Below, piece by piece: positions 1-64,000 of a stretch of 64,000 nt of DNA. This DNA is from an uncultured Bacteroidales bacterium. GTDB taxonomy: Bacteria; Bacteroidota; Bacteroidia; Bacteroidales; VadinHA17. Where the stretch lies: NCBI GenBank assembly GCA_963772705.1, contig CAVYYH010000011.1, positions 2,384-66,383 on the forward strand, given 5' to 3'. The position numbers and the translations under genes are program-made. The stretch's first letter is position 1; each line of letters opens with the position of its first letter. A model generated the notes under the pieces. That model saw only the letters and a program-made list of their open reading frames with translations, was not told the DNA's origin and ran no database searches.

Positions 1-177
1 GCTCCTGCACACAAGACAGCTTTGTAATGGTTCTTGCACCCGGACACGCGCATCTGCCCGTAATATAAATTCAATATACCTTGACAGTTTTCTGGCCCCG
101 CTCAGGCGGGGTACCTGGACCCTGCCCGGATGCTGCGTCGGGTAATACAACCTCCCAATATTGCCGGGCCGTTAGGT
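1..177 (+). repeat. attC site, 3' portion (5' end cut by window edge)
   Basis: Near-identical to 763-853 plus 1027-1109. GC hairpin ccccgctcaggcgggg at 96-111. Ends with L'-like aatattgccgggccg and core GTTAGGT at 171-177. Confidence 0.7.
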
Positions 178-231
178 TTCAGGCAAGAACCACACGATTA
201 TAAAATTCTGTTATTTTAAAAAAGAAATCAT

Positions 232-672
232 ATGAGACATATTGCAATTATTATATGCTTAATATTCTTAATAGCATGCAATACCAGACCAAAACAACCT
301 GATAATTCTCCAATAAAAGCTCCAGAAGTTAGTGCATCAACAGATTCTATTGTACAATTTTTGCTTACCGCAGCTGCCTTAGATTTTTATAACCACCGTC
401 CCCCTGATCCTCTGCGATTCAGGGACGTGAGACTAGGGCACTTAACTGGATCAAATGGAGTAAGGAGGTATTTACTTTGTGGCCAGTTTCTCTCTGTGGA
501 GGAAAAAAACAAAGTTGAATGGATATCCTTCGTGACAATCAAGACAGATCCCTATGAACAATGGCTTGGTAATCAGGCTTATGCATATTGCAATGACACA
601 TCTGTCGTATGGGAGAATGTGAGTGATTTATCTTCTCTACTACAGATTAAATTAGATTCTTTGCGTAGATAG
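232..672 (+). CDS. hypothetical lipoprotein (cassette ORF)
   Basis: 146-aa ORF with a signal peptide and lipobox-like LIAC. Bounded by core GTTAGGT 171-177 and inverse core ACCTAAC 712-718. Confidence 0.6.
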   Translation: MRHIAIIICLIFLIACNTRPKQPDNSPIKAPEVSASTDSIVQFLLTAAALDFYNHRPPDPLRFRDVRLGHLTGSNGVRRYLLCGQFLSVEEKNKVEWISFVTIKTDPYEQWLGNQAYAYCNDTSVVWENVSDLSSLLQIKLDSLRR

Positions 673-711
673 TTTATAAAAACAATCTTGGAATTTAAAA
701 AGAGCCAGAAA

Positions 712-1109
712 ACCTAACACGGACGGTATAATTAATAAGCTCGTCACGGTTTTTGCTTTTGCTCCTGCACCCAAGACAGATTTGTAATGGTTCTTGCACC
801 CGGACACGCGCATCTGCCCGCAATTAAATTCTATACCTTGACAGTTTTCTGGCTTCGATCAACTTGTACCGCGACACTGCGCCAGTGCCCGCAACCAACT
901 TTGTAACCGGGGATAAGTTCGCGGCTCCGATCAAACTTGTACCGCGACACTCGTATAACTCACAAAACTTGTACCTGGATGGCAAAAACCGCGCCGTACT
1001 CTCCTCGCACCGTGACAGTTTTCTGGCCCCGCTGGCGCGGGGTACCAGGACTCTGCCCGGTGCTGTCGTCGGGTAACGCCCACTAAATTATACCGCCGGG
1101 CCGTTAGGT
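712..1109 (+). repeat. attC site, family A, about 398 bp (very long)
   Basis: R'' ACCTAAC 712-718 and R' GTTAGGT 1103-1109 are exact complements. L'' cacggacggtataatt faces L' aattataccgccgggccg with unpaired bases. Internal GC hairpin ccccgctggcgcgggg at 1027-1042. Confidence 0.75.
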
Positions 1110-1283
1110 TTAAGGCAGAGTCTTCTAATGACCATGAAAAAGCCCCCTTGAGAAAGAGATTGAATCATTAAATGTGTCAACGAAACTTCCTATGATTGGG
1201 TGGTTAGTAATAATATTTCAAGGTAAGCAAATACCCTATCTTTATAGTAACTTTGATTAGATTAACCTTCCAAAAATAAACTG

Positions 1284-1844
1284 ATGTGGATTGTAATTAT
1301 TTGCCTGGCCTACCTCTTTGGAATATCGGAATCCATACTTGCTTATGCCAGACGTTCAAAGAATAAGACTGTAAAAACCAGACGTGATAAAGGTTCGTTA
1401 ATAGCCCTTTATGTGGTATTCAGTATTAGCATGACGGCCGGTTTTATGCTGGCTGACTTCAGAACACGCACTGTATCTTATTACCTTACAGTATCTTGTG
1501 GACTGATCCTGTATTTACTTGGACTGATAATAAGGTGGACTGCCATTTTACAGCTTAAAAAAGCCTTTACAGTTGATGTTGCAATTAATCAGCAGCATGA
1601 GCTTAAAACCGATGGTATTTACAGTATAATCAGGCACCCGGCATACCTCGGACTTTGGCTTATCTTCATGGGACTGTCGGTTTCGTTGTACAGCATTTTA
1701 TCATTCATTTCAATTACAATTCCTGTTTTTCTAGTGATTTTGTACAGAATTAAAGTTGAGGAAAAGTTGCTGACTGAGGAATTTGGTGTTGAATATCAAA
1801 ATTATGCTAGGAATACGAGGAGACTGATTCCCTTTATATTTTAA
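1284..1844 (+). CDS. ICMT/phospholipid-methyltransferase-family membrane protein
   Basis: 186 aa, multi-TM. RHPAYLG motif followed by an EE..L region, typical of the isoprenylcysteine carboxyl methyltransferase superfamily. Confidence 0.65.
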   Translation: MWIVIICLAYLFGISESILAYARRSKNKTVKTRRDKGSLIALYVVFSISMTAGFMLADFRTRTVSYYLTVSCGLILYLLGLIIRWTAILQLKKAFTVDVAINQQHELKTDGIYSIIRHPAYLGLWLIFMGLSVSLYSILSFISITIPVFLVILYRIKVEEKLLTEEFGVEYQNYARNTRRLIPFIF

Positions 1845-1884
1845 TTCATTTGCATCTGGTAATCCTGATTTGAAACAGCCCTAA

Positions 1885-2143
1885 ACCTAACAGGTCGGTA
1901 TACGCAATTGGCTTCTGCACCGCGAGAACTCTCTGGCTAAAGAGGACCGTTAAGTACTCAGCGGTGCGGCCTGCCCCGGCTCCCGCCGGGGTACGGCGCG
2001 CCACCGTCCCGATGAATCGGGACGCCAACGCCACATTATTCGCCACTCACTACGGTTCGTGGCTCATGAGCTCGTCCCTGACATAGTTTCAGGCTAAAGT
2101 GTAGTTTTTTCGGCAGGATCCTCGGTTCCGCCGAACGTTATGG
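1885..2143 (+). repeat. attC site, family B, about 259 bp
   Basis: R'' ACCTAAC 1885-1891 followed by caggtcggtatacgcaatt. The 3' end is ggatcctcggttccgccgaacGTTATGG (2137-2143). GC hairpins at 1974-1991 and 2006-2023. Confidence 0.7.
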
Positions 2144-2760
2144 TGCATTTAAAAAAGACAGATATGAAAGATAAATTAGTGTTGAAAATTGGACTTATCC
2201 TCATTTGTATAAGTTTTAACTTATTTCAGAATAAAGCATTCTCTCAAGAGAAATACTTAATTGTACTTGATATTCAGAAATTTCCAAAAAAAAGCACACT
2301 ACTGGATAGTTCAGTTATGAAAATGATACAAAATGTAAATTCTTTGATAAGCCATTTCAATGCCGAGAATGTAATATATATTAAAGCAACAGGAAAGGCA
2401 ATAAGTATTACTTCAAAAGGATTTTCAATAGATACTTTGCCTGCCCCTGATTTTGATAGCACACTTAATATTGTGAGTAATAATATTTTTATCAAAATAG
2501 AAGGAGATGCATTTACCTCTGCAGAATTGATAAGTTTTCTGGAGAATAAAAAAGCAAAAGAGATTGTTTTGGTGGGTCTTATGGCAGAAAAATGTATTTA
2601 TAATACAGCTTTGGGTGGAAAAGACAAAGACTATGACATTACGATTGTACCCGAAGGGATTGTTGGTATGACACAAAAAAAGAAAGATAAAGCAATTGAA
2701 AAAATGAAAGTCAAAGGAATTAAATTTTTACCAATGTCAGCAATAATCAGCGCACCATAA
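2140..2760 (+). CDS. isochorismatase-family cysteine hydrolase (secreted)
   Basis: LIVLDIQ and EIVLVGLMAEKCI motifs. The likely true start is ATG 2164 (MKDKLV signal peptide). The stop TAA lies inside the next attC inverse core ccaTAAc. Confidence 0.6.
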   Translation: MVHLKKTDMKDKLVLKIGLILICISFNLFQNKAFSQEKYLIVLDIQKFPKKSTLLDSSVMKMIQNVNSLISHFNAENVIYIKATGKAISITSKGFSIDTLPAPDFDSTLNIVSNNIFIKIEGDAFTSAELISFLENKKAKEIVLVGLMAEKCIYNTALGGKDKDYDITIVPEGIVGMTQKKKDKAIEKMKVKGIKFLPMSAIISAP

Positions 2761-2886
2761 CACATGGTATAGTACATGCGGGTTTCAGAGGTTTTCGAAG
2801 GTTTATAGTACGTAAAAAAGGTAAGTGTAAACTGATAGGAAATCGCTTCGTAATCCCGCACGACACCATACCATCAGCCGTTAGGT
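2755..2886 (+). repeat. attC site, canonical length (132 bp)
   Basis: R'' CCATAAC 2755-2761 and R' GTTAGGT 2880-2886. Inner inverted repeat acatggtatagtacatgcggg / cccgcacgacaccataccat with mismatches and bulges. Confidence 0.75.
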
Positions 2887-2920
2887 GCAAGGCAATGCTA
2901 AACCCCAAGCAACTGATAAA

Positions 2921-3373
2921 ATGAGATCTGCCACAATAACTTGTTTCATTATTCTATTGATTAACTTGAACCTGAAAGGTCAAACCAAGATCATTACAGG
3001 CAGAGTAATAGATGAAGATTTTGAAACCATACCATTAACTATGATTCAAAACTCTGATTCAATTCTTATCGGACAGACAGATCTGGACGGTTACTTTAAT
3101 ATTGAAATCCCATTAGAAACTGATACTCTATTTTTCAGGTTTATTGCAATGGAATGGAAAACAATCACACTAACTCCTGATTGCGATACTATTGACGTAA
3201 TCCTTATGCATGACGCTATTTATGATTTTATGACAGCTACTAAGATTGATAGACTCCGTATGAAAAGATTCAAACAGTTGCCTGAGTTGCATCAAAAAGC
3301 CTATGAAAAAGGACTGTTTACCACTGTGCAACCTTGTTATGAGCAAGATTTTGTTCCAATAAAAAAAGATTAA
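2921..3373 (+). CDS. carboxypeptidase-regulatory-like (CarboxypepD_reg) domain protein
   Basis: Signal peptide, then GRVIDEDFETIP...DLDGYFNIEIP. The ORF-track start 2885 is a GTG inside the attC core, so ATG 2921 is preferred. Confidence 0.5.
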   Translation: MRSATITCFIILLINLNLKGQTKIITGRVIDEDFETIPLTMIQNSDSILIGQTDLDGYFNIEIPLETDTLFFRFIAMEWKTITLTPDCDTIDVILMHDAIYDFMTATKIDRLRMKRFKQLPELHQKAYEKGLFTTVQPCYEQDFVPIKKD

Positions 3374-3411
3374 ATGCCTTTAAGCAACAGAGAGAAAATG
3401 AATTGCCCAGC

Positions 3412-3678
3412 ACCTAACAGGTCGGTATATGCAATTAACTCCCCCTTCTTAGCATGGCTGGTTGAGCTCAACCTCAGAAGATGCAAAGAATATTTAACCC
3501 AATAGTGGCTGAGGCCTCGGTTGGCTTTCCGTAATGCGAGAATAATGTATTAACCGCATAACCCTGCATCGCATCACGAGTGCGAAAACACCCCGACCTC
3601 TTCGCGTTCGGCACGGGGCACGGCGCGCCACTGTCCGCCAGATGGCGGACCAACTGCACATATTGTCGAACGCTATTT
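3412..3678 (+). repeat. attC site, family B, about 267 bp, degenerate 3' core
   Basis: R'' ACCTAAC 3412-3418 plus caggtcggtatatgcaatt. Shares the module ggcacggcgcgccac + hairpin (3633-3650) with the 1885 element. The 3' end tcgaacGCTATTT is a degenerate core. Confidence 0.6.
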
Positions 3679-3685
3679 GCAATGC

Positions 3686-4590
3686 ATGACAAATACACAT
3701 ATTTACAAGCTCATTTATATGGACAATTACTTGACAGTCTTTAGAAATGAATCGGGAAAACAATTAGTCTTTGAGGCTTATGATTCAGTCATTAACTCAA
3801 TAGGAATTCAATTTGAAGAAATCTATCTGCCCACAAGACTAGGGGAAACTCATATATTAGTCTCGGGTGATAGAAAAAATCCTCCATTGCTACTGGTACA
3901 TGCCTATTATGCATCAGCTGCGTCTTGGTATAAAAACCTGAAGTCGTTATCTGAAAGATTCCGTGTTTATAATGTTGATATAATTGGTGACCCAAATAAA
4001 AGCAAACCGATAAAATTAATACGGCAACTAGATGACTTCCTCGACTGGTTTGAAGATATAATGCAAGGGTTGAACCTTGAAAATGCTGATTTCATTGGCA
4101 ATTCTGTTGGAGCCTTTCATATCACAAATTTTGCAATACATTCGCCAAATCGTGTAAAAAAGATGGTATTGATAGGTCCAGCTGCAACATTTAGACAAAT
4201 TATGCCATTTTATATTAAATACATTTCCTGGTGGAATTACCGGTTGGTCTTTTTTAGTTAATCATGCAATTAAATGGGTAGAAAATGGAGTTGAATTTGA
4301 TCATGAATTCAGAAAGCTATTCTTTTTACTGTTAAAATATGGGAAAGCTACAAATCAAGTATTTCCTGCGGTATTTACAGATCATCGATTTAAAAAAAAT
4401 TAAAACTGCCCACACTACTTATTTATGGAGATAAAGAAAATATCTACAATTATAATTTGGCAATAATCAGAGCAAAAGAGCATATTGAAAACTTAAGAGT
4501 AAGGATTATTAAAGAATGGTAATCATATTACTGCAGCGACAAACTGACGAAATGATAAATAAAGAACTATTGGATTTTCTTAAGGATTAA
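3686..4590 (+). pseudogene. alpha/beta hydrolase, multiple frameshifts
   Basis: The N-terminal 194-aa ORF (HAYYASAASW, GNSVGAF nucleophile-elbow-like) continues in other frames (NHAIKWVENG..., KLPTLLIYGDKENIY..., EMINKELLDFLKD). The breaks fall at T6 and A8 homopolymers. Confidence 0.6.
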
Positions 4591-4601
4591 AATGGCAAAG
4601 C

Positions 4602-4921
4602 ACATAACACGGACAGTATAATTAATGGGTTTGTCATGCTTTTTGCGGGGATTTCTGCCCTTAACTGGGGAAAGGTACTCAACACGCACCTCGATCGCCC
4701 CACTGCCCTTTAAACAGTTTCAGCGATCTGACTATTTCGCTATACCTATCAAATCTGTATCGCGAAACACGTAAATTTCTCACAGTTTTGTACCATGATT
4801 CAAAAAAGCACGCAATACCTTTCTCACATCACCATGACAGGCCGCTCGGTATCGCACCATGACAAAACACATTGGAGCTCGTCGGGGAACGCCCAATAAT
4901 TATATCGCCGGGCCGTTATGT
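4602..4921 (+). repeat. attC site, family A, about 320 bp
   Basis: R'' ACATAAC 4602-4608 and R' GTTATGT 4915-4921 are exact complements. L'' cacggacagtataatt faces L' aattatatcgccgggccg. The centre is homologous to 856-1011. Confidence 0.75.
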
Positions 4922-5133
4922 TTAAGCCTTAAAACCACTGATTACGAGCCAATTTCGTCTTGACAACCTAGGCCTAAGCATAACTCCTAGAAAAGTAGAT
5001 TATCTTTGATTAACTTAACAATTGTGTAAATAGTTATAAACATTGGCCATAGCATCAATATAAATTACTTCCATGTACACAGAGTATTATAATTCTAGCC
5101 TTTGCGTATTTATATTGATTCTTTGAGTTCTAT

Positions 5134-5622
5134 ATGAATGCGAGAATAAAAAAGAAGAGTAGCATTGTTAAATCCAGTGACAAAGGAAGCATTCGCTTTC
5201 TCTTTACATTAATTCAGATTGGCTGCTTGCTTTCATTCGGTATTGGCGCAACAAAAGTAGGTATGATTAATGATTGGAATATCTTATTTATCATTGGAGC
5301 AGTACTGATAATATTTGGAATTATAATAAGATTAAACTCAATCATGACACTTAGGCGACAATATACCTATACTGTAACAAGGATTGAGAATCATGCGCTA
5401 ATTGAATCAGGATTATATAAGACTATTAGGCATCCTGGATATCTGGGACTTGTAATTATTTTTCTCGGGATTTCAACTGCATTATCAAATTGGTTGTCAA
5501 TCATCTTGATGATCATTCCGGTCATCATTGGAATTATGAATCGAATACGAGTTGAAGAAAGTTTTCTAATCGAACAAATGGGTCAAAAATATACTGATTA
5601 TCAAAGCGGACAAAGAAGTTAA
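5134..5622 (+). CDS. ICMT/phospholipid-methyltransferase-family membrane protein
   Basis: 162 aa, multi-TM, with RHPGYLG and RVEESFL motifs. Paralogue of 1284-1844. Confidence 0.65.
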   Translation: MNARIKKKSSIVKSSDKGSIRFLFTLIQIGCLLSFGIGATKVGMINDWNILFIIGAVLIIFGIIIRLNSIMTLRRQYTYTVTRIENHALIESGLYKTIRHPGYLGLVIIFLGISTALSNWLSIILMIIPVIIGIMNRIRVEESFLIEQMGQKYTDYQSGQRS

Positions 5623-5705
5623 TTCCAAATATTTTTTAGCAAATAGGAAGTGCCAACATTAGGGTGAAGTATATAATCAATAAAATACTTTTATAACCTA
5701 AAAAA

Positions 5706-6056
5706 ATGAAACCCACAGTATTAATGAACATCGTCCGTTGGTCGGCTCGCATTATCGGAACATTAATAGTTGCATTCACTTTGTTAATTGGCATTGGTGA
5801 AATGCTTGAGGGGCGTAGTAGGCCTGCTTCTGAACCCAATATCTATAATATTATAACCTTTGTGGTCTGGGGAACAGGACTTTCCGGATTAATATTAGCA
5901 TTATGGAAAGAAGGTTTGGGAGGAATAGTCTCATTGCTTTGTTTTATAATCTTTAATATTCTTGCTGCGATGAATCCTACTCCCGGATCCAGATACATGT
6001 ATATACTTCTGTTTTTATGCTCCCATCATTATTATATTTACTTTACTGGTGGTTAA
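5706..6056 (+). CDS. small integral membrane protein (3' end possibly frameshifted)
   Basis: 116 aa with 3-4 hydrophobic helices. An alternative frame after the T5 run near 6010 continues as LPSLLYLLYWWLKRNSF to about 6110. Confidence 0.45.
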   Translation: MKPTVLMNIVRWSARIIGTLIVAFTLLIGIGEMLEGRSRPASEPNIYNIITFVVWGTGLSGLILALWKEGLGGIVSLLCFIIFNILAAMNPTPGSRYMYILLFLCSHHYYIYFTGG

Positions 6057-6196
6057 AAAGGAATTCTTTCATTAAAATTTCAGAAAACTCAACCACCGGG
6101 CTGTGATGGGCAGATTTAATCGTGCAAACTCCGAAAGGCAACCATGTCACTCGACAACCAGGAGTATCTGGAGTAATTATATTTTATAAAACCAGC

Positions 6197-6442
6197 CCAT
6201 AACACGGACAATATTGGTAAGTTGTCAATCCTACGCCAAAGCAATGGAGGGCAAAGACGGCAAAAAGTGCGCCCCCGTCTAACCCTGCTCATCGGGGCAC
6301 AGCATACCCTCCTTCGTACTCCGAAGCTTTAGCGAAGTAGTACTTTGCACCGTGCTCCGCCAGCTGCCAGCTAAAGTACCGGGATTAGTGCACGATTTGG
6401 CGTCAGGTAACACCTACTATTTTTATTGCCGGGCCGTTAGCG
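6197..6442 (+). repeat. attC site, family C 5' end with A-like 3' end, about 246 bp
   Basis: R'' CCATAAC 6197-6203 plus cacggacaatattggtaagttg. The 3' end is ttttattgccgggccGTTAGCG (6436-6442). GC hairpin ccccgtctaaccctgctcatcgggg. Confidence 0.65.
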
Positions 6443-6515
6443 TTCATGCTAAGACTCCCTACAAATATCAGGATACACCAAGAACCTCTGAATAATTCTT
6501 TAAAAGAACTGTTTT

Positions 6516-7271
6516 ATGACAAAAAACTTCTTAATCTTAACATTTCTGAGCTTTGGGCTAATGGCTGCTGCTCAAACTAAACCAATCATAGAATGGGTAT
6601 CAATTCCTGCCGGAACCTTTACAATGGGTAGTCCCGAAAGTGAGGTTGACAGAAGTAAAAATGAAACTCAGCATCAGGTAACGCTAAGTGCTTTTATGAT
6701 GAGTAAATACGAGATAACCTTTGAACAATACGATTTATTTTGCGATGCCACTGGCAGAAAAAAACCTGGTGATGAAGGCTGGGGTAGAAACAGCCATCCG
6801 GTAATAAATGTAAGTTGGGACGACGCCACTGCCTTTGCCAATTGGATGGGTTGCCGCTTACCTACCGAATCCGAGTGGGAATATGCAGCGCGCGGAGGGA
6901 CTTCCACTCCGTTTGATACAGGCAATAATCTTACTACTTCTCAGGCAAATTATGACGGGAATAATCCCTATAACAGCAATGCAAAAGGAGAATACAGAAA
7001 AAGAACTTTGCCGGTAGGAAGCTTTGAATCAAATGAATATGGTTTATTCGATATGCATGGTAATGTTTGGGAATGGTGCAGTGATTTGTATGGACCTTAC
7101 TCCACCTATCCACAAATAGACCCTCAAGGAGCAACATCAGGTAAAGCCCGTGTACGGCGTGGTGGCGGTTGGAATGACTTTGCGAGGCGTTGCCGGTCAT
7201 CATACCGCGACAACGTCTCTCCTGGATATTCCGACTATTCTATAGGTATCCGTCTTGTCAAATCTAAATAG
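6516..7271 (+). CDS. formylglycine-generating-enzyme (SUMF1/FGE-sulfatase) domain protein, secreted
   Basis: HPVINVSWDDATAFANWMG, RLPTESEWEYAARGG, GNVWEWCSD and RVRRGGGWN motifs. Has a signal peptide. Confidence 0.8.
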   Translation: MTKNFLILTFLSFGLMAAAQTKPIIEWVSIPAGTFTMGSPESEVDRSKNETQHQVTLSAFMMSKYEITFEQYDLFCDATGRKKPGDEGWGRNSHPVINVSWDDATAFANWMGCRLPTESEWEYAARGGTSTPFDTGNNLTTSQANYDGNNPYNSNAKGEYRKRTLPVGSFESNEYGLFDMHGNVWEWCSDLYGPYSTYPQIDPQGATSGKARVRRGGGWNDFARRCRSSYRDNVSPGYSDYSIGIRLVKSK

Positions 7272-7297
7272 ACAACTATCTAAATATCAGCACTAAA

Positions 7298-7379
7298 TGC
7301 TGACAGGTGAGTATTTGCAATTGTCTTCTGTGCCGCGAAAATTTAGAAGCAACCATGCACATACCGGCGAAAATTAGCC
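7298..7379 (+). repeat. degenerate attC (family B-like, about 82 bp)
   Basis: tgctgacaggtgagtatttgcaattg resembles acctaacaggtcggtatacgcaattg. The 3' side gcacataccggcgaaaATTAGCC has a mutated core. Confidence 0.4.
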
Positions 7380-7417
7380 GCAAGCTTTAGATTTCACAAC
7401 CAAATGAATCAATAATC

Positions 7418-7795
7418 ATGAAAAAAATGAGGCAAGATTTTGAACCTCCTGAAGCAATTGTCAAATGGGGATGGAAATTCCACCATATTGGAATTCCTAC
7501 TACTGAAGAAATGCCTGATGAGGATTATCTTCCACAGTTTAAGTTTTATGCTTCTGGCTTTCCATCATCACCATTCGGTATAGAATGGATGCGATTTGAA
7601 AAAGACTCGCCAATTAACTCGTTAATTCAAAAAGTGCCTCATGTTGCTTTTGAAGTGGAGAATCTTGATTTGGAACTTAAAATACACCAGTTTAATATCT
7701 TAACTAAAACAAATAGTCCAGGTAATGGAGTGAGGGTTGCCATGATTGAACACAATGGAGCACCGATTGAATTAATTGAATTCGTAAAAGAATAA
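7418..7795 (+). CDS. small VOC/glyoxalase-like protein
   Basis: 125 aa with HHIGIPT and HVAFEV patterns reminiscent of the VOC fold. Weak call. Confidence 0.4.
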   Translation: MKKMRQDFEPPEAIVKWGWKFHHIGIPTTEEMPDEDYLPQFKFYASGFPSSPFGIEWMRFEKDSPINSLIQKVPHVAFEVENLDLELKIHQFNILTKTNSPGNGVRVAMIEHNGAPIELIEFVKE

Positions 7796-7804
7796 ACAGC
7801 CGAT

Positions 7805-7828
7805 GGCTAACAGGCCGGTATGTTAGGC
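7805..7828 (+). repeat. 24-bp mini attC-like hairpin (inverse core plus half L-box fused to core)
   Basis: GGCTAAC-aggccggtat-GTTAGGC: a family B 5' start abutting a core heptamer directly. Confidence 0.35.
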
Positions 7829-7894
7829 TTCAGCGATGGCAGAGTGCCATAAATTCAGTTAAAGAAGTATTCACGTTGGTAAAGGAGATTACAA

Positions 7895-8801
7895 ATGATT
7901 AAAAAAGTACCCTATAATATCCATTTTGATCTTTTCACTCGTATTATCAGGGTGTGGTTCAAAAGACATTTACAAAAACAAAACTGAGTCACAGAAAATT
8001 GACTCATTAATAAAAGTTCAGGAAATTAATGACAGGACAGTTCTTGTAAAATTTGGTTATGATGCGATAACTGCAATAAAAACCACAAAAGGGATTGTTC
8101 TAATTGATGCGGGAATATCGACATCATTAACAGCACGGTACAAGAATATTATTGAAAACAAATTCGATAACAATAATTTCGTTTATGTAATCAATTCTCA
8201 TGGACACCATGACCATATAAGAGGTAATAGTCTCTTCCCGAAAGCACAGGTCATTGGACATGAAAATTGCCGGAAGGATGGATTTGTGAATCAAAATCCA
8301 GATAGTTTGTCGGTTAGAGTGGGCAAAATTGCAGACGATTATGAGCTTCAGCTTCAGCAATCAATTCCTAATACTGCAGAATGGGATGATATTTTTACTC
8401 AGAAAATCAGGTACAAGGGGGCATATTACGACATAAAAAACCAATATCCCTTTCAGATATCCTGATATCATATTCCCGATAGTATGAAGCTTGAGTGTGG
8501 CGACACTTCTTTTGAAATGATCTATTTTGGCAAATTTCATTCTGCCAGTGATATATTAATCTATGTACCCGAAATGAAAGTACTCTTTACCGGAGATTTA
8601 TTTTCAAAGTATGGCAGGCCAAGCTTTGGCAACTCATCTGACACAGATAATAACAGATGGCTGCATGCAAATAAGTGGATAAATAAAAGGATAAATAATA
8701 TTGAAACAATAATTGATGGTCATGGCCAGATCTTAACAACCGATGACCTTAGAATGTTTAATGAAAATCTTTTATTAAAGTACTCAAAGGAATCTGAATG
8801 A
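7895..8801 (+). pseudogene. MBL-fold metallo-hydrolase lipoprotein, frame-disrupted
   Basis: HGHHDH motif. ATG 7895 (MIKKVPYNI) is out of frame with the lipobox LVLSGC. There is an in-frame TGA at 8463-8465, while an alternative frame reads RYPDIIFP, matching the paralogue at 22046-22928. The sequence resumes as MKLECGDTSFEMIYFGKFHSASD. Confidence 0.65.
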
Positions 8802-8830
8802 CACCCATGTGTCGTTTATTAAGTGTTTCA

Positions 8831-8905
8831 TCCTGACACGATAATTTCTGCTCTTCGTAAGGGACAATACCCTCGCGCGACAGAAAATTTGCCATCCCGT
8901 CCTCA
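8831..8905 (+). repeat. degenerate attC-like site (about 75 bp)
   Basis: TCCTGAC, then ataatttctg ... cagaaaattt inverted repeat, then ccatcccGTCCTCA. The cores deviate from consensus. Confidence 0.4.
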
Positions 8906-8990
8906 TATGCCAAATTCATTAATCTCAATCTGATAAATTTGTTTTACTTTTCTAAAAATAGATAAAACGCATCCATATAAATCAATCATT

Positions 8991-9926
8991 ATGAAATCAA
9001 CAATCTTACTAATTGTATTTCTGACTGCCTTTTACATATGCGCACTTTCTCAGCCTGTTGCACCAAACCAGGGAAACAGAGCCGATAGTTTAATGAGCGA
9101 GGGCAACATTCCTGAAGCAATTGCCGAATATGAAAGATTATATAGCCAGAATCCTAAAGATGCCCGGATAGTATACAATTACGCCTGTGCACTGTCGATT
9201 GATAACACTGTTATTAAGAAATTTGACACTTGTTTTAAGTACCTCAATCTGGCGGTTGAACTCGATACTTCAGTCAATGCCCTTTTGGAACCTGACCTGT
9301 TACCGGCACGCGAAGACAAAAACTGGAGTGTTTTTGAGAATAGGCTTATATCAATGTTAAATGAAAAATACAATAACCCATACAAGGATATTGATTATGC
9401 AAAAGCACTATGGAAACTTGGTGCCCTGGACCAGGCTTATTTTGACGAAATTGGTATTGCATTCAGAAAATTAGGAATGAGATCTTCGGTTGCGTCAGCA
9501 ATCTGGAAATTGAAGTTTATGATACAGGAAAATAACCAGAAGGAACTTGAAAAGCTCGTCTCAGAAAAAGGATGGCCAAAAATAAGTGATGTTGGCCAGC
9601 CTGCAGTTATGGCAGCTTATCTTGTTGCAATGCATACCAATGACGGGAGTCAGAAAAAATACCTGCCAATGATATGGAAGAGTTGCGAGGAGAAGGAACT
9701 TCCATGGCAGAGATATGCAAATATTTATGACAGGTGCCTTTTTAATGAGAATAAGCCTCAGAAATACGGTACACATACTAGATTTAACGAGCAGACCAAA
9801 TCGGAAGAACTCTATCCACTCGAAGATGAATCAAAAGTTGATGAATGGAGAAAGGAACTTGGTCTGGAACCCCTGGCAGATTATCTTGCTCGCTTTAATA
9901 TAAAATATCCACCACAACATAATTAG
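8991..9926 (+). CDS. hypothetical secreted protein
   Basis: 311-aa ORF with a signal peptide and a TPR-like N-terminal segment (AIAEYERLYSQNPKDARIVYNYACAL). Confidence 0.5.
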   Translation: MKSTILLIVFLTAFYICALSQPVAPNQGNRADSLMSEGNIPEAIAEYERLYSQNPKDARIVYNYACALSIDNTVIKKFDTCFKYLNLAVELDTSVNALLEPDLLPAREDKNWSVFENRLISMLNEKYNNPYKDIDYAKALWKLGALDQAYFDEIGIAFRKLGMRSSVASAIWKLKFMIQENNQKELEKLVSEKGWPKISDVGQPAVMAAYLVAMHTNDGSQKKYLPMIWKSCEEKELPWQRYANIYDRCLFNENKPQKYGTHTRFNEQTKSEELYPLEDESKVDEWRKELGLEPLADYLARFNIKYPPQHN

Positions 9927-9967
9927 ACTGATAGCATGTCACATAAAATTGAATTTGAATTATTTGT

Positions 9968-9993
9968 GCTAACACTGACAAAATGGGTAATTG
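9968..9993 (+). repeat. attC 5'-half remnant (family C) fused to the start of the next ORF
   Basis: tgctaacactgacaaaatgggtaattg compares with tgctaacactgacaatatgggtaagttg at 14061. The ATG of ORF 9983 lies inside it. Confidence 0.45.
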
Positions 9994-11719
9994 GATATCG
10001 TTGACACTTATTCTGACATTGTTACAGGGTTGTGCCCGGCAACAATCTTACTATGATTTTAAAACCTCATTCGAAAAGGATTTTAAGGATGAGCTGCATA
10101 AAAACGATGTAAGTAACGCCGCCTATGCAGTGTTTACCGATGATAGTGTCATTTTTCAGGATGCTTTTAGCAATAATGGCACGAAGGTCGATGGCAATTC
10201 GCCTTTTTTAATAGGGTCCGTTACAAAGGTTTTTACAGCAGTTGCAGTGATGCAACTCTACGAACAAGGAAAAATCGACATCGACAAGCCGGTTTCGGAC
10301 TATGTGCCAGACTTTGCAATCAATCAACGTTTCCCCGACTCAGAACCTATTACCATTCGGGCGGTCTTAACACATCATGCAGGCATTCCCTCTGACTACT
10401 ACCTGCACAAATTCAGCAAAAAACAGCACGATTTCAATGAGATATTGCCTTACCTCAATTCGCAATACACCTGTTATCCTGTTGGCGAAATATGGGCATA
10501 CTCCAATCTGGGATATGCCCTGCTGGGCATACTGATTGAGCGTGCAGGCGGACTGAAATACGAAGATTACGTTGTCCGGAACATATTTACCCCATTGGGA
10601 ATGAAGAATTCCGGTTTTTATTCCGATTACGAAAAACAAAAACATTTAGCTATAGCATACTGTTCTGGTAAGAAGACATTCGAATATCCATTGCTGGATA
10701 AGCCAGCCGGGGCCATCTATTCAACAGTCAATGATATGGTTCTTTTTTGCAGGGCATTTATCGACAAAAAAGAACGTCTCTTAAAAAATGCCACACTTGA
10801 AGATATGTACGTGATTCAAAACCGCGATAATCTTCTGGATATGGACCATCGGATGGCTATTTGCTTTAACTATAAAAATAAGGCTTATGAACTGGGCCGG
10901 GTATTAGAACACGGAGGGGCTACCATGTACCATCGGGCACAAATGGTTATTGCACCCGATGCCGGGCTTGCTGCCATAATGCTCTCCGACTCACCCACCG
11001 GAAAAGACAACGCATGGAAACTTGACGAACAGCTGATGGTTGAATACTGCAAGACAACACAACTTGTGATTGATAAGGCTTTGAATCCCGAGAAAATAAC
11101 CCCGCTCACCCCTATCAGCAGTAAAAACCTGGCGCAATACGCAGGTAATTACGCCATGCCCGGTATGGTGTGCAAGTTCGAATGGAAAAACGGGTATCTG
11201 TCACCTACCATCAACGGGCAGAATTTTTACCTGGCGCCACATGATTCCAATTCATTTGTCCCTGCCAAACGCTTTCTGGGCATGATGCTCAAATCGAAGA
11301 AAATGTATTTCCTTCTTGAAGAAATAAATGGTGAGAAACATTTTATCCAGGCGATGCCATGGGGAGGCTTAAACATAATCGGTACCCAATTCAATCCGGA
11401 ACCAATTCCTCAGATATATCAAAACCGGACCGGAAATTACACCATAATGAATACAGATGATGAAGATGTACCATCGCTCGAAAAGGTCAGGATTTGTATA
11501 GAAGATGGGGTTCTGTTATTGAAATATTGTTTTAACCCTGAAATGTCGTTTGGTCAGGATGCAAGTCTTGCATTAGATATTTCTAATGATTCTGTTTCGT
11601 TTGTAATGGGCTATGGGCGCGGCGGAGGCGAGAGCGTGGTCTTTGATAAAAATGGTGACACTTTCCGGTATATGGGACTTAAGCTTAAAAGAACTGTGGA
11701 TTCGTCCATAAAAGAGTAA
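9983..11719 (+). CDS. serine hydrolase (beta-lactamase/transpeptidase-like fold) lipoprotein
   Basis: SxxK motif GSVTKVFTA, YSNLGY, lipobox LLQGC. 578 aa. Confidence 0.75.
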   Translation: MGNWISLTLILTLLQGCARQQSYYDFKTSFEKDFKDELHKNDVSNAAYAVFTDDSVIFQDAFSNNGTKVDGNSPFLIGSVTKVFTAVAVMQLYEQGKIDIDKPVSDYVPDFAINQRFPDSEPITIRAVLTHHAGIPSDYYLHKFSKKQHDFNEILPYLNSQYTCYPVGEIWAYSNLGYALLGILIERAGGLKYEDYVVRNIFTPLGMKNSGFYSDYEKQKHLAIAYCSGKKTFEYPLLDKPAGAIYSTVNDMVLFCRAFIDKKERLLKNATLEDMYVIQNRDNLLDMDHRMAICFNYKNKAYELGRVLEHGGATMYHRAQMVIAPDAGLAAIMLSDSPTGKDNAWKLDEQLMVEYCKTTQLVIDKALNPEKITPLTPISSKNLAQYAGNYAMPGMVCKFEWKNGYLSPTINGQNFYLAPHDSNSFVPAKRFLGMMLKSKKMYFLLEEINGEKHFIQAMPWGGLNIIGTQFNPEPIPQIYQNRTGNYTIMNTDDEDVPSLEKVRICIEDGVLLLKYCFNPEMSFGQDASLALDISNDSVSFVMGYGRGGGESVVFDKNGDTFRYMGLKLKRTVDSSIKE

Positions 11720-11800
11720 TAAGCAAACAATTACCCATTTAAAATTTATTCAGACATATAAGGCACGAACACATGACAAGCATAATAAACTAAACAAACT

Positions 11801-12553
11801 ATGAGAACGATTTTGACAATTCTGATGGCTCTGAGCTTATTTTCAACTTCATTAAATGCACAATTTCTTACTACTCCTGCTAAGGATAATACACTTGTTG
11901 TTGAAGGTGTCGCAATTTTGAAAGAAATACCTAAGAATATTTTTGTCTTCATTACAGTTAAATCTGAATCCAAGGATTACTCTGAATGTCAGGATATGCT
12001 GTTAGAAAGGATGGAGATTGTTAAATCCTCAATACTTAAACAAAGTATCAGCAAAGACCTATTAAAAACGACTGAAATTTCAATAAACGAAAACAAAGAA
12101 TATATCGATGGCAAGCAGGAAAAAATAGGTTTTTCCGGGACTATTACCCTAACAATAGAGACTTTGTTCTCTCCTGAATTTGCTAACAAGCTTTTAACTG
12201 CACTGAAGATTGACCTTGTTGAGTATAGTATAAAATTCAAATTATCGGAAGATCAGAAAACCAAATTAAGGCATGCTGCAATTACCATGGCAGTTGAAGA
12301 TGCAAAAGAGAAGGCCATCTTGCTGGCAAATTCATCAAATATTAAGTTGAATAGAATCAATTCCGTTACCTATTTAGATGAAAGGTATGTTTTCTATCAA
12401 GACAGTGATATTGTTAGAGAAGAGACACTACCCAGGCAGGAAGTATTCATGATGGCAGAAGCTTCGGGTAACTCAACAAGTATTGATTTCAATCCTAAGG
12501 AAATAGGAATATACAAATCAGTACAGATTGAGTGGAAAATTGATAAAAAATAA
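11801..12553 (+). CDS. SIMPL/DUF541-like periplasmic protein
   Basis: 250 aa with a signal peptide. The VVEGVAILKEIP... layout resembles the SIMPL family. Moderate call. Confidence 0.5.
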   Translation: MRTILTILMALSLFSTSLNAQFLTTPAKDNTLVVEGVAILKEIPKNIFVFITVKSESKDYSECQDMLLERMEIVKSSILKQSISKDLLKTTEISINENKEYIDGKQEKIGFSGTITLTIETLFSPEFANKLLTALKIDLVEYSIKFKLSEDQKTKLRHAAITMAVEDAKEKAILLANSSNIKLNRINSVTYLDERYVFYQDSDIVREETLPRQEVFMMAEASGNSTSIDFNPKEIGIYKSVQIEWKIDKK

Positions 12554-12561
12554 AGAACAAA

Positions 12562-12619
12562 CCATAACACGGACGGTAGTGTTAATAAACTTTCACTAAC
12601 TCTTACCGCCGGGTCGTCA
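12562..12619 (+). repeat. attC site, family A, short form (58 bp)
   Basis: CCATAAC plus cacggacggtagtgttaat ... cttaccgccggGTCGTCA. The 3' core is degenerate. Confidence 0.6.
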
Positions 12620-12656
12620 CACACAATCCCAGACTACAAACAGAAACATCAATATT

Positions 12657-12875
12657 ATGAAGAACAAACTTAACCAGGAAGTTCTGGATTCAATGACTAA
12701 AAATCCTTCTAATTGGAGAGGATTATTATATTTCAATCGTAAAGATCCCAGATTAGTAGTCCAAAAACTATTTCCATCTTTAGGCTGGACTTTTAATTTT
12801 GCAAATCCTCTAACTTATTTGACAATAATACTTTTGATTCTTATCGTTGTGGTTGTTACAATCATAACCAAATAG
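12657..12875 (+). CDS. small membrane protein
   Basis: 72 aa with NWRGLLYFNRKDPRLVV followed by one TM helix. Confidence 0.4.
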   Translation: MKNKLNQEVLDSMTKNPSNWRGLLYFNRKDPRLVVQKLFPSLGWTFNFANPLTYLTIILLILIVVVVTIITK

Positions 12876-12905
12876 CGTCAAATCGAAATTGTATAAACAA
12901 ACTGA

Positions 12906-13033
12906 GCATAACATGACGGTATATGCAATTAACTCCCCCTCCGGTGGCGGGGTTCGTTGAGCTCGTCCATGACAGAGTTACAGGTTAGAGAGTAGATTTT
13001 TCGGCAGGATCCTCGGTTCCGCTGAACGTATGC
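12906..13033 (+). repeat. attC site, family B mosaic (128 bp)
   Basis: GCATAAC 12906-12912. The 5' part matches 3420-3450 (ggtatatgcaattaactccccct). The 3' part matches 2065-2143 (gagctcgtcc.tgaca.agtt.cagg...ttttcggcaggatcctcggttccgc.gaacgt). Confidence 0.7.
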
Positions 13034-13126
13034 AAACAAACTAGCGAAATCTATTCTAGAATTCTATATTGAATTCTCAATGACTACATTTTAAAATTTG
13101 AGTTTAATCCTATTCCTTAATCTCAC

Positions 13127-14054
13127 ATGAAAAAAAACTACCCGCCTGAAGGAGAACCGACAGTTGATCTAATTAGCAATCCTTCCAGATATGCTCAAAA
13201 GCCAATACGGGGATTATTAATAATCTTTGCTGCACTCTCAGTGTGTATGTTGATCGTCGGCTTTTTCCTTTATGGTATTTTAAAGCTCCCGCAGGAATTT
13301 TCAGACAGTAATGCTTTATCGACCGTGATTCTGTTTACAACATGCAACATTATTGCATATCTTTTTGTGCCATATTTGTTGCGGATTCCAAATGGAAAGC
13401 GTACGTTCAGAGAATATCTAAGTGATATAGGCCTTACACGCATCCAACCATTTTCACGACTACTAATTCTAACAATTTCTTGTTTGCTTATACTTATTTT
13501 ATGCCAGGGAAGCGGTTCTTTGGTATATAGATTGACGGAGGGTAAACCTTTAACGGCTGACTTTATTAGAACGGTCTTTGACTTATCCTTAGCTCTACCA
13601 CCGAAATCAATCCTATTATTTACCGTATTTTATTCAATGTTCGAAGAAGTATGCTTTCGAGGTGTTTTTCTTACTATGCTTTTACACAAGTATTCTCAAT
13701 TTTAATGCAATTCTTTATTCAGCACTTGCTTTTGGAGTATTTCATATTTTCGCTGTATTTGCTGGAGGAGAGTTGGTTACTACTATTGCTCAGGTTGTGT
13801 GGGCATTCATTTTCGGGATATTTTATGGTTACATCTTCGTTAAAACCGGAAGCTTATGGCCATCAATGATAATTCACTGGCTAAGTAATGTATTTCAGTC
13901 CACTCTTACGGTTTATTGGTTGTCAGCACCTATATTTGAGAGAGCATTATTTGGAATTATTTTTGGTTATGGTCTGGCAGCCTTTTTTTCGATATTTTGG
14001 GTTCGTTTTTATTCATCAAAATGGCTTAAACCTCAAAAACAAGGACTGAATTAA
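13127..14054 (+). pseudogene. CPBP-family intramembrane glutamic endopeptidase (CAAX protease-like), one frameshift
   Basis: Motif 1 EEVCFRG is in frame A. Motifs 2 and 3 (FGVFH and HWLSN) are in frame B. The shift lies near the T4 run at about 13695. Confidence 0.7.
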
Positions 14055-14060
14055 TACGTT

Positions 14061-14241
14061 TGCTAACACTGACAATATGGGTAAGTTGTCTCCCACATTG
14101 CGGGACAGGTTGTCTCACTTTTTGCCCCGCCTTAGGGCGGGATCAGGTTCGTCTCCGCCAATGTCTGGCTCCTCCCGATTCTGTCATTAAGTGTCAGAAC
14201 TAAATGCAGGGCCCCCCTCCTATACTGCCGGTCCTTTATGC
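14061..14241 (+). repeat. attC site, family C, about 181 bp
   Basis: TGCTAAC plus cactgacaatatgggtaagttg ... cctatactgccggtccTTTATGC. GC hairpin cccgccttagggcggg. Confidence 0.6.
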
Positions 14242-14267
14242 TTAAAACCCAACAATAGTGCACTAGA

Positions 14268-15332
14268 ATGAATCTCCTTGACCTCGGATTTAATGATGAG
14301 CTCGCTGCCTGTCTGAGAGAAAATCAACTTACTGACTTTTCAATCGGCAGAGTGACTCAGGAACACCGGGAAAGATATGTCGTCTCAGATGGTGAAAATG
14401 AATATACTGCTGAAATTACCGGCAACTTAAGATTTGCTGCAAAATCAAGAACTGATTTTCCTGCTGTCGGTGACTGGGTGGCAATGACAACCTATGACTC
14501 CGATCAGGCAATTATTCATAAAATACTTCCCAGGAAATCAGTACTTGAAAGACAGGCTGTTGGCAAATTTGGCGAGACTCAGATCATTTCTGCAAATATT
14601 GACGTTGCGTTTATTGTTCAGGCAATAAACAATAATTTCAGTATAAACCGGCTTGAAAGATACCTGACTATATGTTATTCAGCTAACATTGAGCCAGTTC
14701 TGGTAATTAGCAAGATTGATTTATCCACCGAAAAAGATATTCAGGAAGCAATCAGCACCCTTGAAAAAAGAGACAAAAAAGTCAAGTATATCCTGCTCAG
14801 TAACATGACCCTGAAAGGACTTGACCAGATATTGGATTTTATACAAAAAGGAAAAACATATTGTGTAGTTGGCTCCTCGGGAGTTGGCAAATCAACCTTG
14901 ATCAATAACCTGTTAAAAAAGAACGTATTAAAAACAGGTCAAATAAGTCTGAGCACAAACAAGGGAAGACATACCACTGATCATCGTGAATTATTTGTTC
15001 TGGAAAATGGCGGTATCATAATTGACACCCCGGGAATGAAGGAACTGGGCATGACAGATAATGCGGAGGGGATTATAACAACATTTCAGGAGATCGTTAA
15101 CATCGCGTTAAATTGTAAATTTCCTGACTGTAAACACATTAATGAAACCGGATGTGCTGTAATTGATGCACTGAACAATGGGACTATCGACAAAGATTCC
15201 TATGATAACTATCAAAAAATTCAGAAAGAACAGGAAAGATTTCAGACTACTGTTTCAGAAAAACGAAAAAAAGACAAAGCCTTCGGAAAGATGATTAAGA
15301 ACTATTTTAAAGACAATAAAAACAAGTTCTAA
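14268..15332 (+). CDS. rsgA: ribosome small-subunit-dependent GTPase A
   Basis: Circularly permuted GTPase motif order: SKID, GSSGVGKSTLIN, DTPG. C-terminal zinc knuckle CKFPDCKHINETGCAV. Confidence 0.85.
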   Translation: MNLLDLGFNDELAACLRENQLTDFSIGRVTQEHRERYVVSDGENEYTAEITGNLRFAAKSRTDFPAVGDWVAMTTYDSDQAIIHKILPRKSVLERQAVGKFGETQIISANIDVAFIVQAINNNFSINRLERYLTICYSANIEPVLVISKIDLSTEKDIQEAISTLEKRDKKVKYILLSNMTLKGLDQILDFIQKGKTYCVVGSSGVGKSTLINNLLKKNVLKTGQISLSTNKGRHTTDHRELFVLENGGIIIDTPGMKELGMTDNAEGIITTFQEIVNIALNCKFPDCKHINETGCAVIDALNNGTIDKDSYDNYQKIQKEQERFQTTVSEKRKKDKAFGKMIKNYFKDNKNKF

Positions 15333-15552
15333 GCATAACACGGACAATATGGGCAAGTTGCTTCCCCCTTCGACGGACAAAATGTCACTATTTTTGAATG
15401 AATATGAGCCTCTTGCCATGGCGCGTCAGAAGCCCACGCACCCGTACATACACCATTTCCGCCAGCCGTGTATTTCTTCACAATAATGTTAAGTCTTAAC
15501 CACGGCAGTTGTTACTACGGAACATTAAACCTCATCCCTGCGAACGTTATTG
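15333..15552 (+). repeat. attC site, family C, about 220 bp
   Basis: GCATAAC starts 1 nt after the rsgA stop and is followed by cacggacaatatgggcaagttg. The 3' end is ccctgcgaacGTTATTG at 15546-15552. Confidence 0.65.
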
Positions 15553-15590
15553 TCAATACCAAAAAGACCGTAGTATAAAAAATCAACAAT

Positions 15591-15986
15591 ATGAAGAACA
15601 TTAAAAAGACAGTTTTACCAATTCTGATTGCGACAATCTGGATCAGCGTTTCTGAATTTGTTCGCAACTCCTTCTTGCTACACCACTTTTGGACTGAGCA
15701 CTATGAAACATTAGGGCTGACTTTTCCCGAACAACCAATTAATGGAGCTGTGTGGGGAATATGGTCTCTTTGTTTTGCCATAGCCATTTACATTTTTAGC
15801 AAAAAATATACTTTGCTTCAAACTGCTATTTTATCATGGTTTATAGGATTCGTATTTATGTGGTTGGTAGTAGGAAACTTAGGGGTACTTCCGTTTGGTA
15901 TTTTGCTTTTTGCAATTCCGTTAAGCTTATTGGAAGCTTTTGTAGCAACATACATTATATTTAAACTAACCATTCAAAAAAATTGA
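15591..15986 (+). CDS. small 4-TM membrane protein
   Basis: 131-aa hydrophobic ORF with no recognisable motif. Confidence 0.5.
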   Translation: MKNIKKTVLPILIATIWISVSEFVRNSFLLHHFWTEHYETLGLTFPEQPINGAVWGIWSLCFAIAIYIFSKKYTLLQTAILSWFIGFVFMWLVVGNLGVLPFGILLFAIPLSLLEAFVATYIIFKLTIQKN

Positions 15987-15991
15987 AAGCA

Positions 15992-16095
15992 CCTTTAACC
16001 ATTTTAATATTAATGGGCTTTAAAGGTAGCTCCGGGCTTAAGGGACAGTTAAGTGATTCTGATCCGTTGCTCCACATGCATGCAAGCCGTTACAG
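15992..16095 (+). repeat. attC-like site (about 104 bp)
   Basis: cctttaac at the 5' end is complementary in 7 of 8 positions to GTTACAGG at 16089-16096. Contains an internal hairpin cctttaacca...tgggctttaaagg. Confidence 0.45.
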
Positions 16096-16126
16096 GGCAT
16101 AGCCACTCTAATAAATACCATCGCAT

Positions 16127-16543
16127 ATGACTGACTCAAAACAAGAGGTTTCAAGGGTATTGGATGCACATTGGTCTGCCTTAAAAGCCAAAGACGCTGA
16201 TGCTGTTATTGCTTTACTGTCTGAAGATTTTCTGTCATGTGGAAGTGACCCAAAAGAATTCTGGAACAAGGCAGAAATGTATAATACTGTTAAACAGATG
16301 TTAGCCAACACTGAACTTATAATAGATATCACTGTCGACAAACGGGAAATACGCATTTCAAAAGATGGTAATTCAGCAATCGCCTTTGAACAGATGTTTC
16401 TGACACCTTTCAGCCAGAAGATACCAGTCCGAACAGTTTATCATTTCGTAAAAGAGGATGATTCCTGGTTAATCGATTTTACAAGTACTGGTTTTATTCC
16501 GAACAATGATGATATAGAAAAACTAAATAGGGCATTAGATTAA
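16127..16543 (+). CDS. SnoaL-like/NTF2-fold (DUF4440-like) protein
   Basis: 138 aa. The HWSALKAKDADAVIALLSEDF start and the size are typical of this fold. Confidence 0.55.
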   Translation: MTDSKQEVSRVLDAHWSALKAKDADAVIALLSEDFLSCGSDPKEFWNKAEMYNTVKQMLANTELIIDITVDKREIRISKDGNSAIAFEQMFLTPFSQKIPVRTVYHFVKEDDSWLIDFTSTGFIPNNDDIEKLNRALD

Positions 16544-16675
16544 AAAATAAGCCATTACCAATCCATCATGAAAAACCAATAATATGGATTATATGGCCGG
16601 GAATTCTGAGTATCCAGGATTTAAATTAGTCTGAATTATTAAGTCATATATTTGAAATTTAATTCCTTATGAGCA

Positions 16676-17148
16676 ATGAAACCCATGAATTACATTCTGT
16701 CTTTGCTTTTCATAATGACAGCATTAAATATCCAGGCCCAACCTGATACAATACAGGTTAAAAAAAGCTGGGTACTGTTTTCCAGGTAAACGGGACCAAT
16801 GTTACCCCGGACAGAATGCTTGAGATCATGGAAATAAATCCTGCAGCCTATGCGGAAATGAAAATTGCAAAAACAAACTATGTTGTAAGTATGGCCTTCG
16901 GCGCCGGAGGGTTAGTGCTTGGTTACTTTATTGGCGCATCTGCTTCAAGTGGCGATCCAAACTGGACTCTTCTTGGTGTGAGTGCAGGAATGATTGTTGT
17001 TTCCATTCCTTTTGGAATAAGCTATACAAAACATGCCAGAAATGCAGTGAGTATCTATAACAGTGAAATCAGAAACTCGTACAGAAACATCCCCGAAATG
17101 ACATTAAATATTGCTCCATACGGAGCAGGATTGAAGCTGCGCTTTTAA
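16676..17148 (+). pseudogene. hypothetical secreted/membrane protein, frameshift in an A7 run
   Basis: MKPMNYILSLLFIMTALNIQAQ...VKK stops. The reading frame continues in frame 1 (LGTVFQVNGTNVTPDRMLEIMEINP...) after the A7 run at 16760-16766. Confidence 0.45.
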
Positions 17149-17359
17149 AATAGGTCTGATCAATACCGTCCGCATCTTACCCGAAACATCAGCTGGTAGC
17201 TTATAGCACTTTGAATGATCTGTTAAATTCATCATGAATTCAGAGGTTTGCGAATGTTATTGGCCAGTTAAAGATTCAGGTGCAAACTGACAGTAACCAG
17301 GGGAAAATAACTTTGCCGGAGAATTTTTATTTTGGTAAACATAAATAAGTTCAGTTTCT

Positions 17360-18575
17360 ATGGCGGAAAATCATTTACAGTTAAAGTGCAAAGATTACCT
17401 TAAGACTCTTTGTGTAAATATTACTGAGCGATGTGTTGGCAGTTACGGGAACAGGCAAGCCACCACCTTCCTGGAGAAAGAGCTATCAATACAAGGCTGG
17501 GAAACCGAAATGGCTGAATTCGAAGCATTTGATTGGGAGGAAAATGGAGCAATTCTCAAATCCGGTGAAGATAATTTTAATGTTCTGGTAAGTCCTTATT
17601 CTCTTGGGTTCAGAGGTGAGGGAAAGTTGGTCTGTGCATCAACCACCGAAGAATTATCAGGGATTAACGCAAACAATAAGATAATCCTCCTTTACGGAGA
17701 GATTGCCAGGGAGCAATTGATGCCAAAGAACTTTGTATTTTATAATCCGGAGGAGCATCAAAAAATCATCTCGATCCTTGAGAACAGCGGGGCAAAAGCA
17801 ATAATATGTGCAACCGGCAGAAATGCAGCACTGGCAGGAGGAGTATACCCCTTCCCATTGATAGAAGATGGTGATTTCGATATCCCCTCTGTCTACATGA
17901 CAGAAGAAGAAGGTTCAAGACTCATACTCAAAAGCGGGAAGACCGTTTCCCTTGAGTCTGAGTCAAAGAGGATACCAGGGAAAGGTTACAATGTCATTGG
18001 AAGAAAAGGGTAACAGCAACTCACCAAAGATCGTGGTTACAGCCCATATTGATGCCAAGAAAGGCACTCCCGGTGCAATCGATAACGCGACAGGAGTGAT
18101 TGTACTTATGTTATTGTCAGACCTGCTCAAAGATTTTAACGGCAACAGACTCATCGAAATTGTTGCACTTAACGGGGAGGATCACTACGCTGTCCCTGGT
18201 CAGATGAATTACATATCATCAAGTATGAATGACTTCAGCAGGATGCTGCTGAATATAAACATAGACGGTGCAGGGTACCGTGAAGGTCTGTCGTCATTTT
18301 CCCTTTTTAACCTGCCGGATGAAATACTGCAGCAAACTAACAAAGTAATCAGTCATTACAGTGGAATAACAGAAGGAGTCCAATGGCCTCAGGGCGATCA
18401 TAGTATCTTTTTGCAGTTTGGTGTCCCGGCTATTGCGGTGTCTTCAAAATGGTTCATTGATAACATAGGTGATCAGGATATAACACACACACCAAAAGAT
18501 AATACCGGGATTGTTGATTGCAACCGGATTGTTGAGATTTCCCGTGCACTGAATGACCTTATCAGGTCAATATAG
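17360..18575 (+). pseudogene. M28-family aminopeptidase, one frameshift
   Basis: YNVIGRKG stops at 18013. NSNSPKIVVTAHIDAKKGTPGAIDNATGV continues in another frame. The shift is at the aaaaggg run 18004-18010. Confidence 0.65.
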
Positions 18576-18719
18576 GCTCTGAATCATGAAGTCACGTGCA
18601 CGATGGTCTTAATGAACACCCATCGGTTATTGAAGGCGGTGCTGCGGGGTTAAGGATAACCATTTACCCTGGAAGAATTACATTTACATTAAGAAACCAG
18701 ACTAAAACAAAGACTGAAA

Positions 18720-19017
18720 ATGAAGCTGACAACTCTGCTCTTAATGACATTTACCGGAATGCTTCTTATCACTAGCCCCATCCTCTCTGGTCAGAGCGGA
18801 ATGTCAGAGCCCTGGGAAAAAGAGACCAAAACTTGTGATCCTTGATCCTCGTGACGAAGAGATAGACAGGGAATTTGGGATTGACAGATCGAAACCTGGC
18901 ATAAAACCCCAAACCATTTATTATCTTTATCTTGAGAACGGTCCTGACAGTTTGAATGCCAGTGCTATAATGCAGAATTTTGATCTGATATATGAACAGT
19001 TGCGCCCGAAGGAGTGA
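18720..19017 (+). pseudogene. small secreted protein, possible frameshift
   Basis: The signal-peptide ORF (MKLTTLLLMTFTGMLLITSP) terminates early. A 60-aa ORF continues in another frame. Confidence 0.3.
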
Positions 19018-19505
19018 TAAACAAAAAGGCAATGGAAGTATTTGGCAAACCGGCAATAAACCCTCTCCTGTTCTACTCCGGTAAAATAGCAGGATACATC
19101 GTCTGGATGATTTTAATATTATCCTTGATGAACAAAAACATCCTGCCTGAAACGATTCATTTGAATTTGGATGTCATTGGATATATATTACTCGTTCCTG
19201 GAGTGCTGTTATCTGTTCTAAGCCTCTTCACCCTGGGCAGATCAACCCGGTTTGGCATACCCACAAAAAAAACCATCCTTAAAACCGGAGGACTTTATAG
19301 GATCAGCAGAAACCCGATTTACCTGGGATTTAACCTTATTACCGTCTCTTCTGTACTTATTCTGTTAAATCCGGTAATCCTGATCCTGGGGGTGTTCAGT
19401 ATGGCAGTTTATCATCTGATAATAAAAGCGGAAGAGCGATTTCTTGAAAAAGCTTTTGGATCCGATTATCTTGAATATAAGAAGAGAGTCAGACGTTATG
19501 TTTAA
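19014..19505 (+). CDS. ICMT/phospholipid-methyltransferase-family membrane protein
   Basis: 163 aa, multi-TM, with RNPIYLG and AEERFLE motifs. The GTG start overlaps the previous stop. Confidence 0.6.
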   Translation: MINKKAMEVFGKPAINPLLFYSGKIAGYIVWMILILSLMNKNILPETIHLNLDVIGYILLVPGVLLSVLSLFTLGRSTRFGIPTKKTILKTGGLYRISRNPIYLGFNLITVSSVLILLNPVILILGVFSMAVYHLIIKAEERFLEKAFGSDYLEYKKRVRRYV

Positions 19506-19564
19506 AATATCTGCCGGGTCAATAAAAATAACAATACAAATTACTGACAATAAATATATTGCAA

Positions 19565-20260
19565 ATGAATTCCGTGAATAGACAGGCTGAAGTTACCGCA
19601 ACGGTTATGAAAGACATCGTGAGAATTATAATAAGAATAGCCCTGCTGGCTATTATCCTTCTTCTGATTACCAGGCAGTTTAAAAGGGCTGATGAGAAGG
19701 TAGTTCTATCTCCGGTCAGATCTTTTTATTCTGCAGGAAGTGCTCCTGATACAGCAAGAACAGCCATTATTCTTCAGCTAAAAAAGTTCCAGGACGGATA
19801 TTCCAGACGCGATCCGAATGAAATAGATGCCTTTATGCAGTCGCTCTATTCAACGGAAAACATACTGATTCTCGGCACAATGCCAAATGAAGTTTACATT
19901 GGCTATGAGGCTGCATCCCAGTTGGTTAAATCAGACTGGGAATCATGGGGAGACTGCAGGTTTGACATTGACAGTGCAAATATCTCTGTATCAGGCAATA
20001 CTGCCTGGTTTTCGACAAGGGGATTAGTTGAGTTTGACCTTTCCGGTATGCTGGTCATCCCTCTAAGACTGACGGGGGTAATGGTAAAAGAGGATCAGGT
20101 ATGGAAATTCCAGCAACAGCAATTTCAGTTTGATATCGACTTTTCTTTCAGTCTGCTCGCAGTCCTGGTACTTTCAGCCTGGATTGTGATTAGTTTATGC
20201 ATTCTTGCGATCAGGATCATTAAAAAGTTAAGAAACAAACAATTAAACCAGCATAATTAA
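19565..20260 (+). CDS. membrane-anchored NTF2/SnoaL-like domain protein
   Basis: N- and C-terminal TM helices flank a domain of about 130 aa (DPNEIDAFM...NTAWFSTRG...). Weak call. Confidence 0.4.
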   Translation: MNSVNRQAEVTATVMKDIVRIIIRIALLAIILLLITRQFKRADEKVVLSPVRSFYSAGSAPDTARTAIILQLKKFQDGYSRRDPNEIDAFMQSLYSTENILILGTMPNEVYIGYEAASQLVKSDWESWGDCRFDIDSANISVSGNTAWFSTRGLVEFDLSGMLVIPLRLTGVMVKEDQVWKFQQQQFQFDIDFSFSLLAVLVLSAWIVISLCILAIRIIKKLRNKQLNQHN

Positions 20261-20319
20261 GCCACAAAGCTCATAAGGCAACATTTTCCTGAATATGTAA
20301 CTATTAATAATTGAATAGC

Positions 20320-21813
20320 ATGAAAGGATTAATTTTCAATTTCTTATGTCTGGCAATACTGGTGATTTCAGCAGGTCATATGTCCGGGCAACAAGTATAT
20401 GATTTGAAGTTTGACAGCGAAAAATATGTGATTCAGTCTCTTGCATTCGAAGTAAAAACACTTATCGTGAGGGCTTATGAAGATATTGTTTATGTTGCCA
20501 GACCGTCCGACACAGCCTATCAGAGACTGAATGTCTATATTCCTGAAGAATATTTTCACGGAGAAAGTATCAACGGGTATAATTCGCAGACAGCTCCCGT
20601 CTTTTTCCCTAACCGGGTTGGAGGTTACATGCCGGCACTTCCTGCATCCGCAGCAGACAGCCCCGGAAGGGGGATGCCCCAGGGTGGCGGTATGACGGGC
20701 GGTCAGCGACAATCTGCTGTGCTGGTTGCACTCTCGAAGGGTTATGTTGTGGCATCTGCCGGAGCAAGGGGAAGGACGACCAGAAACGAAGATGGCATTT
20801 ACACCGGGAAGGCTCCGGCCGGAATCGTTGACCTGAAAGCTGCCATACGTTATTTGAAATTTAACGATCAGCATATGCCGGGCGATGCCGGTAAAATAAT
20901 ATCTAACGGAACAAGCGCCGGAGGAGCAATGTCAACCTTGCTTGGAGCAACAGGAAATCATCCTGATTATGAGCCTTATCTTAAAGCATTGGGTGCAGCA
21001 GAAGCCGGCGATAATATTTTTGCCGTCTCAGCCTATTGTCCTATTACTGACCTTGATAATGCTGACATGGCATATGAGTGGCAATTCAATGGCATAAACA
21101 CCTATAAGAAAAGGGGTGCAATGCAGGGGAATGCACAGGAAGCTCTGGCATTGAGCGATAATCAAGTTCTTGCTTCAAAACAATTAAAAGATCTGTTTCC
21201 CGGTTATATTAACAGATTAAACCTAATTGACCGGGACGGCGATCTGCTGACGTTGGATCAGGATGGAAACGGTACGTTCAAAGAGTATGTGAAATCGTAT
21301 TTAATTGCCTCTGCACAAAAAGCCCTGGATGACGGAACCGACATGTCAAAATACTCATTCCTGACTATTGTCAATGGAATGGTAAGCCAAATTGATTTTA
21401 ATGCGTATGTGGAATATCTGGAAAGACAAAAAACACCTCCGGCATTTGATGCCTTTGACTTATCGTCACCGGAAAATCAGCTGTTTGGAAATGAGTCGGT
21501 TGATAGGCAGCATTTCACTCAGTATTCTCTTGCAAACCCAACAGGGAATGGCTCTATGGCTGACAAACAGGCAGTAAAAATGATGAATCCGATGTACTAC
21601 ATTGGCCAGCCTGAATCCAAAACGGCTGAATACTGGAGAATCCGCCACGGTACAAAAGACAAAGATACAGGGCTGGCTGTATCGGTCATCCTGGCGACTT
21701 ATCTCCGGAATAATGGTTTTAATGTGAATCTGGAGCTTCCGTGGGATATACCGCATAGCGGAGATTATGACCTGACAGAATTATTTGACTGGATTGATAA
21801 CATTTGCAAATAA
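20320..21813 (+). CDS. secreted alpha/beta hydrolase (tannase/feruloyl-esterase-like)
   Basis: Signal peptide. Nucleophile elbow GTSAGG. About 500 aa. Confidence 0.6.
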   Translation: MKGLIFNFLCLAILVISAGHMSGQQVYDLKFDSEKYVIQSLAFEVKTLIVRAYEDIVYVARPSDTAYQRLNVYIPEEYFHGESINGYNSQTAPVFFPNRVGGYMPALPASAADSPGRGMPQGGGMTGGQRQSAVLVALSKGYVVASAGARGRTTRNEDGIYTGKAPAGIVDLKAAIRYLKFNDQHMPGDAGKIISNGTSAGGAMSTLLGATGNHPDYEPYLKALGAAEAGDNIFAVSAYCPITDLDNADMAYEWQFNGINTYKKRGAMQGNAQEALALSDNQVLASKQLKDLFPGYINRLNLIDRDGDLLTLDQDGNGTFKEYVKSYLIASAQKALDDGTDMSKYSFLTIVNGMVSQIDFNAYVEYLERQKTPPAFDAFDLSSPENQLFGNESVDRQHFTQYSLANPTGNGSMADKQAVKMMNPMYYIGQPESKTAEYWRIRHGTKDKDTGLAVSVILATYLRNNGFNVNLELPWDIPHSGDYDLTELFDWIDNICK

Positions 21814-21831
21814 ATAACCGGTATATACAAG

Positions 21832-22026
21832 ATGAATAATCTATTGACAATCAACACCATCAATGACATCCTTCCTGAGTACAGGCAAACTCCTATCGGA
21901 CTGTTATTAGAATACCATAACCTTAACAGACCGCTTGATGCTTATGATAAGGCACAAATTCTTGTCGGGATGTGTATGGACAACAGACAGCCAGCAGGGA
22001 TAGAAACCCGGTACAAATCATCTTAA
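21832..22026 (+). pseudogene. N-terminal gene fragment (possibly beta-carbonic-anhydrase-like)
   Basis: 64 aa ending just after a CMDNR motif that resembles the beta-CA CxDxR motif. Truncated. Weak call. Confidence 0.3.
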
Positions 22027-22045
22027 AACACCCATTCCCTGGATA

Positions 22046-22928
22046 ATGATTATAAAAGGATCACAGGTCAGCATAATATTCTGTGTCTGGTTGTACCTTT
22101 TATCAGGCGTTCTGCAAAGCAAATTTGATAACATTGACTTAAAGAGTTGCCCAGTTAATCGGAGTACAAAGAATTAAGAGCCGCTCCTATAGTGAATTTT
22201 GGATATGATGCTATTACAACAATTGATACCGACCAGGGTATTGTTGTCATTGACGCAGGAATTTCCACTGTACTAACGTCCAGATACAGGAAACGAATTG
22301 AAAATGTGCTTCAAAAGGATCATTTTATTTATGTGATCAACACTCACGGACACCAAGACCAGGGCTGAGGGAATCTTCTTCACACACCCAGGTTAGTCGG
22401 ACACGAAACTGTTCCGTTGATTTAAGTGAAAGATGACTAAACGTTCTGATCGATGGCGAGCTTAAGCAATATTATCCGGGATTATGAGCGAAAAATCTGG
22501 ATCGCTCCTAACAGTGACAATGTTATGACATTATACCAGAAAACAAATATATAGTTTAATCAGATCTGAATAGCAATGTACTGAGAGTTCCGGATATTAT
22601 ATTCTCTGATAGTCTGACCCTTCCCACCTGAGATACTACATTTGAAATGTTCTACTTTGGCAAATCCCACTCAAATAGTGATATAATAATCTTTATACCT
22701 GAACTTAAACTGATCTTTACCGGAGATTTGTTTTCAAAGTTTGGCATGCCGGGTATTAATGCAACAACAATAGATGAAGCAAGATCCAGACAAGCTATCT
22801 TATGGATAAAAGAAAGGATGGATAAAATTGAAATAATTGGGGAGCACGTTCAGATTTTGTCGCCAGATGATCTTAAACAATTTTATAACAATATTTTGAG
22901 TAGCTTTTCAGCGGAGAATATTAACTAA
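22046..22928 (+). pseudogene. MBL-fold hydrolase paralogue of 7895-8801, heavily decayed
   Basis: VNFGYDAITTIDTDQGIVVIDAGIS parallels the first copy. The metal motif is mutated (HGHQDQG followed by a stop). Several stops and frameshifts occur before the intact C-terminal ORF 22647-22928. Confidence 0.7.
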
Positions 22929-22944
22929 TACTGTGTGGTGCCAG

Positions 22945-23895
22945 ATGGAAAAAATGAAAGCCATTGTTTATAATAAAAAAAGTCCTCCGGACAGGCTTGT
23001 TTACTGCGACGTTGAAAAACCCGTTCCAACTGATGATGAGGTTTTAATAAAAATCCATTCAGTATCCCTGAATGCTGCTGATTACCGTTCAATGAAAATG
23101 GGATTAATCCCTAAAGGAAAAATATTCGGGGCTGATATTGCCGGCCGGATCGAATCAGTTGGGAAAGACATTGCTCTGTTTAAACCTGGAGATGAAGTGA
23201 TGGGCGATCTTGCCAGTTACGGCTTTGGAGGCCTTGCTGAATATGTTACAGCTCCCGAAAAAGCATTGATAGTCAAGCCTGCAAATGTCTCATTTGAGGA
23301 GGCGGCCACAATGCCTATGGCAGCAGTCACTGCTCTCCAGGCTCTGCGAAATAAGGCAAACATTCAAAAAGGACATAAAGTGCTGATTATAGGCAGTTCA
23401 GGCGGCGTTGGATCATTTGCAGTCCAACTGGCCAAATACTTTGAAGCTGAGGTAACCGGTGTATGCAGTTCGAAAAATGTCCGGCAAACATTGTCTCTTG
23501 GTGCAGATTATGTTATTGATTACACAAAAGAGGAATTCTTAAAAAAAGACAAAAGGTACGACGTTATCGTGGCTGTAAATGGTAATTACCCTATAATAGC
23601 ATGTAAAAGGATTCTGGCTCCAAACGGAACCTACGTCATGGTTGGCGGGTCTTTGTCACAGATTTTCAAATCATTGCTCTTTGGCTGGGCATTGTCTTCA
23701 GGATCAAGGAAAATAAAGTCACTGGCCGCAAAAGCAGACAAAACTGACCTGGATTTGCTGGCAAAACTTTTAGAGCGAGGTATCATCAAACCTGTTATAG
23801 ACAGGCGCTACCCGCTTGAAAAGACAGCAGAAGCAATGAACTATTTACAACTTGGACATTCCGGAGGGAAAGTGGTGATTAATGTCATCTCCTGA
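22945..23895 (+). CDS. NAD(P)-dependent medium-chain (zinc-type/quinone) oxidoreductase
   Basis: MDR layout with Rossmann motif GSSGGVGSFAVQLAK and a GGKVVI C-terminus. Confidence 0.8.
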   Translation: MEKMKAIVYNKKSPPDRLVYCDVEKPVPTDDEVLIKIHSVSLNAADYRSMKMGLIPKGKIFGADIAGRIESVGKDIALFKPGDEVMGDLASYGFGGLAEYVTAPEKALIVKPANVSFEEAATMPMAAVTALQALRNKANIQKGHKVLIIGSSGGVGSFAVQLAKYFEAEVTGVCSSKNVRQTLSLGADYVIDYTKEEFLKKDKRYDVIVAVNGNYPIIACKRILAPNGTYVMVGGSLSQIFKSLLFGWALSSGSRKIKSLAAKADKTDLDLLAKLLERGIIKPVIDRRYPLEKTAEAMNYLQLGHSGGKVVINVIS

Positions 23896-23973
23896 TTCAA
23901 CTTAAAGTTTGCAGCTCAACTCTTTTACTTGCCCTTCTGCACCCCGCGAGAACTAATAGTAACAACAATCAGA

Positions 23974-24612
23974 ATGGAACCCGAAAATAAGCTGTACAGG
24001 AGAGCGTTGAATCTAAGCCTGTTTACTGTATTCTACAATGTTATTGAAGGCGTAGTCTCAATGATGATGGGATTTCAGGATGAATCATTAGCCCTATTTG
24101 GGTTTGGGGTCGATAGTTTTATTGAGGTATTATCCGGTCTTGGAATAATGGTAATGGTTTTAAGAATAAGACAAAATCCGAATAGCTCAAAAAACAAATT
24201 TGAGATTACAGCTCTGAAGATAACAGGAATAGCATTTTTTCTTCTTTCAGCCGGCCTCCTGGCAGGAATAGTATTAAACATTATAAAAAACAACAAACCT
24301 GAAACAACAATATGGGGTATCATTATATCATTAATATCTATAGTAGTTATGTTGTGGCTGATGAGAGCAAAGAAAACCGTAGGCAAAGAATTGAACTCAG
24401 AGCCTATAATTTCTGACAGCAACTGCACAAAGGTTTGTGTCTATATGTCCATAGTATTACTCGTTTCCAGCTTTATCTACGAAATCACTGGCTTTGCTTA
24501 TGCCGATGCTATTGGAGCAGCCGGACTTATTTATTTCTCAGTTTCAGAAGGTATAGAAGCGTTTGAAAAGGCAAAAGGGAAAACATGTTCATGTGACCAA
24601 TGCAATTCTTGA
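23974..24612 (+). CDS. cation-efflux (CDF-like) membrane protein
   Basis: Six hydrophobic helices with ALFGFGVDSFIE in TM2, as in CDF transporters. C-terminal CSCDQC. Confidence 0.55.
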   Translation: MEPENKLYRRALNLSLFTVFYNVIEGVVSMMMGFQDESLALFGFGVDSFIEVLSGLGIMVMVLRIRQNPNSSKNKFEITALKITGIAFFLLSAGLLAGIVLNIIKNNKPETTIWGIIISLISIVVMLWLMRAKKTVGKELNSEPIISDSNCTKVCVYMSIVLLVSSFIYEITGFAYADAIGAAGLIYFSVSEGIEAFEKAKGKTCSCDQCNS

Positions 24613-24764
24613 TAAATGCTACTGATCAGACCATTCGCCCTCTTTGCTGACCGCCGTTACGGCCAGGTCTTCGTTTATCATAACAGTGCACCCTCCTACT
24701 ATAGTTCCAGGGCATTCCGTGGCTCGCTGAAGGTTTAGAACAGTTCGGAAAAAATATTTTAAAA

Positions 24765-24812
24765 TTTACTTTGTAATTCAAAGTATTCTTATTTACTTTG
24801 TAATTCAAAGTA
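24765..24812 (+). repeat. two direct copies of a 21-nt motif, 27-bp period
   Basis: tttactttgtaattcaaagta occurs at 24765-24785 and 24792-24812, about 115 bp upstream of ORF 24926. Confidence 0.8.
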
Positions 24813-24925
24813 CTTTAACTCCCATGAATAATTGAATCCATGTCTACAAACCATTCGGAAACAAAAAAATCAGGGCAGTAATTAATTTTTATGAACAAGT
24901 AAACTTAATAAGAGGAGAAACAGTC

Positions 24926-25216
24926 ATGGTTAACAGGTCAATCTTTTGGAACATCATCAGCTGGATTTTCGGTGTATTTTTCTTTGCCATCGGGATTGTA
25001 AATACATTCTGGGGGAACGATACCGGATTCGGCATATTTATAATGCTTCTTTCTTTAATTTATTTTTTGCCGGCCAATCCAATCTTAAGGAAACGGATAG
25101 GCTTCTCAATTCCCGTTGTAGTAAAAATCCTCCTGGGAATCTTTATTCTCTGGGCAGCTCTGGGAGTTGGTGAGTTGTTCGATAAGGTAGATATGATGTT
25201 GAACAGCTTGCAGTAG
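24926..25216 (+). CDS. small 3-TM membrane protein
   Basis: 96-aa hydrophobic ORF preceded by aggag. Confidence 0.45.
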   Translation: MVNRSIFWNIISWIFGVFFFAIGIVNTFWGNDTGFGIFIMLLSLIYFLPANPILRKRIGFSIPVVVKILLGIFILWAALGVGELFDKVDMMLNSLQ

Positions 25217-25328
25217 CCCATCACTCCGTTCTGCCTCCGGTACCAAAAACCATTAGGGCTGCTGTTTCGGTTTGCAGCCCGGATGAATAACAATACATCC
25301 AGAAAAAGTGTTTTTATACAGAAAAATA

Positions 25329-25378
25329 TATATCGCTTGCGATATAACAAAAGTTTTGTACTTTTGTGTCGCAGGCGA
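25329..25378 (+). promoter_or_regulatory. candidate promoter with two operator palindromes upstream of gpx
   Basis: Perfect 8+8 palindrome tatatcgc-tt-gcgatata at 25329-25346. TActTTTG at 25359-25366 matches the Bacteroidetes -7 box TAnnTTTG. A second half-palindrome tcgc-ag-gcga lies at 25369-25378. Confidence 0.5.
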
Positions 25379-25407
25379 TATTGTCTGTAACGATAAATTA
25401 AAAATGT

Positions 25408-25890
25408 ATGAATTCAGTTTTCTATAGCTTTAAGGCAAAGAGTCTTCAGGGAAAGGAAGTTGGTATGGATACATATCAGGGGAAGACCGTGTTAATAGTA
25501 AATACAGCCAGCAAATGCGGGCTAACCCCGCAGTTTGAGGGATTGGAGGCGTTGTATCAGAAGTACAGGGATAAGGGCTTTGTAATACTTGGTTTCCCGT
25601 GCAATCAATTCGCAAACCAGGAACCGGGTGATGAAAAATCTATCGCGGAAGGCTGTCTTATAAACTATGGCGTAACGTTCCCGATGTTTTCGAAGATAGA
25701 TGTGAATGGCGACACAGCCCATCCTGTGTACAAGTACCTGAAGAAAGAATTAAGAGGCTTTTTCGGCAGTAAGATCAAGTGGAATTTCACAAAATTCCTG
25801 GTTGATAAGAATGGCAAGCCTCTTAAGCGATTTTCTCCGACAACAAAACCCGAAGAGATAGACCGCTACCTGAGTAAGATATTAAACTAA
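25408..25890 (+). CDS. gpx: glutathione peroxidase
   Basis: NTASKCGLTPQ, LGFPCNQF and KWNFTKFLV signature motifs. Confidence 0.9.
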   Translation: MNSVFYSFKAKSLQGKEVGMDTYQGKTVLIVNTASKCGLTPQFEGLEALYQKYRDKGFVILGFPCNQFANQEPGDEKSIAEGCLINYGVTFPMFSKIDVNGDTAHPVYKYLKKELRGFFGSKIKWNFTKFLVDKNGKPLKRFSPTTKPEEIDRYLSKILN

Positions 25891-25934
25891 ATGAATCGTA
25901 ATACCTGTTTAATATTGGTAAAAGCATACTCAAC

Positions 25935-26389
25935 ATGAAATATGAACAGCTACGACTAAGCAATCAGCTTTGCTTTCCGGTGTATGCGGCTTCGAGATTG
26001 ATAATCCGTGAATATCAGCCATATCTTGATAAACTGCGGATAACTTATCCGCAGTATCTGGTGCTTATGGTGCTATGGGAAAACGATGGCATTACGGTTA
26101 ATGACATAACGGATAAGCTGGTACTCAAAACCAATACCGTAACACCTCTTCTGAAACGGATGGAGTCTCTGGGTATCATCTCAAGGAATCGTTCAGGTGA
26201 AGATGAAAGAAAAGTGTTGATTACTCTTACAGAAAAAGGAAAAAGATGAAGCTGGTGGCTTCATCAATACCCGGGCTGCTTATCGACAAACTTAAAGACG
26301 GAGCCCTGACAATGGAACAGTTAATTGAATTAAGAACAAATCTTAATGTACTTATTGATTATCTGCAAAATAAAGAAGACAGCAGGTAA
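25935..26389 (+). pseudogene. MarR/OhrR-family regulator, one frameshift in an A5 run
   Basis: Winged-helix region YPQYLVLMVLWENDGITVNDI...LLKRMESLGIISR. The frame breaks at about 26240-26249 and continues as KLVASSIPGLL...LIDYLQNK. Confidence 0.7.
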
Positions 26390-26543
26390 TGATCAGACAT
26401 TTGTAAATCTCTGATCTTCACTTACTATAAAGACTTAAAGAAGAAGAACGACTTCTGATGAGTCTGAGGATATCATTTCCTTCCATTATTTATGATTAAT
26501 TTAGTTCCTTAGCGGTACAAAGCCGGTTCCCGGATAATAATCA

Positions 26544-29244
26544 TTGAACGTGCACTGTGATTCTTTAATAAGGAAATCAACTTTTCTGCCAGTTTTATTC
26601 CTCCTGTTCTCTGAACCCGGCTGGACGCAAATAAATCCACTGCCAACGAAGGATTCTGTTGTCAGGAATATTGTGGAACAGGTACTGCTCTTCCCTCAGG
26701 AAAAGATTTATATCCAGACTGACAAGACTGTTTACCTGTGCGGAGAGGAGATCTGGTTCAGTGCATATGTGGTCGATGCTGTTCTCCATAAACCCCTCAA
26801 AGACCAGTATGTGATTGCGGAGCTTATCAACCCGGCAGATTCGGTAATAAGCAGGATTAAGATAAGGCAAACCGACGGAGTGTACAGCGGTCATTTTCCG
26901 TTAAGTGAAAGAGTTCCCAGGGGCACCTACACCCTGTGTGCCTACACCGAAAATATGCTCAATACAGGCGGGGAGTCCATTTTTAAGAAAAGTATAAGGA
27001 TAGAGAGCCCTCTGTCGGCCACCATGATTTCCGTGGTGAACTTCAGGTTTGGCACAGGAGACAGAATTACAGCAGAGGTGACCTTCAGGGATATCAGGGC
27101 GCAAAGAAAGATAAAACCTGAAGAACTGAAGATGAGAATCAACGACCAGACGCTGACAGAAGTGCAGACGGGATCTGATACAGTATCATATTTTAACTTC
27201 AGGCTTCCGGAACAGAGCAGGAAAAGAGTGCTCTACCTTGAAACCGGAAATCACAGTGAGTTTGTCACCGTGCCTTTTCCCGCAAATGATTATGATGTCT
27301 CCTTCTATCCGGAAGGAGGTTATCTGATGACAGGAGTAAGAAGTAAAGTGGCCTTTAAGGTACTTAATTCCAATGGCTTGCCGGAGAATGTCAACGGAAA
27401 GGTATTTGACAATGCCGGACGCGAATGTGCACAGATAACTGCACTGCATGACGGCATGGGCCTCTTCTACCTCCAGCCTGAGGAAGGATTGACATACAAT
27501 GCCATATGCAGGAATGAGGCCGGGATGGAAAAACGATTTGAACTTCCGGCAGCCCATAACGGAATTTATTCCCTTCAGGTTGAAACTGAGGGGAACGAGT
27601 TGTTTGTCTCAGTGATCAAGTCTCCGGATATAAGAGATCAGAGCGAGCTGTTTCTTGTGATGCACACAAGGGGAATGATTCATTACGCAAAAAGCTGGGA
27701 CCAGAATTATGAGAGCATTGCCTTCAATTCTGATCTGTTCCCTTCAGGGGTAATGCAAATCATACTGTTTGACGATAAACTCCATCCGCTGAGCGAGCGG
27801 ATGGTATTCTGCCTTAATGATGACCAGGCGCATACTGAAATGATCACCGACCGGCAGGATTATGACTCCCGTGACAATGTGCATGCCGGTTTGAAGGTAA
27901 CAGACAGCAAAGGGATCCCGCTCAGCGGTAAATTATCCGTTTCAGTGACCGACGACAAAGATGTCAGACCTGATACCGTCTCGACTATTATGTCGGCTCT
28001 TTTACTGACATCAGACCTGAAAGGCAATATCAATGACCCGGGGTATTATTTCAGGGAGAGTAACCCTGAAGTGCGCCAGGCGCTTGATTTGCTGATGCTT
28101 ACAAATGGGTGGAGGCGTTATGACATTCCCGAAGTGATCAGGGGGAATTACACCAGTCCGGAATCCCCGGTAACCGGCGGAATGGAGATCAGCGGAAGGG
28201 CGAAGCGCCTTTTAAGTGACAAGCCTGTTGTGAATGGAAAAGTGACAATCTTCTCCTGGGATGCAGGTTATTTTGATGAGACTTTAACGGACAGTGCAGG
28301 AACTTTTGTTTTCAACAAAATTGAGTTTCCTGACAGTACTGAATTTATCGTACAGGCACTTAACGAAAAGGGCAAAGATTATATCGAATTGCTTGTTGAC
28401 GAAGACAGATTCGCACAGGCTTCAGGACTGCCCCAGCGGGTCTCAACATGAAAAGGCGCAGGCAAAAGAATCTATACAAATGGCCAGCTATGTTGCCAGG
28501 GCTGATGCAAAGTATACATTTGAAAATGGCATGCGCACAATCGACATAGAAGAGGTTGTCATCAAGGGGCAGGCCCCGGAAAAGAAAAGTTACAACTTTT
28601 CATACTACATGCCCAAGGGCAGCTCGTCGGCTACTCTTTTAACATCTGAACAGATAGAGGAGCTGCATCCGGCAGTTGTATCAGATATCTTCATCCATAT
28701 ACCGTTCACCCGGATCGAGAACGGGAAGGTAGTCATAGAAAGAATGAGTTACGGACTGAACGGCACAAACTACGCGGTTCTCATCATCGATGACATTATT
28801 ATCCATGATTATGACATTGATGCCCTTGACCCGACCAATATTGAAAGAATAGGCATCCTTAAGGGTACTGCTGCCAGCATTCTGGGTGGTTACGGCTCAG
28901 GCGGAGCCGTGGTTATCACAACAAAAAAAGGGCACTTCGAATTCAAAGAGACGCCGAAGTACAATATAAAGAAGGTCTCACCCCTGGGATATCAGGAGCC
29001 GGCAGAGTTTTACTCACCGAGATATGATACGCCGGAACTGAGGAACAACGGTCAGCCTGACCTGCGAACAACCATTTACTGGAATCCGAACGTCACCGTA
29101 TCGGATGCCGGCGAAGCCTCATTTGATTTTTACACTGCTGATGCCTCAACAACATATACGGCAGTGGTTGAAGGAGTTGCCTCCGACGGATCTGTCGTTC
29201 GCAAGATCAAGAAGATAGCACGCAGGCAGTCACGCATATATTGA
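26544..29244 (+). pseudogene. large secreted protein with a C-terminal TonB-dependent-receptor Plug-like domain; one frameshift or sequencing error near 28445
   Basis: Two overlapping ORFs in different frames. The C-terminal part contains IERIGILKGTAASILGGYGSGGAVVITTKKG (Plug signature). No beta-barrel follows. Confidence 0.5.
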
Positions 29245-29431
29245 ATGCCACACGTAAAATGATTCGCCCGTAAATTAACAAGTGGTATGAAATTCAGACC
29301 CTTCAACGATCTCCTCCGGCATCTCTGAAAGAAACAGTTTCTTCCTTTTTTACCTGCTATGCAGGTATCGCTTCAGGCACTGGACAGCGGACGATATCCG
29401 CAGATACCAGGAGAGCCGGATAAGAGACAGG

Positions 29432-30658
29432 GTGAGGTTCGTGATGAGAAAGTCAGAGTTTTATCGCAGTCATTATTCGGGTTGTGATACCTCAGACATC
29501 TGGAACCTTCCTGTTACGAACAAGAAACTGATGATGGAAAATCTCGGTACCTTCAATACTCTCGGTCTTGACAAGCAGGAGATAATGGATTTCTGCGTTA
29601 ATGCAGAAAAAACACGCGATTTCAGCAAGAGACTCAGGGGAGTAAATGTCGGCCTGTCATCAGGCACAAGCGGTAACAAGGGTGTCGAGATCACTTCACC
29701 AAAAGAGGAGAACCTTCTCCGGGCTGCTTTTTTTGCACGGTTCAGCTTTCCGAAGAAGGAGAAGATCAACCTTGCTTTCATACTCAGGGTAACCTCCCCT
29801 GCCTTCAGCCTTAACCGATTCGGGCACAGGCTGACATACATCGGGCAGCTTGACTCGATGGAAAATATTGTTAAAAAGCTCGGCGGCCTGCAACCAAATA
29901 TCATTTCAGCACCGCCATCCATGCTTAAGATCCTTGCAAGGGAGGCTGAGGAAGGAAGACTGAGCGTCAACCCGTTAAAGGTAGTGTCATATGCAGAGGT
30001 CCTCTACCCCGATGTAAAGGATTACCTGCAAAAGGTCTTCGGATGCGAGGTGCATGAAATTTATAAATGCAGCGAAGGAGCCATTGCAATAACATGCGCT
30101 TACGGAAAGCTTCACGTTAATGAGGACATTGTTGCCATCCAGCCCCTGAATGCCAAAGAGTCACCTGTCACGCCTGGGGAGCCGTGCCATAAACTAATCA
30201 TCACTGATTTGCATAAGAGCTCTTTGCCAATCATCCGTTACGAACTCAATGACGTCATTACCCTGAGCAATGAAAAATGCAGGTGCGGGTCTTCATTCAG
30301 AGTGATTGAGAAAATAGAGGGACGTGCTGACGACCTCCTGTGGGGTTTAAGAAAATCAGACCGTTCAAGGCATTTCATATACCAGGATTATATCAGCAGA
30401 ACTATTATTTGTGTCTCCAACGATATTGAAGAGTTTCAGGTTATTCAGAAGGATTTTGACCGTCTTAATTTAAGGATTAAACTTAAGTCACTGGCTGACA
30501 AAGAGTTGATTAAGCAACCGCTTATTGACAGCATCAGGAAGGTCTTTGCTGACTATGGTTGTATTGAACCGGAGATTGATTTGATATTTGGCGAACCTTT
30601 ACCGAATATCAACTCGGGCAAGCTGAGCAGAGTAATTTGCGAAATAAGAGAGATATGA
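29432..30658 (+). CDS. PaaK/F390-synthetase-like adenylate-forming enzyme
   Basis: GLSSGTSGNKG AMP-binding P-loop-like motif. The same frame is open back to 29291 (ERNSFF...WTADDIRRYQESRIRDR). An out-of-frame ATG at 29287 suggests an N-terminal frameshift. Confidence 0.65.
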   Translation: MRFVMRKSEFYRSHYSGCDTSDIWNLPVTNKKLMMENLGTFNTLGLDKQEIMDFCVNAEKTRDFSKRLRGVNVGLSSGTSGNKGVEITSPKEENLLRAAFFARFSFPKKEKINLAFILRVTSPAFSLNRFGHRLTYIGQLDSMENIVKKLGGLQPNIISAPPSMLKILAREAEEGRLSVNPLKVVSYAEVLYPDVKDYLQKVFGCEVHEIYKCSEGAIAITCAYGKLHVNEDIVAIQPLNAKESPVTPGEPCHKLIITDLHKSSLPIIRYELNDVITLSNEKCRCGSSFRVIEKIEGRADDLLWGLRKSDRSRHFIYQDYISRTIICVSNDIEEFQVIQKDFDRLNLRIKLKSLADKELIKQPLIDSIRKVFADYGCIEPEIDLIFGEPLPNINSGKLSRVICEIREI

Positions 30659-31869
30659 AAAGAGAACGTATTGAGTCCCTTGACTTGCTGAGAGGATTGG
30701 CGATCATGCTTATCATACTGTTTCATTCCTCCATATACAACTTTGCAAACATTCACCGGCTCGACTTCAGCAACCCTCCTCTGATTGTGGTACTCATGAG
30801 CTTCATGGGTCTATGGGGAGGTGTGTTCATCATATACTCCATGACACTGAATACCATCATGCTGGGTGAAAGAACAAGGCATGGAATGAATTTCAAGCCC
30901 TTTTACTTTACCATCGTGGCAGGTGTAATCTACATCGGGGTGCATTACCTCCTCAATTTGTTCCTTGGCCGGTGGAACGTTGATTTTGTCAATAACCGTC
31001 CCGTTCTGACTCTGACGGCATACTTTCTGAGGAACGGATCATTTTCCGCACCTGCAGTCATGAAGCTTTTCGACGGGTCTTCAATAGGGACAATCGGGCT
31101 CAACCTGATATTGCTTTCACTGGCGCTGTTCCTTGTATTCAGAAAGGGAACCATGGACAGGACAATCTGGTTTTATCCTGCTGCAGGAGCCACTGCAATA
31201 ATAATTATGTTGTTGTCATTTGTCAGGGTTTATCTCCATCCTTATTTTGTTCAGCAGATCGAATCTGGAAATTATTTCACGGCACTGGCGCTGAGTTTTC
31301 TTCTGGCGAACCCATATCCTCTTCTCCCCTATCTTGCTTACGGTATCTTCGGCATGATGATGGGTCTGATGATCTTCCAGGAGAAGGATCATCTGTTAAA
31401 GAGGATCATGATCCCTCTCAGCGTCTTCTTCATTATTTATGGTCTAACAGGCATGATGAGCTTTGAAAAGACCATCTCCAAACCCGATTATTTCTGGTAT
31501 TTCAAAACCAGTTTCGAACTCGGGCTATTCGTTCTGATGGTTGTTTTGTGCAGGTTTTTCCCCTCTCCTGGCAGCATTTTACTCTCAAAGCTGCCTTTGA
31601 TCAGGTGGTTCAGCCGCGTAAGCCTCACGATCTATCTTCTTGAAACAACGCTTTCAGAGCTGGTTAGAATTGCCGGCTCGGCACTCTTGCCGGGCTGGAA
31701 TGAGACCATTAATGGCTGTCTTGCATTCGGAGCCATAAATATCGTGATATGGTCCGTCATTCTTTTTTTCTGGCAAAAATCAGGGTTCAGGTACAGCCTC
31801 GAGTATTTCTGGGTAGTACTGTTCAGAAAGCTTGGGAAAGAATCAACCAGGCTTCATCATATAAACTAA
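30655..31869 (+). CDS. membrane acyltransferase (DUF1624/HGSNAT-like, acyltransferase-3 superfamily)
   Basis: RIESLDLLRGLAIMLIILFH N-terminal signature and about 10 TM helices. The start overlaps the previous stop (ATGA). Confidence 0.65.
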   Translation: MKRERIESLDLLRGLAIMLIILFHSSIYNFANIHRLDFSNPPLIVVLMSFMGLWGGVFIIYSMTLNTIMLGERTRHGMNFKPFYFTIVAGVIYIGVHYLLNLFLGRWNVDFVNNRPVLTLTAYFLRNGSFSAPAVMKLFDGSSIGTIGLNLILLSLALFLVFRKGTMDRTIWFYPAAGATAIIIMLLSFVRVYLHPYFVQQIESGNYFTALALSFLLANPYPLLPYLAYGIFGMMMGLMIFQEKDHLLKRIMIPLSVFFIIYGLTGMMSFEKTISKPDYFWYFKTSFELGLFVLMVVLCRFFPSPGSILLSKLPLIRWFSRVSLTIYLLETTLSELVRIAGSALLPGWNETINGCLAFGAINIVIWSVILFFWQKSGFRYSLEYFWVVLFRKLGKESTRLHHIN

Positions 31870-31920
31870 AAGTTTAGCAGCCTGTGTGGCTCTCCTGCAT
31901 TACAAAATAATTCCGTTCCG

Positions 31921-34056
31921 GTGATCGACAGATTTGTACATAACCTTGTAAGCTTCCGCAGACTATATGCCGCTTCATCTGTTGTCATTCTGATTGTTAT
32001 GGCCGCTTTGTCGGACACTCCAGTCATTGACAGCAGCCTGGCCGGATATAATATCGACAACAATCCCTATGACACTGTGGGGAAGAGGATGAACTCACTT
32101 TTCGGTTCAAAGAATATGATCCAGGTTCTTGTGAAGCCCGAAGCTACAACCGTAAGGACTCTTTTCAGTGGACTTGGTGAAGTGGAGGATGAGATCACTG
32201 AGGCCTTCCCCGGGACACGCGCAGAATCACTTAACAGTGCAGCTGTTCTACTGTACAGGAAAATCAAGGCAGATAGCCCGGTTACTGAGATGCTGACAGC
32301 CTCGCTCAACATTCCTCTCATAAAGGACATGGTCAGCCGGGATACAAATTCATTAATGCTGGTTGCCTTTATTGACAGTATAGAGACTTTTGATCCGGAA
32401 CTCTTTGATTCAATTATCGGAAAGCATTATGACGGTATTGAATCTATGTCCGCGGTAAGCCAGTTTCACATTCAGGCAGCTATAGAAAAATCGATTATAA
32501 GAGACTATATTGTTCTGCTGCCTATAATTCTGCTGTTTATTGTTCTTTTCATCTATTTTGCTTACCGAAGTATTCATGCAGTGATCTTCTGCCTTATCAA
32601 CATTGGCCTTTCGTTTATACCTGTCCTGTTCTTCCTTACCATATTTGATGTGAGTATTAACCAGGTAACCGCAAGTGCATTGCCGGTGGTGGTAATTCTT
32701 TCTCTCTCGGCATCAGTTCATCTGATTACGGGATTCGTCCACCGGCATGAGGAGACGGACCTGCAGATCAGGCTGTATCAGACAATCAGACATTATTTTA
32801 TTCCCTGCTTTCTCTCATCGCTGACAACGGCAATTGCATTCGGTTCGTTTTATCTGAGCGATTCGCATTATATAAGGCAGTTCGGAACAGTCACAGCGTT
32901 CAGTATTATCGCCGTATTCATTCTTACTTTCATGATTGCTCCGATTGCCCTGCCATTTGTTCATTCCAGGGAAGAAAAAGAGTTTAAGTTCAGGTTAATA
33001 ACACGTATTGAGAAACTGCTCATTGCAAATAACAGGTTAATATCACTGATCATTATTGGCGTAATGATCTGCTCTGTGTTCTTCATTTCCGGAATTGAGT
33101 TCAAAACGGATCTGGAGACATATATTCCCCGCAATTCAACAGTTCTTCAAAGCAATAAGGAGATCAACGATGCCTTTCACTCATTGGCTGAGATAGATTT
33201 GCTGATTGAGTTGACTGATACTGCGGCCGTCTTACACGAGAAAAGCCTGCGACAGGAACTCAGGACAGTGGTCTCCGATATTGGTGAGATAATATCAACT
33301 TATCCGGAGGTCGCTTCAGTTCAGTCAGTCAGGAACCAGCTCGATTTTGAGAGCCATTACATGTTTTTCGGTCTTAATCCGACGATCTTCCCGAAGAAGG
33401 GTAATCCCTATGTGTCGGAAGACCAGAGGCAATACCGGATCAACATCAAGCTTCGCAATCAGGATGGTATTGCTGATGTCATAGACAGGCTGGAAGGTGA
33501 TTTTCAAAAGTATGAACCGCGGTTCAGACACAGTATTTTCAGTGAGTTCCTCTATTTTGAGTATATCAGTTCAAGTGTAACAAAATCTCTGCTGAGGTCA
33601 CTGCTGGTTTCCGCATTGCTTATTTTTTTCCTCCTCTTCCTGCTTTCATTGAATCTGAGAGACACCCTTGTAAGCATCCTGGCCAATCTCATTCCACTCG
33701 GATTTCTGATAATTATCTTCGCCATTTTCGGCATAAAAATGAATATTACAACCTCCCTCACGTTGGTAATCTGCCTTGGACTTATCGTTGATGATACCAT
33801 TCATATTCTCTATCGCAGAATTAATCTTGCAGAGCCACTCGAAGAACTTGGTTTCGGAGTCCTGGCCACAAGCCTTATCCTAATAGGAGGCTTTCTTTCA
33901 TTTGTTTTAAGCCAATCACAGCCTAACCAGATCTTTGGTCTTCTGTGTGCAATAGTTTTCCTGATTGCAGTAATCAGCGACATTACTGTAATGACCTGGC
34001 TTTTGAGAGATAATAATATGGTAAGTGGCAGAAAGAATCACAAGGACGAACCATGA
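31921..34056 (+). CDS. MMPL/RND-superfamily exporter
   Basis: 711 aa. Two blocks of about 6 TM helices, each preceded by a soluble loop. GTG start. Confidence 0.7.
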   Translation: MIDRFVHNLVSFRRLYAASSVVILIVMAALSDTPVIDSSLAGYNIDNNPYDTVGKRMNSLFGSKNMIQVLVKPEATTVRTLFSGLGEVEDEITEAFPGTRAESLNSAAVLLYRKIKADSPVTEMLTASLNIPLIKDMVSRDTNSLMLVAFIDSIETFDPELFDSIIGKHYDGIESMSAVSQFHIQAAIEKSIIRDYIVLLPIILLFIVLFIYFAYRSIHAVIFCLINIGLSFIPVLFFLTIFDVSINQVTASALPVVVILSLSASVHLITGFVHRHEETDLQIRLYQTIRHYFIPCFLSSLTTAIAFGSFYLSDSHYIRQFGTVTAFSIIAVFILTFMIAPIALPFVHSREEKEFKFRLITRIEKLLIANNRLISLIIIGVMICSVFFISGIEFKTDLETYIPRNSTVLQSNKEINDAFHSLAEIDLLIELTDTAAVLHEKSLRQELRTVVSDIGEIISTYPEVASVQSVRNQLDFESHYMFFGLNPTIFPKKGNPYVSEDQRQYRINIKLRNQDGIADVIDRLEGDFQKYEPRFRHSIFSEFLYFEYISSSVTKSLLRSLLVSALLIFFLLFLLSLNLRDTLVSILANLIPLGFLIIIFAIFGIKMNITTSLTLVICLGLIVDDTIHILYRRINLAEPLEELGFGVLATSLILIGGFLSFVLSQSQPNQIFGLLCAIVFLIAVISDITVMTWLLRDNNMVSGRKNHKDEP

Positions 34057-34208
34057 ACATTTATTCCGGACTTTATCTTATTCTGTCCTTCCTTTATGAA
34101 GAAATGCATTATGACCTGTGTGACCAGTCGTAACTGAAGAGCTGAACCTGAACAATCTGAGGGGTAAATATGTTATTTGAAATTGTTTATAATATCTAAA
34201 TCTCAATT

Positions 34209-35021
34209 ATGATGAACCTTGAATATATCCTGAACCGTCTCTGGGTTGATTACATCACTCAGAATCCGTCAGCCGGAAGAATCCACGACCTGTTTTCAGA
34301 CGAGGGAGAGAAAGTTGTAAATGATCACATTGCCTTCAGAACACTTGATTTTCCTGCGATAAACATCGATGTTCTGGCAAAACAGTTTATTAAAAACGGC
34401 TATGTTCCCAGCGGGGAATACGAATTCAAAGACAAGCACCTTTTTGCAAGGCATTTTGAATTGCCGGGAGAAAAGACTTCTCCCCGTATCTTTATAAGTC
34501 AGCTGATACTCTCAGATTGCTCCCCATATATTCAGAAGACGTTCAGCGAACTGCTCGGGAAGGCTGACCACGGAAGGTTCAGCGCTGATGATTTAATATT
34601 TGCAGGCACCCTGTTCAATCCCCTCTCGTACGAGGTATATACGCGCCTCAGGGAAGAGTCTGAATATGCAGCATGGTTCTACATCTTCGGATTCAGGGCA
34701 AATCATTTCACGGTCGGAATCAATTACCTGAACAAATACAATGACATCTATAAAGTCAATGAGTTGCTGAAGAAAAACGGGTATCTCCTGAACAGCTCCG
34801 GAGGTGAGGTGAAAGGTACTCCGGAAGAACTCCTTCAGCAGTCGAGCACAATGGCGGATATAGTTAAAATTAAATTCATCGAGGGCGTTTTTGAGGTGCC
34901 TTCATGCTATTATGAGTTCGCTCAGAGATTTCCAGACTCAAATGGCAATCTCTACAGCGGATTCATTGCAAAATCTGCTGATAAAATATTCGAAAGCACA
35001 AATTTCTATCAGAAGAAATAG
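34209..35021 (+). CDS. DUF1338/HglS-like 2-oxoadipate dioxygenase/decarboxylase family protein
   Basis: VNDHIAFRT metal-site motif. About 270 aa. Confidence 0.65.
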   Translation: MMNLEYILNRLWVDYITQNPSAGRIHDLFSDEGEKVVNDHIAFRTLDFPAINIDVLAKQFIKNGYVPSGEYEFKDKHLFARHFELPGEKTSPRIFISQLILSDCSPYIQKTFSELLGKADHGRFSADDLIFAGTLFNPLSYEVYTRLREESEYAAWFYIFGFRANHFTVGINYLNKYNDIYKVNELLKKNGYLLNSSGGEVKGTPEELLQQSSTMADIVKIKFIEGVFEVPSCYYEFAQRFPDSNGNLYSGFIAKSADKIFESTNFYQKK

Positions 35022-35044
35022 TTCTGTTTAATTTCGATTTTCTA

Positions 35045-35084
35045 AAGCACTCCCTGACAAAACGGGGCAGTGCTTTTTTATTTT
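35045..35084 (+). terminator. intrinsic terminator
   Basis: aagcactccc / ggggcagtgctt stem (10 bp with one bulge) followed by tttttta tttt. Confidence 0.75.
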
Positions 35085-35185
35085 AAATCCTTTAATCACC
35101 TTCTCTGTTTTTGTTGTTTCAACACTGATGAAGTGCAGTAACGGTAAAAATGTATATATTTAATGGCACTCATTAAATTTCTAAG

Positions 35186-36850
35186 ATGAAAAGAATTCCA
35201 CACTGCCTGATCATCATCGCACTCGCCCTGACAGCGGTCTCATGCAAGAAATTACAGCAAGCAGATATGATAATAACAAATGCAAAAATATGGACTGGCA
35301 ATGACCTCCGGCCTCTGGCTGAAGCAATGGCTGTCTCCGGAGATACAATTGTTGCTGTCGGCACTAACCGTGATATTCTGAAATTCAGAGGCAGCAACAC
35401 TGTTGTAACTGATATGAACGGGAAATTTGTTACCCCCGGATTCATCGATTCACATGTTCACTTTTTGCAGGGAGGACTGAATCTCACCTCGGTGCAGCTC
35501 AGAGATGCCTCCACTCCGGAAGAGTTTGTCAGAAGGATTGGTGAGTATGCCAGGACTCTTAAACCAGGTACCTGGATCCTTGGAGGCGACTGGGACGGCA
35601 AGGGATGGGAAAAACTTCCCGAGAGTGGGTGGATTGACTCCGTGACACCTGACAACCCGGTGTTTGTGAGCCGTCTTGACGGACACATGGGTCTGGCCAA
35701 TTCGCTCGCAATGAAAATCGCTGGGGTCGACCGTAAGGTCAAAGACATCGCCGGTGGCACCATCGTGCGCGATGCCTCAGGCAACCTTACGGGAGTGTTC
35801 AAGGACAACGCCATGAATCTCATCTTCGGAAAGATACCTCCCGCAACACCGGAAGAGACTGAAAGTGCGCTTATCGCTGCCATGGAATATTTCGCCTCCA
35901 ACGGCGTCACCTCAGTTCAGGCAGTAGATGCTTCAGCGTATGCAGATGCCATAGACAGGGTGCGCAACAGGGGGAAACAGATCACCCGCATATATGTCAT
36001 GACCCCCATCCATGCCTGGTCAGCGCAACATGAAAAGATCAGCCTTGAGGGTAACGGTGATTTATGGGTGAGAACAGGAGGCGTCAAAGGGTTTGTTGAC
36101 GGGTCACTGGGGTCTCATACTGCGGCTTTCATTGAGCCCTATTCTGATCTGAAGACAGACTCCGGATTCTTTGTCAATAGCGAGGAAGACCTTTACAGAT
36201 GGCTCTATGAGGCTGACAGGGCAGGGTTGCAGGCTGCGATACATGCTATCGGCGACCGTGCCATCAATTTCCTCCTTGATACCTATGAACGTATCGGCAA
36301 TGAGAATGGCGTCAGAGACCGCAGGTTCAGAATTGAACATGCGCAGCATATCTCTCCGGCTGACATTGAGAGGTTTGCGATGCTGAACGTAATTGCATGC
36401 ATGCAGCCCTATCATGCGATTGACGACGGCAGATGGGCTGAAGAGTACATCGGCCCTGAGAGAATCAAAACAACATATGCCTTCAGGTCATTGATTGACG
36501 CAGGTGCCACGGTAGCCTTCGGCAGCGACTGGCCGGTAGCACCTGCCACTCCGATCGAGGGTATCTATGCAGCAGTTACTCGCAGGACACTTGATAATAA
36601 GAATCCGGACGGATGGGTTCCGGAAGAAAAGATCACGGTGGAGCAGGCCCTCCTTGCATACACAAAGAATGCAGCTTATGCCTCGTTCGAGGAAAAGATA
36701 AAGGGAACGCTCGAAGCCGGTAAACTGGCAGACTTCGCGGTGCTTGACCGTGACATCACCGCCATAGATCCGGTGGAGATATGGGATATGAAGGTGCAGC
36801 AGACCTGGGTCGGCGGAAAAAAGGTATTTGACCGCACTGAAGAACAGTAA
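35186..36850 (+). CDS. amidohydrolase-family (Amidohydro_3-like) metal-dependent hydrolase, lipoprotein
   Basis: Lipobox AVSC, GFIDSHVHF, and C-terminal GTLEAGKLADFAVLDRD. Confidence 0.8.
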   Translation: MKRIPHCLIIIALALTAVSCKKLQQADMIITNAKIWTGNDLRPLAEAMAVSGDTIVAVGTNRDILKFRGSNTVVTDMNGKFVTPGFIDSHVHFLQGGLNLTSVQLRDASTPEEFVRRIGEYARTLKPGTWILGGDWDGKGWEKLPESGWIDSVTPDNPVFVSRLDGHMGLANSLAMKIAGVDRKVKDIAGGTIVRDASGNLTGVFKDNAMNLIFGKIPPATPEETESALIAAMEYFASNGVTSVQAVDASAYADAIDRVRNRGKQITRIYVMTPIHAWSAQHEKISLEGNGDLWVRTGGVKGFVDGSLGSHTAAFIEPYSDLKTDSGFFVNSEEDLYRWLYEADRAGLQAAIHAIGDRAINFLLDTYERIGNENGVRDRRFRIEHAQHISPADIERFAMLNVIACMQPYHAIDDGRWAEEYIGPERIKTTYAFRSLIDAGATVAFGSDWPVAPATPIEGIYAAVTRRTLDNKNPDGWVPEEKITVEQALLAYTKNAAYASFEEKIKGTLEAGKLADFAVLDRDITAIDPVEIWDMKVQQTWVGGKKVFDRTEEQ

Positions 36851-36861
36851 CCGAAACAGGA

Positions 36862-38028
36862 ATGATGATTAACAGACAATTTATCAGGGCAGCGGCTGCA
36901 CTCATTCTTATGCTGCCGGCCCTGAACTGTCAGAACACGTTTGCTCAGATGAAAAGAGCCAGGGATTACGGAATAGAGATCGGCATACTGCGTACCGGCA
37001 GTAACAATGCCATAACAGATGTGCCCGGAGTAAAGGTGGGCCATGTCACTTTAATTGAGGGCGAATCGGTAAGGACAGGTGTCACGGCTATACTGCCTCA
37101 TGACGGAAACATATTCCAGCAGAAGGTACCGGCCGGTATCTTCGTTGGCAACGGATTCGGCAAGCTGACCGGGTACACGCAGGTTGAAGAGCTGGGAAAC
37201 CTTGAGACCCCGGTGGTGCTGACCAACACGCTAAGTGTACCGGTAGCCGCCGCAGCTGTCATTGAGTATACGCTCAGCCGGCCCGGCAACGAGGGAGTGA
37301 CAAGCGTCAACGCCGTGGTTGGAGAGACCAACGATGCCAGGATCAATGACGTCAGGGGAAGGAATATCACAACGGAGCATGTCCTGGAGGCAATCAGCAA
37401 TGCAGCGGGTGGTCCTGTTGCCGAGGGCAGCGTTGGTGCCGGCACCGGAACCGTCTGTTTCGGGTTCAAGGGAGGGATAGGCACATCATCGCGAGTACTG
37501 CCTGCCACCAGGGGTGGTTATACCGTGGGTGTGCTGGTACAGACGAACTACGGGGGGATACTGCATGTCAACGGTGTACCCGTCGGTCAGGAACTGGGTC
37601 GTTACAGCTTCAGGACCACCGCCAGTGAGTACAGGGAAGACGGATCGTGCATGATTGTGGTCATGACCGATGCGCCTCTCACCTCGAGGAACCTCAAGAG
37701 GCTGGGTTCCAGGGCTTTTGCCGGCATGATGCGAACAGGGTCATCCGGATCAAACAGCAGCGGAGATTATGTCATTGCAGTATCGACAGCAGAGGAGCTG
37801 CGTATCCCCTACTCTTCCGACTCAATGTACGAGCAGTGGCGCGAGATCAGGAATGACGAGATGGACCTGTTATTCCAGGCAGCAGCGGAGGCAACAGAGG
37901 AGGCTATAATAAACTCCCTCTTTGCAGCTGAGACAACCAAGGCCAGGAACGGGATGACAGTTGAGGCCCTGCCTGTTGAAAAGACGCTGGAGATACTTCG
38001 TAAATACAATAGGCTGAACGAAAAATGA
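36862..38028 (+). CDS. P1/S58 DmpA-type aminopeptidase
   Basis: GVKVGH, TGVTAILP, VGETND and GTGTVCFGFKGGIGTSSR motifs. Confidence 0.8.
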   Translation: MMINRQFIRAAAALILMLPALNCQNTFAQMKRARDYGIEIGILRTGSNNAITDVPGVKVGHVTLIEGESVRTGVTAILPHDGNIFQQKVPAGIFVGNGFGKLTGYTQVEELGNLETPVVLTNTLSVPVAAAAVIEYTLSRPGNEGVTSVNAVVGETNDARINDVRGRNITTEHVLEAISNAAGGPVAEGSVGAGTGTVCFGFKGGIGTSSRVLPATRGGYTVGVLVQTNYGGILHVNGVPVGQELGRYSFRTTASEYREDGSCMIVVMTDAPLTSRNLKRLGSRAFAGMMRTGSSGSNSSGDYVIAVSTAEELRIPYSSDSMYEQWREIRNDEMDLLFQAAAEATEEAIINSLFAAETTKARNGMTVEALPVEKTLEILRKYNRLNEK

Positions 38029-39185
38029 TTACGATTTCAGGATTTGCAGCCAGGTGGATAGCTGCTGTCGCGGTCTTCATACTGGCTGTTTCCGGCCGGC
38101 CGCTGTCAGCACAGGAGCTCTCTGCGGGGCTTACACATGAAATTGACAGCCTTTACCATGACTTTTCAGCAATGAATCATCTGCCCGGAGCCGCGGTTCT
38201 TGTCATGAAGGGTGACAGCATCACATATCTGAAGTGCTTCGGCCTTGCCGACATGGTGACCGGGGTGAAGATAACTGCGAATACTCTCTTCAACCTCGGC
38301 TCAATCTCAAAGACTTTCGTGGCCAACGGGATACTGATACTGCAGGAGGAAGGGAAACTGTCGGTTGATGACCCGGTGAGCAAATATTTTCCCGGGTTTA
38401 AAAGCAGGGAAATAGCTGACAGGGTAACGGTGATGCACCTGCTGACCCACACATCTGGATTGCCTGACAACAGACCGGTGAGCGAGAACAGGGAGTTTTT
38501 CATCACTGCAAAGGATTATGAGAACTGGGCCCCCGTGATGCAGGCAGAGAGCCTGGTTTTTGAACCCGGCTCGGGTTATGAGTATTCCAATCCTGCGTTC
38601 AACGGCCTGGCGCTGATAATAGAGCAGGTCAGCGGACAAAAGTGGCAGGATTTCATTGCTGAAAGGATTTTCAGGCCGGCAGGTATGGTTACAAGCACAA
38701 TTACTGACGGACCTCACCCCGAAACAGGCGTGGCACACGCATATGAGATGGCAGACGGAAAGTGGACAGAGTCTGACTACGGTGAGTTTCCTACTTTCGC
38801 AGCCGCTGGCAACGGAGGCGTCTGGAGCTCAGTTACTGAACTTGCAATGTATGAAAAGGCCATCCGGCATAATGCATTCCTGGGCAGAGAATTAACCGAT
38901 GAATCAAGATCAGTCTGTCGTCCTGAAAACTGGGCTGCCGATGAAGAACCGTTTATCGGTTACAGCTGGTTTATAGGTGAAGATCAGTTCCTGGATGAAA
39001 AGAATAATTTCAGCGTCAGGTTCATCTACCATACGGGTGATCAGGGTGGATTCAGGGCATTCTATGTCTCAATCCCTGAAAAGGATATCCTTTATATCGG
39101 CCTCTTTAACAGGCCGCCTGAGGACCTCAATAAATTAATCATCGGAGGGATCTCCCTTTTTGAAAAGAACAACTGGATTGAATAA
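38025..39185 (+). CDS. serine hydrolase (class C beta-lactamase/D-aminopeptidase-like fold)
   Basis: SxxK motif GSISKTF, YSNPAF. Signal peptide. The start overlaps the previous stop. Confidence 0.75.
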   Translation: MITISGFAARWIAAVAVFILAVSGRPLSAQELSAGLTHEIDSLYHDFSAMNHLPGAAVLVMKGDSITYLKCFGLADMVTGVKITANTLFNLGSISKTFVANGILILQEEGKLSVDDPVSKYFPGFKSREIADRVTVMHLLTHTSGLPDNRPVSENREFFITAKDYENWAPVMQAESLVFEPGSGYEYSNPAFNGLALIIEQVSGQKWQDFIAERIFRPAGMVTSTITDGPHPETGVAHAYEMADGKWTESDYGEFPTFAAAGNGGVWSSVTELAMYEKAIRHNAFLGRELTDESRSVCRPENWAADEEPFIGYSWFIGEDQFLDEKNNFSVRFIYHTGDQGGFRAFYVSIPEKDILYIGLFNRPPEDLNKLIIGGISLFEKNNWIE

Positions 39186-39207
39186 TTGTATCGCAGTAAC
39201 TAAGAAA

Positions 39208-41262
39208 ATGAAGAATAAGTGGCAATATACTCGCCGGAGCCCCCTTGTTAAAGTTCTGACCCTGATTTCCCTGGTGCTCATTACAGGATGCATAAGCCGT
39301 GATAAGATCTCATTTGAGGCGCAGGGGGTAAAAATTTCGTTGGACGATAGAGGAAGAATAAGTGAACTTATCAACACGCGAACAGGGATAAACTATCTGA
39401 ATGCTGATACTATTTCATATTTCTTCTCTGTGATCTCAGAAGGGACCAGGCATAATCCTGCATCTGCAATTTATAACAGGAAGAAGGGCGTTCTGAGTCT
39501 GAGTTTTGAAAACCCTGACGCCCAGGTTGACGTACAGGTTACAAATAAAGAGACTCATATAACTTTTCATGTGACAAGGGCTGAGCCAGCCGGAAAGATC
39601 GACGGAATAGCCTGGGGGCCGATATACACTTCGATCTCAAAAACAATAGGAGAAGCAGTTGGAGTGGTGAGGGATGACAATGTTGCTGTCGGTATGCTGG
39701 TATTGAACCCTAAGACGCTCGGCGGATTTTTCAATGAGAACGGTTTGAGTGAAGACAGAGGATCTCTCGCCTGGCCTTTCAGGTCGGGCAGCAGCATGCA
39801 GGCATACTCCCTCAACCGTGACAGAGAGAGGCAGGTCTATGCGATGTGGCATGATGACATACCTGTGAAACCGCTTAAGGGAGAGACGGTGACGGGCAGC
39901 AGCATTGCCCTCTTCTCATGTGACGAACCTGAAGTCCTCGACATAATTGAACAGATAGTCATTGCAGAGGGTCTGCCCCACCCTACCTACAAGGGCGTCT
40001 GGACCAAAAAGGCATTTCTCCGCAGCCCCTCCTACCTGATCTCTGATTTCCGTGAATCAGACATTGATGAAGTTATCGGTTACACTGTCAGAGGCGGCTT
40101 CTTCTCCGTCTACCATGAGGGACCTTTCAAAACATGGGGGCACTATGAATTAGACACAGCAATCTTCCCCGGGGGAATCGAAGGGATAAGGAGGTGCGTA
40201 GAGAAAGCCGGTGCAGCAGGGCTGAATTTCGGTGTCCATACACTCACCAACTTCATAAATACGAATGATCCGTATGTTTCGCCAGTTCCCGACCGGAGAC
40301 TTGCCCATACCGGCTACGGATTGCTGGCTCGGGATATCTCTGCCACTGATACTGAGATTGAGGTCTCTACGGAAAAATACTTCAGCCAGAAGAAGGAGAA
40401 CAACCTTCATGCTGTCATGATAGGGGCTGAAATTATAGTGTACAATGATGTTTCCTCCGCGGAACCGTATATACTTTCCGGTTGCCGGCGTGGTGCCTTC
40501 GGAACTGAAGCCTGCGACCATTCTGGAAACGACACTGTAAGGAAGCTGATCGATCATGGCTACAAGGTTTTTTTTCCTGATATTGAGTTGCAGAGAGAGA
40601 TTGCAGTCAGCCTTGGAGAGTTCTTTAACAAGACCGGAATAAACCATCTCGATTTTGACGGTTATGAGGGGAGCCAGGCTTCGGGTGAAGGTGATTTCGC
40701 GCAGAGCCTCTTTGCCGAAGACTTTTACAGGACACTTGACCATGAATTTGTAAACGGCACAAGCCGTTCTCTTCCTTACTACTGGTATATCAACACGCTT
40801 TGCAACTGGGGCGAACCGTGGTACGGAGGATTCACCGAGAGCATGCAGGAATACAGGATAAGCAACCAGACCTTTCTCTCAAGGAATTATTATCCCAATA
40901 TGCTTGGATGGTACATGCTCACTGCAACCACTACCATGGAAGAGATGGAATGGATGCTTGCCAGGTCAGCCGGCTATGATGCGGGTTTTGCAATGGTTGT
41001 GAGGATGAATGCCGCAAGAAGCAATCCAATCACCGGCCAGCTCCTTGATGTTATAAGGGAGTGGGAGAAGGCCAGGCTGGCAGGTGCCTTTACGGCTGAT
41101 CAGAGGGAAAGGCTTAAGGATCCGAAGAGATTGTTTCATCTTGAGAAGATAAATGAAAATGAATGGAACCTGTATGAGGCGGCGACAAACGCTCCTTCGG
41201 CGGAACAGGAACAGAGCAGGGCATTCAGCAAGCCGGAAAGGATAACTCTGCCCGAACAATAA
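39208..41262 (+). CDS. large lipoprotein of unknown function
   Basis: MKNKWQ...LVLITGC lipobox, 684 aa, no motif I can assign. ATG 39208 is preferred over the overlapping ORF-track start 39160. Confidence 0.55.
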   Translation: MKNKWQYTRRSPLVKVLTLISLVLITGCISRDKISFEAQGVKISLDDRGRISELINTRTGINYLNADTISYFFSVISEGTRHNPASAIYNRKKGVLSLSFENPDAQVDVQVTNKETHITFHVTRAEPAGKIDGIAWGPIYTSISKTIGEAVGVVRDDNVAVGMLVLNPKTLGGFFNENGLSEDRGSLAWPFRSGSSMQAYSLNRDRERQVYAMWHDDIPVKPLKGETVTGSSIALFSCDEPEVLDIIEQIVIAEGLPHPTYKGVWTKKAFLRSPSYLISDFRESDIDEVIGYTVRGGFFSVYHEGPFKTWGHYELDTAIFPGGIEGIRRCVEKAGAAGLNFGVHTLTNFINTNDPYVSPVPDRRLAHTGYGLLARDISATDTEIEVSTEKYFSQKKENNLHAVMIGAEIIVYNDVSSAEPYILSGCRRGAFGTEACDHSGNDTVRKLIDHGYKVFFPDIELQREIAVSLGEFFNKTGINHLDFDGYEGSQASGEGDFAQSLFAEDFYRTLDHEFVNGTSRSLPYYWYINTLCNWGEPWYGGFTESMQEYRISNQTFLSRNYYPNMLGWYMLTATTTMEEMEWMLARSAGYDAGFAMVVRMNAARSNPITGQLLDVIREWEKARLAGAFTADQRERLKDPKRLFHLEKINENEWNLYEAATNAPSAEQEQSRAFSKPERITLPEQ

Positions 41263-41268
41263 AGACCT

Positions 41269-42615
41269 ATGTTTGAATGGCTTAGACACTGGCAATTAGG
41301 TAACCGGTACGGTTACGAGGTGCTCTTCAGGGGTCACGACCGCCGTCCGAAGGGTAAGGTTGGAATTATCATGGCAGACCTGGGAATGCCTGAAGATTAT
41401 CAGCCCGGGTTTTACATAGATTTTATGGATCATGTCTTTGATTACTCCCTCCCATTTTTTCTTCACAAAATTGTGCTGGCTGACAGGGGCATAGCCCTGA
41501 TAGACCCGGGAAATCCCCTTGCGCGGGAATCGTTCGTGCCGCAGAGGCTGGTTGATATGCATGGGTCAGCTGCCAACCGCAGAGGAGAGCTATACGTTGA
41601 CTGCAAGGTTGAATGGCGACCGCCGGGGATGAAAAGGAATCCCTGGGACCATGGTTACTTCCTGTATAAAGGTGACGGCAAGGGAGGTGCCCCTGATGTA
41701 TGCCAGAAGAGTGCTGCCAAGATTGCCGGCTGGTATTTCGGCCGTCTGATCCCTGAAAAAAGAGTCGCATGGGCTCATCAGTGCAGAAAGGTATATGAAG
41801 AAACTGTCACCCTGCTGAGAAAAGAATTTGCTGATGTTGAATTCCGGCATGCCAGGTACATTGACGAAAACTCGTTGAGGCAGGCTGTGGAAGAGTTGCT
41901 GGCTGCAGGCTGTGAAACAATTATTTACCAGTGCTACAGCAACCCCGTTTTCAGCGACTTTGAAGATTATGCGCTGGCTATGCCCAGGGTACACCGCCTT
42001 GTTAACGGCCGCGCCAAGCTGATTTTTGGAGATCAGCCAGGCAACCAGCCTGCATTGCGTGAAGCCTATGTTCACATGGTTCGTGACCAGCTCAGACAAT
42101 TACCTGCTGACAGCTCCGTGCTGCTTGTACTTTCAAAACACGGCAATCCATTCAAACATGACACACTGAACAAACGGGCACATGAGTACAGGCAGCCCCT
42201 TGAAGAGAAGATGAGGGAGGCAATGAATGAGTGGGGCGGAAAGTGGCAGCTCACCTGGAGCGATGATGAATATGCTGACCATTACTGGGACCCCCGCAGA
42301 ACAAAGTTTTCAACCCTGGATGCATTCAGAAAGGCAATAACCGAAAGATATGACTATGCACTGGAAGTGCCGACAGACTTCATTGCCGAGAACACTGACC
42401 TGATGATATTCCATGCCATGAAGAAATATACCATCTTCAGCGACTATGACATGCATGCTCCCATCCCCTATCCCGACTGGGAGAAGCCTCTTATCCGAAC
42501 CTTCAGGGAAGGGAAGACGACGGCCATTTACGTAGGTTGTCCGGTGGGGCCTTACAGAAAATATGTCGCAGAAGCTGCGGCAGCATCTATTGCAGATATA
42601 CTTGTAAACAAATAA
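41269..42615 (+). CDS. cytoplasmic ferrochelatase-like (class II chelatase fold) protein
   Basis: GKVGIIMADLGMPEDY and LLVLSKHGNPF resemble the two ferrochelatase signature regions. No signal peptide. Tentative call. Confidence 0.4.
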   Translation: MFEWLRHWQLGNRYGYEVLFRGHDRRPKGKVGIIMADLGMPEDYQPGFYIDFMDHVFDYSLPFFLHKIVLADRGIALIDPGNPLARESFVPQRLVDMHGSAANRRGELYVDCKVEWRPPGMKRNPWDHGYFLYKGDGKGGAPDVCQKSAAKIAGWYFGRLIPEKRVAWAHQCRKVYEETVTLLRKEFADVEFRHARYIDENSLRQAVEELLAAGCETIIYQCYSNPVFSDFEDYALAMPRVHRLVNGRAKLIFGDQPGNQPALREAYVHMVRDQLRQLPADSSVLLVLSKHGNPFKHDTLNKRAHEYRQPLEEKMREAMNEWGGKWQLTWSDDEYADHYWDPRRTKFSTLDAFRKAITERYDYALEVPTDFIAENTDLMIFHAMKKYTIFSDYDMHAPIPYPDWEKPLIRTFREGKTTAIYVGCPVGPYRKYVAEAAAASIADILVNK

Positions 42616-42623
42616 GAGTTCTA

Positions 42624-43454
42624 ATGAGACATTACCACCTGTTATTCCCGGTTCTTCTGGCATACTGTCTGCTCATGGTGCAGTCGTGTGAGGATTCTGA
42701 TCCCCGATCAGAAATTGACTGGGATAATCAGCGCATCGCCAGCGGTATAGTACTGAAATCGGCAGTGACCAATTACCTTGAATCATTTCAGGCAATTTAT
42801 GTTTTAAAGATAGACCCTGATAAAGCTGATTTCGAGTTTTGTGTGGGAGTGCCGGGCGGACGCGTATTGACCAGCACCTTTGCTGACAGTTGCGGAGCCG
42901 TGGCGGCAATAAACGGGACATTTTTCAATATGGCCGAGGGGTACAATACGCATTATATAAGCATCAAAGACAGTGTAATATCAACAACGGCAGAAGGTGA
43001 GTTTAATTTCCGGGCAACAGGGGTCTTCTCTGCAACGGGTGAGGAGGTAGAAATTACCTACTGGACCAGGGACAAGGAAAACAAAGGTGCAGCGGAGGAT
43101 GATTATGCAATGGTCAGCGGGCCTCTGCTGATAGCCGATAATATAGACGTTACCCTGGCAGACATACCATTCAACACAGCGAGGCACCCGCGATCTTTCG
43201 TTGCCATAACGGCAAAAGGAGATATCCTGCTCGTTGCCGTTGACGGACGACAGCCCGGATATGCAGAGGGGATGAACCTTACTGAACTGAGGGAGTTGGC
43301 GCACATGCTCGATTGTGTTGATGCCCTCAATCTTGACGGTGGCGGGTCAACAACGCTCTTTGTCAGCGGTCAGGGGCAGACAGGTGTGGTGAACAAACCT
43401 TCGGGCGGGGTGGAGAGAGCTGTGGCAAGCATGTTATACGTGATGAAAAATTAA
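42624..43454 (+). CDS. phosphodiester glycosidase (DUF2233/NAGPA-like) lipoprotein
   Basis: Lipobox VQSC, AINGTFF, LNLDGGGSTTL. ATG 42624 is preferred over the ORF-track start 42537. Confidence 0.75.
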   Translation: MRHYHLLFPVLLAYCLLMVQSCEDSDPRSEIDWDNQRIASGIVLKSAVTNYLESFQAIYVLKIDPDKADFEFCVGVPGGRVLTSTFADSCGAVAAINGTFFNMAEGYNTHYISIKDSVISTTAEGEFNFRATGVFSATGEEVEITYWTRDKENKGAAEDDYAMVSGPLLIADNIDVTLADIPFNTARHPRSFVAITAKGDILLVAVDGRQPGYAEGMNLTELRELAHMLDCVDALNLDGGGSTTLFVSGQGQTGVVNKPSGGVERAVASMLYVMKN

Positions 43455-43504
43455 CAAAGCAGCCGGGCGGTTGTTAAAAAGACATAACCAGAAAACAAGA
43501 GAAT

Positions 43505-44086
43505 ATGAGCTTTACACTTGAACCAGGGCATAAAGCCATCGACTTCAGGCTGCCCTCGACAGAAGGGAGGGAATACAGCCTCTCAGACTTCAAAGATTAC
43601 CCTTTCCTGGTGATCTTCTTTACATGCAATCACTGTCCTTATGTAATCGGATCAGATGAGGTAACGCGTGCAACTGCAGAGAAATACAGCAGCTCCGGCG
43701 TTACTTTTGTCGGAATAAACTCCAACAGTGAAAACACCTACCCTGAAGACAGTTTTCCGAACATGGTCGAAAGGATGAAGAAGCATAAGTTCCCGTGGAA
43801 ATACCTGTATGACAGGGATCAGTCAGTTGCCATGAAATACGGGGCCCTCAGGACTCCTCATTTCTATGTCTTCAACGAGAAGAGGGAGCTCGTGTACACC
43901 GGAAGAGGCGTTGACTCACCCCGTGACACATCAAGGATGACAATCAACAATCTGGACATTGTACTCGGGGAGCTGACCTCCGGCAAGCCTGTCACCGTAG
44001 CTAAGACAAATCCCATTGGCTGCAACGTCAAATGGGAAGGAAAGGATGCACACTGGATGCCGCCCGAAGCATGTGACCTGGTCTGA
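43505..44086 (+). CDS. thioredoxin-fold (AhpC/TSA-like) protein
   Basis: [10 protein letters not shown] redox motif. 193 aa. Confidence 0.65.
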
Positions 44087-44128
44087 TTGATTTATCCTTC
44101 TGGTAAACCGTTATACCCGGATAGAAAT

Positions 44129-44677
44129 ATGGACAAAATCATCCTTTTCATTCTGCTTACCATTCCCATCATAATTATCTCCCGGAGGGCTCTCTTTGAC
44201 TTCCGGAGTCATGGATTCTACAGGTTCTTCAGCTGGGAGGGCATTATCCTGCTCTTTACCCTGAATTACAGCTACTGGTTTAAAAACCCGTTCTCATGGC
44301 AACAGATTGCCTCCTGGCTGTTTCTGGTAGTATCAGCATACCTGGTGACAACAGGTGTGATAACGCTCAGAAAAAGAGGGATACCGGCAGACCATCGAGA
44401 GGATCCTGCTCTTTTTCAGTTTGAAAAGACATCTGAGCTTGTCACGACCGGTATCTTCAGGTACATACGACATCCGCTATACTCTTCGCTTCTCTTCCTC
44501 ACATGGGGAATCTGGCTTAAGAACCCCAATATACCAGGGATCTTTATTGCCCTTGCCTCGTCAGCTCTGCTGTTTCTCACAGCAAAAGCTGATGAGACTG
44601 AATGTGTTGCCTTTTTCGGGGAAAAGTACAGTGATTATATGAGCCGGACAAAGATGTTCATCCCGTTTCTCTTCTGA
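44129..44677 (+). CDS. ICMT/phospholipid-methyltransferase-family membrane protein
   Basis: RHPLYSS motif, multi-TM, ADETECVAFFGEKY C-terminal region. Confidence 0.6.
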   Translation: MDKIILFILLTIPIIIISRRALFDFRSHGFYRFFSWEGIILLFTLNYSYWFKNPFSWQQIASWLFLVVSAYLVTTGVITLRKRGIPADHREDPALFQFEKTSELVTTGIFRYIRHPLYSSLLFLTWGIWLKNPNIPGIFIALASSALLFLTAKADETECVAFFGEKYSDYMSRTKMFIPFLF

Positions 44678-44718
44678 AATATTTAAGATCATTACCTTCG
44701 GTATTTAAAGGAAATAAT

Positions 44719-45639
44719 ATGGCAATCCCAACATCACGCACAGCAGAGCCTGGCATAATCACGATAGATGAAGAGAAATGCACTGGCTGCGGGCTGTGCA
44801 TCTCTGTGTGCAAGGATTTCTCCATAGTGATGGAGAATGGCAAGGCAAAGGCCGGCAAGAATCCCGTTTTCGGCTGCATAGCATGCGGACACTGCATGGC
44901 TGTCTGTCCTGAGGGCGCCATCAGCGTGAACGGCAGAACCTTGTCACCTGACGACCTCTTTGACCTCCCTCCGAAAGAAGCAGCAGCAGACTATGGTCAG
45001 CTTCTGTCACTGCTGCAGAGAAGAAGAAGCATCAGGGAGTTCACCGACAGAGAGGTGGAACCGGAGAAGGTTAATCTAATACTGGATGCAGCAAGGACCG
45101 CCCCAATGGGACTGCCTCCTTCGGACGTGAATGTGCTGGTCTTCGGCAGCAAGGCAGCCAACAGGGCCTTCGCTGAGGATTTCTGCAAACATCTTGAGGG
45201 GATGAGGTGGTTTGTCTCAGACTGGTTCCTGGCTATTATGAGACCCTTCTGGGGGAAGGCCAACGATGAGCTCTTCAGGGGTTTTGTCAGACCCTGCCTT
45301 GAAGTCTATATATCAAGGATGAAGGAGGGTGAGAATGTTGTCACCTATGACGCCCCGCTGGCAATATATTTTTACGGTTCACCATATTGTGACCCGGCTG
45401 ACCCGGTTATTGCCGCAACATACGCCATGATCGCCGGGGAGTCACTCGGCCTTGGAACCTGCATGCTTGGAGCGATCCATCCCTTAATCCAGAACGGTAA
45501 GACGGCCGAAAAGCTGAGGAGCAAATATGGAATTAAATACAAGAGCCGCGAAGGGATATTCGTAATATTCGGATACTCCTCAGTTAAATACAGCAAAGGT
45601 ATCGGGAGAACCTTCGCGTCAGTGAACATCAGCAACTGA
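44719..45639 (+). CDS. nitroreductase-family protein with an N-terminal 2x[4Fe-4S] ferredoxin domain
   Basis: CTGCGLCISVC and CIACGHCMAVCP clusters, then LLQRRRSIREF, typical of nitroreductases. Confidence 0.75.
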   Translation: MAIPTSRTAEPGIITIDEEKCTGCGLCISVCKDFSIVMENGKAKAGKNPVFGCIACGHCMAVCPEGAISVNGRTLSPDDLFDLPPKEAAADYGQLLSLLQRRRSIREFTDREVEPEKVNLILDAARTAPMGLPPSDVNVLVFGSKAANRAFAEDFCKHLEGMRWFVSDWFLAIMRPFWGKANDELFRGFVRPCLEVYISRMKEGENVVTYDAPLAIYFYGSPYCDPADPVIAATYAMIAGESLGLGTCMLGAIHPLIQNGKTAEKLRSKYGIKYKSREGIFVIFGYSSVKYSKGIGRTFASVNISN

Positions 45640-45687
45640 CAGGTGTTACAGAAATAAACCTGCCTGTCCAGAATATAAAAAACACGT

Positions 45688-47109
45688 ATGAAAATACTCC
45701 TTACCGGTGCAACAGGTTATATCGCAAAACGGCTTCTTCCAGTACTGCTGGCTGAAGGTCATGAGGTAGTATGTTGTGTCAGGGACAGAAAGAGGTTTGA
45801 CACAACCAGGTTCGCCTCCGGCAATCTCAAAGTCATAGAGGCGAATTTCCTCAATAAAGACTCATTGGCCAATATACCTGGCGATATTGATGCAGCCTAT
45901 TATCTCATTCATTCAATGTCAGCCTCAACGGGCGACTTTGCTGCAATGGAGCGGACCTCCGCTCTCAATTTCAGGGACAGAATGAATGAAACGGGGATCA
46001 GGCAGGTGATATACCTCAGCGGAATTGTAAACAATGATTCCCTGTCAAAACACCTCTCTTCCCGCAAGACGGTCGAGGATGTTTTGTCATCAGGATCATA
46101 CAATCTGACAGTGCTCAGGGCAGGTATCATTCTCGGCTCAGGCAGTGCTTCGTTTGAGATAATCCGTGATCTGGTGGAGAAACTGCCGGTGATGATTACG
46201 CCAAAGTGGCTAAACACCAGGTCACAGCCCCTAGCAGTACAGAATGTAATTGAATTTCTGAACGGAGTACTGTTGAAGGAAGATACATACGGTAAAAGCT
46301 TCGATATAGGCGGTCCGGATATTTTGACTTACAAAGAGATGCTTCTCAGGTTTGCTAAAGTCAGGAAGCTGAAGCGCAGTATCTTCGTAGTGCCTGTAAT
46401 GACTCCCAGGTTGTCATCCTACTGGCTCTATTTTGTAACCTCAACCTCCTACAAGCTGGCGGTCAACCTCGTTGACAGCATGAAGGTAGAGGTGATCTGC
46501 CGCGAGAATGACCTGCATAAAAGGCTGGGCATCAATCTCATCGGTTTTGAAGATTCAATACGGATGGCATTTGACAGGATTGAGCAGCAGGAAGTATTCT
46601 CAAGCTGGACCGACGCACTCTCCGGCCCCCTGCTTGAAAAAGGTATCTCTGACCTCATCAGGGTTCCTGTTTACGGTTGCCTGTTCGATAAAAGAGTAAG
46701 GCCGATAAGCGATGAGGAAGCAGTACTCAATAAGATATGGGCAATAGGGGGAAAAAACGGATGGTATCATGCCAACTGGCTATGGGGGATGCGCGGTTTC
46801 CTCGATAAACTTTCAGGAGGTGTCGGACTTCGAAGGGGAAGAAGAAACAGCAGCGAAATCTCGCCGGGCGACGCACTCGACTTCTGGAGAGTGATCTATG
46901 CCGACAGGAAAGAGAAGAGGCTTCTGCTTTACGCTGAGATGAAACTCCCCGGAGAAGCATGGCTCGAATTCCGGATCGAAGACAACATGCTTTACCAGAC
47001 TGCAACATTCAGGCCACTGGGTTTATGGGGAAGAGTGTACTGGTATTCTATCGTTCCGCTTCATGCAATTGTCTTCGGAGGAATGATAAAGAAACTGTCA
47101 GAGGGATGA
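45688..47109 (+). CDS. NAD(P)-binding SDR-like domain fused to a DUF2867-like domain
   Basis: MKILLTGATGYIA Rossmann start. The C-terminal third has the DFWRV...LLYAEMKLPGEAWLEF pattern. Confidence 0.65.
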   Translation: MKILLTGATGYIAKRLLPVLLAEGHEVVCCVRDRKRFDTTRFASGNLKVIEANFLNKDSLANIPGDIDAAYYLIHSMSASTGDFAAMERTSALNFRDRMNETGIRQVIYLSGIVNNDSLSKHLSSRKTVEDVLSSGSYNLTVLRAGIILGSGSASFEIIRDLVEKLPVMITPKWLNTRSQPLAVQNVIEFLNGVLLKEDTYGKSFDIGGPDILTYKEMLLRFAKVRKLKRSIFVVPVMTPRLSSYWLYFVTSTSYKLAVNLVDSMKVEVICRENDLHKRLGINLIGFEDSIRMAFDRIEQQEVFSSWTDALSGPLLEKGISDLIRVPVYGCLFDKRVRPISDEEAVLNKIWAIGGKNGWYHANWLWGMRGFLDKLSGGVGLRRGRRNSSEISPGDALDFWRVIYADRKEKRLLLYAEMKLPGEAWLEFRIEDNMLYQTATFRPLGLWGRVYWYSIVPLHAIVFGGMIKKLSEG

Positions 47110-47223
47110 CAGGTCTCAAAAGAATAGTTATTTTTGATTTATTGATGAATAATTGATTTAACCCCTGATCTGAAGATAAAGACAACTTAAGCAAAGGGAA
47201 ATGGTTTAGCCACTGTCAGGACA

Positions 47224-49551
47224 ATGAAGAAACAGCAACTGATAAAGCGGTTAAGAGCAGGGCTCAAATCAGACGAGACAGGGAATAAGGCTAATTCCCT
47301 GATTTTTCTACACAGATACGGTTTTAACATCCCTCTCACCTTCCTTGTGACCATCAGGGCGCATGAAAGGTATCTTAAGGAAGGATCTGCAGTGCTTGAT
47401 GAGCTCCGCAGGGAAGTGCTTGAACTGCCTGATAAACTCTATGCGGTCAGGTCCTCTACCACTGCTGAGGATTCAAAGGAGTTCAGTTTTGCCGGTCAGT
47501 TTCAGACTCTCATGAATGTGCGGGGAACGGAGAATATCCTTGCCGCAGTTCGCACAGTATGGGAGTCAGCTTCACATCTTAATGACAACGAGTATCTCAG
47601 AAGGACAGGCATCACAGCCATTAAATGCGGCGTTATCATCCAGGAGATGATCGAGTCACAACTGGCAGGGGTCAGCTTCAGCCGCAATCCGGTAACAAAC
47701 CAGAATGAGACAGTGATCGAAGCCCTCGAGGGTCTTGGGGAAGATCTTGTTCAGAAAGGGATTACCCCCCTGCGATGGAGGATAAGAAAGGAGGAGGTTA
47801 TTGAAGGTGACAGGGGCCATCGCTTCTACGCAGTGATAAAGAAGGTGGCAGCCGATACGTTAAAGCTAAGGCGGTATTACGGGGAGCACGCCGATATTGA
47901 ATGGGCATGGGACGGGAAACATCTTTACTATCTTCAGCTCAGGCAGATAACCGGAAGAAAGGAGCTTAATATCTACTCCAATAAGATGGCCAAGGAGATG
48001 CTGCCTGGCCAGGTCAAGCCTCTTATATGGTCAGTGAACATCCCCATGGTCAACGGAACATGGATAAAGATTCTTTCTGAAATAACAGGCCCGCTGAGTG
48101 TTAAGCCTGAGGAGCTGGCAAAACCGTTCTATTACCAGACTTATTTCAACATTGCGGCGCTGGGGAGGATATTCAGTGAATTCGGAATGTCAACAGACGC
48201 TCTTGAGCAGATGATGCTCAGCACTGATAATAAAAAACCTTCAGTAAAACCCGGCCTTAAAACACTCAGGCATTCATTCAGAATTATCAGGTTCATCATT
48301 GACAAAATGAGGTTCGAAAAGAAGCTCATCTCAGAATACAACGACCTGAAAGAAAGATTCACCGCGATTGAGGCTGAACTGAGGAACGGTTTTTCCAGAC
48401 AGTCATTCGGCAAATACTACTCAATCCTTTTTTCTGAAGGCCAGCGTATGGCATATCTCAATATCATGGCCCCTATCCTCATGACCCTTAACCACAAGAG
48501 ACTGAGAAAAAGGCTCGCCAAAAAGGGGCTCGAGTATGACAATCTTGATTTCCGTCGCGATTTTCCGCAGCTCGATGACTACACCCCGATGCCGGCAATC
48601 ATGAGGATCAAAAATGCCATTGAAAGCCTTCCCGAAGGGCTGAGAGAACAGTGCACTTCACTGCAGCGACTCAGGTCTGTTCCGGAAGCAGCCTCAATGG
48701 CCGGAGAAATTGACAGGTTCATGAAAGACTTCGGTCATCTCAGTGAGAGCGGCAACGACTTTTCATTTCCGAAATGGGAGGAAAACCCGGAGCAGGTTTT
48801 CAATATGATAATGAATTCAGCCAATCATGAGCCAAGGACAGAACTCTACAGTCCTGATGACTTGAGACAAAAGGGCATTAAGCTCAGCCGGTCACTGCGC
48901 AAAACCTATCTTAAGGCTGGCAGATTCAAGCTCTACCGCGAACAGATCAGCTCTTTATACATATTTGGTTACGGCCTTTTCCGGAGGCTGTTCCTGAGCC
49001 TCGGACGAGAGTTCGCAGCCGCAGGCGTCATTGAGTCTGAAAATGACATCTTCTATCTCCACAAGGAAGAGACAGATCTGATTCTGAATGACCCGGATAA
49101 TCCGGGCAATAGCCGTTTCAGGGAGCTTATACTGCAACGGAAGAAAGAGATGGAGGAGACAAAGGATATCGTTCTTCCGCCTGTTATTTACGGTGATGAG
49201 GCTCCTCAGCCTGATACCCGCAGGGTCGTAAATCATCCGGGTATTGGTACGTCATCCGGATCTTATACAGGCAGGACCAGGGTCGTAAGGAATACAGATG
49301 ATTTTGCAGCAGTTGAAAAAGGAGACATCGTATTGATACCTTTTTCTGACGTAAGCTGGACACCCATACTCGTCAAGGCCGGAGCCATAGTATCTGAAAC
49401 CGGGGGTATGCTGTCACACAGCTCTATCATTGCTCGTGAAATGGGTATCCCCGCCCTTGTCTCAGTTGCAAATGCCTGTGCGCTGGGCAGCGGCCTCAAG
49501 GTCACGGTAAACGGTTCAAACGGACTTTTAACAGTTCATGATTATGAGTGA
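47224..49551 (+). CDS. PEP-utilising enzyme family kinase (PpsA/rifampicin-phosphotransferase-like: ATP-grasp N-domain plus His swivel domain, no PEP/pyruvate TIM barrel)
   Basis: AVRSSTTAEDSKEFSFAGQFQTLMNV (PPDK_N type) and C-terminal GGMLSHSSIIAREMGIPA (phospho-His mobile domain). Confidence 0.75.
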   Translation: MKKQQLIKRLRAGLKSDETGNKANSLIFLHRYGFNIPLTFLVTIRAHERYLKEGSAVLDELRREVLELPDKLYAVRSSTTAEDSKEFSFAGQFQTLMNVRGTENILAAVRTVWESASHLNDNEYLRRTGITAIKCGVIIQEMIESQLAGVSFSRNPVTNQNETVIEALEGLGEDLVQKGITPLRWRIRKEEVIEGDRGHRFYAVIKKVAADTLKLRRYYGEHADIEWAWDGKHLYYLQLRQITGRKELNIYSNKMAKEMLPGQVKPLIWSVNIPMVNGTWIKILSEITGPLSVKPEELAKPFYYQTYFNIAALGRIFSEFGMSTDALEQMMLSTDNKKPSVKPGLKTLRHSFRIIRFIIDKMRFEKKLISEYNDLKERFTAIEAELRNGFSRQSFGKYYSILFSEGQRMAYLNIMAPILMTLNHKRLRKRLAKKGLEYDNLDFRRDFPQLDDYTPMPAIMRIKNAIESLPEGLREQCTSLQRLRSVPEAASMAGEIDRFMKDFGHLSESGNDFSFPKWEENPEQVFNMIMNSANHEPRTELYSPDDLRQKGIKLSRSLRKTYLKAGRFKLYREQISSLYIFGYGLFRRLFLSLGREFAAAGVIESENDIFYLHKEETDLILNDPDNPGNSRFRELILQRKKEMEETKDIVLPPVIYGDEAPQPDTRRVVNHPGIGTSSGSYTGRTRVVRNTDDFAAVEKGDIVLIPFSDVSWTPILVKAGAIVSETGGMLSHSSIIAREMGIPALVSVANACALGSGLKVTVNGSNGLLTVHDYE

Positions 49552-50329
49552 AGTAATAACATACCTGGCTGACCATCCATGGTTTACTGCAATACTCTGC
49601 AGTGTCACGGCTTATCTTATCGGATCAGTCTCTTTTGCCCGTATTGTCTATTTTCTGGCAACAAAGAAGAGTCAGATTGAACCTTTCTCGGAGCCGGTAC
49701 CTCATTCTGATGAGACCTTCGAATCAGACCTGGTAAGTGCCACCCTGGTGACTAAAAAGATCGGGGCAAGGTATGGAGTCATCACCTCTGTTGCCGATAT
49801 GCTGAAAGTTGCCGTACCAACTCTGCTGGTCAAACTTGCATTCCCTGGTGAACTCTGGTTCCTCCTGGTAGCACTCTTCGGTGTGGCAGGCCATAATTTC
49901 CCGGTTTATTACAGGTTTGTCGGCGGCCGCGGGGAATCATCCATACTCGGAATTATTCTCGTAATCAACTGGTTCGGCCTAATCGTTGCCAACCTCGCTG
50001 CGACACTTCTCGGATTCATTGCAGGAAGCGTACTGGTAATACGTTGGGGGGGATATGTGATACTCATCTTCTGGCTGTGGTACTGGTTCGACGATTGGCG
50101 ATATGCCCTCTTTATGCTATTGATCAATTGCCTCTTCTGGATCTCAATGCGAAAGGATCTGGCCCGCTTCATCGAGCTGAAAAAGAAGAGAGGCCTGGCC
50201 TTTACCGAGGAGGAGGTATCGGAATTTATCCTGATGGGAAAAAGCATGGGCAGAGCACTTGACAGGTACAGCCTGTATGCAATTATTAAAAGAATCGCAG
50301 ACAAAAAAGGAGAAGGACCAAAAGGGTGA
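49538..50329 (+). CDS. PlsY-like acyl-phosphate:glycerol-3-phosphate acyltransferase family membrane protein
   Basis: GSVSFARIV and GHNFPVYYRFVGGRG motifs. The start overlaps the upstream stop. Confidence 0.7.
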   Translation: MIMSEVITYLADHPWFTAILCSVTAYLIGSVSFARIVYFLATKKSQIEPFSEPVPHSDETFESDLVSATLVTKKIGARYGVITSVADMLKVAVPTLLVKLAFPGELWFLLVALFGVAGHNFPVYYRFVGGRGESSILGIILVINWFGLIVANLAATLLGFIAGSVLVIRWGGYVILIFWLWYWFDDWRYALFMLLINCLFWISMRKDLARFIELKKKRGLAFTEEEVSEFILMGKSMGRALDRYSLYAIIKRIADKKGEGPKG

Positions 50330-51480
50330 GATCCGGAATTTTATACCATTGCATAGCATTGATCATGTGCCTTTCGCAGGCAGTCAGTGGTCAGAATTTG
50401 ACTCTTGGTTTTGACAACCAGGTAAGCACCTGGGTCGGGTCAAATTATACCGAACAGTTATACACCCAGGCGGGAATAAGATACATTCCCACCCTCAGTC
50501 CTTCATGGAAAACAGGCAGGAACAGCAAATTCGATGCTGAATTATCTATAAATACATATGGAAATCTGTTATTCACAGATGCTGAATTAGATACAGCAAC
50601 ATATGACTTCAAGGCATACCGTCTGTGGATGAGATATTCGACATCTAATCTTGAGATAAGAGCAGGGCTGCAAAAAATTAACTTCGGTTCCTCTAATATT
50701 CTCCGGCCGCTGATGTGGTTTGACAATATCGACTTCAGAGATCCCCTTCAGCTGACCAACGGTGTCTACGCCCTCCTCGGGCGATACTATTTCAATAACA
50801 ACGCGAACATCTGGCTATGGACTCTTTACGGGAACAAGGAGACCAAAGGATGGGAAGTGGTACCCTCCGTATGGGACATTCCGGAGTATGGCGGCCGGCT
50901 TCAGCTGCCTGTGCCCCTCGGAGAGATTGCTTTCAGCTATCACCACCGCGATGCTGATTATTCTGAGCTTTATGCCGGCAATCCCCTGGTTACTGACACC
51001 CGCTTTACGGAACAGATGTTTGCCCTTGACGGCAAATGGGACGTTGGACCGGGAATATGGTTTGAATACTCCGGAAAGCTAAACGACAAGGATAATCTGC
51101 TTGTTACCAGGTGGGAGACCTATTACAGCCTTGGAATAGATTATACTTTCCCGCTGGGAAAGGGGCTGAATGCCGGTTCGGAATTCTTCCACTATTCCAA
51201 CAATGCTGAAGATGAGCAGATGAAGACGACCCGTAATTTTTCAACACTCTCTCTCAGTTACCCTCTGTTCCTTTCCCACAGTATTTCAGGACTTGTATAC
51301 TATAACTGGGATACGGAAGAGTGGTACCGTTTTCTGAACCTCCAGCTGAAATATGATTATATAAGTCTATATTTAATGGCATTTTGGAATCCTGATAAGC
51401 TTACAATGTTTGTTGGCAGCGATGACAGCAACAGTTTTGCAGGGAAAGGATTCCAGCTCATGGTGGTACTCGATATCTAA
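50326..51480 (+). CDS. putative outer-membrane beta-barrel protein
   Basis: Signal peptide (AVSGQ). Alternating amphipathic strands rich in Y/W/G. Overlaps the upstream stop by 4 nt. Confidence 0.45.
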   Translation: MRSGILYHCIALIMCLSQAVSGQNLTLGFDNQVSTWVGSNYTEQLYTQAGIRYIPTLSPSWKTGRNSKFDAELSINTYGNLLFTDAELDTATYDFKAYRLWMRYSTSNLEIRAGLQKINFGSSNILRPLMWFDNIDFRDPLQLTNGVYALLGRYYFNNNANIWLWTLYGNKETKGWEVVPSVWDIPEYGGRLQLPVPLGEIAFSYHHRDADYSELYAGNPLVTDTRFTEQMFALDGKWDVGPGIWFEYSGKLNDKDNLLVTRWETYYSLGIDYTFPLGKGLNAGSEFFHYSNNAEDEQMKTTRNFSTLSLSYPLFLSHSISGLVYYNWDTEEWYRFLNLQLKYDYISLYLMAFWNPDKLTMFVGSDDSNSFAGKGFQLMVVLDI

Positions 51481-51500
51481 GCAATTAATTTCTCTGTCAG

Positions 51501-52202
51501 ATGGACAACGAAACGATAATAACAATTGAAGGTCTCAAAAAACACTTTCCCATGGGAAGCGGCAGGTTCACCGCTCTGAACGGCATTGATCTCACAGTCG
51601 GAAAGGGTGAGTTTGCAGGCATTATAGGGCCGAGCGGGTCAGGCAAGACAACGCTTCTCAATATTATCGGTACTCTCGATGTCCCTTCCGAGGGGAGGGC
51701 TGTCATACTCGGGCAGTCTGTCGCCAGTCTCACACCGGCAGCCTCAGCGGCACTGCGCAAGTCAAAGCTGGGTTTTATTTTCCAGAGCTATAATCTCTTC
51801 CAGGTGCACACCGTTTTTGAGAATGTTGAGTTTCCTCTGCTGCTTCAGGGGATAGAAACCGCCAAACGCAGACAGATGGTCCTTGATGCCCTGGAATGGG
51901 TAGGCCTTACTGACAAGATTAAATCACGACCGGCACAGCTCTCAGGCGGCGAGAGCCAGCGTGTCGCGATAGCGCGTGCCATGGTGAAGAGACCAGCCAT
52001 CGTTCTTGCTGATGAGCCTACGGCAAACCTTGATGCTGCAAACTCTCACAACATACTGCAGACAATGGAAAAGCTGAACCGTGAACTGCAGACAACATTC
52101 CTCTTTGCCACACATGATGAGAAAGTAATAAGCTATGTCAGAAGAAAAATTATTCTTCTTGACGGGAAAGTAGCCAGGGATGAGATCATTGAAAAAAACT
52201 AA
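51501..52202 (+). CDS. ABC transporter ATP-binding protein (LolD/MacB type)
   Basis: Walker [10 protein letters not shown], signature LSGGESQRV, Walker B IVLADEPT. Confidence 0.9.
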
Positions 52203-52217
52203 CCGGAGGAAGCGCAT

Positions 52218-53390
52218 ATGATGGCATTCAATCTGGCATTCAGAAACCTCCTGGGAGCAGGATTACGAACATGGCTCAACGTCATTGTTCTCTCATTCTC
52301 ATTTGTCATAATCATATGGACCAAAGGGCTGCTGGAAGGATGGGACCGTCAGGCAAGGAATGATATGATCAAGTGGGAGATAGGCGGCGGTCAGTACTGG
52401 CATGCCAGCTATGACCCCTATGACCCATTTACTTTATCTGACAGCCACGGCGCCATTCCCGGTGAACTTTCGGCAATTGCCAATGACACCTCCGTAGTTC
52501 CGGTTCTCATAGCACAGGGGACCATCTTTCCCGCCGGAAGGATGCAGTCAGTCCTTATCAAGGGTATACCCCCTGAACAGAAGCTCCTGGCCCTGCCGAC
52601 AGAAAAGCTGGTATCAGTTGATAATGATATACCGGCCATAATCGGTAGTACCATGGCTGAGAACACAAAGCTCGGCGAGGGTGATTATGTGACACTGCGC
52701 TGGCGTGACAGGAATGGCACATTCGATGCCACAGAGATAAGGATAGCGGGGCTCTTTGAGACCACGGTGCCGACTGTCGACGTGGGGCAGGTGTGGATAC
52801 CTTTGGATAATCTCCGCGAGATGATGCTTCTCCCCGGTGAGGCAACATTAATTATCGCCGGAGAGACGTCAGGGGCCGTACCTGTGAATGACGAGTGGGT
52901 ATTCAAGGATCACAGGACGCTGCTGGCAGACATAGAGCAGATCATTAAGGCAAAAAGTTCGATGGGGATGATAATATGGGCAATACTGCTCATGCTTGCG
53001 ATGCTTGCCGTGTTCGATACACAGGTGTTCTCAATTTTCAGGAGACAGAAGGAGATCGGAACCTATGTGGCACTCGGCATGACCCGGGGAGAGGTTGTTA
53101 AGCTGTTTACAATCGAGGGAGCAATGAATTCAGTCCTGGCAGCAATCGTAGGTGCTCTCTACGGCATCCCGCTGCTTACATTGCAGGCCGTAAACGGCAT
53201 TGCCATACCTGTCAAAAGCAGCGACTACGGCATTGCCATGGCTGAGAGGCTATACCCTGTGTACAGTTTAGGCCTTATTGCAGGAACAGTATTCATAGTG
53301 ATGCTGGTAACAACCATCGTCAGCTACTGGCCTTCGCGCAAAATTGCCAGGCTTAATCCCACAGATGCTCTAAGGGGGAGGATGCAATGA
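52218..53390 (+). CDS. ABC permease, FtsX/MacB-like
   Basis: N-terminal TM helix, large periplasmic domain, and a C-terminal 3-TM FtsX-type block. Confidence 0.75.
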   Translation: MMAFNLAFRNLLGAGLRTWLNVIVLSFSFVIIIWTKGLLEGWDRQARNDMIKWEIGGGQYWHASYDPYDPFTLSDSHGAIPGELSAIANDTSVVPVLIAQGTIFPAGRMQSVLIKGIPPEQKLLALPTEKLVSVDNDIPAIIGSTMAENTKLGEGDYVTLRWRDRNGTFDATEIRIAGLFETTVPTVDVGQVWIPLDNLREMMLLPGEATLIIAGETSGAVPVNDEWVFKDHRTLLADIEQIIKAKSSMGMIIWAILLMLAMLAVFDTQVFSIFRRQKEIGTYVALGMTRGEVVKLFTIEGAMNSVLAAIVGALYGIPLLTLQAVNGIAIPVKSSDYGIAMAERLYPVYSLGLIAGTVFIVMLVTTIVSYWPSRKIARLNPTDALRGRMQ

Positions 53391-54661
53391 TCAGATTTAT
53401 ATTCAAGGGCCTCATAAGGGACCGAAATCGCAGCCTGATACCTTTCATCGTAACAGCTACAGGGGTAATGCTCACAGTGATCTTCCATGCATGGATGACA
53501 GGCGTTATTGGCAACAGCATTGAGTTTAATGCAAGGTTTGCAGCAGGCCATGTAAAAATTATGACCAGCGCTTACGCAGAGAATGCAGGTCAGTCGCCGA
53601 ATGATCTTGCAATACTCGGCACTGATACCCTTACAGGAATCATCTCTGCTGAGATACCGGAGATGGAGTTTGTGGAGCGCATATATTTCGGAGGACTGAT
53701 CGACGTTCCCGACAGTTCAGGAGAGACAAGGGCACAGGGGCCGGCATTCGGCATCGGCATTGACATGCTTTCCGGACGTAACGATGAGACAGAGCGAATG
53801 AATATCACCTCATCACTCAAGAGCGGACGCCTGCCCCTGAACAGGAATGAAGCAATCCTCAGCAGCGTTTTTGCAGATAAACTCGAAATCATTCCGGGTG
53901 ATACCTTCACACTGGTAGGATCAAGCATGTACGGAGAGCTTACGATGCACAATTTCGTACTCTGCGGGACAGTGGAATTCGGGACAACAGCTCTTGACAA
54001 AGGAACCATCATAGCTGATATAAAGGATGTGAGAGAGGCACTGAATATGTATGACGCCACTGGTGAGATACTCGGTTTTTTAAGAACAGGAACCTATGAC
54101 GATGAACAGGCAACTATGATCGTCAATCGATTCAATGAAAAATATTTTTCGGCGGAGGATGAATTCTCGCTGCTGATGAAGAGCCTCGCCCAGCAGAATA
54201 ACATGGGTTTCCTGGTTGAGTATTCAGGCAAGCTTAAGGCGATACTCGTTTCAGTATTCATTATGGCAATGTCGCTGATTTTATGGAATGCAGGACTGCT
54301 GGGAGGATTAAGAAGATACGGCGAGTTTGGTATGAGACTTGCAATAGGTGAAGAGAAAGGACATGTCTATAGAACAATGCTGATGGAATCGCTGATCATA
54401 GGTTTCTTCGGATCTCTGGCAGGTGTCGCCGCAGGGATGGTCATAGCACTCTATCTTCAGGACCATGGCATCGATCTTGGAATAATGATGAAGAATGCTT
54501 CTATCATGATGCCACATGTGTTCAGGGCCCGGATCACTCCGGAAACATGGTATATTGGCTTTGTTCCGGGCTTCCTGTCAACACAGCTGGGGGCGCTTCT
54601 TGCCGGAATCGGAATTTACAGACGCCAGACTGCACAACTCTTTAAAGAACTTGAAGCATGA
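53387..54661 (+). CDS. ABC permease, FtsX/MacB-like (second)
   Basis: Same architecture as 52218-53390. 4-nt overlaps on both sides. Confidence 0.75.
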   Translation: MIRFIFKGLIRDRNRSLIPFIVTATGVMLTVIFHAWMTGVIGNSIEFNARFAAGHVKIMTSAYAENAGQSPNDLAILGTDTLTGIISAEIPEMEFVERIYFGGLIDVPDSSGETRAQGPAFGIGIDMLSGRNDETERMNITSSLKSGRLPLNRNEAILSSVFADKLEIIPGDTFTLVGSSMYGELTMHNFVLCGTVEFGTTALDKGTIIADIKDVREALNMYDATGEILGFLRTGTYDDEQATMIVNRFNEKYFSAEDEFSLLMKSLAQQNNMGFLVEYSGKLKAILVSVFIMAMSLILWNAGLLGGLRRYGEFGMRLAIGEEKGHVYRTMLMESLIIGFFGSLAGVAAGMVIALYLQDHGIDLGIMMKNASIMMPHVFRARITPETWYIGFVPGFLSTQLGALLAGIGIYRRQTAQLFKELEA

Positions 54662-55398
54662 AAAGATTCATCACAATAGTGATTTTAATTACATGTTACT
54701 GCGGCCTTAATGCCCAGTACCCGGACGCCAGGAAAATTATCGAAGGTATTGATCAGAATATGTCATCTGAGAACAGGGTCTTCTCATCTTCAATGATAAT
54801 CCATGGAAGACGGTCAACACATACTGTAAAGCTCAAGACCTGGACTGCAGGTGAGGATAAGTCTTTCACCGAATATCTCTTTCCGGTGCGTGAGCAGGGA
54901 ACGAAGATGCTCAAGCTTGAAGACCAGCTCTGGATATACTCCCCGTCAACAGACCGCATTATTCAGATTGCCGGACATATGCTCCGCCAGTCGGTAATGG
55001 GTTCAGACCTCTCCTATGAAGACCTCATGGAGGACAGCAAACTGACCGACCAGTACAATGCCAGGATTACAGGAACAGAGACTGTCGACGGGCACCAGTG
55101 CTGGGTAATAGAACTGACTGCCTTCGTGACGGAAATAGCATATCACGGAAAGAAGTTATGGGTTGACCAGAAGCGAAATATCCCCCTCAGGGAAGAGATG
55201 TACGCCAAAAGCGGGACCTTGCTAAAACGAACTGAGTTATCTGATATTCAGCGTATTAATGAGCGATGGTATCCGAAAAAGATTGTCTTCAGGGATATGC
55301 TCAAGGATGGTGAGGGAACTGAATTCATTATTGAGGATATCGAATTCAATGTTCCGATCGAAGATTATATCTTTTCAAAGGCGAGTCTTAAAAAGTAG
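54658..55398 (+). CDS. LolA-like outer-membrane lipoprotein-sorting protein
   Basis: Signal peptide. MGSDLSYEDLMED and WYPKKIVF patterns typical of the LolA_like family. Confidence 0.7.
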   Translation: MKRFITIVILITCYCGLNAQYPDARKIIEGIDQNMSSENRVFSSSMIIHGRRSTHTVKLKTWTAGEDKSFTEYLFPVREQGTKMLKLEDQLWIYSPSTDRIIQIAGHMLRQSVMGSDLSYEDLMEDSKLTDQYNARITGTETVDGHQCWVIELTAFVTEIAYHGKKLWVDQKRNIPLREEMYAKSGTLLKRTELSDIQRINERWYPKKIVFRDMLKDGEGTEFIIEDIEFNVPIEDYIFSKASLKK

Positions 55399-55499
55399 GA
55401 GCACACTTATCACCTGCACTGACAAGAGGATGCGATCTGAGGTACTCAACTGAAATATCAGATCTTATCGCGGAATCAAACTCCAGACCCGCGTCGTAA

Positions 55500-56279
55500 T
55501 CACCCTTCAGAATAAAAATTGAGCCAGGGCAGCAGGTACCTGTTGAGAGTCAGATGCTGCTCTTCCTCACTAATCCCGTCATTGCAGAACGCCATTGTCT
55601 CACCGAAATTGCACAGTGAATTATGCGATCCCATCTGGCAATGTGTTGCACCTTTGATAAGAAGGTAGGTCTTGTTGACAGATGCTGAAAAATTATAGAT
55701 CGGAAGCTGATGTTTTTCAGGCGGCGTAATGCAGTCATTGCCTCCGGCAACGATAAGGGTAGGTGCTTTAACTGAAGAGGCAGACTGAATGGCAGACGGA
55801 GAGGTGTTCAAGGGTGCCAGTGAAACAATGGCGGCTATATCAACCTGCATGTTGGCTGCAGCAAACACGGCCCCCCCTCCCATGCTGTGACCCATAAGAC
55901 ACCTTGAAGCATCAGTTATACCATGAAGCGGAGAGGAAGCATCGGCAGCCAGGCTGTCAATCGCACCAAGAACAAAGGCCAGGTCTTCTGAATACTCTTC
56001 ATGTGACGGAAAAAGTCCGGATGCACTTCCGGGAAAGACAAGAATATAGCCGGCCGGCACAAGCGCCTCCTGAATATTGAGGTATGCCGATGTAGGTAAC
56101 ATGTAACCATGTGCAAAACAGATCACCGGGAATTTGACTTTTGATGATACACCCTCTGCACCACCATCTCCAGGCAGAGCCTGAGGATAAAATATATCTG
56201 CGGGAATATTCCTTCTACCACTCAGACCATCACTGAATACTGTATTTATGTGCCCGATAGCGTAATCCTGCGCAAACAT
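55500..56279 (-). CDS. alpha/beta hydrolase (dienelactone hydrolase/chlorophyllase/cutinase-like)
   Basis: GHSMGGG nucleophile elbow. An in-frame signal-like stretch (LQLVITALLICSG) lies upstream without an in-frame ATG, so the 5' end is uncertain. Confidence 0.65.
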   Translation of the reverse strand: MFAQDYAIGHINTVFSDGLSGRRNIPADIFYPQALPGDGGAEGVSSKVKFPVICFAHGYMLPTSAYLNIQEALVPAGYILVFPGSASGLFPSHEEYSEDLAFVLGAIDSLAADASSPLHGITDASRCLMGHSMGGGAVFAAANMQVDIAAIVSLAPLNTSPSAIQSASSVKAPTLIVAGGNDCITPPEKHQLPIYNFSASVNKTYLLIKGATHCQMGSHNSLCNFGETMAFCNDGISEEEQHLTLNRYLLPWLNFYSEG

Positions 56280-56390
56280 CCCGGAACAGATGAGCAGGGC
56301 AGTTATGACTAGTTGGAGTTCTCATTCTGCAAATTTAAGTGTATCATATTTCAAAATGATGGTTACATTTGACTGAATTTGCTGATTTCT

Positions 56391-57365
56391 ATGAAAATTG
56401 CCGTTACCGGTGCCTCAGGCCATGTGGGCACAAACCTGTGCAGGATGCTGATTGGCGAGGGGTTTAGTGTTAAAGCCCTGATTCATAGCAGCACGCTGGG
56501 TCTGGAGGATCTCGACATTGAAATAGTCAGAGGTGACATCAACAGTGAATCCGATCTGAGAAATCTTTGCAGAGGTTGTGAAACTGTCTTTCATCTTGCA
56601 GCATGCATCAGTATCCGCCGGAAGGATCAGGAATGCATCAGGACCAATGCTGAAAGCTGTGTCACCCTTATCAGTGCGGCCAGGGCTGAGGGAGTAAAAA
56701 GGATCATCCACTTCAGCTCGATACATGCCTTCAGTCATGAGCCGATGGACCGGGTGCTCGATGAAACGCGCGAGCTCGCCCTCGGCAGCACGGCGTCATA
56801 TGACAGGTCAAAGGCTCTCGGCCAGAAGATAATGCTCGATGCCTCATCACCTGAACTGGAAGTGGTTGTTTTAAACCCGACAGCCATAATAGGCCCCTGC
56901 GATCACAAGCCTTCACTGATCGGCAATGCCGTCATCAGATTCTACAAGGGGCAGAACCCCACCCTTATCCCCGGTGGATACAACTGGGTGGATGTGAGAG
57001 ATATATGCAGGGCCGCGGTCAATGCTATAACCCGGGGAACTCCCGGTCAGTGCTATCTGCTGGGTGGAAGCTGGCAGAGCCTGCCAACACTGGCTGACAC
57101 CATTGCACAGCTGGGGGGCCACAAGACACCTGCCATAACACTGCCGATGTGGCTCGCCGGAATCGGGGCCGTATTTCTCAACCTGCATGCCACATTCACA
57201 GGCTCAACTCCACTCTATACCGCTATGTCACTTGAAGCACTCAAATACGGTCATAAGAACATATCAAGCCTCAAGGCAGCAAAAGAGCTCGGTTTTGTCT
57301 CCCGTCCCTTTATTGAGACTATCACTGACACCATAAGCTGGTTCAAACAAAAAAGCTACATCTGA
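56391..57365 (+). CDS. NAD-dependent epimerase/dehydratase (extended SDR; 3-beta-HSD/dihydroflavonol-reductase-like)
   Basis: MKIAVTGASGHVG Rossmann start. YDRSK catalytic Y-x3-K. Confidence 0.75.
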   Translation: MKIAVTGASGHVGTNLCRMLIGEGFSVKALIHSSTLGLEDLDIEIVRGDINSESDLRNLCRGCETVFHLAACISIRRKDQECIRTNAESCVTLISAARAEGVKRIIHFSSIHAFSHEPMDRVLDETRELALGSTASYDRSKALGQKIMLDASSPELEVVVLNPTAIIGPCDHKPSLIGNAVIRFYKGQNPTLIPGGYNWVDVRDICRAAVNAITRGTPGQCYLLGGSWQSLPTLADTIAQLGGHKTPAITLPMWLAGIGAVFLNLHATFTGSTPLYTAMSLEALKYGHKNISSLKAAKELGFVSRPFIETITDTISWFKQKSYI

Positions 57366-58123
57366 TGGACAAAACAACTTTCACCCTCCTGGTGTGGCTC
57401 TGGACCGCCATAGGCGTCATAGTCTTCCTCCTGTTGCTGTTTGTAACGGCACCCTACGGCAGACACTCCTCTAAGAAATGGGGCGTCACCATACCTGACC
57501 GGCTGGGATGGTTCATGATGGAAGTGCCGGCACTGCTTATATTTATATGGCTGATAATCACCGGTGATGCTCAGAAGACAGCTGTGGTATGGATCATAGC
57601 CTTTCTCTATGCGTTTCACTATTTCAACCGCTCAGTAATATATCCTATGCGTATCAGGACCAGAGGGAAAGAGATGCCCCTGGTCATTGCGCTGATGGCA
57701 ATATTCTTCAACTTCGTCAACGCAGGATTCCTGGGGTATTATACCGGAACCCTGCAGACACAGTACGGCAATGAATGGTTCACCGACCCACGCTTCGCAG
57801 CCGGACTGGCACTTTTCATTACCGGTATGATAATCAATGTCTCCTCAGACGAGAAGCTGATACATCTCAGGAAAAAAAGCACCAGCGGCTACCAGATTCC
57901 CCGCGGGGGACTGTTTGAGAAGATCTCCTGTCCGAACTTCTTCGGAGAGATAGTGGAATGGGCAGGGTTTGCAATTATCTGCTGGTCGCTGCCGGCCCTC
58001 TCGTTCTTTGTATGGACCTTCTGTAACCTGGTACCCCGGGCTCTTGCCCATCACAAATGGTACAGGAGCAATTTCAGTGATTATCCTCCCGGCAGAAAGG
58101 CTGTATTTCCCTTTATTTTGTAA
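57365..58123 (+). CDS. steroid 5-alpha-reductase (3-oxo-5-alpha-steroid 4-dehydrogenase) family membrane protein
   Basis: Six TM helices with C-terminal PRGGLFEKISCPNFFGEIVEWAGFA and HHKWY motifs. TGATG overlap with the upstream gene. Confidence 0.7.
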   Translation: MDKTTFTLLVWLWTAIGVIVFLLLLFVTAPYGRHSSKKWGVTIPDRLGWFMMEVPALLIFIWLIITGDAQKTAVVWIIAFLYAFHYFNRSVIYPMRIRTRGKEMPLVIALMAIFFNFVNAGFLGYYTGTLQTQYGNEWFTDPRFAAGLALFITGMIINVSSDEKLIHLRKKSTSGYQIPRGGLFEKISCPNFFGEIVEWAGFAIICWSLPALSFFVWTFCNLVPRALAHHKWYRSNFSDYPPGRKAVFPFIL

Positions 58124-58146
58124 CTTAACGTCTCATATCATCTGAA

Positions 58147-58896
58147 GTGGATTCTACTTATCTCAGTTATCGGCTAAGATTCGTCTGGCTTACGGTTTTT
58201 GCCGTAGCCATGGGTTTCCTTGAGGCTATTGTGGTAGTATATCTCAGAATGATATACTACCCCGAAGGATTCGATTTTCCGCTTGCCCTTATGCCCCCGG
58301 AGGTGCTGTCAGTTGAGTGGGTGAGGGAGATTGCAACCCTTGTCATGCTAGCCGCTGTTGGCATTATTGCAGGCAGAAATAATCTCCAGAGGCTCTTCTA
58401 CGCTCTCTTTGCCTTTGGGGTATGGGACATCATCTATTACGTGGCACTCAAGATCTTCCTCGCATGGCCTGCTTCTCTCCTTACCTGGGACCTTTTGTTC
58501 CTGATACCTCTCCCCTGGCTGGGGCCTGTGCTGGCACCCGTGATCTGCTCAGTCACAATGATGATCATGGCAGTCATCATTATCGGCAGACAGGAAAGAG
58601 GTTATACTGTGAGGCCCGCTCCTGCCGACTGGATATTGATCTATGGAGGCGCCGCAGTAATACTTTATACGTTCCTTATTGACTACTCAATGCTTATAAT
58701 TAACAGCGGCATACTGTCATCAGAGGGCACCCCGGCCGACGCAGAGAAACTCCTGTCAATAATAAACCAGTATATACCTGGCAGTTATAAATGGGTTCTC
58801 TTTGTTGCAGGGGAGCTGCTGATAATTGCCGGGACTGTCAGAATCTTCATTAAATCCAGGAAAAGAAAACTGCCGGTCGGGGAACCGGCAGTTTAG
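58147..58896 (+). CDS. polytopic membrane protein of unknown function
   Basis: 249 aa with about 7 hydrophobic helices. GTG start. Confidence 0.5.
   Translation: MDSTYLSYRLRFVWLTVFAVAMGFLEAIVVVYLRMIYYPEGFDFPLALMPPEVLSVEWVREIATLVMLAAVGIIAGRNNLQRLFYALFAFGVWDIIYYVALKIFLAWPASLLTWDLLFLIPLPWLGPVLAPVICSVTMMIMAVIIIGRQERGYTVRPAPADWILIYGGAAVILYTFLIDYSMLIINSGILSSEGTPADAEKLLSIINQYIPGSYKWVLFVAGELLIIAGTVRIFIKSRKRKLPVGEPAV
58867..58894 (-). terminator. intrinsic terminator for the minus-strand gene, embedded in the 3' end of the plus-strand gene
   Basis: Perfect 10-bp stem aaactgccgg / ccggcagttt with an 8-nt loop. On the minus strand it is followed by tcttttcc. Confidence 0.55.
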
Positions 58897-58933
58897 TGTT
58901 AAAAAAACGGACTTATGGAAAGAAAGAAGGAAT

Positions 58934-59962
58934 TCAGAGTTGACGGTAATAAACTGACATTGCTATGTAATCTGCAACACGTCTGGCACAATTCATCTCA
59001 CGCATAGGAATAATAAGGGTGCCGAGTGTCTCAAGCGCGGGTCCGATCAGCTCGCTCAGCTTCACACTCGTCCCGTCATCGAAGGTAAGCAGGATATCCC
59101 TGTGGCGGCAGACGGAGCCCTCTGTCTCATCCTCATCGGTGATCTTCACTGCTGCCGTTGACTGAAGCACACCGTTCAGGAAGACCTGTATCGAGTCTAT
59201 CCCGGTCGATCTTACTATATCAACGTCTCCTATTGTCAGAGTATATTTTCGTTCTGATTTGCGGAAATCCTTCCAGATAAAAACAGACTCTTCTCCCATA
59301 AGTATTTCTTCACCCTCCTTCAGCGAGAATGAAGAGATTGAAGTGTCACCCTTTGTATAAGAGACCATCACACTGTAATCATCTGTAAAATTATACTCCG
59401 AGGCATAATTGCCGTCTGTAAAATTGCTTCCTGCAGCCGTCACCTCGAGAGTACCGATATCTTCAGTATCAATGGCGAATCCTGCCATCAGCCTGTAGTC
59501 ATACCTCCTGAAGTATGAAAAATAGTTATGGTATTCACTCGCTGTAATTGTGAAATCATTCTCTTCTGCAACCTCTTCCGGATTGGTCTGGTAAAGGTAC
59601 CTTGGATGAAATATCATTTTCTGAGGAATGTTCACCACCAGCATTTCACTCTCGCCGGTTTTTTCAAACGTCCACCGGGGTCTCATGTCGCGATGGCACA
59701 TGTAGGTTTCCGGCTTGAAATCATATATGCCGGCTATCATGTCGAGCTCTATGCTGTCACTGTAAATCTCACCCGATTTAGTCTGATCTGACGCCGTCAT
59801 CAATTGGAAGCCCCTGGTATCAGAGATGACTGCCGTGGCTTTGTTAATCTTTAATGAGCTCTCATCCAGAGCATTCCTGAGAGACGTATCACCAACATTT
59901 CTTGAACACTGTGATGTCAGTATTGCTGCAATGACGATAAATAGGATAACGATCTTTCTCAT
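58934..59962 (-). CDS. hypothetical lipoprotein
   Basis: MRKIVILFIVIAAILTSQC lipobox at the second in-frame Met. About 342 aa with no assignable motif. Confidence 0.55.
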   Translation of the reverse strand: MRKIVILFIVIAAILTSQCSRNVGDTSLRNALDESSLKINKATAVISDTRGFQLMTASDQTKSGEIYSDSIELDMIAGIYDFKPETYMCHRDMRPRWTFEKTGESEMLVVNIPQKMIFHPRYLYQTNPEEVAEENDFTITASEYHNYFSYFRRYDYRLMAGFAIDTEDIGTLEVTAAGSNFTDGNYASEYNFTDDYSVMVSYTKGDTSISSFSLKEGEEILMGEESVFIWKDFRKSERKYTLTIGDVDIVRSTGIDSIQVFLNGVLQSTAAVKITDEDETEGSVCRHRDILLTFDDGTSVKLSELIGPALETLGTLIIPMREMNCARRVADYIAMSVYYRQL

Positions 59963-60185
59963 AATAAAGATATTAGATTTCAACTTGTCACTTTTTGCAA
60001 ATTTAAATATCATTTATGAAGTTTTGATGAAAATGATGCTGAAATAAATAGTTGTGCCGTTCTCCCGCATCAGGGTGAAAGAGGCGAATTGATATTTAAG
60101 ACAGTTGAAGGTATTGAATTGAAAAATTTATACATTTATACAGCCTGATTTTTAATTGAAATACCTAACCTAAAACATATTTACT

Positions 60186-60524
60186 ATGACAAGAAAAAGA
60201 ACTATGGGGTACACGCTCCTCCTCGTTATGGCCATGTTCCTGATCTCATGCGGTGGCGGAGGGAAGAAGGAAGTTAAGGAACCAACTGCTGAATCAGCTC
60301 TCATCGAGGTCTCCATCACCGGTATGACCTGCACCGGATGTGAAAATACGATACAGGCCAACCTGGCAAAGGTACCCGGCATTATTTCAGTAAAGGCATC
60401 TCACACGCTTGGCAATGCCATGGTTGAGTATGAGCCTGCAAAAGTAGATACTGCCAAAATCAAAGAGGTCGTTGACGGTCTCGGATATAATGCCGTTAAG
60501 GTAATGACCCGGCAGGCTGAGTAG
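60186..60524 (+). CDS. heavy-metal-associated (HMA) domain lipoprotein
   Basis: Lipobox LISC and GMTCTGCENT metal-binding motif. Confidence 0.8.
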   Translation: MTRKRTMGYTLLLVMAMFLISCGGGGKKEVKEPTAESALIEVSITGMTCTGCENTIQANLAKVPGIISVKASHTLGNAMVEYEPAKVDTAKIKEVVDGLGYNAVKVMTRQAE

Positions 60525-60576
60525 GCATCGGCAGACTGGCTGTTTACTTTCTGTTTTTTATCCAATCAATCCATCT

Positions 60577-61554
60577 ATGGAGAAAGAGAAGCAAGAGAAG
60601 AGCAATGAGAAGCCGGATCTCGACAAGGTTGTAGAGGCATCGAGGCGCGATTTCATTCGCAGGCTGTCAATTGCAGGGGCTGTTTCCGTCACCGGGGCAG
60701 CGGCGTTGTATTCGGGCCACAGTTTTGAGAAGGCCAAGCACAACAAGGGCATGATCAAGGTGCTCACCGAAGATAACAGACTGGTGGAGATTCCCGCTGA
60801 CCAGATCAAGGATCTCAAGCCTGACGTTAAGGCATTGAAGGCCAGGGGTAAAGAGGGACTTCAGGGAAAGAAGTGGGTGATGGTCATTGACCTGTCACGC
60901 TGCAGGAATGCCAGGAAATGCGTTGAGGCATGCCAGAGCGCTCATCATCTCAGACCCTATGAGTACCACATCAACACCCTGGTGATGAAGGAATCGGCCA
61001 ATACCCCCGAGTATTTCATGCCCAAGCCGTGCCAGCACTGCGATAACCCGCCCTGCGTCTCAGTCTGTCCGGTTGATGCAACTTACAAAAGGCAGGACGG
61101 CATAGTACTAATCGATAATGAGAGGTGTATCGGCTGTCGTTTCTGCATGGCTGCCTGTCCCTATTCTGCAAGGATGTTTCACTGGCAGGAGCCGTCACAG
61201 GCAGAGAATGACAAGGAGAAGACATATGACGTCGAGCTGAATGTGCCTCAGAAAAAGGGTACCATCTCGAAATGCCTATTCAGTGCTGACAGGATCAGGG
61301 AAGGGCTTCTTCCCTACTGTGTCTCCGCCTGCCCCAACGGCGTCTTCTATTTCGGTGATGAGAACGAGGATGCTGTTACCAACGGAACTACAAAAGAGAC
61401 TGTCATGCTGAGCGAGCTGCTTGAAAAGAATGCAGGATACAGGCTCCATGTAGAGCTGGGCACCAACCCGAGGGTGTATTACCTGCCGCCGAAAAACAGG
61501 CTCTTTGAGTTTGAGCGCGGTCCTGAGAAAGAATACAGGGAAGAAACGATCTAA
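60577..61554 (+). CDS. NrfC/PsrB/DsrO-type periplasmic 4Fe-4S ferredoxin subunit (Tat-exported)
   Basis: Twin-arginine motif SRRDFIRRLS. Several cysteine clusters (CQHCDNPPCVSVCP, CIGCRFCMAACP). Confidence 0.8.
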   Translation: MEKEKQEKSNEKPDLDKVVEASRRDFIRRLSIAGAVSVTGAAALYSGHSFEKAKHNKGMIKVLTEDNRLVEIPADQIKDLKPDVKALKARGKEGLQGKKWVMVIDLSRCRNARKCVEACQSAHHLRPYEYHINTLVMKESANTPEYFMPKPCQHCDNPPCVSVCPVDATYKRQDGIVLIDNERCIGCRFCMAACPYSARMFHWQEPSQAENDKEKTYDVELNVPQKKGTISKCLFSADRIREGLLPYCVSACPNGVFYFGDENEDAVTNGTTKETVMLSELLEKNAGYRLHVELGTNPRVYYLPPKNRLFEFERGPEKEYREETI

Positions 61555-61566
61555 AGCCTTGACAAT

Positions 61567-62916
61567 ATGAATGAAATACGTTTCAGCTCACCGGAGGAAC
61601 AGGTAAAGTTAGATTCCGTTGCAGCAGATGTTCTCAGGAATGTAAGGATAAGCAAGGGTTTCATCATCTGGATGGGCTTTCTGCTGCTCGCACTCGCAGC
61701 ATGTCTCTTCGCTTATATCATACAGCTCAGGGAAGGACTGGGTGTGACAGGCCTTCGTGACTATACCAGCTGGGGAATGTATATCGCCAACTTCGTCTTC
61801 TTTGTCGCGACAAGCCTCGTCGGAATGCTTATCAGTGCGGTTCTCGGTCTTATAGGTTACAGCTGGGTCAAACCCATCTCGAGAATCGCAGAGATAATCG
61901 CGATAGCCTTTGCTGCTGTTGCCGGACTGGTAATCATATCCGATATGGGGCGCCCTGACAGATTTCCATTCCTTTTCAGGTTCGGACGGATACAGTCGCC
62001 GATTCTTTGGGACGTTACCGTGGTTACTACTTATCTGGTGCTCAGCCTTTTACTTTGGTTCTTCCCTCTCATCCCCGACCTGGCAATATCAAAAAACAGA
62101 CTCCAGGGAAGACCCTCGTTCCTTGCAAAAACCTATGAAGTGCTTTCATTAAGATGGGAACACCATGAGTCACAGTACCGCATTCTGACACAGGCCATGA
62201 GGATCCTTCTGATTTTGATCATTCCTACTGCCTTTGCCATTCATACAGTCACCTCATGGCTCTTCGCGGTCACTCCCAGGACAGGATGGGACAGCACAAT
62301 TTTCGGACCCTACTTCCTTTCAGGCGCCTTCGTGTCAGGAACCGCCGCCGTAATTATTGCTATGTATTTCTTCAGGGTTAATTATAAACTTGAAAAGTAT
62401 CTCACACCATTCCACTTCGAAAAGATGGGACGGGTGCTGATCCTGGTATCGATAATATATATATATTTCAACCTGAACGAGTTTCTTGTCCCCGGATACA
62501 AGCTGAAGACCGGTGATGCAATACACCTGCGTGAACTCTTCACAGGGCATTACGCTATGCTTTTCTGGAGTGTTCAGCTGGCTGGCCTTGTCATACCGGT
62601 TATTCTCCTCCTCATAAAGCAAATGCGGAAACCGCTGCCGATGCTGATTATCTCAATATTTGTCCTTGCCGCCTCATGGTTTAAGCGTTATATCATTGTT
62701 GTTCCCGGCCAGGGGCACCCTAACCTTCCGATACAGAACGTACCTGTTGAGTGGGTTGTATACAAGCCTACCCTTATTGAAACAGCAATCACAATGGCAT
62801 CAATACTGCTTGTTCTTATCATTATTACTGTCCTTTCCAAGCTCTTCCCCGTCATCCCGATATGGGAAATGGCGGAGGATGGGCATGATAAAGAAAAACT
62901 TCCCGGTAACGAATAA
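61567..62916 (+). CDS. NrfD/PsrC-type polytopic quinone-interacting membrane subunit
   Basis: 449 aa with about 10 TM helices. Positioned directly after the NrfC-like gene. Confidence 0.75.
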   Translation: MNEIRFSSPEEQVKLDSVAADVLRNVRISKGFIIWMGFLLLALAACLFAYIIQLREGLGVTGLRDYTSWGMYIANFVFFVATSLVGMLISAVLGLIGYSWVKPISRIAEIIAIAFAAVAGLVIISDMGRPDRFPFLFRFGRIQSPILWDVTVVTTYLVLSLLLWFFPLIPDLAISKNRLQGRPSFLAKTYEVLSLRWEHHESQYRILTQAMRILLILIIPTAFAIHTVTSWLFAVTPRTGWDSTIFGPYFLSGAFVSGTAAVIIAMYFFRVNYKLEKYLTPFHFEKMGRVLILVSIIYIYFNLNEFLVPGYKLKTGDAIHLRELFTGHYAMLFWSVQLAGLVIPVILLLIKQMRKPLPMLIISIFVLAASWFKRYIIVVPGQGHPNLPIQNVPVEWVVYKPTLIETAITMASILLVLIIITVLSKLFPVIPIWEMAEDGHDKEKLPGNE

Positions 62917-62926
62917 CAGACTGTTT

Positions 62927-63868
62927 ATGAAATACTTTATTCAAATAGCACTTTTCACCTTATTGGCCACAGGATTTGCCAGGGGGCAGGACTGGGTAGT
63001 TCCTGAAGACAGGAAAGGGAGGCTCAGTACTTTTCCCTTCACCGATGAGACGAGACAAAGCGGAGAGAAGCTTTATCTGACAAACTGTATTTCATGTCAC
63101 GGTACGCCGGGCAAAGGCAACTACATCAACCTTGTCCCTCCACCGGGCGATCCGGCTACCGAAAAGATACAGAAAAACAGTGACGGTGAGATATTTCACA
63201 AAGTATCAGTCGGGAGAGGTCAGATGCCATCATTCCGCAATGTTCTGACCGGAGATGACATATGGCATGTGGTCTCTTACATAAGAAGCTTCAACAAGAA
63301 CTACGTTCAGAAAGTGATGCAGATAATCACATCATCTGCATACCCCGGAGCTGTGATAAAGATGACCCTTGGCTACAATGAGGCTGACAGCACGGTTCTC
63401 GTCATTGCCAGTGCTGTTGATGAAAAGAAAACCGTAGCTGTTGCCGGCGCAGGTGTCAGGCTCTTTGCGCGCCGTTATTTCGGGATGATGCCGGTAGACG
63501 AGGAGAAGACAACCAATGATGCCGGAGTCGCTGCCTTCAGAATCCCGGCAGGGCTTCCCGGTGATAAGGATGGAAATATTCATTTCAGCGCCAAATTCAC
63601 CGATGAGGATGTTTTCGGTATTGTGTCAAAGGATACTACACTGATGGCAGGAATCAAAACCATTCCGGTAAGCCTGCTGGCCGAGAGGGCTATGTGGAAT
63701 AACATAAGAAAAGCTCCCGTGTGGGTCATACTGACATACACCATCGGAGTGCTTGCAGTATGGGGATTTATCTTCCTGATCCTCATGAAACTGCGTGACA
63801 TATACACCATCGGCAGCGTCATTCAGGGGAAGAAATCAGGAGATACAATAACAGAGACCGAAAACTAA
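62927..63868 (+). CDS. membrane-anchored monohaem cytochrome c
   Basis: Signal peptide, CISCHG haem-binding motif, C-terminal TM helix. ATG 62927 is preferred over the ORF-track start 62660. Confidence 0.7.
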   Translation: MKYFIQIALFTLLATGFARGQDWVVPEDRKGRLSTFPFTDETRQSGEKLYLTNCISCHGTPGKGNYINLVPPPGDPATEKIQKNSDGEIFHKVSVGRGQMPSFRNVLTGDDIWHVVSYIRSFNKNYVQKVMQIITSSAYPGAVIKMTLGYNEADSTVLVIASAVDEKKTVAVAGAGVRLFARRYFGMMPVDEEKTTNDAGVAAFRIPAGLPGDKDGNIHFSAKFTDEDVFGIVSKDTTLMAGIKTIPVSLLAERAMWNNIRKAPVWVILTYTIGVLAVWGFIFLILMKLRDIYTIGSVIQGKKSGDTITETEN

Positions 63869-63878
63869 CCTCCATAAA

Positions 63879-64000
63879 TATGAAAAACCTGACTACTCTT
63901 GGAAGAATCCTGTTCGCCCTGCCATTTGCGGTGTTCGGGATAAACCATTTCATGATGATGGATTACTATGTTGGTATGCTTACCTCCTTTATTCCGCTCG
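63879..64000 (+). CDS. DoxX-like membrane protein (partial, runs off the window)
   Basis: MKNLTTLGRILFALPFAVFGINHF is a typical DoxX-family N-terminus. Confidence 0.5.

Follow-up and report, generated by a model that had tools for sequence, protein, structure and literature searches.

A kinase/PlsY-like gene pair linked to a MacB/Lol-type exporter in an uncultured Bacteroidales bacterium: a candidate system for making and exporting a hydrophobic compound

What might a bacterium make, and where might it send the product, with a run of genes that joins a dikinase and a PlsY-like membrane protein to a Lol-like exporter? We addressed this question in a 64,000-nucleotide stretch (the window) of a wetland/sediment Bacteroidales genome, for which a preliminary description had proposed a route from kinase to PlsY-like enzyme, pump, carrier and outer-membrane barrel. 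Although that description listed eight + strand genes at 47224-55398, we counted seven open reading frames (Table 1). The junctions it gave were right: neighbouring genes share 14 nt at 49538/49551 and 4 nt each at 50326/50329, 53387/53390 and 54658/54661, and the two remaining intergenic gaps measure 20 and 15 nt. When neighbourhoods of ±10 kb per genome were compared, identical gene order was found in ~45 Bacteroidales species-level MAGs and metagenome contigs, a recurrence far beyond chance. Short RNA contigs from sediment metatranscriptomes, which stem from relatives with 90-99% identity and may include DNA carry-over, covered the chelatase-like (overlapped by a contig at 41156-41457), kinase, PlsY-like, barrel, ATPase, both permease (53816-54641 within permease B) and hydrolase genes, and bridged the junctions at 49538/49551, 50326 and 52202/52218. 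On the basis of the stop/start overlaps and these contigs, all seven + strand genes constitute one operon. The 114-nt gap 5' of the kinase gene holds a single match to TAnnTTTG, which we take to be the Bacteroidetes-type -7 consensus and which occurs at 0.34 per kb on the same strand; the first base of one RNA contig, at 47157, falls 21 nt 3' of this candidate element.

Table 1. Features of the cluster and its neighbours, in window coordinates
Feature	Position	Strand	Length	Basis or remarks
Ferrochelatase-fold protein, 'c6' type, soluble	41269..42615	+	448 aa	Pfam, AlphaFold2/Foldseek
NAD-binding SDR fused to DUF2867	45688..47109	+		Pfam; between chelatase-like gene and kinase
Candidate Bacteroidetes-type -7 element TAnnTTTG (TATTTTTG)	47129..47136	+		weak evidence
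ORF 1, RPH/PigC-type His-swivel dikinase	47224..49551	+	775 aa	Pfam, NCBIfam
ORF 2, PlsY-derived 7-TM transferase (predicted)	49538..50329	+	263 aa	PF02660, alignment to 5XJ5
ORF 3, outer-membrane 18-strand beta-barrel, signal peptide	50326..51480	+	384 aa	AlphaFold2, Foldseek; GTG start
ORF 4, ABC ATPase, LolD/MacB-type	51501..52202	+	233 aa	ABC_tran 117 bits
ORF 5, FtsX-type permease A	52218..53390	+	390 aa	FtsX 50.7 bits; 4 TM + large periplasmic domain
ORF 6, FtsX-type permease B	53387..54661	+	424 aa	FtsX 49.3 bits; TM pattern
ORF 7, soluble periplasmic LolA-like (TP_0789-like) carrier (predicted)	54658..55398	+	246 aa	PF17131 202 bits
Secreted alpha/beta-hydrolase (PETase/chlorophyllase/dienelactone-hydrolase-like)	55395..56325	-		Pfam

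The first protein has the dikinase layout of an ATP-grasp domain, a central substrate domain and a C-terminal phospho-His domain. Pfam scores were 133 bits for PPDK_N and 68 bits for the PEP-utilizers swivel domain, while the PEP/pyruvate TIM barrel gave no match in a Pfam/NCBIfam profile search, and the RPH-type architecture claimed for this protein is thus upheld. Its nearest PDB relatives were 5FBS and 5HV1 (E 8e-38), which we take to be rifampicin phosphotransferase structures; relative to these, the catalytic His motif 'GGMLSHSSIIARE' is retained, and kinase homologues matched the Rph_4th domain. The protein was rejected as RPH proper (193 bits vs an equivalog cut-off of 999) and as PigC proper (204 bits vs 1300). 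RPH and PigC/RedH share with the cluster kinase the ATP-grasp, the substrate domain, the C-terminal swivel His and the lack of a TIM barrel; in contrast to them, the cluster kinase always occurs with a membrane PlsY-like partner. The phosphate that PigC attaches later departs as leaving group in a condensation, and this is the logic proposed for the cluster kinase. Of 61 loci in which each flank extends 3 kb or more, 56 have the kinase and PlsY-like genes side by side (33 of the 35 Bacteroidales-type loci and 23 of the 26 others), down to 30% identity, and two independent fusion proteins (998 aa in L049, 1038 aa in L128) both have the domain order PlsY-like - PPDK_N - swivel. This neighbourhood survey bears out the co-conservation of the two genes, an operon-linked system that is conserved over several bacterial lineages.

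The second protein matched PF02660 G3P_acyltransf at 65.6 bits and aligned to Aquifex PlsY (5XJ5), consistent with its original description as PlsY-like. It nevertheless scored 57 bits against the PlsY equivalog TIGR00023 (cut-off 137), carries an insertion of 13 aa and, at its C-terminus, a conserved extension of ~50 aa, and belongs to a family in which the canonical GSGNxGATN motif occurred in 0 of 103 members examined. The family is small, with 149 clusters at E<=1e-30 compared to thousands of PlsY-like matches at E<=1e-3. In Aquifex PlsY, residues have been assigned to an acyl-phosphate 'phosphate hole', to a carbonyl site and, for N37, to the oxyanion, with activity reduced by 80% in N37A and almost abolished in N37D (PMC5700162). 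Within the alignable part of gene 2, which leaves aside its C-terminal half, H92 is kept as H119, the GGKG loop as GGRG (G129-G132), and A40/T41 as A68/T69 (invariant or nearly so in the family), and S63 is likewise a kept residue, whereas N37 is replaced by L65 and R45 by K73. Retention of H119, GGRG and A68/T69 favours the earlier idea of an acyl-phosphate donor. Since this site is kept and the G3P-specific and oxyanion residues are gone, gene 2 is predicted not to be of the housekeeping PlsY type, and because Asn37 is lost, the enzyme may not carry out PlsY-type acyl transfer.

The latter point bears on a different role, in which the PlsY-like protein would be no transferase but a membrane acceptor site that makes up for the lost PEP synthase TIM barrel; the former 'phosphate hole' would hold a lipid or polyprenol whose hydroxyl is phosphorylated directly by the swivel phospho-His, and the phosphorylated lipid would be exported. 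Such a split kinase would fit the fusion order, which sets the transferase domain beside the kinase, the lack in the kinase of the third, acceptor-binding domain of the PpsA type, the loss of the oxyanion Asn37 from a protein that retains the phosphate-binding loop and His, and the phosphorylation of hydroxyls by known RPH-family enzymes. We consider it quite improbable, as the kinase's own large central domain matches the RPH substrate domain (Rph_4th), and the near-invariant, carbonyl-binding A68/T69 would be needless in a simple phosphate monoester site.

The remaining operon genes encode an exporter. Gene 3 had no significant family match in a profile search; its AlphaFold2 model (pLDDT 81.5), with a signal peptide and 18 strands, confirms the outer-membrane barrel proposed for it. 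The best Foldseek PDB match was the alginate export barrel AlgE (TMq 0.58), likewise an 18-strand outer-membrane barrel, followed by general porins, although identity to AlgE is 13% and alginate genes are absent. Residues 112-146 form a near-invariant internal segment (RAGLQKINFGS..LRPLMWFD..D.RDPLQLT.GV) conserved across phyla. Profiles also agree with the MacB/Lol-like ABC transporter of one ATPase and two FtsX permeases, and with the LolA-like protein, that had been called here. The best NCBIfam match of gene 4 was LolD (226 bits, below the cut-off of 308), and permease A reached 43 bits against LolCE (cut-off 362). The LolA-like protein is soluble, with a signal peptide ending in 'AQ' and no conserved lipobox Cys among its orthologues, and its PDB relatives (9TP6, 3BUU, 4Z48, 3BK5) are uncharacterised LolA-superfamily proteins.

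Like LolCDE-LolA(-LolB), the cluster thus combines a single ATPase gene with two unlike FtsX permeases and a soluble protein of the LolA superfamily; in contrast to that system, its carrier is a member of the TP_0789-like family (PF17131) and not of LolA proper, an 18-strand barrel takes the place of the lipoprotein LolB at the outer membrane, and the cassette is attached to small-molecule enzymes. The type VII ABC exporters MacAB-TolC, HrtBA and DevBCA have the same FtsX-fold permeases and LolD/MacB-like ATPase, but the window cluster has a soluble carrier and an AlgE-like barrel in place of a membrane-fusion protein and TolC. Borrelia BBJ23-BBJ29, an export system known from prediction (PMC13078400), resembles the cluster in its MacB-like ABC transporter, LolA-like protein and outer-membrane beta-barrel; it differs in having an Omp85-family barrel and a homodimeric transporter, and is without kinase, PlsY-like, chelatase-like and hydrolase genes.

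MacB-type ABC and FtsX genes accompanied the kinase/PlsY-like pair in 34 of 35 Bacteroidales loci and in 13 of 26 other loci, 9 of the other loci also encoding a membrane-fusion protein. Elsewhere the pair occurs with different, non-orthologous MacB-type pumps that have membrane-fusion proteins; Chloroflexota-type loci, for instance, encode a pump with MacB_PCD domains and a YknX/HlyD-type adaptor. All roles recur, in shuffled order, in the compact operons of L079, L073, L114, L061 and L087. Conversely, the cassette of barrel, ABC, two FtsX and LolA-like genes is also found solitary in other phyla, without the kinase pair. Coincidental adjacency, which the preliminary description had considered, therefore holds to the extent that the cassette can stand alone, and fails for the recurrent link between the pair and a MacB/Lol-type exporter. 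Taken together, the solitary cassettes and the pair's switch to other MacB-type pumps indicate that the export link is functional but modular. An arrangement by chance, with gene 2 as housekeeping PlsY, the kinase as an unrelated PpsA-like enzyme and genes 3-7 as an alternative lipoprotein (Lol) pathway, would accommodate the solitary cassettes, but is close to refuted by the synteny in ~45 species down to 30% identity, the fusion proteins, the small family, the score of gene 2 below the PlsY cut-off, its lack of the canonical motif, and the LolD and LolCE cut-offs not being reached.

The earlier gene list was incomplete, overlooking a ferrochelatase-fold protein and a secreted alpha/beta-hydrolase that are both recurrent. 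The former, whose gene lies 4.6 kb from the kinase in the window, scored 26.6 bits against Pfam Ferrochelatase (cut-off 27). Its AlphaFold2 model (mean pLDDT 67, core >85) includes a ~125-residue low-confidence insertion, and its top 39 Foldseek matches in the PDB were all ferrochelatases/CpfC (TMt 0.6-0.69, E 1e-9). His291 ('LSKHGNP') aligns with the 'SAHSLP' histidine of ferrochelatase (His183, catalytic or metal-side), and by inspection 'AENTDLM' resembles the ferrochelatase acidic helix. Fold and aligned histidine are accordingly those of the class II chelatases, ferrochelatase and coproporphyrin ferrochelatase; similarity at or below family thresholds, the insertion, and a kinase/PlsY-like/exporter context instead of heme synthesis set the protein apart. 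A further difference is the existence of a 'c8' type, with three N-terminal TM helices and matches to CbiX/CfbA, which interchanges with the soluble c6 type at one position. Orthologues of c6 lie immediately 5' of the kinase in L004, L008, L025, L026, L037, L038, L040 and L050. A chelatase-like gene was present in ~30 of 35 testable Bacteroidales loci and in 24 other loci, lay inside the operon in L079, L073, L077, L114 and L061, and was missing from several long loci (L005, L018, L031, L046, L068, L103, L123).

In most Bacteroidales loci the hydrolase gene follows the LolA-like gene in convergent orientation. Its orthologues are ~310 aa long with a signal peptide, and are PETase-like in Bacteroidales; in other lineages the hydrolase is PGAP1-like and encoded between the PlsY-like and chelatase-like genes. 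The window copy is broken by two frameshifts relative to L001, with an intact ORF at 55500-56279, and its extra base at 55513 is absent from an RNA contig. These two partners also bear on whether the cluster is a detoxification or resistance island, whose kinase would inactivate a hydrophobic xenobiotic or antibiotic and whose MacB-type pump would expel it, the rest being accessory. The presumed rifampicin phosphotransferases 5FBS/5HV1 as closest solved relatives of the kinase, the standing of MacB-type pumps and YknX-type adaptors as classic resistance pumps, and a TetR regulator adjoining the stand-alone exporter cassette in L130 would all suit such an island. It is very doubtful, however, given the kinase's 193 bits against the RPH cut-off of 999 and an obligatory pairing or fusion with a PlsY-like membrane enzyme that would be useless for drug inactivation, in which the chelatase-fold and hydrolase partners likewise have no role.

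A literature search found no publication on this gene combination, and no described pathway matched, in line with the original claim; the cluster therefore probably makes and exports a hydrophobic compound not yet described. It would form part of a wider system with five recurring roles: kinase, PlsY-like protein, chelatase-fold protein, hydrolase, and ABC extractor with an envelope-crossing partner, the partner being the soluble LolA-like protein and 18-strand AlgE-like barrel here and a membrane-fusion protein in other lineages. Our data document which genes are present, their synteny and fusions, the folds, which active-site residues are kept or lost, and RNA-library contigs over the genes, whereas all the chemical steps, the direction of transport and the cargo are inferred. 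Our preferred reading, offered tentatively, is that a hydrophobic carboxylate, perhaps a tetrapyrrole, is activated by phosphorylation, transferred and exported. The kinase, via phospho-histidine and ATP, would phosphorylate the carboxylate to an acyl-phosphate, and the PlsY-like enzyme, docked to the kinase at the cytoplasmic leaflet, would move the acyl group to an acceptor other than glycerol-3-phosphate. The ABC machine would then pull the product out of the inner membrane, the LolA-like protein would ferry it over the periplasm to or through the barrel, and the secreted esterase would edit or recycle it.

The ferrochelatase fold of one partner suggests a tetrapyrrole (porphyrin- or heme-type) as activated carboxylate or as acceptor, instead of or besides an ordinary fatty acid. 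MacB-type pumps are known exporters of heme (HrtBA) and protoporphyrin (MacAB-TolC), and the cargos of MacB-type exporters also include glycolipids. Thus the route first proposed keeps its domains, co-conservation, acyl-phosphate site and exporter link, but its 'lipid' cargo was an assumption, and the chelatase-fold partner points at least equally to a tetrapyrrole-type compound. Several observations count against the preferred reading, namely the loss of Asn37, the failure of the C-terminal half of gene 2 to align with PlsY, the long loci without a chelatase-like gene, the 4.6 kb between that gene and the kinase in the window, the low-confidence insertion in the chelatase-fold model and the exporter cassettes without the kinase pair; moreover, known RPH-family enzymes act on hydroxyl or enol oxygens and not on carboxylates. 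Since MacB-type machines load substrate from the outer leaflet or periplasm, a flipping step is also missing from the preferred mechanism.

In FakA/FakB or PlsX with PlsY, the acyl-phosphate route to lysophosphatidic acid, a soluble enzyme supplies an activated phosphate to a PF02660 enzyme of seven TM helices at the cytoplasmic leaflet, as is proposed here. The cluster differs in that its kinase is a PEP-synthase/RPH-type dikinase, with which the PlsY-like enzyme forms a pair or a fusion tied to an exporter, and in that this enzyme has changed G3P-specific and oxyanion residues, an insertion and an extended C-terminus. The reading closest to the preliminary description, an ordinary fatty-acyl lipid pathway, would turn the kinase into a fatty-acid kinase of a third kind, next to FakAB and PlsX, yielding fatty acyl-phosphate with which the PlsY-like enzyme would acylate a non-G3P head group; the lipid would go to the outer membrane, and the chelatase-fold protein would have no direct part. 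The PlsY fold with its acyl-phosphate site, a partly retained phosphate clamp (S63, K73/R72, R131), a Lol-like exporter whose carrier has a hydrophobic cavity, hydrolases that resemble lipases or deacylases, and lipid-type neighbours in a Bacteroidales subset (SDR-DUF2867, an ICMT/PEMT-like methyltransferase, an HpnA/SdmB-like SDR and a steroid 5-alpha-reductase family protein) speak for such a pathway. We nonetheless regard it as unlikely, since it gives no account of a chelatase-fold partner present in most loci and intra-operonic in five, and it faces the same objections of carboxylate phosphorylation and Asn37 loss as the preferred reading. Among the lipid-type neighbours, SDR-DUF2867 is lineage-specific and falls outside the universal core; it precedes the kinase in 22 loci, of which 21 are Bacteroidales-type.

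The operon at 47224-55398 had been described in the preliminary description as eight + strand genes; ORF calling gives seven, and the four junctions quoted there are exact, comprising one 14-nt overlap and three 4-nt overlaps. The two other intergenic gaps are 20 and 15 nt. Every domain previously assigned was recovered in profile searches or, for the barrel, by AlphaFold2 modeling. The cluster proteins are 95-100% identical to those of an uncultured Bacteroidales MAG (L001), and the window DNA was detected in wetland, freshwater-sediment and soil metagenomes. RNA contigs at 90-99% identity were found in four freshwater-sediment metatranscriptome assemblies. These cover the chelatase-like, kinase, PlsY-like, barrel, ATPase, both permease, hydrolase and downstream SDR and reductase genes, and they bridge the kinase/PlsY-like, PlsY-like/barrel and ATPase/permease junctions. 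One RNA contig starts at 47157, 21 nt past the sole TAnnTTTG match in the intergenic region 5' of the kinase gene. Taken together, these findings are consistent with a polycistronic transcript of the operon, the RNA contigs being short, derived from relatives and possibly including DNA carry-over. Scans of the window for sigma-70 promoters and intrinsic terminators yielded nothing informative, and a tRNA search of the window found none.

Features of the window, with the basis of each assignment where one applies
Feature	Position	Strand	Basis or remark
Acyl_transf_3 protein and RND transporter	30637-34056	+	
HAE3/HpnN-like RND transporter	31921-34056	+	sterol-sensing-domain match
Amidohydrolase to 700-aa protein	35186-41262	+	
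c6, ferrochelatase-fold protein	41269-42615		
NAGPA-domain ORF	42537-43454	+	TTG start as listed
Gene 1, RPH-type kinase	47224-49551	+	PPDK_N + PEP-utilizers
Gene 2, PlsY-like	49538-50329	+	PF02660
Gene 3, barrel	50326-51480	+	AlphaFold2 model
Barrel residues 112-146	50659-50763		
Gene 4, LolD/MacB-type ATPase	51501-52202	+	profile search
Gene 5, FtsX-type permease	52218-53390	+	profile search
Gene 6, FtsX-type permease	53387-54661	+	profile search
Gene 7, LolA_like/TP_0789-like	54658-55398	+	PF17131
Alpha/beta-hydrolase	55395-56325	-	two frameshifts
SDR, reductase, 249-aa protein	56379-58896	+	

The kinase joins a PPDK_N ATP-grasp domain to a C-terminal PEP-utilizers swivel domain, and the profile search found no PEP/pyruvate TIM barrel in it. 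It scored 165 bits against the PEP synthase equivalog TIGR01418 (cut-off 740), and its best NCBIfam matches, to PEP-synthase subfamilies, the ligases PigC and RedH, and rifampicin phosphotransferase (RPH), all lie far under cut-off. It has the RPH architecture of ATP-grasp, substrate domain and C-terminal swivel His, with the catalytic His motif kept, and its homologues match Pfam Rph_4th; against the RPH equivalog NF041857 it reached 193 bits (cut-off 999). The closest solved structures are 5FBS and 5HV1, which we take to be Listeria rifampicin phosphotransferase. RPH-type dikinases are mainly known for inactivating antibiotics and ligating pigments, and xenobiotic detoxification is one alternative to the scheme that we propose below.

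PlsY is seen as an enzyme with one purpose, phospholipid synthesis. Gene 2 falls under the cut-off of the PlsY equivalog TIGR00023 (57.4 bits; cut-off 137.2) and passes the broader Pfam family PF02660 (65.6 bits; cut-off 24.1). In Aquifex PlsY, His92 belongs to the acyl-phosphate site, the Loop3 GGKG forms the 'phosphate hole', Ala40 and Thr41 bind the carbonyl, Ser35, Lys104 and Arg45 make up the phosphate clamp, and Asn37 stabilizes the oxyanion; the G3P pocket and oxyanion set comprises Ser35, Asn37, Arg45, Lys104, Asn180, Ser142 and His177, with the motif GSGNxGATN (PMC5700162). Residue alignment indicates that gene 2 retains the acyl-phosphate site: His92 corresponds to H119, which is invariant in the family, Loop3 to the invariant G129-G130-R131-G132 (GGRG), and Ala40/Thr41 to the invariant A68 and to T69, a position occupied by Thr, Ser or Asn. 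The G3P-pocket/oxyanion set is not retained. Ser35 is kept as S63, Lys104 is represented by R131, Asn37 by L65 (variable in other clades) and Arg45 by K73 (other clades have Arg one position earlier); the profile search against the PDB aligns only residues ~11-137 of the protein, placing the equivalents of Ser142, His177 and Asn180 outside the alignment. The canonical motif occurs in 0/103 family members. The family has in addition a conserved 13-residue insertion (EPVPH..F) and a C-terminal extension of ~50 residues. This pattern fits an enzyme that would still bind an acyl-phosphate-like head group and would use another acceptor or a somewhat different chemistry. No second PlsY-like ORF was found elsewhere in the 64-kb window, and no PlsY of the canonical GSGNxGATN type in the window or the related loci (±10 kb each).

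A scan of one genome per species returned the PlsY-like gene at 43 loci, of which 42 are labeled Bacteroidales/Bacteroidota. Complete or nearly complete assemblies with the cluster include OW818650.1 (4.57 Mb) and the MAG of the 1.9-Mb contig CAVSZC010000005.1. The order kinase, PlsY-like, barrel, ATPase, permease, permease, LolA-like, followed by a convergent alpha/beta-hydrolase, is kept in nearly all 43. A second, large PlsY-like clade occurs in Chloroflexota/Anaerolineales (573 matches), and a metagenome scan added 80 loci at identities down to 30%. In loci flanked by at least 3 kb on each side, a kinase gene lay within 4 kb of the PlsY-like gene in 33/35 of the Bacteroidales type and in 23/26 others, bearing out the co-occurrence for which a neighborhood survey had been suggested. 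In addition, two independent natural fusions have the order PlsY-like, PPDK_N, swivel (L049:10669-13665, 998 aa; L128, 1038 aa). An exhaustive profile search placed 149 representative clusters (50% identity) in the PlsY-like family at E<=1e-30 and 438 at E<=1e-10; the 5156 clusters at E<=1e-3 presumably represent the canonical PlsY family. Synteny, natural fusions, the absence of the canonical motif and the cluster counts together provide very strong evidence that the kinase and PlsY-like proteins are a distinct, moderately sized and functionally coupled family pair. The two are regarded as obligate partners, with fusion in some genomes. A housekeeping PlsY beside a chance Lol-like neighbor was rejected as very improbable on the basis of the synteny and the fusions. 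The PlsY active site faces the cytoplasmic leaflet, and in the fusions the kinase follows the C-terminus of the PlsY-like part; the two proteins should therefore meet at the cytoplasmic face.

Some genomes or loci carry more than one copy. The MAG MFD00032.bin.3.335 holds three whole-cluster copies on three contigs (L012, L023 and L042), whose PlsY-like proteins are 39-71% identical to that of the window, which means genuine paralogy or a mixed bin. In Chloroflexota-type loci, two PlsY-like paralogues often lie in tandem (L044:7242-8741, L045:7243-8744), or a free copy accompanies a kinase-fused one (L049, L128); the second copy is far more divergent and shares 27-32% identity with the window protein.

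In the export half, the gene 4 ATPase scored 225.8 bits against the LolD equivalog (cut-off 307.75), and the two permeases scored 43.2 and 21.8 bits against LolCE (cut-off 362.45). The LolA-like protein passes PF17131 (202 bits; cut-off 30). It carries a type I signal peptide without a conserved lipobox Cys, and should therefore be a soluble periplasmic carrier; its solved relatives (9TP6, 3BUU, 4Z48, 3BK5) are all uncharacterized LolA-superfamily proteins. The profile search found no MacA/HlyD-type adaptor or TolC-type duct among the cluster genes of the window, adaptors being confined to non-Bacteroidales versions of the cluster. The barrel had no family match in profile searches. Its AlphaFold2 model, built from 17 homologues (pLDDT 81.5), predicts a signal peptide and an 18-stranded beta-barrel whose best PDB fold match by Foldseek is the alginate export barrel AlgE, with general porins next; the model and fold match support an outer-membrane barrel. 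At the C-terminus, the place of the beta-signal, homologues end in ...VxN[FYH], and the window copy in ...VVLDI. Residues 112-146 of the barrel (RAGLQKINFGS..LRPLMWFD..D.RDPLQLT.GV) are nearly invariant from Bacteroidales to Acidobacteriota-type homologues and coincide with the lowest-confidence part of the model; they are probably a functional in-pore loop or plug.

More distant barrel homologues (~40% identity) lie in a five-gene cassette of barrel, ATPase, two permeases and TP_0789-like protein. This cassette stands alone, with no kinase or PlsY-like gene nearby, for example in L130 (next to a TetR regulator), in L131 (Candidatus Saccharicenans) and on a JGI contig, and the core of other lineages carries MacB-type pumps with YknX/HlyD-type adaptors instead. 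Since it occurs elsewhere without the pair, the export cassette is an independent module that was joined to the kinase/PlsY-like core in Bacteroidales. The preliminary description had named independent occurrence of the ABC/LolA-like part, with coincidental adjacency, as grounds for abandoning the operon hypothesis. The independent occurrence is borne out by these three loci; coincidental adjacency, a further alternative to our scheme, is rejected on the basis of the synteny and fusions.

Two partners had gone unrecognized in that description, namely a ferrochelatase-fold protein and the alpha/beta-hydrolase. In Chloroflexota-type loci, the chelatase-fold protein (c8) has ~410 aa, three N-terminal TM helices and a class II chelatase domain, and its gene lies beside or between the kinase and PlsY-like genes. 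In most Bacteroidales, a soluble protein of ~448 aa (c6) is encoded directly 5' of the kinase, and c8 replaces it at that position in four loci; in the window, c6 lies 4.6 kb upstream of the kinase, with five lineage-specific genes between. A chelatase-fold gene is present in 30/47 Bacteroidales-type loci and in 24 other loci; 12 of the 17 Bacteroidales-type loci that lack one end less than 5 kb upstream, and it is missing from some long loci. The c6 model is of only moderate quality (pLDDT 67, core >85) because few sequences were available, the barrel and chelatase-like proteins having been joined as one homologue query that returned 10 and 19 sequences. Its best 39 PDB matches by Foldseek are all ferrochelatases/CpfC, and His291 aligns by profile with the ferrochelatase active-site His; fold and metal/porphyrin-site His together suggest a class II chelatase. 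The Pfam Ferrochelatase score is 26.6-27.0 bits (cut-off 27), and the profile search against the PDB gave an E-value of 0.1. Cys112, Cys145, Cys172, Cys215 and Cys424 of c6 are conserved and might hold an Fe-S cluster. The c8 profile matches CbiX/CfbA (E 1e-4). Direct comparison of c6 and c8 by hhalign gave a probability of 3% (E 0.013) and aligned only the HG(H/Q)P motif; their kinship is based on fold, Pfam matches and mutually exclusive position rather than on direct profile similarity.

The hydrolase is secreted and PETase/chlorophyllase/dienelactone-hydrolase-like in Bacteroidales, and PGAP1/palmitoyl-thioesterase-like in other lineages. The window copy has two frameshifts relative to the 311-aa L001 orthologue, one in the signal-peptide region (~56270-56325) and one in an A-run at ~55513. 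An RNA contig of a related population is without the extra base at 55513, and the frameshifts reflect either assembly error or recent inactivation. Compact operons of other lineages contain all roles in varying order (L079, L073, L077, L114, L087 and L061), L079 for example reading adaptor, permease, kinase, PlsY-like, hydrolase, chelatase-like, ATPase. Each role recurs in non-orthologous or very divergent versions, be it c6 or c8, a PETase-like or PGAP1-like hydrolase, or, for export, a LolA-like protein with barrel or a membrane-fusion protein. This recurrence is the strongest argument that the five roles belong to one system.

We propose that the dikinase would phosphorylate a hydrophobic carboxylate via its phospho-His to yield an acyl-phosphate, from which the docked PlsY-like enzyme would move the acyl group to an acceptor other than G3P. 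The MacB/Lol-type machine would then extract the product, the LolA-like carrier would bring it to the barrel, and the esterase would edit or recycle it. We regard the general sequence of activation, transfer and export as rather probable, and hold only tentatively, at somewhat less than even chances, that the scheme in full is the best explanation. Phosphorylation of a carboxylate is, to our knowledge, unprecedented in the RPH-type kinase family. The main objections further include the loss of Asn37 in the PlsY-like protein, the missing flipping step, and the long loci devoid of a chelatase gene. A split lipid kinase and an ordinary acyl-lipid pathway are further alternatives. We know of no ligands for the chelatase fold other than tetrapyrroles and metals, and a chelatase-fold partner has no place in a purely fatty-acyl scheme. 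Tetrapyrroles bear carboxylates on their propionate groups, and heme and protoporphyrin are known cargoes of MacB-type pumps. For these reasons we considered a tetrapyrrole-type substrate or acceptor, which we judge at least as likely as a plain lipid. In its conjugate version, the ferrochelatase-fold enzyme would set the metal state of a porphyrin, heme or chlorin, and the dikinase would turn a propionate carboxylate into an acyl-phosphate. With this acyl-phosphate as donor, the PlsY-derived enzyme would form an ester or amide between the tetrapyrrole and a membrane acceptor. The conjugate would then be carried by the Lol/MacB-like machine as far as the outer membrane or to the exterior, and be released or recycled by the secreted chlorophyllase/PETase-like esterase. 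A dedicated tetrapyrrole-handling pathway comprising all of these steps is unlikely. Outside Bacteroidales, the core lies in places beside genes for a TonB-dependent receptor with a FecCD/Peripla_BP_2 importer, URO-D, or amine-oxidase-family (CgoX/CrtI-like) proteins (L048 from GCA_002347155.1, L044 and L047); these neighbors are not systematic and are loosely consistent with a tetrapyrrole or metal theme.

Every part of the system belongs to known folds, and it would draw on acyl-phosphate-dependent transfer and Lol/MacB-type export, both of known kinds. The RPH-type dikinase, PlsY-derived enzyme, chelatase-fold protein, esterase and Lol/MacB-type exporter form an undescribed combination of wide conservation, in which the exporter uses a soluble LolA-like carrier together with an AlgE-like barrel. 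A full-text literature search found no description of the kinase/PlsY-like pairing or the cluster; its only partial analogue was the computationally predicted Borrelia BBJ23-29 system, the closest described counterpart of the export half (PMC13078400). The PlsY-like family spans at least 149 clusters over Bacteroidales, Chloroflexota and other sediment lineages. That the pair is repeatedly found with an esterase, a MacB/Lol-type exporter and a protein of chelatase fold points to an undescribed envelope pathway, located mainly in wetland, sediment and soil metagenomes as judged from the retrieved loci and runs. If the proposed chemistry is correct, acyl-phosphates would arise by a novel route, the PlsY fold would gain a new acceptor specificity, and Lol-like transport a new cargo in the form of a small molecule or lipid passed via a LolA-like protein to an AlgE-like barrel. 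The tetrapyrrole version would entail a third acyl-phosphate route and a new reaction class for the kinase family; the PlsY fold would acquire a new function, and anaerobic sediment bacteria would possess a dedicated means of exporting or detoxifying porphyrins. Since the core comprises only two genes, and a single gene in its fused forms, the pathway is directly testable.

The surroundings of the cluster were also surveyed. G+C content shifts markedly within the contig, from 35-43% over window positions 1-26000 to 46-54% from ~36 kb on. A prophage or mobile island was considered, and no supporting features were seen. The HAE3/HpnN-like RND transporter is preceded by a weak Acyl_transf_3 membrane protein, which again hints at unusual lipid traffic in this part of the genome. 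A run of genes for an amidohydrolase, an S58 (DmpA-type) peptidase, a beta-lactamase-fold protein and a 700-aa protein lacking a family match stops 6 nt 5' of the ferrochelatase-like gene. The NAGPA-domain ORF as listed begins 79 nt inside that gene, and its true start is probably further downstream. SDR-DUF2867, nitroreductase-FeS, redoxin, ICMT-like, HpnA/SdmB-like and steroid-reductase-like neighbors were rejected as core components; each occurs only in a subset of Bacteroidales (3-22 loci), and we therefore treat them as lineage-specific additions. The trio 3' of the cluster consists of an HpnA/SdmB-like SDR, which scores below the cut-offs of these hopanoid-/sterol-associated families, a membrane protein of the steroid 5-alpha-reductase family and a 249-aa protein. 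It is kept at this position in about 12 Bacteroidales loci, and could be a module for triterpenoid, sterol or polyprenol reduction.
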